NCBI GenBank assembly: GCA_038215455.1
Contig: JBBQQW010000002.1
Span: 1-38,340, forward strand
Length of the DNA: 38,340 nt
DNA from: Armatimonadota bacterium
GTDB taxonomy: Bacteria > Armatimonadota > Hebobacteria > CAIYQO01
Reading direction: 5' to 3'
Part shown: piece after piece, positions 1 to 38,340 of the stretch
Numbering within the stretch: the first letter of the stretch is position 1
How the letters are laid out: the number at the start of each line of letters is the position of its first letter
The notes under the pieces: generated by a model
Told to the model about the DNA's origin: nothing
What the model saw: the letters and a program-made list of their open reading frames with translations, nothing else
The model's database searches: none
Position numbers and translations under genes: made by a program

Positions 1-298
1 GGAGGATGCGCGCGCAGGTGCCGTGGAAGGTGCCCGTCCACATGTAGCCCGCCTGCCGTCCCACCAGCCGGGAGATGCGCGACTGCATCTCCTTCGCTGC
101 TTTATTGGTGAAGGTGACCGCCAGAATCTGCTCCGCCCCCATCCCATGCTCGCGCATCAGGTAGGCGATACGGTGGGTGAGCACACGCGTCTTGCCGCTC
201 CCCGCCCCGGCGAAGATGAGCAACGGCCCCTCGCCCCAGGTCACCGCCTCATGTTGCCGTTCATTCAACCCGCCCAGAATATCTTCATTGTCGCTCAT
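1..298 (-). CDS. UvrD/PcrA/Rep-family ATP-dependent DNA helicase, first ~99 codons only (gene runs off the left edge)
   Basis: My own reverse-strand translation from the ATG at 298-296 gives [71 protein letters not shown]... This contains the Walker A (AGAGSGKT) and motif Ia (TFTNKAA) of SF1 UvrD-like helicases. It is absent from the ORF track because it is truncated by the window edge. Confidence 0.85.
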
Positions 299-352
299 AC
301 AGTATATTGTAGCAGATTCAGCGGTGGCGTGGCATAGGCGGGACGGGCAAGG

Positions 353-532
353 CAGGAGTCTCGTTTTTAGCGACAAACTGTCCTTACATGCCTGGCCGTG
401 AACGACCAGGCTGGAAGGCCTACGGCCAATCGCCCATTCAGGCGGGACGGGTAAGGGTAAGCGTTCCCGTCCGAAGGACGATCGGCGTAGCCCGCTAGCC
501 CAGTCGTTCACGGCTGGGCGAACAGGACGGGG
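353..532. repeat. Family A long-hairpin repeat, copy lacking the right terminal inverted repeat
   Basis: Roughly 90% identical by eye to 29548-29728 (caggagt.tcgtttttagcgacaaactgtcctta...cagtcgttcacggctgggcgaacaggacgg). It ends at ~532, before the cgctaaaaacgatactcctgg terminus seen in the full copy. Confidence 0.8.
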
Positions 533-564
533 TATTAATTCAACACCTTTTGCGTCTATTCGAC

Positions 565-595
565 CCGTATGGGCGCAAGGCTTGCGCCCATACGG
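565..595 (-). terminator. Perfect 15-bp-arm palindrome directly downstream of the beta-propeller gene (terminator-like or REP-like hairpin)
   Basis: ccgtatgggcgcaag-g-cttgcgcccatacgg begins 14 nt after the stop at 609-611. No clear U-tract follows, so intrinsic-terminator function is uncertain. The atgggcg...cgcccat core resembles the family D hairpins. Confidence 0.4.
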
Positions 596-608
596 AAATG
601 CAAATACC

Positions 609-2735
609 TTATTTCCCCACTGCCTCCGTCCCGCGTGATGCCGGGTTCCAGTCGTAGGGGACGCTGGGATCGCCGATGCTGTAGAGGTGCGACATGGAGC
701 GCAGGAAGATGCGGTTGCCACTGGCGGTGGGGCTGGCGAAGCTGAAGATATCCGGTATGCCCGGTTTGTTGTCGTAATGCCCAAAATGCTCCTTGCCCTT
801 CTCTACCCACTCCGGGATGTAGGTATTGAACCAGTTCACCTGTGGGATGCCGGTGGCAGGATTGAGATAATTGGGGGCGGACACCAATACTGGTGCCTTC
901 TCGCCATCAATGCGGTAGACGGAGAAGGGGCGTGGGCCGCGGGCGATGCTATCGCCACGGTAGGAGGTACCTGTCTGGAAGACGGCCAGATCACCGGCGA
1001 TGATGCCATTGCACCAGCCGAAGTCGCACGGTTTCGGCACCACTTCGCTCTTCGCCACTTCTTTCGCCTGCTCCACATCCCATACCTTGAGCGTGTTGCC
1101 GTAGCCGATGCCGTAGCCGTGAGAGGTCACCCCGGCGTCATAGATACGTCCTTGATAGAATAGTGGCGTGCGCCCGGCAGCATCGAGGCCAGCGATATAC
1201 TTGGGCGCGGAGAGGGAGAAGACTCCATCCTTCCAGCTGAGGGTGACGGCGGCGACGTCGTCTACCGCACTCATTCCGCCGGTGGTTTTGGGCTGCACCA
1301 GCACGGTATCCCCTGCGCCCACAATACTCATGCTCCCTGCCTCCCAGGCCATGCTGTATTTCATATTGGCGAGCACTTTGCCAGTGGCTGCATCGAGGAA
1401 GAATCCGTAGGTGGTGACCACGACATCCAGCGCTTTGTCGCCATCGGTGAGGTGTACCACCGCATAGGTGCCCGGCCCCTGCGCGTGTACCGGCAGCTTC
1501 TGCTCCCAGATAGTCTCACCGGTGGCTGCTTTCAGCCCGCGCGCCATATTATTGTGTACAGCAATGAGCACGCCATTTGCCAGCAGCGGCGATGGACAAT
1601 GCGTCGTATTCAGATCACTGACGCTGCAGGGGAACCAGCGCCCCCACACCTGCTTGCCATCCAGCGTATAGCAGACAGCTTGCCCTTGCCCCATGGTCAC
1701 ATAGATGAACTGGCCATCACTGACAGGTGTGGGGTAGGTGAAGCCGGTGTAATTCTCCCAGAGGAAGTGGGTAGCGATCTTGTACTTGGCGCTTATCGCA
1801 TCATCGAAACGTTTGGCTGGTTTTGCCGATTTCGTGATCTCCTCAATAGCTGTGCGCAGACTGGGGATTAGCTCTGCATCGAGTTGTTCCAGTATTGGCT
1901 CCCAGTTTTTCATGGTCTTCACTGCGAACTGCGTCTCGGGGGCGTCTGCATTTCCTTTTTTGGCATAGGTGTATAGCGCGGAGTAGGCGCGCGCCATCTT
2001 CAGCAGCTCCGCTTTATCCGCAGCTTCTTTAGCAGGTAATCCCTGCAGTTCAAAGGGGTTGATCTCTACCTGCCAGCTGATCTCTCCGGTGTTGGCGTCC
2101 ACGCAGACGAGGTAGTTGGGGTCACACGTGATGAAAACGCGGTCACCGACTACCAGCGGTGAGGAGTTTGACCATCCGGGGAGCTGCGCCTTCCAGGCGA
2201 TATTCTTCGTGGTGTTATTCTTAAAAGTATAACCTCGGTTGCCCTTGGCAATACCGGTTTCGCCCTCTGACCATTCCTGGGCAGGCGTTGCCCCGGGGAA
2301 GGCACCGGTGCCATCGCCCCAGTAGCGAATAGGATGCGCCGGCGTCGGGTAGAAATCGCGGCTGCCCATGAGGGCGTCCTTGCTGCGTAGTGTGCCGGTG
2401 AGCAAGCCATTCATATCCGCTCTATCCTTGTTGACGTAGGTTCCGCTGACGGTGGCATCATCGATAGTGGCGGCCAGGGTGTAGACGACCTCGCCCACCT
2501 TCACCGTGCCCGCGATTTTTGTGTCTTTGAGATTGATCGTGGCGACATCGATTTTCTCACTGCCGATGAAGCCCAACGTGGGATTACCCGCGCTGGTGGC
2601 CAGCTCCACGACGACAGGCGGGCCACCCGGTTGCGCGGCAAGGGTGAGGGTGAGCAGGGCGTTGGCCGGATCTATTGCCGCGCCAGCGAAGAGGGTGATC
2701 CCTAGTATGAGTGCGACTAGCGCGAAGTAGCGCAT
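609..2735 (-). CDS. Secreted PQQ-like (BamB/YVTN-type) beta-propeller repeat protein
   Basis: 708-aa ORF with an AGGAGG SD 6 nt upstream and a signal-peptide-like N-terminus ([20 protein letters not shown]). Recurrent propeller-blade motifs: [57 protein letters not shown]. Confidence 0.75.
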
Positions 2736-2759
2736 GATAGTTCCTCCTAGTGGAAACAG

Positions 2760-2966
2760 TTATAAGGCCATAGCCTCGTCTTTCAGGGTGGGAAGTTCGG
2801 ACGGAATGGCGATCTGCCGCTGGTTGTTCGTACACTGCGTCTGTCGTGCCTTTTCGCGTGCTTTGGAGAAAACAGGGAAGAGAATTGCCGCCAGAATCGC
2901 GATTATCGCGATAACGACTAACAATTCGATGAGCGTGAACCCTCGGCGGGTAAGTTTACGGGACAT
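2760..2966 (-). CDS. Prepilin-type N-terminal cleavage/methylation domain mini-protein (68 aa)
   Basis: [52 protein letters not shown]... is the class III signal/pseudopilin helix. I chose the ATG at 2966-2964 because AAGGAGG lies 5 nt upstream; the ORF-track start at 2999 has no SD. The stop lies 24 nt before the beta-propeller start, so the two genes are probably one operon. Confidence 0.8.
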
Positions 2967-3135
2967 ATGAACCTCCTTACGATAAAAGAATTGCAGCAAA
3001 TCTGCATGGGATAATATTCACCCAAATTGAGTTTAACACCCATATGAGCATTTCTCAATAGAGGATAGAATGGAAACGCGAAATATTGTATAATGAAAGC
3101 GAAAATGTTATCATTTTTTCAGGTTGTGGTAGTTC

Positions 3136-4284
3136 ATGAACAGACCATTTCGCATATATATCGGTATTCTCGAGTCATTCGGGTATTCGCGCCAGGTGCT
3201 GCGCGGTATCCAGCGCTATTCTATGAGTAAGCCGCACCAGTGGTGGTTCGCGCGCGGGGACATCAATTTTGGAGAGCTGGCAGCTATCGAATCCTGGGCA
3301 CCGGACGGCATGATCTTGCAGCTTTCGGATATCGCGCTGGAGCAGCCGCTACTCGCCACCGGGATACCCTGCGTCAATGTATCTACCCGGCATACTGGTT
3401 ACCGAATACCGACGATTGGTCCGGATAACTACGCCGCCGGTGCCATGGGAGCAGCGCATCTTTTTGAATGCGGATTGCGGCACCTGGCTTTCTGGCCGCA
3501 ATTCAATGGGGCCACCGCCAGCTACCGTATCGAACGGAAACGTGGTCTGATGGAAACCGCCGCACGCCTGGGGGTCACTTTCCACGATACGCCGGCACCG
3601 GCAAGAACGGTGCGGGAGCAGGAAGCCCGGCTATTCAGATGGTTACGCGGCTTGCCGAAGCCAGTGGGCTTTATGACCTCGGGAGACAGTACTGCAGTAG
3701 AGCTAATTGAAGCATGCCGTATCGCCGGTATTCTGGTGCCAGAGGAGATAGCGGTGTTGGGCATAGGGGATGAAACATTCGATTGCGAGCTAGCGCCTAT
3801 GCCGCTCTCCAGCGTCACTCTCCCCGGCGAACGCGTGGGCTATGAGGCGCTGGTACTGCTGGAGCAACTCCTCTCCGGTGCCCCCGCACCGGCCGATATG
3901 ATGCTGCTCCCTCCGCTCGGAGTCACCATGCGTACCTCGACACGCCCGAACGTGCTGGATGACCCCTACGTGGAGACCGTGCTACGCTATATCTATAATA
4001 ATGCGTCGTCAAAATTGACTATCGCCACGGTGGCAGCGCTGGTCCCGCTCTCGCGCCGCTCGCTGGAGTTGCGCTTTCGCCAGCAGCGCGGACACACCAT
4101 GCGCGAGGAAATACACCTCGCCTGCGTGATGCGCTCCAAGGTAATGCTCTTGGAAACCGACCTGACGGTGGAGGCCATCGCCGCCGCTACCGGCTTCGCC
4201 GATTCCTCGCACCTGGTACGTATCTTCCATAAGATCATCGGCATCACCCCGCAATCCTTCCGCCGGCAGGCGCGCGGGGGATAA
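3136..4284 (+). CDS. XylR-type transcriptional regulator (periplasmic-binding-protein-like sensor + AraC-family HTH)
   Basis: 382 aa. The N-terminal part is LacI/PBP-like (LAFWPQF..., GFMTSGDSTAVELIEACRIAGILVPEEIAVLGIGD). The C-terminal AraC HTH reads TIATVAALVPLSRRSLELRFRQ...VEAIAAATGFADSSHLVRIFHKIIGITPQSFRR. It is divergent from the pilin-like/propeller operon. Confidence 0.85.
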   Translation: MNRPFRIYIGILESFGYSRQVLRGIQRYSMSKPHQWWFARGDINFGELAAIESWAPDGMILQLSDIALEQPLLATGIPCVNVSTRHTGYRIPTIGPDNYAAGAMGAAHLFECGLRHLAFWPQFNGATASYRIERKRGLMETAARLGVTFHDTPAPARTVREQEARLFRWLRGLPKPVGFMTSGDSTAVELIEACRIAGILVPEEIAVLGIGDETFDCELAPMPLSSVTLPGERVGYEALVLLEQLLSGAPAPADMMLLPPLGVTMRTSTRPNVLDDPYVETVLRYIYNNASSKLTIATVAALVPLSRRSLELRFRQQRGHTMREEIHLACVMRSKVMLLETDLTVEAIAAATGFADSSHLVRIFHKIIGITPQSFRRQARGG

Positions 4285-4335
4285 TGTCGTCTCCGCCTCC
4301 TCGTCAATACCCCGTGCGCGTGTTATTATAATGAT

Positions 4336-5613
4336 ATGGCTGGATATGATGTAGCACAAGCGTCGGCACGACAACTGGTAGTGGTGGCGGCGCTGGAGAA
4401 GAATGACCTGGAGTGGCGCACCTCGCTGGACGAGCTGGAACGGCTGGCGGATACTGCACACGGACAGGTAGTGGCGGTGGTGACACAGAAGCGTGAGATG
4501 CCGGACCCCAAAACCTTCCTCGGCAAGGGGAAAGTGGAGGAGGTGAAGGAGATCATGGAGCGGGGTGACGCCAGCCTGCTCATCATCGACGGGGAGATAT
4601 CGCCCTCGCAACAGCGCAACCTGGAGAAGGTGCTGGAACTGCAGGTGATCGACCGCACCGGGCTGATCCTGGACATCTTCGCCCGCCGGGCGCAGACCTC
4701 CGAGGGGCAGCTGCAGGTGGAGCTAGCACAATTGAAGTACCTGCTGCCGCGCCTGACAAACCTGTGGACACACCTTGATACCTCGCAGGGTGGTATTGGC
4801 TCGCGTGGGCCAGGGGAATCGCAGATCGAGACCGACCGCCGTCTGGTGCGCAACCGTATCGATATGCTGGGGGAGAAAGTCGAAGAGATTCGCCGGCGAC
4901 GGCGCATCCAGCGCAGCCAGCGCAAGCAGGCGCAGATACCGCTGGTGAGCCTGGTGGGCTACACCAACAGCGGCAAGTCGACGCTGCTCAACGTGCTCTC
5001 CGGCGCGGGGGTGTTTGTGGAGGATAAGCTCTTCGCCACCCTTGACCCCACCACGCGCGACGTGACCATGCCCAACGGCACGCGCGTGCTGCTCAGCGAC
5101 ACGGTGGGCTTCATCCGCAACCTCCCGACGCAGCTGGTAGCGGCCTTCCGCGCCACGCTGGAGGAGGTGAGCAGCGCCGAGATCCTCGTCCACGTGGTGG
5201 ACGCCTCCTTTGATGGCTGGATGGAACAGGTGGAGACAGTGGAGCGCGTGCTCACCGAGCTGGAAGTGGGCACGAAACCGGTGGTGATGGCCTTCAACAA
5301 AATGGATGCCGTGGATGATGTGCAGCTGTTGCATACGCTGGCGGCACGCTTCCCCAACGTGGTCTTCCTCTCCGCGCACAAAGGCACCGGGCTGGCGGAG
5401 CTGGAGGCGGAGATCGTGCGCGTGATTCGCAGTGGCTGGGAGACGCTGACAGTCACCCTGCCGCACAGCGCCGCCGGGCTGGTAGCCGAGGCGCACGCCC
5501 GCGGCGAAGTGCTGACGGAAGAATACGAAGGTATGACGGTGCAGCTCCACGCCCGCGTCCCCGCCGACCTGGCCGCACGGCTGCATATGCGGGCGGGGAA
5601 ACCATTGTCTTAG
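4336..5613 (+). CDS. hflX: GTPase HflX
   Basis: 425 aa. HflX N-domain (QLQVELAQLKYLLPRL, GPGESQIETDRR); G1 GYTNSGKSTLLN; G3 DTVGFIRNLPTQLVAAFRATLEEV; G4 FNKMD. Confidence 0.95.
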   Translation: MAGYDVAQASARQLVVVAALEKNDLEWRTSLDELERLADTAHGQVVAVVTQKREMPDPKTFLGKGKVEEVKEIMERGDASLLIIDGEISPSQQRNLEKVLELQVIDRTGLILDIFARRAQTSEGQLQVELAQLKYLLPRLTNLWTHLDTSQGGIGSRGPGESQIETDRRLVRNRIDMLGEKVEEIRRRRRIQRSQRKQAQIPLVSLVGYTNSGKSTLLNVLSGAGVFVEDKLFATLDPTTRDVTMPNGTRVLLSDTVGFIRNLPTQLVAAFRATLEEVSSAEILVHVVDASFDGWMEQVETVERVLTELEVGTKPVVMAFNKMDAVDDVQLLHTLAARFPNVVFLSAHKGTGLAELEAEIVRVIRSGWETLTVTLPHSAAGLVAEAHARGEVLTEEYEGMTVQLHARVPADLAARLHMRAGKPLS

Positions 5614-5758
5614 AACCATGATTCGCCTGATTAGAGGATTAGCCGGTGGATAATGCCTCTATTGTTGGATAGCGATTTTTGTTCAACGGAAGCGGCTATC
5701 CAACCGTGTAGACAAACAGCGCAGAAATAATCCTCTAATCATGCGAATCAAGGTTCCG
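5611..5758. repeat. ~148-bp stem-loop element with ~30-bp terminal inverted repeats, starting on the hflX stop codon
   Basis: tagaaccatgattcgcctgattagaggatt (5611-5640) pairs with aatcctctaatcatgcgaatcaaggttc (5728-5755) with about 2 mismatches. There is an inner 9-bp stem, ttggatagc...gctatccaa. No second copy was seen in this window. Confidence 0.6.
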
Positions 5759-5783
5759 ACAAAAAACCGATAATCTTCTCCCT

Positions 5784-5930
5784 ACGAAAGCAGTTCCTAG
5801 TTTCAAGGCAGGTTTAGCGTGTTATAGTGCCCGCCAGCCTATCGCCCAGCCCTGAAGGGCTGGGCTAAGGGGGTTCTGCGACATCTAATTATCATCCACA
5901 AATAATAAAGCGCACTTTATTGCTGATTCC
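5784..5930 (-). repeat. Family C composite intergenic repeat (minus orientation)
   Basis: The reverse complement aligns over ~145 nt at roughly 80% identity with 19778-19918. Shared blocks: ggaatcag..aagtgcgctt.attatttgtggatga, gggctgggcgataggctggcggg, acacgctaaacc.gccttg.aact.ggaact. Confidence 0.75.
5898..5921 (-). terminator. AU-rich hairpin + U-rich tail directly after the PD40 gene stop (part of family C)
   Basis: Minus-strand sense reads AAUAAAG-UGCG-CUUUAUU followed by AUUUGU, ~10 nt downstream of the stop at 5931-5933. The same hairpin, with a compensatory base-pair change, occurs at 19787-19810. Confidence 0.5.
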
Positions 5931-6179
5931 CTACTTCCCCTCCGGTACCCAGGTTATTTTGTTGATAGGAATCCCTTCTAAATCCATGATGACCTTTGTA
6001 TCCTTCTCGGCAATGGTTGTGGTGAGCAGTTTGCCACCTTTCGTATACCAGATGCTCTTCTCGTCGGGTGCCCACCGGCAGTAAATTCCATCTAAGTTAT
6101 CTATGGAGAATAGGGTATTGCCGTTGATGGCTATTACAGCTAAATTATATGGTGTTTTTTCTCCAGTGTATGTCCCCAC
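5931..6179 (-). CDS. PD40/TolB-like beta-propeller fragment, probably the 3' part of the upstream gene split by a frameshift
   Basis: 82 aa with a GTG start. It contains a PD40-type motif (YCRWAPDEKSIWYTKGGKLL). Its reading frame stays open upstream to ~6296 and overlaps the end of the 403-aa ORF. Confidence 0.55.
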   Translation of the reverse strand: MGTYTGEKTPYNLAVIAINGNTLFSIDNLDGIYCRWAPDEKSIWYTKGGKLLTTTIAEKDTKVIMDLEGIPINKITWVPEGK

Positions 6180-6220
6180 CGGTAGTAAAGGTGTAGTTGG
6201 TGTCGGGTTAAAGTACGTAG

Positions 6221-7432
6221 CTATGATAACTGTGTTATAACTTTTATTCCAGATGGAGTGGGGGAAAAATGGTCCGCAAAACTGTATACTACTGTCATTT
6301 TTTTAGTCTGTGGATTGAAGTACACCAGTTTTTTTTCAGTATCGGTTGCACCTTGTATTACAAACAGGGGCGGATTTGACGACTCTAAATTGATCAATTC
6401 TAACCTAGTCTCTCCGCTAAAAACTGTTGTCCCAGTAGCTACATCGATTATTGATATGGAATGGTCACCATTTGCATATGCCAATGTTTTCCCGTCGGGG
6501 TAGAATTGCATTATATCGTTCATCTGATATCCGAGATATTTTGTATTCGGGGGCGCAAGTTGCTTTTCGGTGCCGGTGGCTAGCTCGTGTAATAGCACCT
6601 CTCCATTTGCTTTAATGTAGGCCAGGTATTTGCCATCTGACGATATGGCATATTGAGAGATATCTGTAAGTCCATGAAGGATAGTGGCATTGCCATTTGC
6701 GACCAGATAGGTGGCCAACCGGCTCTGCTTTGTTAGCTCTTTGGGTTTTAGCGACCAGCCAGATTTATAGCTTTTCACCAGATAGTCACCAGAATCGCCT
6801 ACCCATCGTACCCCGTCTTCTAGTTTTGCCACATTTTCTATCAACGTCATCTTCCCGGTGGCTACCTCATATTCGACTAGTTGCTTATCAGTGGATGTAA
6901 CAATCTTTTTGCCATCGGGAGATAATGAGATGGTGGGGATAGAGTAATTAGGCATGGCTACGGGCATCAAAGTCGTCTGTTTCATATCGGCCATGTTGAT
7001 AGAGACCAGCATTGTAGTCATATGCTGCCCTGCATCTTTTGATGGGGCGATAGCATATATAGTTTTACTATCAGGTGCCCACAAGGCGAGGATATCAGAA
7101 TAATTGAACGATACACCAGCATCATACGATTCCTGCTTAGCCAAATCGTATAATTTCAGATTAGCATTACCTTTTCCATTCTGAACAGAAATTGCGATCC
7201 AATTCCCATCGGGTGACCATTTATATAATATACCGTTAGAGGTGCCATCAGCATCTTCACAGATCAATTTTTTCTCCAGGGTGGTGGTATTCAGCAGGAA
7301 AAGCTTATTCTGCCAAACGTCTCTGCTATTAACATGTCCATAATGCCGTTGCGACACCACCGCCAATTCGGGCGCGGCGTACAGGGCTTGCAGTGATGCC
7401 AGTAGCAGACCAATAGCGATTAGTAGTTTCAT
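6221..7432 (-). CDS. Secreted PD40/TolB-like beta-propeller repeat protein
   Basis: 403 aa with signal peptide MKLLIAIGLLLASLQALYA. Five PD40-type motifs: WSPDGNWIAISV, WAPDSKTIYAIA, LSPDGKKIVTST, ISSDGKYLAYIK, FYPDGKTLAYAN. GGAGG SD upstream. Markedly AT-rich relative to its neighbours. Confidence 0.8.
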   Translation of the reverse strand: MKLLIAIGLLLASLQALYAAPELAVVSQRHYGHVNSRDVWQNKLFLLNTTTLEKKLICEDADGTSNGILYKWSPDGNWIAISVQNGKGNANLKLYDLAKQESYDAGVSFNYSDILALWAPDSKTIYAIAPSKDAGQHMTTMLVSINMADMKQTTLMPVAMPNYSIPTISLSPDGKKIVTSTDKQLVEYEVATGKMTLIENVAKLEDGVRWVGDSGDYLVKSYKSGWSLKPKELTKQSRLATYLVANGNATILHGLTDISQYAISSDGKYLAYIKANGEVLLHELATGTEKQLAPPNTKYLGYQMNDIMQFYPDGKTLAYANGDHSISIIDVATGTTVFSGETRLELINLESSNPPLFVIQGATDTEKKLVYFNPQTKKMTVVYSFADHFSPTPSGIKVITQLS

Positions 7433-7507
7433 AGTGACCTCCTGTTAAAATAGTTCCTAGTTCCAAGGTTTGTGTTCGGAATACTAAATTTCGCAGAAAC
7501 TACGTTA

Positions 7508-7535
7508 ATTATACAGGTAAAATGGGTGGTGTCAA
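7508..7535 (-). promoter_or_regulatory. Consensus sigma70-type promoter for the PD40 gene
   Basis: The minus strand reads TTGACA-N16-TATAAT (both hexamers perfect), about 75 nt upstream of the ATG at 7432. Confidence 0.6.
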
Positions 7536-7722
7536 GGGGTGTATTTGCGACAACTGAAGGGTGGGTGTAGCGAGGGCGATTCATGCCCAGGGCATACATC
7601 TTGTTTTATTCCGGCACCGCCCGCAGTGGTTACTTTAGAGGGATGAATGAGTCTGTGTCGAATATTACCATAATGGGGTGGTGAAGGCTATAGGCGGGAC
7701 GCCCGAGCTACAGAATTAGCCA

Positions 7723-9756
7723 ATGAACGAAAACTACGACGTAATAATAATCGGCGGCGGGCACGCCGGGTGCGAGGCGGCGCTGGCGACGGCGCGGCGC
7801 GGCTTCTCCACACTAATGCTGGCCATCCGGCTGGAGCGCGTGGCGCACCTGCCGTGCAACTGCAGCGTGGGCGGCCCGGCCAAGGCACAGCTGGTGCGCG
7901 AGATGGCGGCGCTGGGCGGGGCCATGCCATATATCGCGGATGCCGCGGTGACGCATGTGCGCATGCTCAACACCGGCAAAGGCCCGGCGGTGCAGGCGAT
8001 CCGGATGCAGGTGGACAAAACGCGCTACCCGCAACTGATGCGCGCGGTACTGGAGGCGGAGCCGAACCTGACCCTGCGCGAGGGCGAGGCGGTGGGGTTG
8101 CAGACCGCTGACGGCACGGTAACGGGAGTGACACTGGCCGACGGCAGCGCGATCGGCGCGCGTGCGGTGATCCTCACCACCGGCACCTTCCTCAACGGTG
8201 TCACCTTCATCGGCGACCAGACGAAACCCGAGGGGCGCTGTGGCGAGCCACCGGCGACCAAACTATCGGAAGGATTACGCGCCGTCGGGCTGCGCCTGGG
8301 ACGCCTGAAGACCGGCACCACCCCGCGCCTGCGCGCTGACAGCATTGATTACACCGTCTGCGAGGTGCAACCCTCGGCGGAGGCGCCGCTGCAGTTTCAG
8401 TTTGGCTGGCAGCGACCTAACCCTCTATCGAATATAAGTTCCAAGTTCCAAGTTCCAAGTTCCAAGGCCAGTAGTCCGCCGTTCACGGCTGGGCGGAACG
8501 CAGACGACCTCGAACACGACAAACCACCATTGGAATTTGGAATTTGGAATTTGGAATTTGGAGCTACATTCGTCGGGAGGTCAGGCCTACCCTGCCACAT
8601 CACCTACACCACGCCGGAGACGCATGAGATCATCCGGCGCAATCTGCAACTATCGGCGTTGTATGGTGGGCTGATCACCGGGCGCGGGCCGCGCTATTGC
8701 CCGTCGATTGAGGATAAAGTGGTGCGCTTCGCCGAACGCGAGCGGCACCAGATCTTTCTCGAGCACGAGGGGTGGGACTCCGAGCTAGTCTACCCGATGG
8801 GCATCAGCACCAGCCTGCCGCTCTATGTGCAGCAGGAGTTCCTGCACAGCATCCCTGGGCTGGAGCAGGCGGTGATAGTGCAGCCGGGCTATGCGGTAGA
8901 GTACGATTTTATCCCGCCGGAGCAACTGCGGCCTTCCTTGGAGACCAAAGCGGTGCAGGGATTATTCAGTGCCGGGCAGCTTAACGGCACCAGCGGCTAC
9001 GAGGAGGCGGCGGCGCAGGGGCTGCTGGCGGGGATCAACGCCGGGCAATATCTGCGCGGCGAGGAACCACTGATATTACGCCGCGACCAGGCGTTCCTCG
9101 GGGTGCTGGTGGATGACCTGGTGAGCAGCGGCACCGAGGAGCCGTACCGCATGCTCACCTCGCGCGCGGAGCACCGGCTACTGCTGCGCCAGGACAACGC
9201 CGACCTGCGCCTGACGGATATCGGCCACGCGCTGGGGCTGGTGGACGAGGATGATTACGCGCGTTTCTGCGCCAAACGTGCCTCCATTGACGCGGAACTA
9301 CTCCGCCTGCAGGCATTATCCCCCGGCGACGCCGGCGTGGACGGCGCGGGGCTGGCCAACGCGGAAGAGTGGCTACGCCGCCCGGAATCATCATATAATG
9401 AGCTGCGCCCGGCGGATATGGACGAAGAAGTAGCGGAACAGGTGGAAATAACGGTAAAATATGCCGGGTACATCGCGCGGCAACGCAAGCAGGTGGCGCA
9501 ACAGCTACGACTGGAGTTCCGCACCCTGTCGCCAGAGATCGACTACCGCAGCATCCGCGCCCTCTCACGCGAAGGAGCAGAGAAGCTGGCACGCGTGCAA
9601 CCATTGACGGTTGGGCAAGCGGCACGCATCAGCGGCGTCACTCCGGCGGATATCTCGATACTGCTGGTGTGGCTACGCGCACACGAAGTAAAAGATGTTT
9701 CACGTGAAACACCTAACCCCCGCCCCCTTCCCCGCGAGGGAAGGTGTGCTGACTGA
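7723..9756 (+). CDS. mnmG: tRNA uridine-5-carboxymethylaminomethyl(34) synthesis enzyme MnmG (GidA), carrying an internal in-frame repeat insertion and a repeat-encoded C-terminal tail
   Basis: 677 aa. FAD motif DVIIIGGGHAGCEAALA; RLKTGTTPR; GPRYCPSIEDKVVRF; GYAVEYDF; AGQLNGTSGYEEAAAQGLLAGINA; C-terminal ARISGVTPADISILLVWL. Confidence 0.95.
   Translation: MNENYDVIIIGGGHAGCEAALATARRGFSTLMLAIRLERVAHLPCNCSVGGPAKAQLVREMAALGGAMPYIADAAVTHVRMLNTGKGPAVQAIRMQVDKTRYPQLMRAVLEAEPNLTLREGEAVGLQTADGTVTGVTLADGSAIGARAVILTTGTFLNGVTFIGDQTKPEGRCGEPPATKLSEGLRAVGLRLGRLKTGTTPRLRADSIDYTVCEVQPSAEAPLQFQFGWQRPNPLSNISSKFQVPSSKASSPPFTAGRNADDLEHDKPPLEFGIWNLEFGATFVGRSGLPCHITYTTPETHEIIRRNLQLSALYGGLITGRGPRYCPSIEDKVVRFAERERHQIFLEHEGWDSELVYPMGISTSLPLYVQQEFLHSIPGLEQAVIVQPGYAVEYDFIPPEQLRPSLETKAVQGLFSAGQLNGTSGYEEAAAQGLLAGINAGQYLRGEEPLILRRDQAFLGVLVDDLVSSGTEEPYRMLTSRAEHRLLLRQDNADLRLTDIGHALGLVDEDDYARFCAKRASIDAELLRLQALSPGDAGVDGAGLANAEEWLRRPESSYNELRPADMDEEVAEQVEITVKYAGYIARQRKQVAQQLRLEFRTLSPEIDYRSIRALSREGAEKLARVQPLTVGQAARISGVTPADISILLVWLRAHEVKDVSRETPNPRPLPREGRCAD
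8416..8585 (+). repeat. ~170-nt imperfect palindromic repeat element inside the mnmG ORF (in frame, no stop)
   Basis: The arms cctaaccctctatcgaatata (8416-8436) and ctacattcgtcgggaggtcagg (8564-8585) form an imperfect inverted repeat. (AGTTCCA)x4 at 8437-8464 faces (TTGGAAT)x4 at 8530-8557. The core tccgccgttcacggctgggcgga (8475-8497) shares cgttcacggctgggcg with the intergenic repeats at 505-520, 19848-19863 and 29699-29714. Confidence 0.8.
9696..9711. promoter_or_regulatory. parS centromere-like site (perfect 16-mer palindrome)
   Basis: TGTTTCACGTGAAACA matches the widely conserved ParB/Spo0J binding consensus. It lies within the last codons of mnmG, about 1.2 kb upstream of parA. Confidence 0.85.
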
Positions 9757-9820
9757 ATGGTAATGAATTAAAAACGACCTTGCTCCCCCTTCCGCGCCGG
9801 GAAGGGGACGGGGGTTAGGT
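9712..9820. repeat. Family B double-hairpin repeat (copy 1)
   Basis: cctaacccccgcccccttccccgcgagggaagg...aaaaacgacc..ctcccccttccgcgccgggaagggg.cgggggttagg. Outer inverted termini cctaaccccc/gggggttagg enclose two ccccttccc-loop-gggaagggg hairpins. Other copies: 14668-14804, 27464-27575, and a partial copy at 19661-19736. Confidence 0.8.
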
Positions 9821-9868
9821 AACTCGGGGCACACGCCCCAAGCAGAGATAGGAAATAGGTAACACACT

Positions 9869-10609
9869 ATGACATGGCAGGAAATTTTAGCTGGCGCGGT
9901 CGCCGAGCTGGGGCTGAAGCCGCTGACGCCGGGGCAAGTGGCGGACTTTGAGCATTTAATCGCGTTGGTGCAGAAGTGGAACGCGGAGATGAATCTCACC
10001 ACCATCATCGGTGCCGACGAGATCGCGCGCAAGCACATCCTCGACTCGCTGACGGTGGAGCTGGTGTGGCGTGCGAAGGAGGGGGAGCGCGTTATCGACA
10101 TCGGTTCCGGCGCGGGATTCCCCGGACTTCCGTTGGCGATTCGTCACCCGGAGCTGCAGTTCAGTATCAATGACGCCACCAAAAAGAAGACCGAGTATCT
10201 CGCCGAGGTGATCCGCGAGTTGTCGCTGGAGAACGCCAGCGAGCTGTGGGGGCGTGCCGAGGAGCTGGGGCGGGGCGAGTGGCGCAACAAATACCACGTG
10301 GTCACCGCGCGCGCGCTGGCGCACCTGGGAACACTGGCGGAGTACGCGTTGCCACTGCTGAAGATGGACGGTTTCCTCGTCGCTATGAAAGGCCCCAGCG
10401 GCATAGAAGAGGTGCGCGATGCCGCTCCGGCGTTGAACTTCCTCGGTGGCAGAATCCACGACATCAAGCACATTGACCTCCCGGGCGTCGGCGAACGGCT
10501 GCTGATCGTGGTGAAGAAGGTGCGCCCCACCCCCGGCGGCTACCCACGTAATGCCGGACAGATGAAAAGGAAGCCGTTATTTGAGGACAATAGAGCGGGA
10601 CGTGGATAA
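9869..10609 (+). CDS. rsmG: 16S rRNA (guanine527-N7)-methyltransferase RsmG (GidB)
   Basis: 246 aa. SAM motif VIDIGSGAGFPGLPLAI; the KW/NxxxNLT block (LVQKWNAEMNLT); conserved position directly after mnmG. Confidence 0.93.
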   Translation: MTWQEILAGAVAELGLKPLTPGQVADFEHLIALVQKWNAEMNLTTIIGADEIARKHILDSLTVELVWRAKEGERVIDIGSGAGFPGLPLAIRHPELQFSINDATKKKTEYLAEVIRELSLENASELWGRAEELGRGEWRNKYHVVTARALAHLGTLAEYALPLLKMDGFLVAMKGPSGIEEVRDAAPALNFLGGRIHDIKHIDLPGVGERLLIVVKKVRPTPGGYPRNAGQMKRKPLFEDNRAGRG

Positions 10610-10776
10610 TTTGGCCTTTGGGTTTGGATTTGATGTCTGGAAAGATGCCACGGCCCGCAAAGCGGTTTTTATGCCCGAAAATTCGAGGCTAAATCGCACA
10701 GAATGCCCGGTACGGGCTAAGTCGGGGGTAAGTGTAGGTTTTATACCTCCGGAATGTGCTATGGAGGGGCGATTGT

Positions 10777-10803
10777 GCCATGGGCGTCCCGCCCATGAGA
10801 ACG
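10777..10803. repeat. Single family-D-type hairpin (gccatgggcg-tcc-cgcccatgagaacg)
   Basis: The same catgggcg...cgcccatgagaacg unit recurs at 22061-22094, 22355-22383 (inverted) and 38262-38310. Confidence 0.5.
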
Positions 10804-10906
10804 ATGCCCGATCACCACGCGCTGAACCATTTATTTATGTAGCGCCCTTTAGGGTGCTTGATCATATAGCCACATCCTTTAGGGCGTGGTGGGGAAACAG
10901 AATCAC

Positions 10907-11665
10907 ATGACAAAAACTTTAGCAATTTTTAATCAAAAAGGTGGCGTTGGCAAGACTACCACGGCAGTGAACCTGGCGGCGGGGCTGGCGGGGGTGGGGA
11001 AGCGCGTGCTGCTCGTGGACCTGGACCCGCAGGGGAACGCTACCACCGGGCTGGGGGTGACGAAGTCGGCGCTGGCGCTCACCATCTACGACGTGCTCCT
11101 CGGCGAGGCGACGTGGGCGGAGGCGCGCGTGGCCACCGTGGTGCTCAACCTCGATATCCTGCCCGCCACACTGGATCTGGCCGGAGCGGTGGTGGAGATG
11201 GCCGGGCTACCGCAGCGCGAGGAGCGGCTGAAAATGGGGCTGGCCGGCACTACCGAGTATGATTTCATCATCATCGACACCCCGCCCTCCCTTGGATTAC
11301 TGCCCATCAACTGCCTGGCGGCCTCCGACGGGGTGATCATCCCCATGCAGGCGGAGTTCTTCGCGCTGGAGGGGCTGGCGCAGATCGAACACACGGTGCG
11401 GCTGGTGAAACGCGGGTTAAACCCGAGCCTGTCGATCTTCGGCGTACTACTCACCATGGTCGACTTGCGCGCCAAGCTCTTCACCGATGTCATTCGCTCG
11501 GTAAGACAACAGTACGGCACGCAGGTCTTCCGCACCGAGATACCCCGCACGGTGCGCTTCGCGGAGGCCCCGAGTTACGGCGAAACCATCTACAAATTTG
11601 ACCCCAAAGGGAAGGGAGCGCGCGCCTACACGGCGCTGACGCAGGAGGTATTGGCGCGATGTTAA
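10907..11665 (+). CDS. parA: Chromosome partitioning ATPase ParA (Soj)
   Basis: Deviant Walker A FNQKGGVGKTTTAVNLAAGLA; DLDPQGNAT; IIIDTPPSLG. I prefer the ATG at 10907 (MTKTLAIFNQKGG...) over the GTG at 10886 given in the ORF track. Confidence 0.93.
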   Translation: MTKTLAIFNQKGGVGKTTTAVNLAAGLAGVGKRVLLVDLDPQGNATTGLGVTKSALALTIYDVLLGEATWAEARVATVVLNLDILPATLDLAGAVVEMAGLPQREERLKMGLAGTTEYDFIIIDTPPSLGLLPINCLAASDGVIIPMQAEFFALEGLAQIEHTVRLVKRGLNPSLSIFGVLLTMVDLRAKLFTDVIRSVRQQYGTQVFRTEIPRTVRFAEAPSYGETIYKFDPKGKGARAYTALTQEVLARC

Positions 11666-12504
11666 ACAAACGACGTAGTGGGCTGGGGGCGCTCATCCCC
11701 GGTGCTGGGCTGGCCGATGCCGGTGCCGCACAGCTGGCCCCGGTGATCCAGATCGCCGTCAACCCCTATCAGCCACGGCGTACCTTCGCCCCCGAGGCGT
11801 TGAACGAACTGGCCGATTCCATCCGCCGTCACGGCATATTGCAGCCACTCACCGTGCGCTCGCGCCCCGGCGGTTTCGAGTTGATCGCCGGCGAGCGCCG
11901 CCTGCAGGCCTCACGCCTGGTGGGGCTGGCGGAGGTGCCGGTGATCGTGCGCGAGTGCAGCGACGAGGAGATGCTGGCGCTGGCGCTGGTGGAGAACGTG
12001 CAACGCGAAGACCTGAACGCCATGGAGGCGGCGCACTCCTACCGGCAACTGATGGATGAATTCAAGCTCTCGCAGACCGAGGTGGCGGAGCTGGTGGGCA
12101 AAAACCGCACCACCGTCTCCAACACCATACGCCTGCTGGCGCTGCCCGTCGCGATACAGCAGGGGGTGCATGACTGCGCCATCAGCGAAGGCCACGCCCG
12201 CACACTGCTGGCGGTGGAGGATGAGACGAAGCGGAATGCGCTCTATAAGATGGTAGTGGAGAAGGGCCTCTCGGTGCGCGCACTGGAGGAGCTGGTACAC
12301 CCCGCCCCGCGCCAAACCGCGCGCCGCAAGGTAGCCCCGGCAATCGACGCCAACCTGGAGTTCCTGCAGGATGAGCTGCAATGCCGGCTGGGAATGCGCG
12401 TAACCTTCAAAACGGGGGCAAACCCCAGCAAAGGGACGCTGGAGATAGAATACTACTCCCCGGAAGACCTGGAGCAGATATATCAGGCGTTAATTAAGGA
12501 CTAG
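11659..12504 (+). CDS. parB: Chromosome partitioning protein ParB (Spo0J)
   Basis: 281 aa. ParB box GILQPLTVR...FELIAGERRLQASRLVGL; VPVIVRE; ALVENVQREDLNAMEAA; HTH QTEVAELVGKNRTTVSNTIRLL. It overlaps the parA stop by 7 nt. Confidence 0.93.
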   Translation: MLNKRRSGLGALIPGAGLADAGAAQLAPVIQIAVNPYQPRRTFAPEALNELADSIRRHGILQPLTVRSRPGGFELIAGERRLQASRLVGLAEVPVIVRECSDEEMLALALVENVQREDLNAMEAAHSYRQLMDEFKLSQTEVAELVGKNRTTVSNTIRLLALPVAIQQGVHDCAISEGHARTLLAVEDETKRNALYKMVVEKGLSVRALEELVHPAPRQTARRKVAPAIDANLEFLQDELQCRLGMRVTFKTGANPSKGTLEIEYYSPEDLEQIYQALIKD

Positions 12505-12519
12505 GTTTCACGTGAAACA
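12504..12519. promoter_or_regulatory. parS site (15/16 match to consensus)
   Basis: GGTTTCACGTGAAACA begins on the last base of the parB stop codon. Confidence 0.8.
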
Positions 12520-12698
12520 GGATTAAGATGCTTGAGTTTCATTGGTGATTATTACGAGAACAAAGGGTTGGGCTTTGATGAATAAATTCCCCTCCGTGGA
12601 GGGGTGCCCGAAGGGCGGGGTGGTTCTTCGTCGCATATCAAAGCTAAAACCGAAACCAGGGAAAGATGTACCCTATTGCACACCAAACGCGAATCTTC

Positions 12699-12707
12699 TG
12701 TTATAAT
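12699..12707 (+). promoter_or_regulatory. Extended -10 element (TGTTATAAT) upstream of the 291-aa gene
   Basis: TGnTATAAT lies 50 nt upstream of the ATG at 12757. GGAGG SD at 12744-12748. Confidence 0.4.
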
Positions 12708-12756
12708 TCACCCGTGCGGGTTCGCTAATACCGCACCTTAGAATGGAGGCTTAAAT

Positions 12757-13632
12757 ATGAAGAAAAACTTGTATGCGCTGTTGGCGCTGCTGTTGCTGTT
12801 CTTTGCTTACGGAATGGCTACGGCGCAGACGATCACTCCGCCGCGTCCGGCACCGATGACCTTCGCGGAGCAGATGAAGGTGATGCCGATGGCGGTCAAG
12901 GGTGGGGATGTCGTCGCGGTGCCGCTTTCCTGGCTGGCGGACTGGATGGGCTGCACGCTCACCACCACCACCCCCGCGGACACCACTGGGCCGAAGGGCG
13001 AGGTGATACCCGCGGTTCCCAACAGCGTCTTCACTCTGGCGGGTGCCGGGCACACGATTGTGTTGACCGCTGGTACCGACGCAGCCGAGCTCGATACCTA
13101 CAAAATCCGCGTGCTCGCCAACGTTAACGTGGTAGAAGGGGTACCTTTCGTCTCCGCGAAGAGCATCATGGACGCCTTTGAGATGCAGTACGCTTTGAAC
13201 GTGTCACCGCCGGCGGCACTGACACTCACTAACCCGAAGACGAAAGCGGAGATAAAAATTCCGGTCTATGACCTGGATTTACGCAATCAGGTGGAGTCTA
13301 CGGTCATCCAACTGGAGATCATCCGTGCCGCAATTAAGAAATACCGCGCTGATCTGGGCTTTTACCCGGCATTGCTGGTGGACATGGTCTGGTACCTGCC
13401 CGACAAACCCGCCGCCGGCCCACATGGCGAAGCCGTCCCCAAGGGTGCCTACAAGGGACCGTACCTGCCCGGCAATACCGGCATCGATGGTTCGGGGATA
13501 CCGAAAAACCCGTTTGTTGCCGCTAATGACACGCGCAATGAAGCGCACTGGCTCTATGACCCCGAGACCGGGACGATTAAAAGTACGCCCAATTTCGCCA
13601 CCCCCGACGGGCCGGATATATGGACGCGATAA
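12757..13632 (+). CDS. Secreted protein: copper-amine-oxidase-N-terminal-like 'stalk' domain + GspG (type II pseudopilin)-like globular domain
   Basis: Signal peptide MKKNLYALLALLLLFFAYGMATAQ. The VAVPLSWLADWMGC...VPFVSAKSIMDAFEM pattern is typical of Cu_amine_oxidN1-like domains. The C-terminus AAIKKYRADLGFYPALL...YKGPYLPG...IPKNPF...WLYDPETGTI resembles the T2SS GspG globular domain. Confidence 0.6.
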   Translation: MKKNLYALLALLLLFFAYGMATAQTITPPRPAPMTFAEQMKVMPMAVKGGDVVAVPLSWLADWMGCTLTTTTPADTTGPKGEVIPAVPNSVFTLAGAGHTIVLTAGTDAAELDTYKIRVLANVNVVEGVPFVSAKSIMDAFEMQYALNVSPPAALTLTNPKTKAEIKIPVYDLDLRNQVESTVIQLEIIRAAIKKYRADLGFYPALLVDMVWYLPDKPAAGPHGEAVPKGAYKGPYLPGNTGIDGSGIPKNPFVAANDTRNEAHWLYDPETGTIKSTPNFATPDGPDIWTR

Positions 13633-13644
13633 GGAAATAATTCT

Positions 13645-14658
13645 ATGGCTGAACGTGTAATAGTAGTAGGTGCCGGTGGGATATCCGACGCCTGGTTCCC
13701 CCCGTTGATAGCCGAGGGGGTAGAGGTGGCCGCGGTGGTGGATCTGCGCCCGGAGTCGGCGCGGGCACAGCTGGAGAAATATCAGCTCACTGCGCCCGTT
13801 TTCGGCACGCTAAAGACCGCACTGCGTCAGGTTCAGGCGGACTTTCTCCTCGACCTCACCATCCCGGAGGCGCATTGTGGCGTCACCGTGGCGGCGCTGA
13901 AAGCCGGATTGCCCGTCATTGGCGAGAAGCCGATGGCGGCGAGCATGGCGGAGGCGCGCCGGATGGTGGCCGCTGCTGACCAGGCGGAACGCCGCTATAT
14001 GGTCAGCCAGTCGCGGCGCTGGGATATCCGGCATGACCGCGTGCGCCGCACCATCGCCAGCAAGGCACTGGGCGAGATCAACACTGTCAACTGCGACTTC
14101 TACCTGGGGGCGCATTTCGGTGGTTTCCGCGACGCCATGCCCTCCCCGCTCATCCTCGATATGGCGATACATCATTTCGACATGGCGCGCTTCTTCACCG
14201 GGCTGGATCCGGTGGCGGTCTACGCGCATGAGTATAACCCGCGCGGCTCCTGGTACGCTGGGGATGTCGCCGCAGTGTGCATCTTCGAGATGTCCAACGG
14301 TGCCATCTTCACCTACCGCGGCAGCTGGTGCGCCGAGGGCTGCCACACCTCGTGGAATGGCGACTGGCGCATCATCGGCGACCGTGGCACGCTCATCTAC
14401 GAACGCGATACCGACCCGCACGGGCAACTGGTCGCCGGGGACGAAGGCTTTCAGCGTCCACTGGCCGAGCTGACGGTGGCGGACAGCCCGCTGGAGTTCA
14501 CCGGCATGCGCGGTGCCCTGCGCGAGATGCTCGCCTACCTGCGCACCGGCGACAAACCGCAGACGGAATGCCACGACAATATCAACTCCCTCGCCATGGT
14601 CTTCGCCGCCATGGAAAGCGCCCGTAAAGGGAAAAGGGTGCTGGTGCGGGGAGTGTAA
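13645..14658 (+). CDS. Gfo/Idh/MocA family oxidoreductase
   Basis: 337 aa. N-terminal Rossmann motif VIVVGAGGISDAW; signature GEKPMAASMAEARRMV; C-terminal alpha/beta domain. Confidence 0.88.
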   Translation: MAERVIVVGAGGISDAWFPPLIAEGVEVAAVVDLRPESARAQLEKYQLTAPVFGTLKTALRQVQADFLLDLTIPEAHCGVTVAALKAGLPVIGEKPMAASMAEARRMVAAADQAERRYMVSQSRRWDIRHDRVRRTIASKALGEINTVNCDFYLGAHFGGFRDAMPSPLILDMAIHHFDMARFFTGLDPVAVYAHEYNPRGSWYAGDVAAVCIFEMSNGAIFTYRGSWCAEGCHTSWNGDWRIIGDRGTLIYERDTDPHGQLVAGDEGFQRPLAELTVADSPLEFTGMRGALREMLAYLRTGDKPQTECHDNINSLAMVFAAMESARKGKRVLVRGV

Positions 14659-14667
14659 GAAGGAATA

Positions 14668-14804
14668 CCTAACCCATATCCCCTTCCCTGCCATTCGGCA
14701 AGCTCATGATCTACGACGAGGGAAGGGGTGCCTATCCAATATCTACAATTGAAAAACGACCATGCTCCCCCTTCCCGCGCCGGGAAGGGGGCTGGGGGGT
14801 TAGG
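14668..14804. repeat. Family B double-hairpin repeat (copy 2; first hairpin loop enlarged)
   Basis: cctaaccc...ccccttccctgcc[30-nt extra loop]gagggaaggggtgcctatccaatatctacaattgaaaaacgaccatgctcccccttcccgcgccgggaagggggctggggggttagg. It starts 10 nt after the oxidoreductase stop. Confidence 0.8.
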
Positions 14805-14843
14805 TAATACCTGACCTCATCAAACTTAGAAAAGGAAAATATC

Positions 14844-15734
14844 ATGAACAACGAGAAAATTCGCATTGGCACCCTGGTTAACGCCAGTGCCAAGACTACG
14901 GAGTATATCCGTGAGATCCTGCCCTACGGCTTTGAGTCGTTCGAGCTGACCTTCTGGCAGAAGATGGGGCTGGATATCGTCCAGCTGGCCGAAGGCGTGA
15001 GGAAGGAGCTGGGCGACAGTGGGGCGATCATCAGCAGTATCGGGGTGTATGGCAATCCGCTGCTGGATAACGAAGAGGGTGCTGAGGCGCGCGCCGCCTG
15101 GGAGACGCTCATTGACAACGCCCATCTCTTCGGCTGCGACATCGTCTGCGGCTTCGCCGGGCGGGTGCTGAACGTCCCTATCCCGGAATCCATCCCCCGC
15201 TATGTGGAAGTCTTCACGCCGTTGGCGCAGCGCGCCGCGGACAAGGGCGTGCGGCTGGCTTTCGAGAACTGTGAGATGGGCGGCAATTGGAAAGCGGGCA
15301 ACTGGAATATCGCGCAGAACCCAGATGCCTGGGAGCTGATGTTCGACGCATTACCGGCGGAAAACATCGGGCTGGAGTGGGAGCCGTGCCACCAGATGAC
15401 CAAACTGATTGATCCTATCCCGCAACTGCGCAAATGGGTGAAGAAGATCTTCCACGTGCATGGCAAAGACGCCAGCATCATGTGGGACGTCATCAAAGAG
15501 CACGGCATCGGCGGCAGTGTGCCATTCGTCTACCACCGCACCCCCGGATTTGGCGATAGCAACTGGACGGACATCATCAGCATCCTGCGCCAGGGCGGGT
15601 TCACCGGCAGCATCGACATCGAGGGCTGGCATGATCCGGTCTATCGTGGCGAGCTGGAGATGCAGGGCCAGGTACGCGGAATGAACTACCTGAAAGCCTG
15701 CCGTGGTGGGGATTTCTACCCTAATCCGGCTTAG
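14844..15734 (+). CDS. Sugar phosphate isomerase/epimerase (xylose-isomerase-like TIM barrel)
   Basis: 296 aa. Family-typical blocks: RLAFENCEM, LEWEPCH, HVHGKD, SIDIEGWHD. Confidence 0.85.
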   Translation: MNNEKIRIGTLVNASAKTTEYIREILPYGFESFELTFWQKMGLDIVQLAEGVRKELGDSGAIISSIGVYGNPLLDNEEGAEARAAWETLIDNAHLFGCDIVCGFAGRVLNVPIPESIPRYVEVFTPLAQRAADKGVRLAFENCEMGGNWKAGNWNIAQNPDAWELMFDALPAENIGLEWEPCHQMTKLIDPIPQLRKWVKKIFHVHGKDASIMWDVIKEHGIGGSVPFVYHRTPGFGDSNWTDIISILRQGGFTGSIDIEGWHDPVYRGELEMQGQVRGMNYLKACRGGDFYPNPA

Positions 15735-15788
15735 TTTTTCCCTGTAGGGCAATATTGTCGTATATTGTTACCATAGATGTATGGTGAA

Positions 15789-15797
15789 TGGTATAAT
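15789..15797 (+). promoter_or_regulatory. Extended -10 element (TGGTATAAT) upstream of the 88-aa gene
   Basis: A perfect TGnTATAAT lies ~67 nt upstream of the ATG at 15864. Strong SD GGAGGAGG at 15851-15858. Confidence 0.45.
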
Positions 15798-15863
15798 ATT
15801 CGTGTTATGCTGATGCATGAGGCGGTCTCTCCGCTGATTATTTAACAAACGGAGGAGGTATAT

Positions 15864-16130
15864 ATGACAAACGTAGATATGGTAGTAGTTTTTGATGCCA
15901 CGTCTGAAGTGCAGGCGCTGCTCTTCCGCGATATGCTGACGGAAGCCGGTATCGAGGTATACGAACACCTGCTGGAGGATGACACCTTCGAGGGTGTGAT
16001 GCAGAATTCGTTGCACAGTCAACTGATGGTAAGTCCCGAGGACGAAGCCCGCGCCACCGAGTTGATCGTCGCCTTCACCGAAGAGTCCGCCTCCGGCGAG
16101 CTGGATGCAGGTGATGAAATACGCGGGTGA
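15864..16130 (+). CDS. Small acidic protein, DUF2007-like (putative signal-transducing fold)
   Basis: 88 aa with a strong SD. The pattern VVVFDATSEVQALLFRDMLTEAGIEV resembles the DUF2007 family; this is a weak call made from memory. Confidence 0.5.
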   Translation: MTNVDMVVVFDATSEVQALLFRDMLTEAGIEVYEHLLEDDTFEGVMQNSLHSQLMVSPEDEARATELIVAFTEESASGELDAGDEIRG

Positions 16131-16235
16131 GCAGACCAAGGCTGATGAAGCATAAGGGCAGCGCCCCAGGTCTGGTTTTTAGCTATGGTAATAACCAAGC
16201 CCGGTCAATGACGACCGGGCTATTGGGGGAGATAT

Positions 16236-19200
16236 ATGATGATCCGATGGTGGCGCTCGCTGAGTATATTACTGCTGTTGCTTCCTTTGCTGGTGGCAAC
16301 TGCGGCTGATAAATTGCCGACGAATACTGAGAATGTGCGCGTCCGCACGGTATGGACGGATAAAGGCGTATACTTCACTTTCGTAGTGGAGAAAGTCGGG
16401 GTCAACGGTAAGCACACTGGTTATCCCAGCCTGGCCTGGATTGATGATGCCGTCGCCGTCTACTTTGACCTGACCCCGGCTGGATCACCACGTCTCACCG
16501 ACAGTTGTCGGCGCGTCGTCATCAGTGCCGCTGGCGGGGCCGCCTTTCAGCGGGTGGTAAATGGCGAATGGCTGGATGACCCCACCGGGTTGAAGGATGG
16601 CAAACCCACCTTTGAATATGCGGTGAAGGTAGCTGTGGATCCACGTGATAAAGAGAAGCCCGCCACCGGATATACCGTGGAGTTAGGCTTGCCTTGGAAT
16701 CTGGTGTTGCCTCGTCTGCCGGAAAATCTCCCGCGGAGTGCCGTGCCGCGCACCCGTTTTGCCATGGCAGTTTATGACTTCGGCAATTCGCTCCCCGTGG
16801 GTATCTGGCCTACGGCGCTGTCGCTGAACAACGGCCTGCTTATCCCGGAGAAATGGGGCCAGCTGGGCTTTATTCAGGGGATGGGGGTGGAGAAACCCGA
16901 GGCGCAGCTGCTCAACGTCCCCTATTTACCAGATAACCCTAATGTCGATGGTGACGCGATGGGGCCGGAGTGGATGCTGGCCGGGGGCGTCAATCTCTCG
17001 TTTGCATCGGTATCCAATACCACGCGGAACAAATCGCGCGTGCAGGTATTTGCTGCCTGGTACAGCCTGGAGGATCCAACGCCGAATTTCCCCCATGTTC
17101 CGCTGGAGCCGCGCTGTTCCGGTGCTACCGCGCTGGAGCCGCTTTATCACATGGAGCAACTGACGAGCGCACGCACGGTGGGGGTAGATACCTTTGCCGT
17201 GGCACTGCCGGTGAACAATGCAGAACGTGCCCGCACCCGCACCGCCCTGTGTGCCCTGGTGGAAGCGCTGCGTGGATTTGACGAGGTTTATCGGAAAAAG
17301 GGCCTTAATTACGCAGTGCTCTTAATGCCCGTGCTCGATATGGGTGCGGCAAATAATCTTGATATGAAGACACCCGCCGGGCAGCTGGTGGCACAGAACG
17401 TACTGCAAGATTTCTTCGCGCTGGTACCGCCGCAATATCGGTTGCAATGCAGCGATATCAGCGGTGCGGCGCATCAGCCGGTGCTGCTGTCCGCCCCGGG
17501 CAAAAATGTGCAGTGGGACGAGAGCTTCTTTGCTGCATTACAGAAAAATTCCCGCTCCGCGGCCACGCTGCCTTTTGGCTGGTTGTTGGATAATAGCTAC
17601 CGGAGTATGGCCGTAGATCCGCATACACTCACGCTTTGTTCCTGGGATGCAGCTGCCGCTTTCACGCAGGGAGAGGGGCAGCTGAATGCCGCGCTCCTCG
17701 CCCCCGGGATGAGCGGCCCGTATAAGGATGCACAGCCGCGTCTGGATGGGGAGATATATCGCAACGCCTGGATGCAGCTGACGTCAGCGCAACCGGAGTT
17801 CGTGCTGCTGCGCAGCTGGAATGACTATCGCCAGGGGACAGAGGTGTCCGCCTCCACCCAGTATGGCATCGCCAGCCTGGATATCACGCGCGACTCGCTC
17901 ATCCGGCAGTCGCAGGCCTGTGCGGGCCAGATCAAGCTGCTGCGTACCAGCCTGCCGGCGGTAATCCGCCCGGGTATGACGGTTCCCTTCGATGTGCTGA
18001 TAAAGAATGGCTCAATGCGTGGCCTGCTCCCCTCTGGGGGGTTCGGCGTGCAGTACCAGATATTCCGCGACGGCCTGGAAGTAGCACATGGTACCGCATC
18101 AGATAACGTGGCATTGCTGGAGCAGATCCCCACACAATTGCAGTTATCTATCACGGCGCGGGACAATGAAGCCCGCCGAGATTGGAAGCCGGGAGATTAC
18201 CAGCTGAAGATCGGCTTCACACAGAATCGCATGTCTACCATCATCTTCTCTGCCTTCATCAAGACGGTGGCTGACTTCACTATCCCCTTCACCGTCGCAG
18301 ATAACGCGCCTCTGGTGCAGTTGCTCAATTGGGAATGCCCATCAATCGTCACCGTGGGGGACAAACCGAAGGTCGCGCTGCAGCTGCGTAACCTGGGGGG
18401 GGGCAAATGGGGTAACCAGGATCGACTGGCGTGGAGCTGGCGCGACGACAACGGCACCACCGTGCCCGATAGTGCGCTGGCGGCCACGCAGCTGCGAGAT
18501 ATCGCCCCCGGTGGCATAATGGACGTGAATATCCTGCTGGCACAGACCCCGAAGCTGCCGGGATGGTATACCCTGCACGCTGAAGTGCAGCGCGAGGGCA
18601 ACGCGGCCATATCGCTAGTTGATATCCTGGTGCAGGTCTCCGCAGCTGATTATCGTGCAGAATTCCTCAAGGTGCGGATCCCCGGTGTCATTGTCGAGAC
18701 CGATCGGATATTGGCCGGTGAGGTCACGCTGCGCAATAGCGGCAACACTACCTGGTTGGCGGGTAGCACGCAGATCAGCTGGCAATGGCTGGCTTGGGAT
18801 GGCACGCTGGTGCCGGGTGCCTCCGGCAGCTTCCCCCTCGCCGATGCCACCTCACCAGGTGACGAACTATCGGCCTCAATAAATATCCTCCCACCACCGG
18901 CTGGTTATGGCCAGTTCCGCTGCGTGCTGGGTGTCACTGTAAAAGGCATCCCTGCGCGCCTGTGGACAGCGCCAGACATCTCCGCCTCGCCTATTTATAA
19001 CGTGCTGGTGCGCAAATGGCATTACCTGCCCTTGAATCTGGCGGCGTATTTCGACAACTACACTGCGGCGGCGGATATGGATGCATCGCCATTGCGTGCG
19101 AACTTCGATGGCAAGGGCAATAGTTACCCGCTGGAAGAGTTCCTGCCCGACGCCACCCGTCCGGTACTGGGGTATCAGGCGGGATACCGCACCGGCAAGG

Positions 19201-19634
19201 TAGATATCACGGGGCCGGGATTCCGTTTTGCTGATCCCACCGGAGTACGTGCGCCCGTGGTGAAGGCCAGCGGCCAGAATATCAGCTGGGGCGGGGTGAA
19301 ATCCGCCGCTATCCACCTGGCCGCATCCAGTACCGCCCCGGTAACGGCCATCGCGGCGAAAGAATTCCAGTTTATCATCAACTACACGGACGGCAATGTC
19401 GCGGTGAAGCTGAAGGTGAGTAACTGGATTGACACCCCGGCTAACGGCGAACCAGTAATCTGGAAAACGCGCCATATCCACACCGCCGTGGGCAACGACT
19501 GGTTCAACAACGGGTCGATTTTCGCCTATAAAATACCACTCGACTCCAAGCGCACGGTGAAAGGAATATCCCTGCCCAACGACCCCGACCTGAAACTCTT
19601 CGCATTAACGCTGCAGGAGCCAGATGCGGAGTAG
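16236..19634 (+). CDS. Large secreted multidomain protein (CBM9/DOMON-like N-domain, glycosidase-like core, several Ig-like modules, C-terminal beta-sandwich)
   Basis: 1132 aa. SD GGGGGAG; signal peptide MMIRWWRSLSILLLLLPLLVATAA; VWTDKGVYFTFVV...DDAVAVYFDL (CBM9-like); RSWNDYRQGTEV (resembles WNEWxEG of GH99-like/WbsX domains); repeated ~100-aa modules of the pattern V...N.G...W. The function is not assignable. Confidence 0.8.
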   Translation: MMIRWWRSLSILLLLLPLLVATAADKLPTNTENVRVRTVWTDKGVYFTFVVEKVGVNGKHTGYPSLAWIDDAVAVYFDLTPAGSPRLTDSCRRVVISAAGGAAFQRVVNGEWLDDPTGLKDGKPTFEYAVKVAVDPRDKEKPATGYTVELGLPWNLVLPRLPENLPRSAVPRTRFAMAVYDFGNSLPVGIWPTALSLNNGLLIPEKWGQLGFIQGMGVEKPEAQLLNVPYLPDNPNVDGDAMGPEWMLAGGVNLSFASVSNTTRNKSRVQVFAAWYSLEDPTPNFPHVPLEPRCSGATALEPLYHMEQLTSARTVGVDTFAVALPVNNAERARTRTALCALVEALRGFDEVYRKKGLNYAVLLMPVLDMGAANNLDMKTPAGQLVAQNVLQDFFALVPPQYRLQCSDISGAAHQPVLLSAPGKNVQWDESFFAALQKNSRSAATLPFGWLLDNSYRSMAVDPHTLTLCSWDAAAAFTQGEGQLNAALLAPGMSGPYKDAQPRLDGEIYRNAWMQLTSAQPEFVLLRSWNDYRQGTEVSASTQYGIASLDITRDSLIRQSQACAGQIKLLRTSLPAVIRPGMTVPFDVLIKNGSMRGLLPSGGFGVQYQIFRDGLEVAHGTASDNVALLEQIPTQLQLSITARDNEARRDWKPGDYQLKIGFTQNRMSTIIFSAFIKTVADFTIPFTVADNAPLVQLLNWECPSIVTVGDKPKVALQLRNLGGGKWGNQDRLAWSWRDDNGTTVPDSALAATQLRDIAPGGIMDVNILLAQTPKLPGWYTLHAEVQREGNAAISLVDILVQVSAADYRAEFLKVRIPGVIVETDRILAGEVTLRNSGNTTWLAGSTQISWQWLAWDGTLVPGASGSFPLADATSPGDELSASINILPPPAGYGQFRCVLGVTVKGIPARLWTAPDISASPIYNVLVRKWHYLPLNLAAYFDNYTAAADMDASPLRANFDGKGNSYPLEEFLPDATRPVLGYQAGYRTGKVDITGPGFRFADPTGVRAPVVKASGQNISWGGVKSAAIHLAASSTAPVTAIAAKEFQFIINYTDGNVAVKLKVSNWIDTPANGEPVIWKTRHIHTAVGNDWFNNGSIFAYKIPLDSKRTVKGISLPNDPDLKLFALTLQEPDAE

Positions 19635-19635
19635 T
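19554..19635 (+). repeat. 82-bp direct repeat, copy 1 (authentic 3' end of the 1132-aa gene)
   Basis: acggtgaaaggaatatccctgcccaacgaccccgacctgaaactcttcgcattaacgctgcaggagccAgatgcggagtagt. It is 81/82 identical to 21972-22053. Confidence 0.9.
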
Positions 19636-19660
19636 GGATATTAGTATTGAAATGTTTCAC

Positions 19661-19736
19661 CCCGGAGGGGTGCTTATCCAATATCTACAATTGAATCGGC
19701 ACCCCTTCCCTCGCAGGGAAGGGGCTGGGGGTTAGG
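19661..19736. repeat. Family B repeat, partial copy (spacer + second hairpin + right terminus)
   Basis: cccggaggggtgcttatccaatatctacaattgaa...caccccttccctcgcagggaaggggctgggggttagg. It matches the right two-thirds of 14668-14804. Confidence 0.7.
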
Positions 19737-19777
19737 TGAAACCAATCGGCAAAGCGTCCGAAAAATCTATTATCGAA

Positions 19778-19918
19778 GGAATCAGTGATGAAGTGCGCTT
19801 CATTATTTGTGGATGAAAATCAGATGTGGTAGAACCCACTGCCCTGCCGTTCACGGCTGGGCGATAGGCTGGCGGGTACGAACACGCTAAACCAGCCTTG
19901 GAACTTGGAACTATTTTC
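19778..19918 (+). repeat. Family C composite intergenic repeat (plus orientation)
   Basis: See 5784-5930. It contains the terminator-like hairpin (19787-19810), a GC-rich block ending gccgttcacggctgggcgataggctggcggg, and ccttggaacttggaactatttt immediately before the SD of the V4R gene. Confidence 0.75.
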
Positions 19919-19970
19919 GCAAAGGAGATGAATTATATCGAACGAGCGTAAGTATGAATTCAGTTGGGAT

Positions 19971-20456
19971 TTGCTGGGCGACATTGCCCTGGGGCGGCCA
20001 AATCTGGGGGCGAACACGCGCATTGAGGTCTATCGCCTGATGCAGTTTTCCTTCCGTGATATTATCGAGCAGGAATACGGCACTGCTGCAGTGGACAAAG
20101 TATTCTACGCAGCAGGCAAGCTGGCCGGGCGCGAGTTCTACGCGCACCTGATGCCGGGGGTGACCGATTTCTCCAGCTTTGTAGCGAAGTTGCAGGAGTT
20201 GTTGCTGGAGCTGGGTATCGGGGTGTTGCGCATTGAAAAAGCGGATCTGGAAACAGGTGCGCTGGTGCTAACTGTGTCAGAAGACCTGGACTGCTCCGGG
20301 TTGCCGGATACTGGCGAAGTCATCTGCATCTACGATGAGGGGTTCATCGCCGGATTATTGCAGTGCTTCACCGGAAAAGAGTACGATGTAAAGGAGGTCG
20401 ACTGCTGGTGCGTGGGAGACCGCACGTGCCGCTTTACAGCAGATATAATCGCGTGA
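19971..20456 (+). CDS. V4R (4-vinyl reductase) domain protein; true start uncertain
   Basis: 161 aa from the TTG. V4R hallmarks: GRPNLG...VYRLMQF, GREFY, GIGVLRIEKADLETGALVLTVSEDLDCSG, ICIYDEGFIAGLL, CWCVGDRTCRF. The frame is open from 19932 (ATT ATA TCG AAC GAG CGT AAG TAT GAA TTC AGT TGG GAT). That stretch encodes ERKYEFSWD, which reads like part of the domain, but it has no canonical start codon. Confidence 0.75.
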   Translation: MLGDIALGRPNLGANTRIEVYRLMQFSFRDIIEQEYGTAAVDKVFYAAGKLAGREFYAHLMPGVTDFSSFVAKLQELLLELGIGVLRIEKADLETGALVLTVSEDLDCSGLPDTGEVICIYDEGFIAGLLQCFTGKEYDVKEVDCWCVGDRTCRFTADIIA

Positions 20457-20471
20457 GGATCGGGGCATTAT

Positions 20472-21978
20472 TTGGATAGGGGTAATCCGGCTGAAATTGA
20501 AGAGATCGTCGCTTTACTGACGATGGCGTTGGATGGCCGTGCGCAGCCTGCGCCGTTGCCCGCCGTGTGGGCGCAGCTACCTGAAATTGCTAACCTGTAT
20601 GACGGAATCCTTGTATTACGGCAGGTGGTGGTGGCGCTGGCATCTGGCGACCTGGCACCGGAGGTCACCCGGCGCGGCTTTGTGGCCGGTGCGCTGAAGG
20701 GGATGCAGTTCGAATCTGCGCCACCTCACCTGGCAGACGCAGATGATCGCAGCGGGGGACTATGCGCAGCGGGTAGCGTTCATGGGGGAGTTCTCCACCG
20801 CCTTTAACTCCATGGTAGTACATTTGGAAGAGGCGCGCGCGTTACTGGCAAAACAAAACGATGTATTGAGCCAGGAAGTCACCACCCGCAAGATATTGGA
20901 GGTGGCGGAGCGAGAGCAGCGCAATTTCGCCGAATCACTGAATCAGGTCAGCGCCATCCTCGGCTCCTCGCTTGACCTTAATCAGGTGCTGGATAGCATC
21001 CTCGATACTATTGGGCATGTTATCCCCTATGACGGCGCTTTCCTGGTGCTGCTGGAGGATGGGCAGGTGCGCATCGTGCGACAGCACCTTAACCTGGAGG
21101 GGAGCGAGCAGGATGTGACCAAACAGCCGATCATTCCGCTGGTGGATGCGGTGCCGTTGCGAATGATGTATGAAACGCACCAATCGGTCATCATCGAGGA
21201 GATGCCGGAGCACTTCTGCTGGCAACCCGAGGACGCGGAGTGCCCGATGCTTTCATTGCTGGGTGCCCCGATTATTATCCAGGACGAAGTGCAAGGGTTC
21301 CTGCTACTGGGGAGCAAACAGGCAAGTTTTTACCCGCAGCTTTCGGCAGATCGGCTAGCCGCCTTCGCAGCGCAGTCAGCATTGGCGATACAGAACGCCC
21401 GCCTCTTCCAGGATATCTACCGCCTGGCCACCACTGACTCGCTCACCGGCATCTATAACCGCCATCACTTCTATAAGATTGGCAGCGGCGAATTTGCCCA
21501 GGCGCAACGACAGCAGTATCCACTCGCCTGTATCATGCTGGATATTGATCATTTCAAGGATGTCAATGACACCTGTGGCCACGCCATGGGGGACGAAGTA
21601 CTACGCCAGACGGCCCGGACATGTGCGGCGCAATTGCGCGACAGCGATATCATCGGGCGCTACGGCGGCGAGGAATTTGTCATATTACTCCCCTACACCG
21701 ACACCGTCGGGGCACAGTTGATAGCCGAACGCCTGCGGCAGGCAGTGCTGCACACCACAGTTACCTGGGAGGATCAGCTACGCTCGATCACCATCAGCCT
21801 GGGCGTGGCGGTGATGCAGGATTCATCCACCATATACTCACTGATCAACCAGGCCGACCAGGCGATGTACCACGCCAAAGAGCAGGGGCGGAACCAGGTG
21901 CAGGTGTATAAATTGCATCCGAGTGAAACCCCTCACAACGCCCCCCAACAGCATTTAGCCGAGAAAATAGTACGGTGA
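20472..21978 (+). pseudogene. Sensor diguanylate cyclase (N-terminal region + HAMP-like linker + GAF + GGDEF) interrupted by a 1-nt frameshift near 20709
   Basis: Frame 1 (20472-) ends ...RRGFVAGALKGMQ. The +1 frame continues SNLRHLTWQTQMIAAGDYAQRVAFMGEFSTAFNSMV. Together these form one contiguous conserved linker motif as I recall it from related sensor proteins. Deleting one T in cagTTcgaat restores a single ~500-aa ORF. Confidence 0.65.
20743..21978 (+). CDS. GAF-GGDEF diguanylate cyclase (longest intact frame of the interrupted gene)
   Basis: 411 aa. GAF-like region (ILGSSLDLNQVLDSILDTIGHVIPYDGAFLVLLEDG...). GGDEF domain TDSLTGIYNRHHF, MLDIDHFKDVNDTCGHAMGDEVL, active site GGEEF with an upstream RDSD (RxxD I-site), QADQAMYHAKEQGRNQV. 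The stop codon lies inside the 82-bp repeat copy 2. Confidence 0.85.
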   Translation: MIAAGDYAQRVAFMGEFSTAFNSMVVHLEEARALLAKQNDVLSQEVTTRKILEVAEREQRNFAESLNQVSAILGSSLDLNQVLDSILDTIGHVIPYDGAFLVLLEDGQVRIVRQHLNLEGSEQDVTKQPIIPLVDAVPLRMMYETHQSVIIEEMPEHFCWQPEDAECPMLSLLGAPIIIQDEVQGFLLLGSKQASFYPQLSADRLAAFAAQSALAIQNARLFQDIYRLATTDSLTGIYNRHHFYKIGSGEFAQAQRQQYPLACIMLDIDHFKDVNDTCGHAMGDEVLRQTARTCAAQLRDSDIIGRYGGEEFVILLPYTDTVGAQLIAERLRQAVLHTTVTWEDQLRSITISLGVAVMQDSSTIYSLINQADQAMYHAKEQGRNQVQVYKLHPSETPHNAPQQHLAEKIVR

Positions 21979-22053
21979 AAGGAATATCCCTGCCCAACGA
22001 CCCCGACCTGAAACTCTTCGCATTAACGCTGCAGGAGCCGGATGCGGAGTAGT
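21972..22053 (+). repeat. 82-bp direct repeat, copy 2 (orphan duplicate of the 1132-aa gene's 3' end)
   Basis: 81/82 identical to 19554-19635 (G instead of A at 22040). It is not attached to the rest of that gene and provides the TGA stop of the GGDEF ORF. Confidence 0.9.
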
Positions 22054-22060
22054 CCGCCGT

Positions 22061-22454
22061 GCCATGGGCTTGTCGAATGGGCCCATGAGAACGGGGCTAA
22101 TGATAAGCGTTCGTAAATCCTATTACCCCGGAGGGGTTTAGGCTTATAGCCGGGGGTGAAGCGGAGCGGAACCCCGGGTTTTAGGTGCAAACACAACGAA
22201 GCCCCGGATGGTGCGACGGCTAAGCCGTCGCACCATCCCGGGCTTCGAAATTTTAAGAGGGCACATCACCCCGGGGTTCCGCTCTGCTCCACCCCGGGCT
22301 ATATTCCGTCACCACTTCGTGGTGGTTTATCTTGCGACCACATTCACCGCAACCCCGTTCTCATGGGCGAGACGCCCATGGCACAGACCAATAATGCAGA
22401 ACTATTTGGATGAAGCTCCCCTTTCGTGCTTTTCGTGTATTTCGTGGTTTTAAG
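22061..22454. repeat. Family D nested palindromic element (~390 bp)
   Basis: Three concentric inverted-repeat layers. Layer 1: gccatgggc..gcccatgagaacgg (22061-22094) vs ccgttctcatgggcgagacgcccatggc (22355-22383). Layer 2: tagccgggggtgaagcggagcggaaccccggg vs ccccggggttccgctctgctccaccccgggcta. Layer 3: the central near-perfect 23-bp-arm hairpin gaagccccggatggtgcgacggc-taa-gccgtcgcaccatcccgggcttc (22198-22246). The right flank carries (tttcgtg)x3. Related copy at 38212-38340. Confidence 0.7.
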
Positions 22455-22471
22455 TGCCTATCACGCACAAT

Positions 22472-22501
22472 TTGACTTTTACCACCCCGAAAGGGTAATA
22501 T
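22472..22501 (+). promoter_or_regulatory. Candidate sigma70 promoter (TTGACT-N18-TAATAT) for the 173-aa gene
   Basis: The hexamers lie at 22472-22477 and 22496-22501. A second TTGACTTTTAC copy occurs at 22515. Confidence 0.35.
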
Positions 22502-22540
22502 TATGGTTGCGATTTTGACTTTTACAGTGTGGAGATATCA

Positions 22541-23050
22541 ATGGCGGAGAAGGCAACCTCAAAAACAGAGAAGACCCCGAAGGTAACGGCGTTGGCAGTT
22601 GGCGATCATGTGCGCTTGAAGGCGCGCGTGGCCAACCTGCACAAATCATTCCAGGTGACTGGCAGTGAAGTCGCCTCGAATTATGAGCCGGTGGATGGGC
22701 TGATTTTTTCGATCCGCAATATTGGTTCCGGCGACCTGGTGGCGCAGGCGGAAGGCGACCTCAGTAATTTCGTCATTGAGTTGCTGATCAATCGTACCTT
22801 CAATACCAAGGTAGCTTCGGCGAAAAACGCCCCGCGCACTTCCGAGCGTGAGACGGCGACCCCGGCTTACCGCCGGGTGCGCAAAGCATTGCGTGATGCC
22901 GCTGCGGCCGGACAATTTTTCACCTCCATCAAACCGGAGAGCTACCTCAGTAGCCCGCTGGCGAAACAACTGGATGGCTGGAAGATTATTAAAGTGTGGT
23001 CGAAGGATATCGCGATCCTCACCCGCTCCGAACATATGCCAGCAGGTTAA
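22541..23050 (+). CDS. Hypothetical protein (169 aa from the ATG at 22541)
   Basis: ORF with a GGAG SD 6 nt upstream of the ATG at 22541; the ORF-track GTG start at 22529 is less likely. I recognise no family motif. Confidence 0.6.
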   Translation: MAEKATSKTEKTPKVTALAVGDHVRLKARVANLHKSFQVTGSEVASNYEPVDGLIFSIRNIGSGDLVAQAEGDLSNFVIELLINRTFNTKVASAKNAPRTSERETATPAYRRVRKALRDAAAAGQFFTSIKPESYLSSPLAKQLDGWKIIKVWSKDIAILTRSEHMPAG

Positions 23051-23118
23051 ATACAACTTTCCATCATCCCGGGTGTCAAAAGGTTTGATGGGTTTATTCC
23101 CCATCCGGGAGAAAATCT

Positions 23119-25038
23119 TTGCGCGGACCAGTTATATATCTGCTGCTAGCGATCTTCTTCGGTATGTTCACATTGACATGCCGAGCGGAGGTAGTCGTCA
23201 CCCCGGTAAAAGACGCTACCGGCGAATTTCTCGTCGTCACCCCTAGCTATAAAGCTCATATCATTGACGGCAATATCCACTCGTTGCGCGTCTTCGGAGT
23301 GGAATTCCTCGACGACCGCGTCCCTGGTTCCGCCGGCGCATCATTCTTTGTGGACAAACCGTTGCCGTTGCCTACCTGTACCGCCAATGGCAATGTCCTC
23401 ACCGCCACCGATGGCACCTATAGCGCACGCTATGAATTCAGCAGTGGCTTCTTCACCATCGCCCTGAATCATACCGCGCCCCAGCCGGCGACATTCATCA
23501 CTGTCTGTTCGCCGCAGATCGCCTATGTGCGCAATTCCACTCCAGCGACGATGGCGGTGGCCCCGGCGGACTTCAACTGGGGCAACGTGCGTATGATCGT
23601 GCCTACCGGCGAATACCTTGACCTGCAGAACGGCAGTGATATCTGGGGGCGCAAAATTGGCCGTCAGGTGTGGGAACGCAGCAATATCGCCCCCTCCAAG
23701 ACAGTGCGCAAGGAAGAAACGCTGCTCTTTATCCCGGGCAAGATGGCCCCGCCGCGCCCGACGGTAGATCAGCTCACCCAGCTAGCAGTATCATTGGACG
23801 ATCCCAATCAACTGGTACCGTCATTTGCCCCGGTGGAGTTGAAGGTACGCTTCGAGAATAACAGCAATCAGCAGATCTCCTCATCGATGTTGCTGCGCGT
23901 CGAATCATCGACCGGAGTGCGGCTACTCGAAAATAAACGCCCATTTACCTGCCCGCCCCACGAAGTGGCTACATTGAGTTGGACGGTAAACCCGAAGGAT
24001 GCGGACTTCTACCAGGCTAGCTGCGCGGTAACGCTGGATGGTGCCAACCCCAAACAGGCGCTGACGACCTTTGGCTACGACGTGGCGAACATCAAACTCA
24101 CTACGACACCACCGGCAGACTTCACCGAGTATTGGAAAAAAGTCACCGATGAGGCGCAGGGTGCCAATATCAAGCTCACACGCGAGCTTGATACGGACCG
24201 CTCCACCGCCACCGTGAAGGTGGAACGCCTGACCATCAATGTCGGCGAATATAACGGCAGTGCCTGGCTGGCGACACCGAAGTTTCCCGGCCGCTATCCG
24301 GCGCTGGTCATCTTGCCGGGTGATCACGTTCGGCGCATCTACCCGAATGAGAAGCTGGCGGAGTTGGGCTTTGTTGTCTTATCCATCGAGCCTACCGGTC
24401 AGAATATCTCACGTGATCTGCAGGTAATCGCCACTAAGGCCTTCAACGATCCCGGCAATCCGGCCAAATTCGGCTATCGTGCGGTGATGCTGCACTATCT
24501 GCAGGCGCTCAAATTATTAAAAGACGGCACCATCGCCGAGGTTGATCCCGGCCGTATCGCCATCACCGGCGTCGGGCTGGGGGGCAGTATGGCATTGATG
24601 CTGGGTGCGCTCGATCCGGCGATTCAAGCGGTGGCCCCCGATATCCCCTCCTTTTGCTACATCGAGCAGGGGAAGGATCAGGCGGGCTGGCCCTACCCCG
24701 ATTTCGTCCCTTACCTGCGCGACCACCCGAAGGAACGCGATGCCGTGCTGAAGACGCTGGCCTATTTCGACGCGGCGAACTTCACCGCAGGTATCACCTG
24801 CCCCACACTCATCAGTGCGGGGATCAATGATAACTACTGCCGTCCGACGAATATCTATGCGCTGGCAAACCGCCTGCCCGGCGCACATTCTGTCGCGCTC
24901 TATATCGCCGGTCACGAAGGCGGTGGGGGCAAACACTGGCAAGTGAAGATGAACTGGCTGCATCTGCTGCTGGGCGAGCCAGGCCCACTGCCGGTGGCAG
25001 CACTAACAGCAGAAGCGGAGAAGGCCCCACCTAAATGA
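23119..25038 (+). CDS. Secreted protein with C-terminal acetyl-xylan-esterase (AXE1/CE7)-like alpha/beta-hydrolase domain
   Basis: 639 aa, TTG start with SD GGGAGA. Signal peptide MRGPVIYLLLAIFFGMFTLTCRAE. The C-terminal half has FTEYWKKVTDEA, YPALVILPGD, ITGVGLGGSMALMLGA, GINDNYCRPTNIYALANRL and IAGHEGGG, arranged as in the AXE1 family. Confidence 0.75.
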   Translation: MRGPVIYLLLAIFFGMFTLTCRAEVVVTPVKDATGEFLVVTPSYKAHIIDGNIHSLRVFGVEFLDDRVPGSAGASFFVDKPLPLPTCTANGNVLTATDGTYSARYEFSSGFFTIALNHTAPQPATFITVCSPQIAYVRNSTPATMAVAPADFNWGNVRMIVPTGEYLDLQNGSDIWGRKIGRQVWERSNIAPSKTVRKEETLLFIPGKMAPPRPTVDQLTQLAVSLDDPNQLVPSFAPVELKVRFENNSNQQISSSMLLRVESSTGVRLLENKRPFTCPPHEVATLSWTVNPKDADFYQASCAVTLDGANPKQALTTFGYDVANIKLTTTPPADFTEYWKKVTDEAQGANIKLTRELDTDRSTATVKVERLTINVGEYNGSAWLATPKFPGRYPALVILPGDHVRRIYPNEKLAELGFVVLSIEPTGQNISRDLQVIATKAFNDPGNPAKFGYRAVMLHYLQALKLLKDGTIAEVDPGRIAITGVGLGGSMALMLGALDPAIQAVAPDIPSFCYIEQGKDQAGWPYPDFVPYLRDHPKERDAVLKTLAYFDAANFTAGITCPTLISAGINDNYCRPTNIYALANRLPGAHSVALYIAGHEGGGGKHWQVKMNWLHLLLGEPGPLPVAALTAEAEKAPPK

Positions 25039-25895
25039 CATTACCTCACCTTGACCTGGCGGACCCCGCCATTCTCAGCGATCTGCTCTTTCGGCACCAT
25101 TTCGTCACGCGCAAATCGCTGGGGCAGCATTTCCTCATCAGCCGCCCGGCAGTAGAGGCCATCGTCACTGCTTGCTGCCTGGACGAGGGCCTGCCCATAT
25201 TGGAGATCGGGCCGGGTATCGGCACATTATCACGTGCGCTGGGCGAAGCGGGGGCGTCTGTCACTGCAGTAGAGCTGGACGAGCGCGCCATGTGGGTGCT
25301 GGAGGAGACGGTGGGCAAAATCCCGTCTATCAAGCATATTCAGGGCGATATCCTCACCATTGATCTGGATAAGATGCTCGCTGGCTCACCCCGCTGGACA
25401 GCCGTGGGCAACCTGCCCTACTACATCACCACGCCGGTGATCAGCCGCCTGCTGGAGATGGGGCCGCGCTTCGCGCGCATGATCTTCATGGTGCAGCGCG
25501 AGGTGGCCGACCGGCTCATGGCCACCCCCGGCTCGCCGTCGTGCGGGTCATTGTCCATCTATGCGCAGGTCTATACCGAGGTCACGCGCGTCATCGACGT
25601 CCCGCGCGCCGACTTCCTGCCGCCGCCCAAGGTGGATTCCGCGGTGGTATGCCTGACAATCCGCGCGCAGCCCGCCGTGCCGGTGGCATTGCAGCCGCAA
25701 TTCTTCGCCCTGGTACGCGCCGCATTCAACCTGCGCCGCAAAACCCTGCCGAACGCCCTGGCCGGCGGCGGTATCCTCGAAGGCGACCGTTCCGCGATAG
25801 CAGAACTGCTGCAAAACGCCGAAATCTCCCCCACCCGCCGTGGCGAGACGCTGAGCATCGCAGAATATCTGCGGCTGGCGGAGCTGATGAAATAA
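25035..25895 (+). CDS. rsmA: 16S rRNA (adenine1518/1519-N6)-dimethyltransferase RsmA (KsgA)
   Basis: 286 aa. LGQHFL; ILEIGPGIGTLSRAL; VGNLPYYITTP; FLPPPKVDS. The start ATG overlaps the upstream stop (ATGA), so the two genes are probably translationally coupled. Confidence 0.93.
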   Translation: MTLPHLDLADPAILSDLLFRHHFVTRKSLGQHFLISRPAVEAIVTACCLDEGLPILEIGPGIGTLSRALGEAGASVTAVELDERAMWVLEETVGKIPSIKHIQGDILTIDLDKMLAGSPRWTAVGNLPYYITTPVISRLLEMGPRFARMIFMVQREVADRLMATPGSPSCGSLSIYAQVYTEVTRVIDVPRADFLPPPKVDSAVVCLTIRAQPAVPVALQPQFFALVRAAFNLRRKTLPNALAGGGILEGDRSAIAELLQNAEISPTRRGETLSIAEYLRLAELMK

Positions 25896-25928
25896 CCCCG
25901 CCGCCGGCAACGCCCCCGGGGGACGGAC

Positions 25929-27413
25929 TCATTTTCCCGCCTTCTCACTAGCAGCGGTTCGTTTGTTCACTTCGCCGCGTTTCTCTTCCAGTTCGTCGAT
26001 GCTGGCAATCTTCAGCCGGGCGGCACCCTGGTAGTCGCGGGTGGGGATAAGGTTGTCGCTGGCGAGGGTTACCTTGGCGGCGGTGATGGCTTTGCTGTAT
26101 TGCGGCAGCCATCGCTCCCCGGCCACCAGCATCTCGTCGGCCAGCTGCCATATCTCCGGCGGGTTGCAGACGGCCCCGGTAAGGGGGTCCAGCATCATCG
26201 CCTGGCGCAGCAGCATGTCGTCGCCATGCACCGCCGCCTCCACCGCCAACCGTTGCACGCTGATACTCACGTTGCACACCGCAGCACAGCCTAGCGGCAG
26301 GTCGCCTACGCGGGGGATATTGATACCGTTGGCGTCCACGTAGCCGGGCACCTCCACGATGGCATCCTCCGGCAGGTTAGTGATACAGCCGTGGTTGACC
26401 ACGTTGAAGTGCCCACGGTAGACGCGGCCCGTCTCCAGCCCTTCGATGATATAGGAGGCGTGCTCTTCGCCGCGGTCTTTCGGCTCGAAGGTTTTGGGCG
26501 GTTCCTGCATCCAGTTGGGGAAGTCGTGCTCGAACCAGTTGCGGTCCTCGGTGCAGATGCGCAGGTAGCCGCCGGTCTCGCCGTTGATCCAGCTGGAGAG
26601 GTCAATCCAGTTGAGGATATCCTCCGCGCGCTTGCGGTACCAGGGCACGTACTCGCTCAGGTGGCCGTTGGACTCGGTGCTGAAGTAACCGAAGCGCTTC
26701 AGCATGTCGATGCGCACCTTCTCTTCCCGGCTCAGCTTTTCATTCGCCTCAAAAGCCGCCAGCAGCTTGCCGGTCATATCCTCGCCGTTATGTTTGACGC
26801 TGATGTACCAGGTCTGGTGGTTGATGCCCGCGCAGATGATGTCCACTTCCTTCTTCTCCAGCCCCAGCACATCGGCAATCATGCGATGCCCGCCCTGCAC
26901 GCCGTGGCACAGCCCGATAGCACGCACGCCGCCGTATTTATTGATCGCCCAGGTGTTCATGACGTTGGGGTTAGAGTAATTGAGGAAGAGGCAGTCCGGC
27001 GCGGCCAGCTCGCGGATATCCTGGCAGAAGTCGAGCAGCACCGGGATAGTGCGTTGCCCGTACATAATACCGCCCGGCCCCAGCGTATCGCCCACGCACT
27101 GGTCCACGCCATACTTCAGCGGGATATTCACGTCGGTAGCAAAGGCCTCCAGCCCGCCCACGCGCACAAAGGAGAGCACGTAGTTGGCATCCCTTATCGC
27201 CTCGCGCTTCTCGGTGGTGGCCACTATGGTGGCGGGGAAGCCAGCGGAGTCGATATCGCGCTTCACCAGCCGATACACCAGCTCCAGATTGTGCGCGTTG
27301 ATATCGCAGAAGGCGAACTGCGTGTCACGCAACTCCGGCACGCACAAGATATCGCGCACAATCCCCCGCGTAAAGCCGACGCTCCCCGCGCCGATAATTG
27401 CTACTTTGATCAT
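25929..27413 (-). CDS. Glycoside hydrolase family 4 (NAD/Mn-dependent alpha-glucosidase/alpha-galactosidase type)
   Basis: Rossmann motif MIKVAIIGAGSVGFT; NYSNPNVMNTWA; GLCHGV; GINHQTW. I prefer the ATG at 27413 (AGGA SD upstream) over the TTG at 27428. Confidence 0.9.
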   Translation of the reverse strand: MIKVAIIGAGSVGFTRGIVRDILCVPELRDTQFAFCDINAHNLELVYRLVKRDIDSAGFPATIVATTEKREAIRDANYVLSFVRVGGLEAFATDVNIPLKYGVDQCVGDTLGPGGIMYGQRTIPVLLDFCQDIRELAAPDCLFLNYSNPNVMNTWAINKYGGVRAIGLCHGVQGGHRMIADVLGLEKKEVDIICAGINHQTWYISVKHNGEDMTGKLLAAFEANEKLSREEKVRIDMLKRFGYFSTESNGHLSEYVPWYRKRAEDILNWIDLSSWINGETGGYLRICTEDRNWFEHDFPNWMQEPPKTFEPKDRGEEHASYIIEGLETGRVYRGHFNVVNHGCITNLPEDAIVEVPGYVDANGINIPRVGDLPLGCAAVCNVSISVQRLAVEAAVHGDDMLLRQAMMLDPLTGAVCNPPEIWQLADEMLVAGERWLPQYSKAITAAKVTLASDNLIPTRDYQGAARLKIASIDELEEKRGEVNKRTAASEKAGK

Positions 27414-27457
27414 AAAGATTTCCTTCAAAAAAAGATTTGGTGGGCGCTTTGCCCGTT

Positions 27458-27581
27458 GGTCTACCTAACCCCCAGCCCCTTCCCTGCGAGGGAAGGGGTG
27501 CCTATTCAATGATTCTCTATGGAAAAACGATCATTCTCCCCCTTCCCGCGCCGGGAAGGGGGCCGGGGGGTTAGGTAGACC
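27458..27581. repeat. Family B double-hairpin repeat (copy 4, the most symmetrical)
   Basis: ggtctacctaacccccagccccttccctgcgagggaaggggtgcctattcaat...aaaaacgatcattctcccccttcccgcgccgggaagggggccggggggttaggtagacc. It has a perfect 15-nt terminal inverted repeat. Confidence 0.8.
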
Positions 27582-27624
27582 AAGGCTAACGCCATAGATA
27601 CTATATCAGTCATCCATCCATTCC

Positions 27625-28125
27625 TTACAACTTGCTCATAATGATGAATTTCTCAATCTCACGCAGATGGTCGCGCTGGACGTTGTCCACCGAGGTCACC
27701 ATCCCCTTTTTCACTTCGGGGTCTTTGATGAATTTGGCGGCCATTTTCACCAGCAGTCCGTCAAAGAAGTCGAGTTTCTCGATGATATATCTGCCGGGCA
27801 GGGCGAAGAGGTGTATTTTATCCAGTGTGTCGGCGAAGAGGCTGCCCGTCACCGCCTTCTCGCAGGTCTGCATATCACCGGCGGAACTAGTTACCATCAA
27901 CGCGATCGTTTTATCCTGGATCGAGCGCCATTTGCTGTTGATCCAGTTCTTCAGGGTCAATGATCCTGCCACGATGCTGCAGCCTAGGATTATCGTGTCA
28001 TAGCCGAAAAGGTTCTCCGGCTCCTTGCCTGCCTCGAAAAGATCAAAACCGGTGCTCTCCTGCAGCCATTTAGCATACTGCCGGGTGGCACCATATTTGG
28101 ATTTGTAGATAATTATTCCCTTCAT
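27625..28125 (-). CDS. Flavodoxin-like fold protein (flavodoxin/HemG-type domain)
   Basis: 166 aa. N-terminus MKGIIIYKSKYGATRQYAKWLQE and DTIILGCSIVAG are typical of short flavodoxin-domain proteins. GC content is lower than in its neighbours. Confidence 0.75.
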   Translation of the reverse strand: MKGIIIYKSKYGATRQYAKWLQESTGFDLFEAGKEPENLFGYDTIILGCSIVAGSLTLKNWINSKWRSIQDKTIALMVTSSAGDMQTCEKAVTGSLFADTLDKIHLFALPGRYIIEKLDFFDGLLVKMAAKFIKDPEVKKGMVTSVDNVQRDHLREIEKFIIMSKL

Positions 28126-28269
28126 AGCCGTTCCTTCCCTTTATCTGCGTCCCATGCATAGTTTTCGCCATATGCAGGATTCCTCCTGCCGGAAATAGTT
28201 CCAAGTTCCAAGGCTAATGAGTCCGAATAGTTACGCGAAGCGTAGATTGGTGCTATAGCGGGTTCATTA

Positions 28270-28278
28270 TGCTATAAT
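28270..28278 (+). promoter_or_regulatory. Extended -10 element (TGCTATAAT) upstream of the CE15-like esterase gene
   Basis: A perfect TGnTATAAT lies 43 nt upstream of the ATG at 28321. Confidence 0.4.
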
Positions 28279-28320
28279 TCATCCATATATGCTTTTGTGA
28301 TAGTGTAAGTGTGCATTTTA

Positions 28321-29361
28321 ATGAAAATATTTTCTCTTCCTGAATTGATGGTTTCGCATGACAGCACGGGAATCACCGCTCCTGCGGAGTGGCGTAGTCG
28401 CCGCGTGGAATTGCTGGAGCTGCTACAGCAATATGAGTACGGGCATATCCCCGCCGCGCCGGAGACGGTGTCCGCACGTCCGCTGTGTGTTTTCGGGTTG
28501 CCGGAGAACCTGGAATTAGTCGGAGAACACCTCTATCTGACAACGCACCCGCTGGAGTTGAGCTTCAATATTCGCCTTTATTTGCCATTGGGCCAGCCGG
28601 GCCCTTTCCCGGTTATTATTGATGGCGATGATTGCGAGCGCTTCCTTTCCAATGGATTCATCCACACCGCCATTCGCCGTGGCTACGCGCTGGCGTTGTA
28701 TAACCGCACCGAGGTGGTGCCGGATCACCCCGGCCCGCGCGACTACGGCCTGTATAGTGCCATCCCCGGGGGGGATTATGGTGCGCTGGCCGCGTGGGCG
28801 TGGTCATACCACCGCGTGGTGGATTATCTGCTGACACGTCCAGAGATCGACCCGGGGCGCATTGGCGTCACCGGCCACTCCCGCGGGGGCAAAACTGCAT
28901 TACTTGCCGGGGCCACCGACGAGCGTATCGCCTTCACCCACGCCAGTTGTAGCGGGCTATGCGGGGCGGCCACATTGCGCGACCCGGATGAGGGCGGCGA
29001 GCAGCTGGCGCGCATCACTGACGAATTTGATTACTGGTTCACCCCGCGGCTGCAGGAGTTCGCCGGGCGTGAAGATGAGCTGCCCATCGACCAGCATATG
29101 CTGAAGGCCTGTATCGCCCCGCGTGCGCTTTTGACCACCGAGGCGCGCGGAGATATCTGGGCCAGCCCACGGGCCACCCGCCGCACCTTTGAAGCCGCAC
29201 GCGAGGCGTATCAGCTGCTGGGTGCCGAGAAGAATATCGGTATCTGCTATCGCGATGGCAGCCACGCCATCAAGCTGGAAGACTGGACCGCCATGCTGGA
29301 CTTCGCCGACCAGACGTTGTACGGCAAAGAAAGCGGTCGCGATTTCGATATGCGGGGCTAG
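28321..29361 (+). CDS. Alpha/beta hydrolase, glucuronoyl-esterase (CE15)-like
   Basis: GVTGHSRGGKTALLAG resembles the CE15 nucleophile motif G-C-S-R-x-G-K. The ~340-aa size fits. I prefer the ATG at 28321 (MKIFSLPEL...) over the GTG at 28309. Confidence 0.65.
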   Translation: MKIFSLPELMVSHDSTGITAPAEWRSRRVELLELLQQYEYGHIPAAPETVSARPLCVFGLPENLELVGEHLYLTTHPLELSFNIRLYLPLGQPGPFPVIIDGDDCERFLSNGFIHTAIRRGYALALYNRTEVVPDHPGPRDYGLYSAIPGGDYGALAAWAWSYHRVVDYLLTRPEIDPGRIGVTGHSRGGKTALLAGATDERIAFTHASCSGLCGAATLRDPDEGGEQLARITDEFDYWFTPRLQEFAGREDELPIDQHMLKACIAPRALLTTEARGDIWASPRATRRTFEAAREAYQLLGAEKNIGICYRDGSHAIKLEDWTAMLDFADQTLYGKESGRDFDMRG

Positions 29362-29545
29362 AGCGTCTGTAATGGGCCATATTAATATTTGGTGAAAAAT
29401 GCAAAATTTTCGCAAGGATGTGGTAAGATATGGAATACTCTCATATGTGAGGGAAATAACCAGCTATCTGGCAGGACAGGCACTATATAATACTGGTAGT
29501 ATAGTCACGTACGAGTAGAAAAGCTGACCGAATATGGAGGATAGA

Positions 29546-29746
29546 CCAGGAGTATCGTTTTTAGCGACAAACTGTCCTTACGGGCCTGGCCGTGAACGAC
29601 CAGGCTGGAAGGCCTACGGCCAATCGCACATTCGGGCGGGACGGGTAAGGGTAAGCGTTCCCGTCCGAAGGACGATCGGCGAAGCCCTCCAGCCCAGTCG
29701 TTCACGGCTGGGCGAACAGGACGGGCGCTAAAAACGATACTCCTGG
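29546..29746. mobile_element. Family A MITE-like element, full copy with 21-bp terminal inverted repeats
   Basis: TIRs: ccaggagtatcgtttttagcg (29546-29566) and cgctaaaaacgatactcctgg (29726-29746). The whole 201 bp folds as one long imperfect hairpin. It is flanked by ggatagacc (left) and ggaatagacc (right), a possible ~9-bp target-site duplication. Truncated copy at 353-532. Confidence 0.8.
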
Positions 29747-29763
29747 GGAATAGACCATTATAT

Positions 29764-32700
29764 ATGACAGATTCAAGCCATAATCATAATGGAAATATGC
29801 ATGCAAGCAATGACCTTCTAACTGGCTTACTCACCTTGAAGGGATGGGTAAACGAGCTAATAGAGGGCCGGTTTTCTTCGTCTGGCTATATCCTCTCACT
29901 TCGTCTCACAGATTTGGCACATATCAACCAGATGTATGGCCAGGAAGAATGCGATATTCTCATCACCCGGGTCGCTCAAATGTTACAGGGCTGGGTTCAC
30001 GAGCAGACACTACTGGTGCGCGAATCAAGGTCAGCTCTGATATATCTCTGGATGCCGGGCAGCAATCATGATGAGACACAACAGATGGCGTTACGGCTGC
30101 AGCAGTCGCTTTTTGCTTCCGGCATCATGATCGCCAGTGGAGTCGAGATACACCCACGCGTGGTGGTGACAATAATACCCGTATCCGAGCATGATCAGGT
30201 ATATGATGTCGTTTCCAAGTTAGAGCGTCTGGAAGTGCGGGAACCCGCGTTGGATGCTCCTGTGAACAGTGCAGCAAACGGATCATTGGCGTTATTGAAT
30301 GCCGCATTGGAAGAACATCACACCTTCGGGCTGGAACCACTGGTAGAAAAGATCCACTCCTTTATCAATTTGAAGGCGATGAAACGGCCGCAGACCATCC
30401 TGTTGCTGGCTCCGTTGCAGTCGGTCAAGTCGCGTACATTGGGTATCGTCGGGGACTTCCTCGGTAGCAGCAATATCCCCCTGGCAAACGTCTCCTGCCA
30501 CCCCAGTGATCGTGAGGTGCGTTGCGGTTTGTTGGCGGCCATCTTGCTGACGTTGATCCCCTCGTATCCCCCGGAATTATTACGCGCCCGTGTCTTCCCG
30601 CTCTGCACCCTCAATCCCTGGTTGGCGAGCCTTTTCCCCACCTTGCGCCAGGATGAAGCTGCACCGTTGCCACCGGACGATCCAGAGCTGGTGCGGACTA
30701 CTATGCAGGCAGTGCTGCAGGAGATGGTACAGGCTTATTCGGCCATGATAATCATCAATAGTCTGCACCTCGCCGATATCGATTCTATCACGGTGTTGGG
30801 AGCGTTGCAACAACGCGACGACCATGGCTTGCTGATAATCGGTGGGGTGGATACAGAAGGTGATGGCGTCCCGGTGGTAGTGAACCCACTAGTGACCAGC
30901 GCCACCAAAGTTATCATCCCAGAGCCATTCAACGAGAGTACTATTGGTGAATATATAAACAATGTGCTCCCGGGAGTGAAGACACCCGCACTGGTGAAAC
31001 TGCTGCGCGAGCGCTGCGGCGGTTGGCTGCTGAATATGGAGAGTATGCTCCGCTCCTGGGCGGAGAGCGGCGTGCTGAATCATGACCTCGGCAGGTGGCA
31101 ACTGGATGCCGCTACTATCCCGGCGGAGATATTCTCTACCTTGTCTCCGCGCGAGCGCCGGTTTCTGGCACAAGCAGCATTAGTTGGCCCGGTACAGATC
31201 GGTTTCCTCACTGCACTCTGGCGGCTGAGTAGCAATAGCGAGACGCTGGTGATAGTAGACCATGCCCGCAAGATGGGTTTCCTGCTCCCGGTTGCCCCCG
31301 ACGATCCACTGCACGTGCAGTTCCGCGACGAAGAGTATGCCGCGCAACTGGTCGAGCTACTCACGCAGGAAGATGTGTTACGTACTCATGCAGAAATAGC
31401 GAGTCTGTTGGAAGATTCAACCGTAGTATTGCAAGAGATGCATACCGAAGCAGAGCTGGCATTCCACCTTAATGAATCCGGGCAGAATGAGCGCGCAAAG
31501 CAACATCAGGCACCACCGGCCAAATCTCTCGGCGCGTTCATCAATACCTTAAAAGCACAACAACCCGAGGGAATCGGGATGGCAGAAGAGTCACCCTTAC
31601 CGCGTAGTCAGCCGTTGGAGAAGGCCGACCTGCCTGCCATGATCGATGCTGTCCTGAATATCCGTCTGGTAGGCGTCGCCTATCGGATTTATCCGCCTAA
31701 TTCCGAGATAGTCCGTACACAAATGGAGGACGCCATCATCGCGATAGATCAGGTACTCGCTACGCGTCCGTCTCTTACGATCTCCACCGATGGGGCGCAA
31801 ATAGCGTTGGAAGGTCGTATCCAGGACCGGCGTGACCTCGCGGTTCCTTTAAAAGACTACCTAAACTGGATGAATGAAGCGCAACTGCAGACATTCGTCA
31901 TCATGCGTGGTGTGACTGCGGATGAACTGAAAACTATGTTTTTGACTATCGCCGAATTCGATAACGTGAATGCCACGGACACCTTGCAGCATACACTGCA
32001 GGCGTTGAAGATGCAGCACATCCGCTTTGTACCACGCCAGCAACAGATGAATCAGCATTATCAGGGGGGGGCAAATACGATCAGTGTGCCTGCGGAACTG
32101 GCCGGTACATTGCTGATGAACATGGCTAACCAGACCATGGCCCCGGCAGGCAGGGCTAATCCCTATGAAATGGCCACGGATGCAATGAAACAACTGGGTA
32201 ACATGCAATCTCCGGAATCACCATCGACGACGAATCAATGGCAGGATAGTAGATTTGATACGGAGGAATCAACTCCGGTAATGGAAAGTAATGCCGCAGC
32301 ACCGGCAAGCGCTGCCACCGGTGCTACCTCGAAAAAGATGCTGAACATGGCGGTAGCCATGACTAATCCTGCCTCCATGACTGCCAATGACTGGTCACAA
32401 TTACCGGCGATGCTGGATGAATCAGATACGCAAATGCGGCGCTCGGTGATGGAAAATCTCAATCGTTGGCTCGCGAAATCGCCCGACATCGTTAATGAGC
32501 CGGTGAATGAATGCCTGAATAATCTGCTGCTGGAGCGGCTGGAGCAGGAGCGTGACATCACTGTGCTGCGCGAGACAGCGCGTGCCGCCATGGCCCGCCT
32601 GCAGGCACTGGTGAAGCGTCATGACTGGAATCAGGTTCTCACCATAGTGGAATCAGTGAGCACGCGCATCAAAGATGAGAGCGACGTCAGCATCCAGGAG

Positions 32701-33522
32701 CAAGTGGCCGCCATCCTCGATGTAACCGCCAAATCGGATGAATTTCAAGAGCTGGTGAATAGTGCGCTGCAAGATGCAGATCGTATAGATGAGTTGCGGC
32801 GCCTGGTAACCTCCTCCGGCAACAGAACCTGGCCGATATTGATGGAAGCCCTCATTCACTCCAATGTCATGCAAGTGCGTATGCGTGTCATGCTATTAAT
32901 GAAAGAGTACGGCGCGGACGCATTGCCCTTGCTTAATAGCGAAATGCGCAATCCATACCCCTGGTATGTCTATCGTAATCTGTTGCTGGCCGTCACAGAG
33001 GTCGGTTCTACCGAAGCGATGCCCGCTGTCGCCGCACTGTTCCGCCATGTGGATCCACGTGTGCGCTCGGTGGCGTTGCAGGCCGCCATACGCATCGGGC
33101 GCGATGATGCCTGCTCGTACCTGCTGAAGGGGTTGAGTGACGATGATGCAGAGGTGCGTACTCAGGCGGCCGCCCTCGCCGGCTCCTGCCTGCGGCGTGA
33201 TATCATGGAGCGCCTCATCCAAATGCTGAAACCGCGCATGTTGGATAAAGAAGAACCGGAAGGTATCCAGATCGCAGCGACACTAGCGCTGGGACAATTC
33301 CCCGACGTGGAAGCGCGCAGCTGCCTCATCAGCCTGCTTTCAGCTGGTTTCTTGCGGCGCAAGTCCGATAACATCCGCGTCGCGGCCATCAACGCCCTCG
33401 CCGCCCACCTCGCCGATGAAATCGTGCTGGAGAAGATAAAACAAGCCGCCCACGACCGCAACCGCGCCATCCAAAGCGCCGCCACCCGGGTGCTGCAACA
33501 GTATGGCAGCGGGGGGCAGTAG
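29764..33522 (+). CDS. Large multidomain protein: degenerate GGDEF-like domain + degenerate P-loop (AAA_16/STAND-like) module + C-terminal HEAT/PBS-lyase repeats
   Basis: 1252 aa. N-terminal DLLTGLLTLKGW...LTDLAHINQMYGQEECDILITRVAQML...VRESRSALIYL has a GGDEF-fold pattern without GG(D/E)EF. ILLLAPLQSVKSRTL aligns to Walker A GxxGxGKS, and MIIINSLHLADIDS aligns to Walker B LVLDDLHWAD. The C-terminal repeats read DPRVRSVALQAAIRIG, DDDAEVRTQAAALAG, NIRVAAINALA, DRNRAIQSAATRVL. Confidence 0.7.
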   Translation: MTDSSHNHNGNMHASNDLLTGLLTLKGWVNELIEGRFSSSGYILSLRLTDLAHINQMYGQEECDILITRVAQMLQGWVHEQTLLVRESRSALIYLWMPGSNHDETQQMALRLQQSLFASGIMIASGVEIHPRVVVTIIPVSEHDQVYDVVSKLERLEVREPALDAPVNSAANGSLALLNAALEEHHTFGLEPLVEKIHSFINLKAMKRPQTILLLAPLQSVKSRTLGIVGDFLGSSNIPLANVSCHPSDREVRCGLLAAILLTLIPSYPPELLRARVFPLCTLNPWLASLFPTLRQDEAAPLPPDDPELVRTTMQAVLQEMVQAYSAMIIINSLHLADIDSITVLGALQQRDDHGLLIIGGVDTEGDGVPVVVNPLVTSATKVIIPEPFNESTIGEYINNVLPGVKTPALVKLLRERCGGWLLNMESMLRSWAESGVLNHDLGRWQLDAATIPAEIFSTLSPRERRFLAQAALVGPVQIGFLTALWRLSSNSETLVIVDHARKMGFLLPVAPDDPLHVQFRDEEYAAQLVELLTQEDVLRTHAEIASLLEDSTVVLQEMHTEAELAFHLNESGQNERAKQHQAPPAKSLGAFINTLKAQQPEGIGMAEESPLPRSQPLEKADLPAMIDAVLNIRLVGVAYRIYPPNSEIVRTQMEDAIIAIDQVLATRPSLTISTDGAQIALEGRIQDRRDLAVPLKDYLNWMNEAQLQTFVIMRGVTADELKTMFLTIAEFDNVNATDTLQHTLQALKMQHIRFVPRQQQMNQHYQGGANTISVPAELAGTLLMNMANQTMAPAGRANPYEMATDAMKQLGNMQSPESPSTTNQWQDSRFDTEESTPVMESNAAAPASAATGATSKKMLNMAVAMTNPASMTANDWSQLPAMLDESDTQMRRSVMENLNRWLAKSPDIVNEPVNECLNNLLLERLEQERDITVLRETARAAMARLQALVKRHDWNQVLTIVESVSTRIKDESDVSIQEQVAAILDVTAKSDEFQELVNSALQDADRIDELRRLVTSSGNRTWPILMEALIHSNVMQVRMRVMLLMKEYGADALPLLNSEMRNPYPWYVYRNLLLAVTEVGSTEAMPAVAALFRHVDPRVRSVALQAAIRIGRDDACSYLLKGLSDDDAEVRTQAAALAGSCLRRDIMERLIQMLKPRMLDKEEPEGIQIAATLALGQFPDVEARSCLISLLSAGFLRRKSDNIRVAAINALAAHLADEIVLEKIKQAAHDRNRAIQSAATRVLQQYGSGGQ

Positions 33523-33527
33523 GGAAC

Positions 33528-36500
33528 TTACCCCAGCGGCCAGCCCCCGTGCGCGGCTATCACCTCGTCGATCTTGCTCATCAGCGTTATCGTCTCTGCC
33601 AGCGCGGCGACCACCTGCATATAATGTGATATATCATCGTAAGTCAGCACGCGCCCTTTACGGTCTTTCAGCCACTTCTCGCACACCTGGTAGCCGCCGA
33701 TGCGGAACTGCCAGACATCCGCGGGCACTCCGGTGATGTACTGGGTGTCGTTGATCCACACGCGCCCCGCTTCGCCGCCCTCCGGCGCGGTATAGCGCAC
33801 TTTCTCTACCATGCCGCTGCCGGTGATGGGGAAGCCTGTATGTGGCTCCAATTGAACCCGCTGCAGGTGAATATCCACCAGCCGCGCGCCTAATGCACAG
33901 AGTTCGCGGAAGAGCGCCACGTCGCCGGTGAGCGGCAGACGCGGGAAGTCCATCTTCAGGAACGCCGCGTAGCGCGTGCGATACTCCGGTGCATGGAAGA
34001 CCGCGTACATATAATGGAATGCGTCCTCCGGCCCCCAGGTAGTGGCCAGATCGCCCACGCCATCCGGCACATAAGCCAACCCCGTCTTCGCCGTGAGCGC
34101 CTTGATGAAGGTAGGGGTCAGGTTAGCACGACGACCGGTGGTGTACGCCGCTTCTGTCTCTGCTATGACGTTATCAAGGACAACCTGCTTCTTAGTGGTG
34201 GAATTTGGATAGAGGTAGAGCGGAAAAAGGGTCGAGCCGTCTTTGATTTCAACCCCAATAGCAGGCACGGGGAGATATGAAGCTAGAACATGTTGCCAGC
34301 TTGTCATTTTTGTCTGCCGAACGAGGTTAATACTTAAATTCTTCTTGTCCACTACATTATCGACTATTTCTTTTCTTGTCCTATCCACAGCACTGGGGTG
34401 ATAGAAGCAATATCTGTAGTCAAAAGGACGATACAGGACTTTGGTGACATAGTCGCTGATTTCTATATCCGCTACCCCTTGTTTCGCTTTTTCAATATTC
34501 CAGATGCCATTGTTCTTCAAATTATATTCTTGCAAATACTGATTCATGGATAGGTAGTCCAGTCGCTTCAGTCTGTTGAATCTATCGAGTATCACCTTCT
34601 TCTCAAAGTCAATCGCCCAATCATCTCGGTGTGTCTGGAAACCCAGTACATTCACCGGCATTATCTCGGTCACTTTCCAGAAGTTTTCGTATTCGTTCCA
34701 TAAAGCCAGGTCTTGCGTGACAAACATAAACCGCGGGCTTTCCGGCGCTATCTCCGTCCACTCGGTATTAGTAACATCCAGCTCCGCCAAACTCTTATAT
34801 TTGTCGGCGCGGGTGCCCCACAGGTCGGCTTTGTGCAACTTGGCGGGGGCGGTGTTTTTGCCTTGTCGTTTGACGAAGATGCCGATGGCTACGCCTTGCT
34901 GGATGTCGAAGACGTTCTCATCTTTGCCGCCCTCTGGTGTCTTCTCTTTCTTTTTGCTGTTGCCATGCAGGTCGATAATGTAGATGTCATCGAAGGTCTG
35001 CAGCAGGCTCTGGCGCATACCGCGGAAGGTGGGGTTGTCCAGGTAGCCGTTGTTGCTGATGAATGCCAGCACGCCGTAGCCGGTCTGCTCGATGCGCCAC
35101 TGCGCGAAGCGAATGAACTTCACGTAGTCGTCATTCAGCCATTTCGGGTTGCGCTCCCCCAGCGGCTGGCCGTCTACCATAAAGTAATTGCCGGTGCTCT
35201 TGCCCCTGCCGTCGCGCCCGTGCAGCAGATCCTTTATCCATTTGCCGGTGTTAGCGCTGTGCCCGCTGTAGGGTGGGTTGCCCAGCACCACCATCACGGG
35301 TGCCTGCCCCTTCACCTTGCTCGCTTTGCTGGCCTCTTGCGTCAGCGCGTAGGCCAGGCTCGCCTGCTGTGCGGTGTCTTTCGCCTCCTCCAGCGTGTTG
35401 GTGAGGAAAACATTCAGCCGTTGCTCCTCGGCGTTGATGTCATAGCCGGTCTCTTGCAGTTCTAATGCCAGCTTCAGATGCGCGATAGCGTAGGGGGCCA
35501 TCAGCAACTCGAAGCCGAAGATGCGCGGTAGCAGGTGGCGGCCCACGTAGTCATTCCACATCCCCTTGTTGCCGGTGAAGGTGCTGTGAATTTGCTCGAT
35601 GACGCGGCGCAGGAAGGTGCCGGTGCCGGTGGCGGGGTCGAGGATGAGCACGCGATGGACGTCCACACCGTCTACCTGCGTGGAGCTGCTATCCGCCAGC
35701 CCCTGTGGCAGCCCGAAATCGGACTTCAGCAGTTGATCCACGCTACGCACGATGTAGGAGACCACCGGCTCGGGCGTGTAGTAGACGCCGCGCAGCTCGC
35801 GCATTTTGGGATCATAGGCAGCGAGGAAGGTCTCGTAGAAATGCAGCACCGGATCTGTCTGGGCGGTGCCGCGCCCGAAACCCTCCATGCAGGCGGCGAT
35901 ATCCGAGCGATCGAGGAGCAGCGCGAGGTTATCGACAATCCACACATACGGCTCATCGCTGAGATCCGGCCCGGCGAGCATTCCGAAGAGCGAACGCAGA
36001 AAGGGATTGGTTTTGGGCAATTGGTACGAGGCGCCCTCGCGGGTGAATTTCCCCGGCCCGTTGAAGTTGATCCGCGCAGCGAAGAGGCCGTAGCTGATGG
36101 TCTGCGCGTACATGTCGGCGAACTGCGCGTCGGTGAGGTCATGCAGCAGCGATTCCTTGAAACCGGCCATTAACCCGTGCAGTTTCCCGTCCGCGTGTTC
36201 CACCCCCAGCCACTTCTCCACCGCCTCGCGCAATAGGTGCGCCAGTTGCGCCATGCGCCCGGCCAGCTCGCGCGCGTCGGCCACGGTGGGGGTATCCGCA
36301 CGCAGGAAGTTCTGCAGTAGTGTGGTGACTTCATCCGCGCCGCCCGCCACCGGCTGCAATTTGCCATGCAGCCCCACAGTGGCCAGCCGGGCAACGGCCA
36401 CGCGCGCGCCATTCACATACCAGCGGAACTCCAGATAATCGGTGAGGATAAGGTTGCCCAGCGCCGGCAGATAACGCCCCAGCTGCTCGCCGCGCTCCAC

Positions 36501-36737
36501 CGCATCCAGCCCCACGCCGATATCCTTGGCCTCGACGAACCCCACGGGCACCTGCCCCTGCATGATGATAAAGTCCGGCGCTCCGCACGCCTGCCGTTTC
36601 GGTTCATTGGTGGCATTGATAGTGGAATCCAGCAGCTCCAACAACGCCTTCAACGCCGGGCGGTGGGTATGTTCGGTAGCATCGCCCTGCTGCAGCGCCC
36701 CTTCCAGTTCTTTCAAATAATCGGTTATAACGGACAT
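33528..36737 (-). CDS. Single-polypeptide Type IIG / Type ISP-like (YeeA-like) restriction-modification protein: PD-(D/E)xK-like N-domain + gamma-class N6-adenine DNA methyltransferase + C-terminal specificity region
   Basis: Start chosen at the ATG at 36737-36735 (MSVITDYLKELEGALQQGDATEHTHRPALKALLE...), giving 1069 aa. The ORF-track start at 36860 would overlap the upstream gene. GAPDFIIMQG...GFVEAKDIG is a PD...ExK nuclease-like motif. Motif I is LDPATGTGTFL and motif IV is VLGNPPYSG. The C-terminal ~400 aa resembles the Type ISP/YeeA C-terminal domain (FIRFAQWRI..., YRPFDYRYCFY). Confidence 0.85.
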   Translation of the reverse strand: MSVITDYLKELEGALQQGDATEHTHRPALKALLELLDSTINATNEPKRQACGAPDFIIMQGQVPVGFVEAKDIGVGLDAVERGEQLGRYLPALGNLILTDYLEFRWYVNGARVAVARLATVGLHGKLQPVAGGADEVTTLLQNFLRADTPTVADARELAGRMAQLAHLLREAVEKWLGVEHADGKLHGLMAGFKESLLHDLTDAQFADMYAQTISYGLFAARINFNGPGKFTREGASYQLPKTNPFLRSLFGMLAGPDLSDEPYVWIVDNLALLLDRSDIAACMEGFGRGTAQTDPVLHFYETFLAAYDPKMRELRGVYYTPEPVVSYIVRSVDQLLKSDFGLPQGLADSSSTQVDGVDVHRVLILDPATGTGTFLRRVIEQIHSTFTGNKGMWNDYVGRHLLPRIFGFELLMAPYAIAHLKLALELQETGYDINAEEQRLNVFLTNTLEEAKDTAQQASLAYALTQEASKASKVKGQAPVMVVLGNPPYSGHSANTGKWIKDLLHGRDGRGKSTGNYFMVDGQPLGERNPKWLNDDYVKFIRFAQWRIEQTGYGVLAFISNNGYLDNPTFRGMRQSLLQTFDDIYIIDLHGNSKKKEKTPEGGKDENVFDIQQGVAIGIFVKRQGKNTAPAKLHKADLWGTRADKYKSLAELDVTNTEWTEIAPESPRFMFVTQDLALWNEYENFWKVTEIMPVNVLGFQTHRDDWAIDFEKKVILDRFNRLKRLDYLSMNQYLQEYNLKNNGIWNIEKAKQGVADIEISDYVTKVLYRPFDYRYCFYHPSAVDRTRKEIVDNVVDKKNLSINLVRQTKMTSWQHVLASYLPVPAIGVEIKDGSTLFPLYLYPNSTTKKQVVLDNVIAETEAAYTTGRRANLTPTFIKALTAKTGLAYVPDGVGDLATTWGPEDAFHYMYAVFHAPEYRTRYAAFLKMDFPRLPLTGDVALFRELCALGARLVDIHLQRVQLEPHTGFPITGSGMVEKVRYTAPEGGEAGRVWINDTQYITGVPADVWQFRIGGYQVCEKWLKDRKGRVLTYDDISHYMQVVAALAETITLMSKIDEVIAAHGGWPLG

Positions 36738-36743
36738 GCAACC

Positions 36744-36772
36744 AGTATAACAATATAGTCCATTCATAGCAA
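36744..36772 (-). promoter_or_regulatory. Candidate promoter giving a leaderless transcript of the methyltransferase gene
   Basis: The minus strand reads TTGCTA-N17-TATACT-N6-ATG. There is no Shine-Dalgarno sequence between the -10 element and the ATG. Confidence 0.45.
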
Positions 36773-36844
36773 TATTCTGAACAACTTGTGAACCCACCCC
36801 CTGAAGGGCGCTGATTGATCGGATTTCAATCCCGGCAAGAACCC

Positions 36845-38140
36845 CTACTTCTTCTCCCACTTCAACAACGAAGCCACCTGCGCTAGCGTGCTGCCGCGCT
36901 CTATTTCGGCGCGGAGGCGGTTTTCGGATTCCAGCACGTTCATGGCGCGGTTGGCTATTTCTACTGCTTGGGCTTTGGGCATTACTACTATGCCGTCGTC
37001 ATCGGCCAGGATCCAGTCGCCGGGGTTTACTGGCACGCCGCTGATGTGCACGGTGCAATTGATCTCGCCGTAGCCTTTCGCCTCGCCAGCGTTGGGGCAG
37101 GTGAGCTTGCAGAAGAGCTGAACTCCCAGCTTGGGGAGGTCCATGGTGTCGCGCATGGCACCGTCGATGATGACGCCGGCCAGCTTGCGGTTCTTCGCCG
37201 AGGTGGTGGCCAGCTCGCCCCACACCGCCGGGCCTACTCCGCCGACGTCGATCACCAGCACCTCGCCTTCACCGGCGAGGTCGATGGCCTCCACCGGCTT
37301 GGCCCAGTCGCCCGGTGCCGTGCGCACGGTGACCGCCGGGCCGAAGCAGCGCATACCGGGGCGCAGCGGCTTCAGGCCGGGGGCCACACCGCCACGGTGC
37401 ATGGCGTCGCTGATATTGGCGGCGGAGACCTGTGCCAGGATGTCACGGATGCTGTCCGCAGTGGCGCGGCGGAACTCTTTCGATTCTATCGCTACCCCGG
37501 TGTCCAGCGCCTGGCGGATGGCGCGGGTGGCGGCCTGGGCGTCAACGGACTTGGTGATAGACCCACCCACCACGGCCACATGCCCGCCGGATGCCACCGC
37601 GTCGGCGGCGGTTTCGCTGGTGATGCCCCCGGCCACGCACAGCGGCGTATTGACGGCGGCGGCGATGGCGCGCAGCGTCTCAAAGGGGAAGATGCCCAGC
37701 ATCTGCACATCAATAGGGGTGTGGACGCCGATGTAGTCCACCCCCAGCTCCTCCAGCCGACGCGCGCGTGAAACTGGATCGGCGATGTTGATCAGGTCGC
37801 CCACGATCTTCACGCCGTAATGCTTGCCCGCCTCCACGCACTCGGCGATGGTGGCGTCGCTGGCGGCGGCGAGCACACTCACCACGCCCGCGCCGGCTTT
37901 GGCGGCATATTCCACTTCAATGCGCCCGGCGTCCATAATCTTCATATCAGCGACGATGGTGTGGCCCGGATACAGCGACTTCAGTTGCCGCACGGCCTCC
38001 AACCCCACGCTCTTGATCAACGGCGTCCCCGCCTCCAACCAGTCCGCCCCGCCAGCGACAGCTTCCCCCGCCATCACCAACGCGCGGTCAAGGTCGACGA
38101 AATCCAACGCCACCTGCAATATCGGTTTTTCACCCTGCAT
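36845..38140 (-). CDS. Bifunctional 3-hexulose-6-phosphate synthase (OMPDC-fold) / RraA-family domain fusion protein
   Basis: 431 aa. The N-terminal half (LQVALDFVDLDRAL...DWLEAGTPLIKSVG...VADMKIMDAG...GVDYIGVHTPID...VAGGI) is HPS-like. The C-terminal half (ISDAMHRGG...GEVLVIDVGG...AVWGELATTSAKNRKLAGVIIDGAMRD...GDWILADDDGIVVMP) is RraA/aldolase-like. Confidence 0.85.
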   Translation of the reverse strand: MQGEKPILQVALDFVDLDRALVMAGEAVAGGADWLEAGTPLIKSVGLEAVRQLKSLYPGHTIVADMKIMDAGRIEVEYAAKAGAGVVSVLAAASDATIAECVEAGKHYGVKIVGDLINIADPVSRARRLEELGVDYIGVHTPIDVQMLGIFPFETLRAIAAAVNTPLCVAGGITSETAADAVASGGHVAVVGGSITKSVDAQAATRAIRQALDTGVAIESKEFRRATADSIRDILAQVSAANISDAMHRGGVAPGLKPLRPGMRCFGPAVTVRTAPGDWAKPVEAIDLAGEGEVLVIDVGGVGPAVWGELATTSAKNRKLAGVIIDGAMRDTMDLPKLGVQLFCKLTCPNAGEAKGYGEINCTVHISGVPVNPGDWILADDDGIVVMPKAQAVEIANRAMNVLESENRLRAEIERGSTLAQVASLLKWEKK

Positions 38141-38211
38141 AGCTATATTCCTCCCATATCTATATCACAATACTCACAGTTTACCGCTTAGGGGGGAAGA
38201 GAACAACTTTT

Positions 38212-38340
38212 CTTATAACCACGAAAAGCACGAAAAGGGGAATTCATCCGAATAGGTCTGTGCCATGGGCGTCCCCCGAAGGTCATGAGCCTGTCGAATG
38301 GGCCCATGAGAGCGGGCTAATAGAGAAGCGTTCGTAAACC
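38212..38340. repeat. Family D repeat, partial copy running off the right edge
   Basis: aaccacgaaaagcacgaaaagggg...tgccatgggcgtc...ctgtcgaatgggcccatgagagcgggctaatagagaagcgttcgtaaacc. The left part is the reverse complement of 22384-22452. The right part parallels 22061-22120. Confidence 0.65.

Follow-up and report, generated by a model that had tools for sequence, protein, structure and literature searches.

The stretch of DNA analysed here (the window) comprises 38,340 nt of a single genome from Armatimonadota, a poorly studied phylum represented mostly by metagenome-assembled genomes, and copy counts given for this genome refer to the window only. It carries the housekeeping gene mnmG, which acts in tRNA modification and is interrupted in frame by a palindromic element. 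The open frame at 7723-9756 that a preliminary description had assigned to mnmG does encode MnmG, and it contains C45 and C326, the two cysteines that are invariant among 14 aligned MnmG sequences. They lie within PCN and GPRYCPS motifs, which, as read from the alignments, are those holding C47 and C277 of E. coli MnmG, both of them important residues (PMC12397908). The features of the gene are as follows.

7723..9756, plus strand: mnmG open reading frame, 677 aa, intact (translation and alignment of MnmG sequences)
8415..8585, plus strand: complete imperfect palindrome, encoding about residues 232-288
8415..8425, plus strand: outer left arm ACCTAACCCTC, matching the ACCTAACCCCC left end shared by intergenic 'PNP' repeats and the short palindromes that both nearest orthologues carry at this codon
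8426..8435, plus strand: TATCGAATAT, reverse complement of the ATTTTCG-type tail that lies 3' of heptamer arrays in intergenic leader modules
8436..8466, plus strand: left heptamer array (AAGTTCC), 4.4 units with 100% matches in Tandem Repeats Finder, encoding SSKFQVPSSK
8467..8529, plus strand: core, consisting of hairpin-1 (8478-8496, GCCGTTCACGGCTGGGCGG) and a degraded hairpin-2
8530..8562, plus strand: right heptamer array (TTGGAAT), 4.7 units with 100% matches in Tandem Repeats Finder, encoding LEFGIWNLEFG
8563..8574, plus strand: GCTACATTCGTC, leader-type tail 3' of the right array
8575..8585, plus strand: outer right arm GGGAGGTCAGG, resembling the GGGGGTTAGGT end of PNP-type elements and also aligning with the Shine-Dalgarno position of leader modules
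9711..9820, plus strand: PNP-type palindromic doublet, whose first 46 nt supply the final 15 codons of mnmG (TPNPRPLPREGRCAD) together with its stop codon

The entire element is an imperfect inverted repeat, and terminal inverted repeats are thereby present. The facing heptamer arms already described for it were recovered both by Tandem Repeats Finder and by arm pairing. Alignment of the two 63-nt arms gives Watson-Crick pairs in 44 of 64 columns (62 base pairs and 2 gaps), the remaining pairs comprising 7 G-U pairs that form only on the plus strand, 5 that form only on the minus strand, and 6 other mismatches; the outer arms (8415-8435 with 8563-8585) pair imperfectly. The right array is built from a variant unit, with T in place of the C found in other copies. 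The G+C content of the element is 50%, compared with 65% in the rest of mnmG. Only two of the six reading frames are open across it; that of mnmG is one of them and, as had been noted, is kept without a stop. The encoded peptides include ASSPPFTAGR and NADDLEHDKPPLEFGIWNLEFGATFVGR, and a search of a protein database with the insert peptide (56 aa) returned no candidate sharing three 5-residue words.

Comparison with orthologues bears out the view that the insert is foreign to mnmG and follows the logic of a nucleic-acid repeat. The best 120 MnmG homologues were screened, only two of which are close (85-90% identity). About 58 residues had been counted where about 8 were expected; there are 59 between QFQFGW and LPCH, against 10 in the outgroup orthologue (L239). 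The net extra DNA relative to this outgroup is 147 nt, or 49 stop-free codons; the element measures 147-170 bp. The 49-aa segment occurs in no other sequence of the 14-sequence MnmG alignment, both close orthologues included, so that a conserved segment of about 55 aa shared among orthologues was looked for here and not found. The heptamer element is absent from the two nearest orthologues, L001 and L002, which carry short palindromes of +21 and +30 nt at the same codon. Across the site the DNA measures 108 nt in L239, 129 nt in L001, 138 nt in L002 and 255 nt in the window, and all differences are multiples of 3.

In the protein, the insert maps, by alignment, to a loop of insertion domain 2, which spans residues 161-174 and 193-348 (PMC12397908). 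A phmmer search against solved MnmG structures gave a split match, in which query residues 223-287 lie opposite 15 E. coli residues (native approximately 224-238). AlphaFold2 modeling assigned residues 236-285 a pLDDT of 26-35 without secondary structure, compared with 93-95 in the flanks, and the insert is accordingly predicted to be disordered. The anticipated loop position is thus consistent with both the alignment and the predicted structure (pLDDT below 50).

Related repeats are present elsewhere in the window. The core motif CGTTCACGGCTGGGCG occurs exactly at 505, 8480, 19848 and 29699, confirming that it is shared with the intergenic repeats at 505, 19848 and 29699. With up to 2 mismatches allowed, 5 matches were found, compared with 0.09 expected from shuffles, the fifth (2 mismatches) lying at 5843-5858 on the minus strand. 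A repeat-pair search matched 8478-8542, which starts in the core and ends in the right array, to intergenic positions 19846-19910 (65 nt, 78% identity). Four further features belong to this comparison.

19841..19919, plus strand: closest intergenic relative in the window, in the order hairpin-1, hairpin-2, TTGGAACTTGGAACT, ATTTTCG, GGAG
5785..5865, minus strand: second copy of the same type of module, an orphan with no downstream ORF
7447..7473, minus strand: heptamer array (counted as 7452-7465 in the leader survey), 19 nt upstream of the ATG of ORF 6221-7432, with a Shine-Dalgarno sequence between
28190..28230, minus strand: heptamer array followed by a Shine-Dalgarno-like GGAGG, with a flank resembling the left half of the mnmG core

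The arms and core of the mnmG element match, at sequence level, a module that is found elsewhere just upstream of a Shine-Dalgarno sequence and start codon. In genome JBBRXO, eight of nine heptamer arrays precede an ATG by 18-33 nt, with a Shine-Dalgarno sequence in the gap, as does the window array at 7452-7465; the arrays of mnmG itself are intragenic. Each half of the mnmG palindrome can be aligned with 12 leader modules drawn from the window and JBBRXO. The shared parts are hairpin-1, hairpin-2, the heptamer array and the ATTTTCG tail, and the mnmG element is made up of two such modules, arranged head to head around a common central hairpin. Every intergenic relative seen is a single-arm half-module, and neither the 38 kb nor the loci of the relative yielded a free two-armed copy as a possible donor. 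The pairing of hairpin-1 is kept through compensatory changes: both sides are changed in 7 of 9 pairs, and 89.7% of cells are paired versus 74.6% in shuffles, a level that none of 500 shuffles reached. A sigma-70 promoter common to the leader modules was not found, the sole strong match (12/12 to the consensus) being at 7535-7508, upstream of the 7447-7473 array.

The density of these repeats tracks lineage: the window contains 10 PNP ends and 5 heptamer dimers, L001 contains 6 and 1, L002 has a single PNP end and no dimer, and L239 has neither. At the mnmG site, L001 reads ACCTGACCCCCC-[hairpin]-GGGGGTTAGGT, L002 reads ACCTAACCCCC-(CCCCTTCCC..GGGAAGGGG)-AGCAGGT, and the window reads ACCTAACCCTC-[heptamer palindrome]-GGGAGGTCAGG; the codon position is shared by all three. 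This arrangement points to nesting: the heptamer element would have inserted inside a short palindromic element that was there before it. A short palindrome (ACCTAACCCCC ... GGGGGTTAGGT) would already have occupied this codon in the ancestor that the window genome shares with its two closest relatives, and in the window lineage the centre of the older hairpin would have been replaced or invaded by the heptamer-armed doublet. Since the two ends of the palindrome are as similar to the Shine-Dalgarno region of leader modules as they are to PNP-type ends, the nested history is one possible decomposition among others.

We consider it likely that the element is a selfish palindromic repeat of the kind of Rickettsia palindromic elements (RPEs) or REPINs, tolerated within mnmG as a translated 'passenger' of non-coding type, where translation is deduced from the preservation of the frame. 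A repeat of this type would have entered the coding sequence and then been carried as passenger DNA. In a gene under selection, the only survivors would be stop-free insertions whose length is a multiple of 3, and the in-frame state can thus be accounted for without selection on the peptide. Candidate routes of entry include a transposase acting in trans, hairpin-targeted insertion and ectopic gene conversion. No target-site duplication is visible at the junctions, where the palindrome runs into the flanks, and no transposase was detected among the twenty window ORFs scanned with Pfam; transposition is therefore only one candidate. A more specific proposal, which we regard as doubtful, is that the mnmG codon serves as a standing hairpin 'landing pad', at which a mobility or repair mechanism would insert or exchange cassettes at hairpin tips with neither a target duplication nor a cis transposase. 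Its basis is that three related genomes have the same outer arms and three different palindromic centres, and the heptamer arrays could act as the recognition or priming element of such a mechanism.

Palindromic repeats lying in frame inside genes have documented precedents, foremost the RPEs (Ogata et al. 2000; reviewed in PMC10969869), which have hit dozens of genes in R. conorii, compared with one gene seen hit in the 38 kb studied here. In both systems a palindromic repeat of some 150 bp has copies between genes and within them, the latter lying in frame and stop-free in conserved housekeeping genes and encoding a peptide that the fold of the host protein is believed to accommodate. The mnmG element differs in having arms made of tandem heptamer arrays, in being a head-to-head doublet of a module otherwise located beside the Shine-Dalgarno sequence, in sitting within an older palindromic element, and in belonging to Armatimonadota and not Alphaproteobacteria, the likeness being one of kind and not of compared sequences. 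The preliminary proposal of an RPE analogue in this lineage, related to its intergenic repeats, is supported in that sense, and no sequence kinship is claimed: the element resembles RPEs as a putative new sequence family in a different phylum.

Other known systems share part of this architecture. Intragenic MITEs (ERIC, BOX, QMITE1 and the Anabaena MITEs; PMC10969869) are likewise small non-autonomous inverted repeats that sometimes form in-frame ORF fusions, whereas the mnmG element lacks a target-site duplication, has no partner IS in the window, and its copies seen here are modular half-elements instead of full-length copies of one master. REPs and REPINs, mobilised by RAYTs (PMC3733652), resemble it in being short GC-rich hairpin units that form long hairpins as inverted doublets, in having stems conserved by compensatory change, and in being abundant between genes. 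However, REPs are extragenic by definition and the mnmG copy lies inside a gene; the GTAG or CGTC tag that serves as the REP criterion (PMC3733652) is absent from the ends (ACCTAACC.../...GGTTAGGT and CGAATAT/ACATTCG), and no RAYT (IS200-like) gene is present in the window. The intergenic relatives of the arms recall the TAACTGA heptamer direct repeats upstream of start codons in Beggiatoaceae, Cyanobacteria and Bacteroidetes (PMC4679880), since in both cases 2-6 tandem heptamers occur at a fixed short distance upstream of the start codons of unrelated genes, with a patchy cross-phylum distribution and no known spreading mechanism. In contrast to TAACTGA, which contains TAA and TGA, AGTTCCA/TGGAACT is stop-free in all six frames; this was rejected as a special property, as 50% of all heptamers are stop-free in six frames. 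The arrays described here further differ in having a canonical Shine-Dalgarno sequence between array and ATG, and in being linked to GC-rich hairpins and able to form palindromes. A full-text literature search for the heptamer-dimer string gave no match.

The hairpin could instead be a functional cis-regulatory structure in the mnmG mRNA (a target of RNase III, a brake on translation or a platform that binds a factor recognising heptamer leaders) kept for tuning MnmG expression. The fold is indeed very stable: positions 8405-8595 reach -80.7 kcal/mol on the plus strand (z = -7.0; 0 of 200 shuffles as good), the intergenic relatives fixed beside Shine-Dalgarno sequences suggest a role of the module at the RNA level, and hairpin-1 shows compensatory changes across copies. 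The antisense strand, however, folds equally well (-82.4 kcal/mol, z = -6.7). The earlier observation that the heptamer arms pair through G-U on the sense strand, facing C-A mismatches on the other, is correct for these arms and would favour regulation, but it does not extend to the full palindrome, where strand-specific G-U pairs are balanced at 7 versus 5. The hairpin itself is thus confirmed, at z of about -7 on both strands, whereas the selection on a sense-strand RNA structure at which the asymmetry had been taken to hint is not supported, given the equal energies and z-scores and the balanced G-U counts. The G-U pattern of the arms goes back to one variant unit that slippage has multiplied, and not to four independent changes or to repeated selection. 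Moreover, orthologues with 85-90% identity lack the structure, which shows that mnmG can do without it. No Rfam family was found at the gathering threshold, a permissive scan returning only sub-threshold plant miRNA hairpin models. Overall, we judge regulation to be improbable as the explanation of the insert.

An assembly artefact, in which repeat-derived sequence was misjoined into mnmG (e.g., by a chimeric or fold-back join during metagenome assembly), appears very improbable. The insert is known from a single assembly and is composed of repeats present elsewhere in the genome; on the other hand, mnmG continues precisely on both flanks, in frame and stop-free, and neither the TTGGAAT variant unit nor the particular core is copied from any other stretch of the window. 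A smaller palindromic element also occurs at exactly the same codon in two independently assembled relatives, which marks the position as a genuine repeat-insertion site.

Harder still to credit is a post-transcriptional or post-translational removal of the segment in an intron-, IVS-, bypass- or intein-like manner, leaving a mature MnmG without it. Long stems are RNase III substrates in rRNA intervening sequences, and a heptamer-flanked cassette (L100) encodes a 23S_rRNA_IVP protein. Against this, we know of no bacterial mechanism that religates mRNA after RNase III cleavage, the Rfam scan gave nothing above threshold, and 49 aa is far below intein size. The frame and the stop-free state are kept in all three lineages, with length differences in multiples of 3, as expected only if the segment is translated. 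Finally, loop length varies among MnmG proteins and heptamer arrays can expand by slippage, yet an ordinary lineage-specific protein loop grown in place by duplication or slippage and unconnected with mobile repeats deserves almost no weight, as it is already contradicted, at the level of sequence comparison, by the 78% identity of the core to an intergenic repeat over 65 nt and by the alignment of leader modules of two genomes with both halves, besides the palindrome at DNA level and a G+C content 15 points under that of the rest of the gene.

Beyond Armatimonadota, inverted pairs of AGTTCCA arrays also occur in Verrucomicrobiota, Acidobacteriota, Planctomycetota and Chloroflexota, some copies lying in frame within dnaE, a CCG/Fe-S protein gene and an AMP-ligase gene. 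As part of the doubtful landing-pad proposal, the mnmG element might be one case of a broader class of heptamer-array palindromes that has yet to be described. A single mobile AGTTCCA family spanning these phyla is weakened by several results: the 17-mer of the genome scan is expected about 70 times by chance; in IMG/VR, control heptamers form triple arrays in 45, 41 and 1 contigs, compared with 9 contigs for AGTTCCA; for one of these controls an inverted partner array is about as frequent (11 of 45); and the inter-array DNA of one locus (L017) is native dnaE sequence. A derivation of the heptamer palindromes from 23S-rRNA-IVP cassettes is likewise weak, with one clear case (L100) and a second IVP gene (L040) unflanked by arrays. 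A search with the idealised array peptide gave 562 matches; the 120 listed are 38-121 aa long, nearly all lack a Pfam domain and none is a named known protein, and being short and unnamed they are uninformative on insertions into real genes. A pattern scan of metagenomes with GGCTGGCNNNGACCTRACCC, a pattern that is too loose, yielded no mnmG among the 120 loci listed.

Read as a selfish palindromic repeat, the mnmG element would extend the RPE phenomenon, selfish palindromic DNA lying in frame in conserved genes, to Armatimonadota. The codon at which it sits offers a dated series (from an empty site through two short elements to a nested long one) that could be used for studying how repeats enter and grow within proteins. 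That the heptamer module keeps a fixed position next to the Shine-Dalgarno sequences of genes with no relation to each other hints at a leader element that may be common to the whole lineage. For annotation, caution is advised: MnmG of this genome is longer by 49 aa in mid-protein and its C-terminal tail, encoded by the PNP-type doublet at 9711-9820, is repeat-derived too, both being due to repeats and not to new domains.

The mnmG gene of the window carries, at 8415-8585, DNA that is foreign, repeat-derived and frame-preserving and that lies in a tolerant loop of the encoded enzyme. This element is an imperfect palindrome composed of two heptamer arrays and their flanks, with the following components:

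7723-9756, + strand: mnmG ORF, encoding MnmG of 677 aa
8436-8466, + strand: left array, (AAGTTCC) x4.4, perfect (Tandem Repeats Finder)
8530-8562, + strand: right array, (TTGGAAT) x4.7, perfect (Tandem Repeats Finder)

When the left arm was aligned to the reverse-complemented right arm, 44 positions were Watson-Crick, 7 were G-U on the + strand only and 5 were G-U on the - strand only; 6 further mismatches and 2 gaps made up the remainder. The 16-mer CGTTCACGGCTGGGCG occurs as exact copies at 505, 8480, 19848 and 29699 of the window; at up to two mismatches there are 5 matches versus 0.09 expected, the fifth being at 5843-5858 on the - strand. The G+C content of the element is 50%, versus 65% in the remainder of mnmG, and two of its six frames are open across the full length. 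The palindrome, the heptamer arrays and the recurring 16-mer reported in the preliminary description are all present, far beyond chance. The RNA fold of 8405-8595 has an energy of -80.7 kcal/mol (z = -7.0) on the + strand and -82.4 kcal/mol (z = -6.7) on the - strand, with no shuffle reaching the native value on either. Selection on RNA structure in the sense strand, also proposed there, is unsupported, since both strands fold equally well, the strand-specific G-U positions number 7 versus 5, and the T-for-C change of the right array is a single variant unit amplified across the array.

By its homologues, the window MnmG belongs to a member of the Armatimonadota. An alignment of 14 MnmG sequences bore out the expectation that the segment would be missing from orthologues: it is absent from every other MnmG in the set. 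At the DNA level, the site was compared with the two nearest orthologue loci, L001 (GCA_038248345.1) and L002 (an ENA metagenome scaffold), both 85-90% identical to the window MnmG, and with the outgroup locus L239 (GCA_054641855.1; about 66-71%). With the conserved motifs CE.QPS and CH.T.TT as end points, the site spans 108 nt in the outgroup, 129 nt in L001, 138 nt in L002 and 255 nt in the window; the extra DNA relative to the outgroup (+21, +30 and +147 nt, respectively) is in each case a multiple of three. The insertion codon, directly after W-Q/R-R-P, is the same in the window, L001 and L002, and is occupied as follows:

L001, same codon: ACCTGACCCCCC-ATCCTCCACGGAGATGGAGG-CCC-GGGGGTTAGGT
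L002, same codon: ACCTAACCCCC-AA-CCCCTTCCCTGCGAGGGAAGGGG-AGCAGGT
Window, same codon: ACCTAACCCTC-(TATCGAATAT, arrays and core, GCTACATTCGTC)-GGGAGGTCAGG

At this site the outer arms match PNP elements, short palindromic repeats named after the peptide encoded in the mnmG frame, of which the window and L001 hold many intergenic copies, among them:

L001, 9122-9170: PNP element, a near-perfect 49-nt hairpin
Window, 9711-9820, 14666-14806, 19686-19738 and 27462-27577: PNP elements

In the 22 kb of L002, the sole PNP-type end is the one inside mnmG. We infer, as the simplest reading of the site, an ancestral PNP element with later-changed centres: a PNP-type element would have been acquired at this codon by the common ancestor of the window, L001 and L002 genomes, and its hairpin centre would then have been altered independently in each lineage, being filled in the window by the heptamer-armed element. 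Alternatively, a doublet of leader modules (intergenic hairpin and heptamer units near Shine-Dalgarno sequences) may have replaced the older element, since the palindrome ends in the window match the Shine-Dalgarno region of these modules about equally well.

The proposed kinship of the mnmG element with intergenic repeats holds: over 65 nt, a stretch that starts at 8478 and reaches into the right array shares 78% identity with intergenic 19846-19910. A common module emerges from an alignment of 14 sequences, namely the two halves of the mnmG palindrome, four further copies in the window and eight from a relative's genome, JBBRXO (L024, L055, L093 twice, L095, L102, L106 and L113). The module runs in the order hairpin-1 (GCCnnGCCGTTCACGGCTGGGC), hairpin-2 (AGGCTGG...CCAGCCT), (TTGGAAC)n, (A/T)TTTTCG and GGAG, and on this alignment the mnmG element reads as two modules placed head to head, with the central hairpin-1 in common. 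Both sides of the hairpin-1 stem have changed in 7 of 9 pairs, a compensatory pattern that keeps the stem. Paired cells amount to 89.7% (shuffles, 74.6%), with a covariation score of 0.488 (shuffles, 0.216); neither value was reached in any of 500 shuffles, and the signal was lost on sliding the partner columns.

The intergenic relatives look like 5'-leader modules joined to unrelated genes, because their arrays sit at a short set distance before ATGs with a Shine-Dalgarno sequence in between. Of the nine arrays found in JBBRXO, eight precede, by 18-33 nt, the ATG of an ORF that is 160 aa or longer, and in 7 of these 8 a Shine-Dalgarno sequence was detected between array and ATG, 7-21 nt past the array. 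The window array at 7452-7465 is located 19 nt before the ATG of ORF 6221-7432, with a 12/12 match to the sigma-70 consensus upstream of it at 7535-7508; the module copy at 5785-5865 has no gene downstream, and no consistent promoter was found inside the leader modules. ORF 6221-7432 (- strand) encodes a 403-aa beta-propeller (PD40/WD40-like) between hflX and mnmG, has no counterpart in syntenic L001 and L002 DNA, and is preceded by G+C-poor DNA (39% in 7400-7549). In the seven aligned JBBRXO loci and at window 7447-7473, the leader arrays consist of (TTGGAAC)2-6 followed by (A/T)TTTTCG and the Shine-Dalgarno sequence. As GGA recurs every 7 nt in their sense RNA, they might conceivably be recognised by a CsrA-like protein or another RNA-binding factor, though this is speculative. 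Among published repeats, their nearest analogue is the TAACTGA heptamers found just ahead of start codons in Beggiatoaceae, Cyanobacteria and Bacteroidetes, for which a post-transcriptional regulator has been proposed, not identified (PMC4679880).

No target-site duplication is present at the element junctions, no transposase is encoded among 20 window ORFs, and no free two-armed donor copy was found in the window or the relative's loci. By our estimate, about 6% of random insertions of this kind would be stop-free multiples of three; survivorship in a gene under selection suffices to explain the in-frame state.

A phmmer search against solved MnmG structures split the window protein into residues 4-222 and 288-653, with query residues 223-287 facing 15 E. 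coli MnmG residues, 244-258 of the 3cp2 chain, i.e., native residues ~224-238 after subtraction of a 20-residue tag. With insertion domain 2 comprising residues 161-174 and 193-348, and the flexible MnmG-specific motif 1 residues 273-287 (PMC12397908), the insert falls within insertion domain 2, upstream of motif 1. AlphaFold2 modeling with the 14-sequence alignment gave a mean pLDDT of 77.7; residues 236-285 scored 26-35 and lacked secondary structure, their flanks scored 93-95, and the repeat-encoded C-terminal tail (659-677) fell below 50. Cysteines C45 and C326 lie in the motifs that in E. coli contain C47 and C277, and their alignment columns are invariant. The anticipated loop placement agrees with this mapping, and the insert most probably forms a disordered surface loop, as modeled, on an otherwise normal enzyme.

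A second repeat-gene fusion was observed at the end of mnmG, where a PNP-type palindromic doublet (9711-9820) starts just past ...VSRET, inside the proline codon that follows; the final 15 codons (TPNPRPLPREGRCAD*) ahead of the stop codon at 9754-9756 come from this doublet. The tails of the two nearest orthologues are unrelated to it; its frame is that of the PNP element within L002 mnmG (RPNPQPLPCEGRG).

The mnmG element is alike in function to Rickettsia palindromic elements (RPEs) and other intragenic MITEs (PMC10969869), and in architecture to REPIN doublets (PMC3733652); it shows neither the target duplication of MITEs nor the GTAG/CGTC tag of REPs. The RPE analogy drawn earlier stands on operational features: the element is palindromic, in frame, situated in a loop, absent from orthologues and related to copies at other places in the genome. 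Likened to RPEs by these features and not by sequence comparison, it represents a new sequence family from a new phylum. Three traits are unusual: the heptamer-array arms, the identity with a Shine-Dalgarno-adjacent leader module and an apparent nesting in an earlier element, the site itself varying between the three related genomes. As a case it is clear-cut and instructive, but the phenomenon itself has precedent, and the picture is drawn from 38 kb.

Among 185,579 species genomes scanned for the 17-mer AGTTCCAAGTTCCAAGG, at least 116 loci matched, with ~70 chance hits by our estimate. Many matches are long arrays of up to 11 units; an inverted partner array lies within 250 nt in 29 of the 116 loci listed and in 18 of the 47 with arrays of at least 3 units, and the inter-array centres are highly variable. 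The loci listed include Verrucomicrobiota, Acidobacteriota, Planctomycetota, Chloroflexota and Armatimonadota, and inverted AGTTCCA arrays lie in frame in Verrucomicrobiota genes:

L017, 1321-1520: DnaE gene (PHP domain)
L054, 1049-1120, and L082, about 6750-6833: CCG/Fe-S (CCG/Fer4) protein gene, identical site in two genomes
L116, 277-347: AMP-binding enzyme gene

The DNA between the L017 arrays is native DnaE sequence that aligns with E. coli DnaE; the arrays there are short patches around host DNA rather than arms enclosing an element-specific core. In IMG/VR (L249-L334), perfect triple arrays of the control heptamers ACCTTGA and ATCGTCA occur in 45 and 41 viral contigs and those of a third control in 1, versus 9 for AGTTCCA; ACCTTGA arrays have an inverted partner within 250 nt in 11 of 45 loci. 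Because of these controls and the native DnaE in L017, we do not claim a single cross-phylum mobile AGTTCCA family; arrays of heptamers, in some cases palindromic, seem to be a general feature that has been little described. In another Armatimonadota MAG (L100, 688-1180), inverted heptamer arrays flank a 129-aa 23S_rRNA_IVP gene (PF05635, E = 3.7e-34) in a cassette located between two genes. Another IVP gene (L040, 7005-7358) has an array nearby and is not array-flanked.

The intergenic DNA of the window genome is dense with modular palindromes. A 179-nt repeat, present in two copies at 96% identity (353-531 and 29547-29725) and without a match to any Rfam family, folds as one long hairpin of about -95 kcal/mol on either strand, and its hairpin-1-like outer arms are the source of the CGTTCACGGCTGGGCG matches at 505 and 29699. 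An inverted repeat with 54-nt arms lies at 22125-22323, and a further hairpin family, CATGGGCGTCCCGCCCATGAGAACG, occurs at 10774-10803, 22063-22117, 22356-22385 and 38284-38338 of the window and in the relative's L095 (about 3720) and L113 (about 3600). An 82-nt direct repeat at 99% identity (19554-19635 and 21972-22053) takes in the 3' ends of two different ORFs, 16236-19634 and 20743-21978 (the second encodes a GAF-GGDEF protein), which consequently share their last ~26 codons.

Follow-up and report, generated by a model that had tools for sequence, protein, structure and literature searches.

How did the 3′ end of a large and intact protein-coding gene come to be present twice, once in place and once behind a two-gene signalling operon? 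The question is raised by a locus near the middle of the window, by which we mean the whole stretch of DNA analysed here (38,340 nt). On balance we consider it probable that a genuine recombination event of fairly recent date left this scar, and that no dedicated mobile element was at work.

The duplicated gene end

The two repeat copies, E1 (19554-19635) and E2 (21972-22053), are 82 nt each and identical at 81 positions in pairwise comparison; the sole mismatch (19622 A versus 22040 G) is synonymous, exchanging the proline codons CCA and CCG. Beyond the repeat edges identity between the flanks drops abruptly to the random level, with 12/40 matching positions upstream and 9/40 downstream. The near-perfect direct repeat described in the initial annotation is therefore confirmed, as is its reading of copy 1 as the last 26 codons and stop of an 1132-aa gene, here called gene A, and of copy 2 as an orphan that sits behind a GGDEF gene and supplies its stop codon (the cyclase TGA at 21976-21978 falls inside E2). 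The features of the locus are as follows, in window coordinates:

16236-19634, + strand: gene A, an intact ORF of 1132 aa with a signal-peptide-like N-terminus
19554-19635, + strand: E1, repeat copy 1, comprising gene A codons 1107-1132, the stop codon and 1 nt
19636-19774, + strand: a 12-nt unique spacer, then a degenerate REP-B with its left hairpin deleted and a 3′ extension
19778-19919, + strand: REP-C, matching 5785-5930 in inverted orientation (86-90% complementary; inverted repeats I1, I5 and I7)
19921-20456, + strand: V4R gene (Pfam V4R E = 5.5e-15) with Shine-Dalgarno sequence AAAGGAG
20472-21978, + strand: diguanylate cyclase gene, linker-GAF-GGDEF, ~500 aa when repaired (GAF-GGDEF Pfam E = 6e-47)
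21916-21971, + strand: unique 56-nt tail between the conserved cyclase end and E2
21972-22053, + strand: E2, orphan copy of the gene A end, its left edge being the putative illegitimate joint
22059-22466, no strand assigned: REP cluster separating E2 from the syntenic block that follows, made up of REP-D and an inverted-repeat element with a hairpin
22529-25895, + strand: block C (a 173-aa gene, acetyl-xylan esterase and KsgA, all intact), found in another context in relatives

The right edge of the repeat lies 1 nt past the stop codon of gene A. A repeat that ends at a stop codon is expected of integrative elements that target gene 3′ ends, and only mildly of random recombination. Simple tandem duplication was rejected, as the sequence after E2 matches that after E1 at only 9/40 positions and different REP families follow each copy. 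The initial annotation had also raised the possibility that the 82-mer is a dispersed repeat, which it is not: the window, GTDB species genomes, JGI metagenomes and IMG/VR gave no further copy. A 42-mer of the repeat, allowing up to three mismatches, matched at the two copies only (none expected from 100 shuffles), an exact 20-mer found 45 loci among GTDB species genomes that were all chance or unrelated matches, mostly to one Streptomyces gene, and a degenerate 44-nt pattern had no match in JGI metagenomes or IMG/VR. The 56-nt tail and the first bases after either copy likewise recur nowhere else, REP elements excepted. Predicted secondary structure of the repeat is no better than that of shuffled sequence (z = -0.24), and an integron cassette, which would end in an imperfectly palindromic attC site with IntI close by, was rejected on this ground and on the lack of an integrase.

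Gene A, summarised as a large secretion-type gene, has no Pfam, NCBIfam or PDB match, and exact-sequence look-up of the 1132-aa and 411-aa window proteins returned no record. Homology searches found three protein homologues, none of which has a second gene copy or a repeated gene end. The C-terminal peptide encoded by E1 is conserved at the related locus L001; it contributes two predicted beta-strands to the terminal domain (local pLDDT ~80), in a model of the C-terminal 332 aa whose overall pLDDT of 60 is too weak for a fold search. Copy 1 is the native end of gene A, conserved in its few homologues.

The enclosed operon and its relatives

The 2.3-kb interval 19636-21971 is wholly explained by REPs and the V4R and GGDEF genes. 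The fragment of a family B repeat and the family C repeat that had been annotated here proved to be host-type REP/MITE elements. REP-B forms part of the insert at ~19648-19774 and was aligned with copies at 9711-9820, 14690-14806 and 27462-27577 and with those of L001, and the REPs between E1 and E2 are 97-98% identical to copies elsewhere in the window. Scanning every sizeable ORF against Pfam revealed no integrase, recombinase or transposase in the cassette, as the initial annotation had stated for integrases, or anywhere in the 38-kb window, which also contains no reverse transcriptase or Avd, no tRNA genes and no Rfam family matches. A DDE transposon or insertion sequence was rejected, there being no transposase, ends (GGATATT... 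and ...AAATAGT) that are not inverted repeats, and a duplication of 82 bp; the earlier judgement that the repeat is too long for a transposase target duplication holds.

Pfam matches and alignment also bear out a V4R gene followed by a frameshifted cyclase. The V4R protein is 91% identical in amino acids to that of L051, and a partial MsvR-type V4R match was seen far below the cutoff of the model. In a start-codon alignment, the codon matching the relatives' V4R ATG is ATA (19935-19937), and an in-frame TGA is present nearby at 19929-19931. The cyclase gene carries one extra base (a +1 frameshift) near 20709-20711 relative to four relatives. Homologous cyclases end ~19-21 codons earlier, and the ORF here continues through the 56-nt tail to the stop codon within E2. 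Taken literally, the earlier statement placing the junction within the cyclase reading frame is true, but only because the frame stays open beyond its usual stop; the cyclase is not truncated, and the joint itself lies outside the ancestral cyclase coding sequence. DNA homology of the operon to its relatives begins only at 19924, at the Shine-Dalgarno sequence, and the operon here lacks a native promoter. In all, the cassette has two lesions in 2 kb, or three if the stop read-through is counted, and there are none in ~14.6 kb comprising 13 syntenic genes; because those 13 genes are intact, sequencing errors are an unlikely source of the cassette lesions. Decay of the operon may stem from promoter loss or dispensability. 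In GC3 (0.68-0.71) and codon usage the cassette is much like the genes around it.

Relatives conserve V4R-GGDEF as a pair, but at other loci: between a ferritin gene and a PHP-like gene in L051-53 and L056, and between PSD1/DUF1501 and Band_7 in L054/L060. A GGDEF gene follows downstream in 14 of 80 related V4R loci, and in none of the 14 is the operon bracketed by a gene-end repeat. L001 shares the upstream synteny of the window (ParA-ParB-hyp-GFO-AP_endonuc_2-DUF2007-A); the cassette is absent from both L001/L002 and L004/L005, where the gene end occurs once, but these loci are distantly related and other genes follow downstream. Neither an empty site nor a donor arrangement was seen among the nearest relatives in the collections searched, which differ by a pS of at least 0.44 and are rearranged at the locus. 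Synonymous divergence from the nearest homologues is 0.64-0.70 (pS) for the cassette versus 0.44-0.46 for the flanking genes, which could indicate a different origin for the cassette; the closest relatives of both cassette and flanks lie on short contigs. Homology to L057 picks up again at 22467, and the blocks around the locus stand in a different order from that in L057, their edges marked by REP clusters, which points to frequent rearrangement of this genome.

Origin of the duplication

Of the two readings in the initial annotation, att-type integration and a footprint of illegitimate or homologous recombination, either would account for an intact gene end accompanied by a displaced orphan copy, but the evidence leans towards recombination: there is no recombinase, the insert consists of host REPs and a conserved, host-like operon, the operon is unbracketed in relatives and the 82-mer is undispersed. 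We propose that the V4R-GGDEF operon native to this lineage, copied without its promoter and preceded by host REPs, was placed directly behind gene A. One boundary would lie 1 nt past the gene A stop codon; the other would be illegitimate, fusing the 3′ spacer of the operon 82 nt before that stop, so that the gene end is now present twice. Two copies of the gene A end would have been used, the second being supplied by the sister chromosome, by conspecific donor DNA or by re-copying after a template switch, with copy 1 keeping gene A whole and copy 2 left as a presumably dead remnant. We infer that the event was either a combined homologous and microhomology-mediated crossover resembling homology-facilitated illegitimate recombination (HFIR), or a two-step replicative template switch.

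HFIR joints typically carry microhomologies of 3-10 bp (PMC6382021). The start of E (ACGGTGAAA) and the start (ATGCGGTGG) of the post-operon gene in L051-53 have CGGTG in common, where the window tail would meet the downstream gene of the relatives; the match has a chance probability of ~1.6% and was noticed post hoc, and L056 has CAATG at this position. It hints that the joint may have used a 5-nt CGGTG microhomology. The 56-nt tail, which is loosely similar to the L051/L056 spacer (P ~0.08), may be a remnant of the spacer preceding the next gene in relatives. Both the CGGTG and the tail similarities are weak, came to notice post hoc and rest on a relative that is ~25% diverged in DNA.

Integrative elements do enter the 3′ ends of protein-coding genes, leaving one direct repeat that contains the gene end, and elements that keep attL/attR after losing their integration genes are known as CIMEs (PMC5704250). 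The locus could on this model be a decayed site-specific islet of the CIME type, whose attP carried a replacement gene end, whose integrase was lost along with all else but the cargo, and whose repeat copies are attL and attR, still usable in trans. Such an islet would leave the target gene intact with one repeat at its end, the other repeat orphaned across the insert and the repeat terminating at the stop codon, all of which is seen here, and the greater divergence of the cassette from its nearest homologues could reflect import. We nevertheless regard it as unlikely, given that the interval is filled by REPs and the operon with no integrase or remnant of one, that the cargo is the lineage's conserved chromosomal operon with host-like codon usage and is promoterless from the Shine-Dalgarno sequence onward, and that the enclosed REPs are nearly identical (97-98%) to others in the window. 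The 82-bp repeat also exceeds the 8-60 bp usually quoted for tyrosine recombinases (PMC5704250), none of the 14 related V4R-GGDEF loci has a gene-end repeat and neither JGI metagenomes nor IMG/VR contain the 82-mer pattern. It is more doubtful still that V4R-GGDEF is a minimal non-autonomous cassette, with the 82-mer as a functional att site and an unlinked recombinase, specific for the gene A 3′ end, moving it in trans.

An assembly artefact would arise if a true chromosome running from gene A through a single E into block C, together with a 2.4-kb circle or tandem array, or else a strain mixture, had been threaded into one path. The window is a whole metagenomic contig that ends inside a REP copy, and a small-k graph would collapse the 68 identical bases that precede the sole mismatch. 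However, no assembler could yield this path unless the joint between tail and E2 existed in the reads, so the duplication event is real in any case. Furthermore, a mere 13 nt separate the mismatch from the right repeat edge, which ties each allele tightly to the flank downstream of it, 82 bp is within the reach of 100-150 nt reads, and the 13 intact syntenic genes indicate that the assembly is not error-prone; we consider mis-phasing distinctly unlikely. Copy 2 might instead be the leftover of a second, recently duplicated whole 1132-aa gene downstream of the operon, the rest having been removed by a deletion running from the operon 3′ spacer to 82 nt short of its stop. This scheme needs only a single illegitimate joint, that of tail and E2, and block permutations of a duplication-then-loss type are seen nearby, but it is very unlikely, requiring a prior duplication of >3.4 kb that has left no other trace, with no further gene A similarity upstream of copy 2 and two copies in none of the homologues. 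We give next to no credence to a DGR with E1 as variable repeat and E2 as template repeat, whose layout the locus superficially shares in having the 3′ end of a secreted-protein gene and a near-identical non-coding copy 2.4 kb downstream. It is refuted by the missing reverse transcriptase (Avd is also absent from the window) and by the mismatch, since a gene-copy A facing an orphan-copy G runs in the wrong direction for adenine mutagenesis; the encoded C-terminus is, moreover, conserved among homologues and not hypervariable.

Meaning of the locus and comparison with known systems

Read as a recombination scar, the locus would record the relocation and then the incipient decay of a conserved signalling operon in the REP-rich, rearranged genome of an uncultured lineage. 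With 82-bp repeats at its ends, the 2.4-kb unit would be expected to be metastable, readily lost or amplified in a RecA-dependent manner. The value of such an ordinary scar is mainly local, in that it introduces no new mobile element and opens no new question, although given close strains it would provide a clean natural case for distinguishing homology-facilitated illegitimate recombination from template-switch insertion. Were the cassette instead moved in trans, it would exemplify a gene cassette system that lacks an enzyme of its own, in uncultured bacteria that probably belong to the Armatimonadota.

Among known systems, the transposon target-site duplication resembles the locus in placing an insert between direct duplicates of target DNA, but terminal inverted repeats and a transposase are lacking here, and such duplications range from a few bp to ~14 bp. 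The repeat pair of a DGR is similar in that the 3′ end of a secreted-protein gene recurs nearby in non-coding DNA, and dissimilar in the lack of a reverse transcriptase and of adenine-specific differences and in the conserved C-terminus. With the attL/attR sites of 3′-end integrative elements and CIMEs the locus shares direct repeats that bracket a cassette, one completing the target gene and the other an orphan, and a repeat end that coincides with the gene end; unlike those sites, it has no integrase or remnant, its cargo is the lineage's own compositionally native operon, 82 bp is longer than usual and no second instance of site or element was found. HFIR and microhomology joints differ in that recipient sequence is duplicated here, the microhomology is deduced from a diverged relative, and neither the donor nor the recipient arrangement was seen among the genomes compared. 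They are nonetheless alike in that extra DNA adjoins a homologous anchor, here the gene end, in that no element-encoded enzyme is present, and in having one illegitimate joint, possibly with a short GC-rich microhomology (CGGTG).

The 82-nt repeat and the interval it brackets

The two copies of the repeat E, designated E1 (19554-19635) and E2 (21972-22053), are 82 nt each and identical at 81 positions, the sole mismatch (A at 19622, G at 22040) being a synonymous third-position difference in a proline codon. The edges of identity are abrupt, with flanking sequence matching at random level (12/40 positions upstream, 9/40 downstream). E1 covers gene A (ORF 16236-19634) from codon 1107 to codon 1132 and on through the TAG stop, plus one further base, and the cyclase ORF terminates inside E2 with a TGA at 21976-21978. 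The initial annotation, which described a near-perfect direct repeat whose first copy is the last 26 codons plus stop of the 1132-aa gene and whose second copy supplies the cyclase stop codon, is therefore correct in each of these respects. It had also raised the question of whether E might be dispersed, which it is not: a 42-mer of the repeat, with up to three mismatches allowed, found only two sites in the window (none expected in shuffled sequence), and of 138 fetched loci only the related contigs L001 and L002 had E, at the end of their orthologous gene. A degenerate E pattern was absent from JGI metagenomes and IMG/VR, and the fold of E was in no way unusual (z = -0.24).

Gene A encodes a protein of 1132 aa with a signal-peptide-like N-terminus and no match in Pfam, NCBIfam or PDB. 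Its family is very rare, with three homologues only among 5.8 billion proteins, and every locus has a small DUF2007 gene just upstream of it (15864-16130 in the window). The L001 homologue is 62% identical and has the upstream order ParA-ParB-hyp-GFO/IDH-AP_endonuc_2-DUF2007-A in common with the window. As the C-terminus encoded by E1 is conserved in this homologue (VKGITLPNDPDLKIFALTIQ versus VKGISLPNDPDLKLFALTLQ), and its residues form two beta-strands of a terminal sandwich in a weak structure model (mean pLDDT 60, locally ~80), E1 is the native end of gene A, to which it is probably indispensable, and E2 is the additional one.

All of the sequence between the copies (19636-21971) is explained by the features listed below, among them the family B fragment, family C repeat, V4R gene and cyclase gene that had all been reported there. 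Its REP families have other copies in the window that are up to 97-98% identical and are also present in related contigs, so they belong to the host lineage.

Features of the interval between E1 and E2, in order
Directly after E1: unique spacer, 12 nt
19648-19774: degenerate REP-B, left hairpin lost
Next: REP-C element, inverted copy of 5785-5930
Next: Shine-Dalgarno sequence and V4R gene
Next: linker-GAF-GGDEF cyclase gene
21916-21971: unique tail, 56 nt

Relatives and condition of the V4R-cyclase operon

A V4R gene followed by this type of cyclase is a conserved gene pair in relatives, at other loci. In the related contigs L051-L053 and L056 the operon has a ferritin gene on one side and a 263-aa PHP-like gene on the other (cyclase 69-70% and V4R 91% at the amino-acid level), and in L054/L060 it is flanked by PSD1/DUF1501 genes and Band_7 genes. 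A GGDEF gene was found just downstream of V4R in 14 of the 80 V4R relatives fetched from JGI metagenomes; none of these 14 loci had a gene-end repeat bracketing the operon, and L001 has no cassette behind its gene A homologue.

The stand-alone V4R protein (19935-20456) is cysteine-rich and partially matches the MsvR model in its V4R portion, scoring 59 bits (E = 5.5e-16) where the model cutoff is 220 bits. MsvR has been described as a redox-sensing regulator. Taken with the ferritin neighbour in relatives, these features hint that the cyclase may receive a redox or iron signal.

Homology between the window and L051-53 DNA starts only at 19924, the Shine-Dalgarno sequence, and the native promoter region is thus absent in the window. 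The ATG start of V4R in relatives aligns with ATA, with an in-frame TGA just upstream and the sole nearby ATG out of frame. The cyclase is frameshifted, as the initial annotation had noted, by one extra base near 20709-20711 relative to four relatives. The window ORF extends 19-21 codons beyond the end of homologous cyclases, and so runs past the usual stop and across the tail into E2; the earlier placement of the junction inside the cyclase frame holds for the present ORF but not for the ancestral coding end, which lies ~56 nt upstream of the joint. All 13 genes comparable with L001 and the related contig L057 (~14.6 kb) have the expected lengths and no lesion, whereas the cassette has two or three lesions in 2 kb. 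Given this clustering (probability ~0.015 that two randomly placed lesions would both fall in the cassette), the lesions are probably real mutations rather than assembly errors, in a cassette that is probably decaying.

The cassette has a GC3 of 0.68-0.71 and codon usage like that of gene A and the esterase gene. This host-like codon usage, and the near-identity of E1 and E2, contrast with its divergence: compared with its nearest homologues in L051 and L056, the cassette (19935-21978) has a saturated synonymous divergence (pS) of 0.64-0.70, while the flanking genes are less diverged (pS 0.44-0.46 for gene A, 16608-18471, against contig L003 and for the esterase gene, 23119-25038, against contig L058). 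A cassette homologue (L053) and a gene A relative (L003) come from one MAG, GCA_037140675.1. It is possible that the MAG bin mixes populations, that the operons are paralogous or that the history of the cassette differs from that of its flanks; the greater divergence of the cassette keeps an import scenario alive.

REP elements and gene order around the locus

As a complete metagenomic contig, the window represents an origin-proximal region of the chromosome (gidA, gidB, parA, parB), and an esterase encoded nearby has best matches that point to an Armatimonadota-like lineage. The order of genes at 22467-28125 (173-aa gene, AXE1, KsgA, GH4(-), flavodoxin(-)) is permuted with respect to L057 at 2977-8583 (GH4(-), flavodoxin(-), 170-aa gene, AXE1, KsgA), with orientations kept and the permuted blocks edged by REP clusters. 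Gene order is thus fluid in this lineage. REP-B begins 12 nt after E1 and REP-D 5 nt after E2. Neither the adjacency of gene A and cassette nor that of cassette and block C (173-aa gene, acetyl-xylan esterase gene and KsgA) was seen in any available relative.

The REP-B family is a palindromic REP/MITE of ~115 nt with termini ACCTAACCCCC...GGGGGTTAGGT and two GGGAAGGGG hairpins. It is common to the window and to contigs at saturated synonymous divergence, and its copies lie only a few bases from stop codons, as do those of REP-C and REP-D.

Copies of the REP-B family
Window: 9711-9820
Window: 14690-14806
Window: 19648-19774
Window: 27462-27577
L001: 198-311
L001: 6388-6503
L001: 18470-18630
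L053: 4021-4164

In L051, two 58-nt REP copies (2316-2373 and 2893-2950, 97% identical) surround a small HTH gene, hence REP pairs around single genes do occur in the lineage. The gidA/mnmG ORF (7723-9756, 677 aa) has a Pfam GIDA match that is broken after residue 227, and nucleotides ~8434-8556 resemble REP-C (78% to 19846-19910, with matches in L057), as if a REP/MITE had inserted in frame into this housekeeping gene; the stop of the ORF falls within the REP-B copy at 9711-9820. The contig end (38284-38338) lies inside a REP-D copy resembling the one after E2, and a 179-nt REP-C-type element occurs at both 353-531 and 29547-29725 (96% identical, 29 kb apart). Repeats of this kind probably constrain the assembly.

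A WD40/PD40 beta-propeller gene (6221-7432, -) has a GC of 0.435 and GC3 of 0.44 (neighbours ~0.6 and 0.7-0.8) and by far the most deviant codon usage in the window, and on this compositional basis was probably imported recently. A Type ISP restriction-modification enzyme gene (Type_ISP_C, N6_Mtase; 33528-36860, -) adjoins the gene of a 1252-aa protein (29764-33522) with HEAT repeats and a weak partial GGDEF match (E = 1.2e-6, part of the domain).

Origin of the second copy

An inversion or translocation without duplication cannot account for the two occurrences of E; the event must have involved two copies of the gene end. It was not a simple tandem duplication, since the sequences downstream of E1 and E2 differ. 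A DGR is likewise excluded: no sizeable ORF of the window encodes a reverse transcriptase, the direction of the mismatch is wrong for such an element, and homologues conserve the C-terminus.

The most likely origin is one of two recombination routes that need no element-encoded enzyme. In one, a homologous crossover in or before gene A would be combined with one illegitimate crossover between the structural variants A-E-REP-operon-next gene and A-E-C, met as conspecific donor DNA or on sister chromosomes. In the other, a replicative template switch would leave the A-E-C template just after the stop, copy the operon from its own locus and return 82 nt upstream. Both predict the tail/E2 joint. 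With an 82-bp repeat on either side, the 2.4-kb unit should today be open to RecA-dependent loss or amplification.

The initial annotation had proposed either an att-type duplication or a recombination footprint, and the footprint is favoured. A decayed att-flanked islet, or CIME, has a fitting anatomy, with the right edge of the repeat coinciding with a stop codon, and CIMEs are defined in a review of IMEs that also covers integration into the 3' ends of genes (PMC5704250). However, we found no recombinase remnant and the cargo is native, at 82 bp the repeat lies above the usual range of 8-60 bp and no second instance was found, making this origin unlikely. The earlier observation that the cassette lacks an integrase extends to the window, where no sizeable ORF encodes an integrase, transposase or reverse transcriptase; the window also has no tRNA and no Rfam family match. 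Mis-phasing during assembly is an improbable source of the repeat, since the tail/E2 joint must exist in reads regardless and each mismatch allele lies 13 nt from its own flank. That E2 is the remnant of a largely deleted second copy of gene A is very improbable, as this demands an additional duplication that left no trace.

Under the favoured recombination routes, the left edge of E2 is where the partners would meet. A 45-nt spacer separates the cyclase gene of L051-53 from the downstream PHP-like gene, which starts ATGCGGTGG; the window tail is loosely like this spacer, with a C-rich motif at equal distance in both (P ~0.08). E starts ACGGTGAAA, and CGGTG is common to E and the PHP-like gene start exactly at the expected meeting point. 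The chance of this match is ~1.6%, although it was noticed only after the fact and L056 has CAATG there; the sequence is suggestive of an illegitimate joint mediated by microhomology. For homology-facilitated illegitimate recombination, the joints reported measure 3-10 bp (PMC6382021). The locus is a fresh instance of an already known kind of event.
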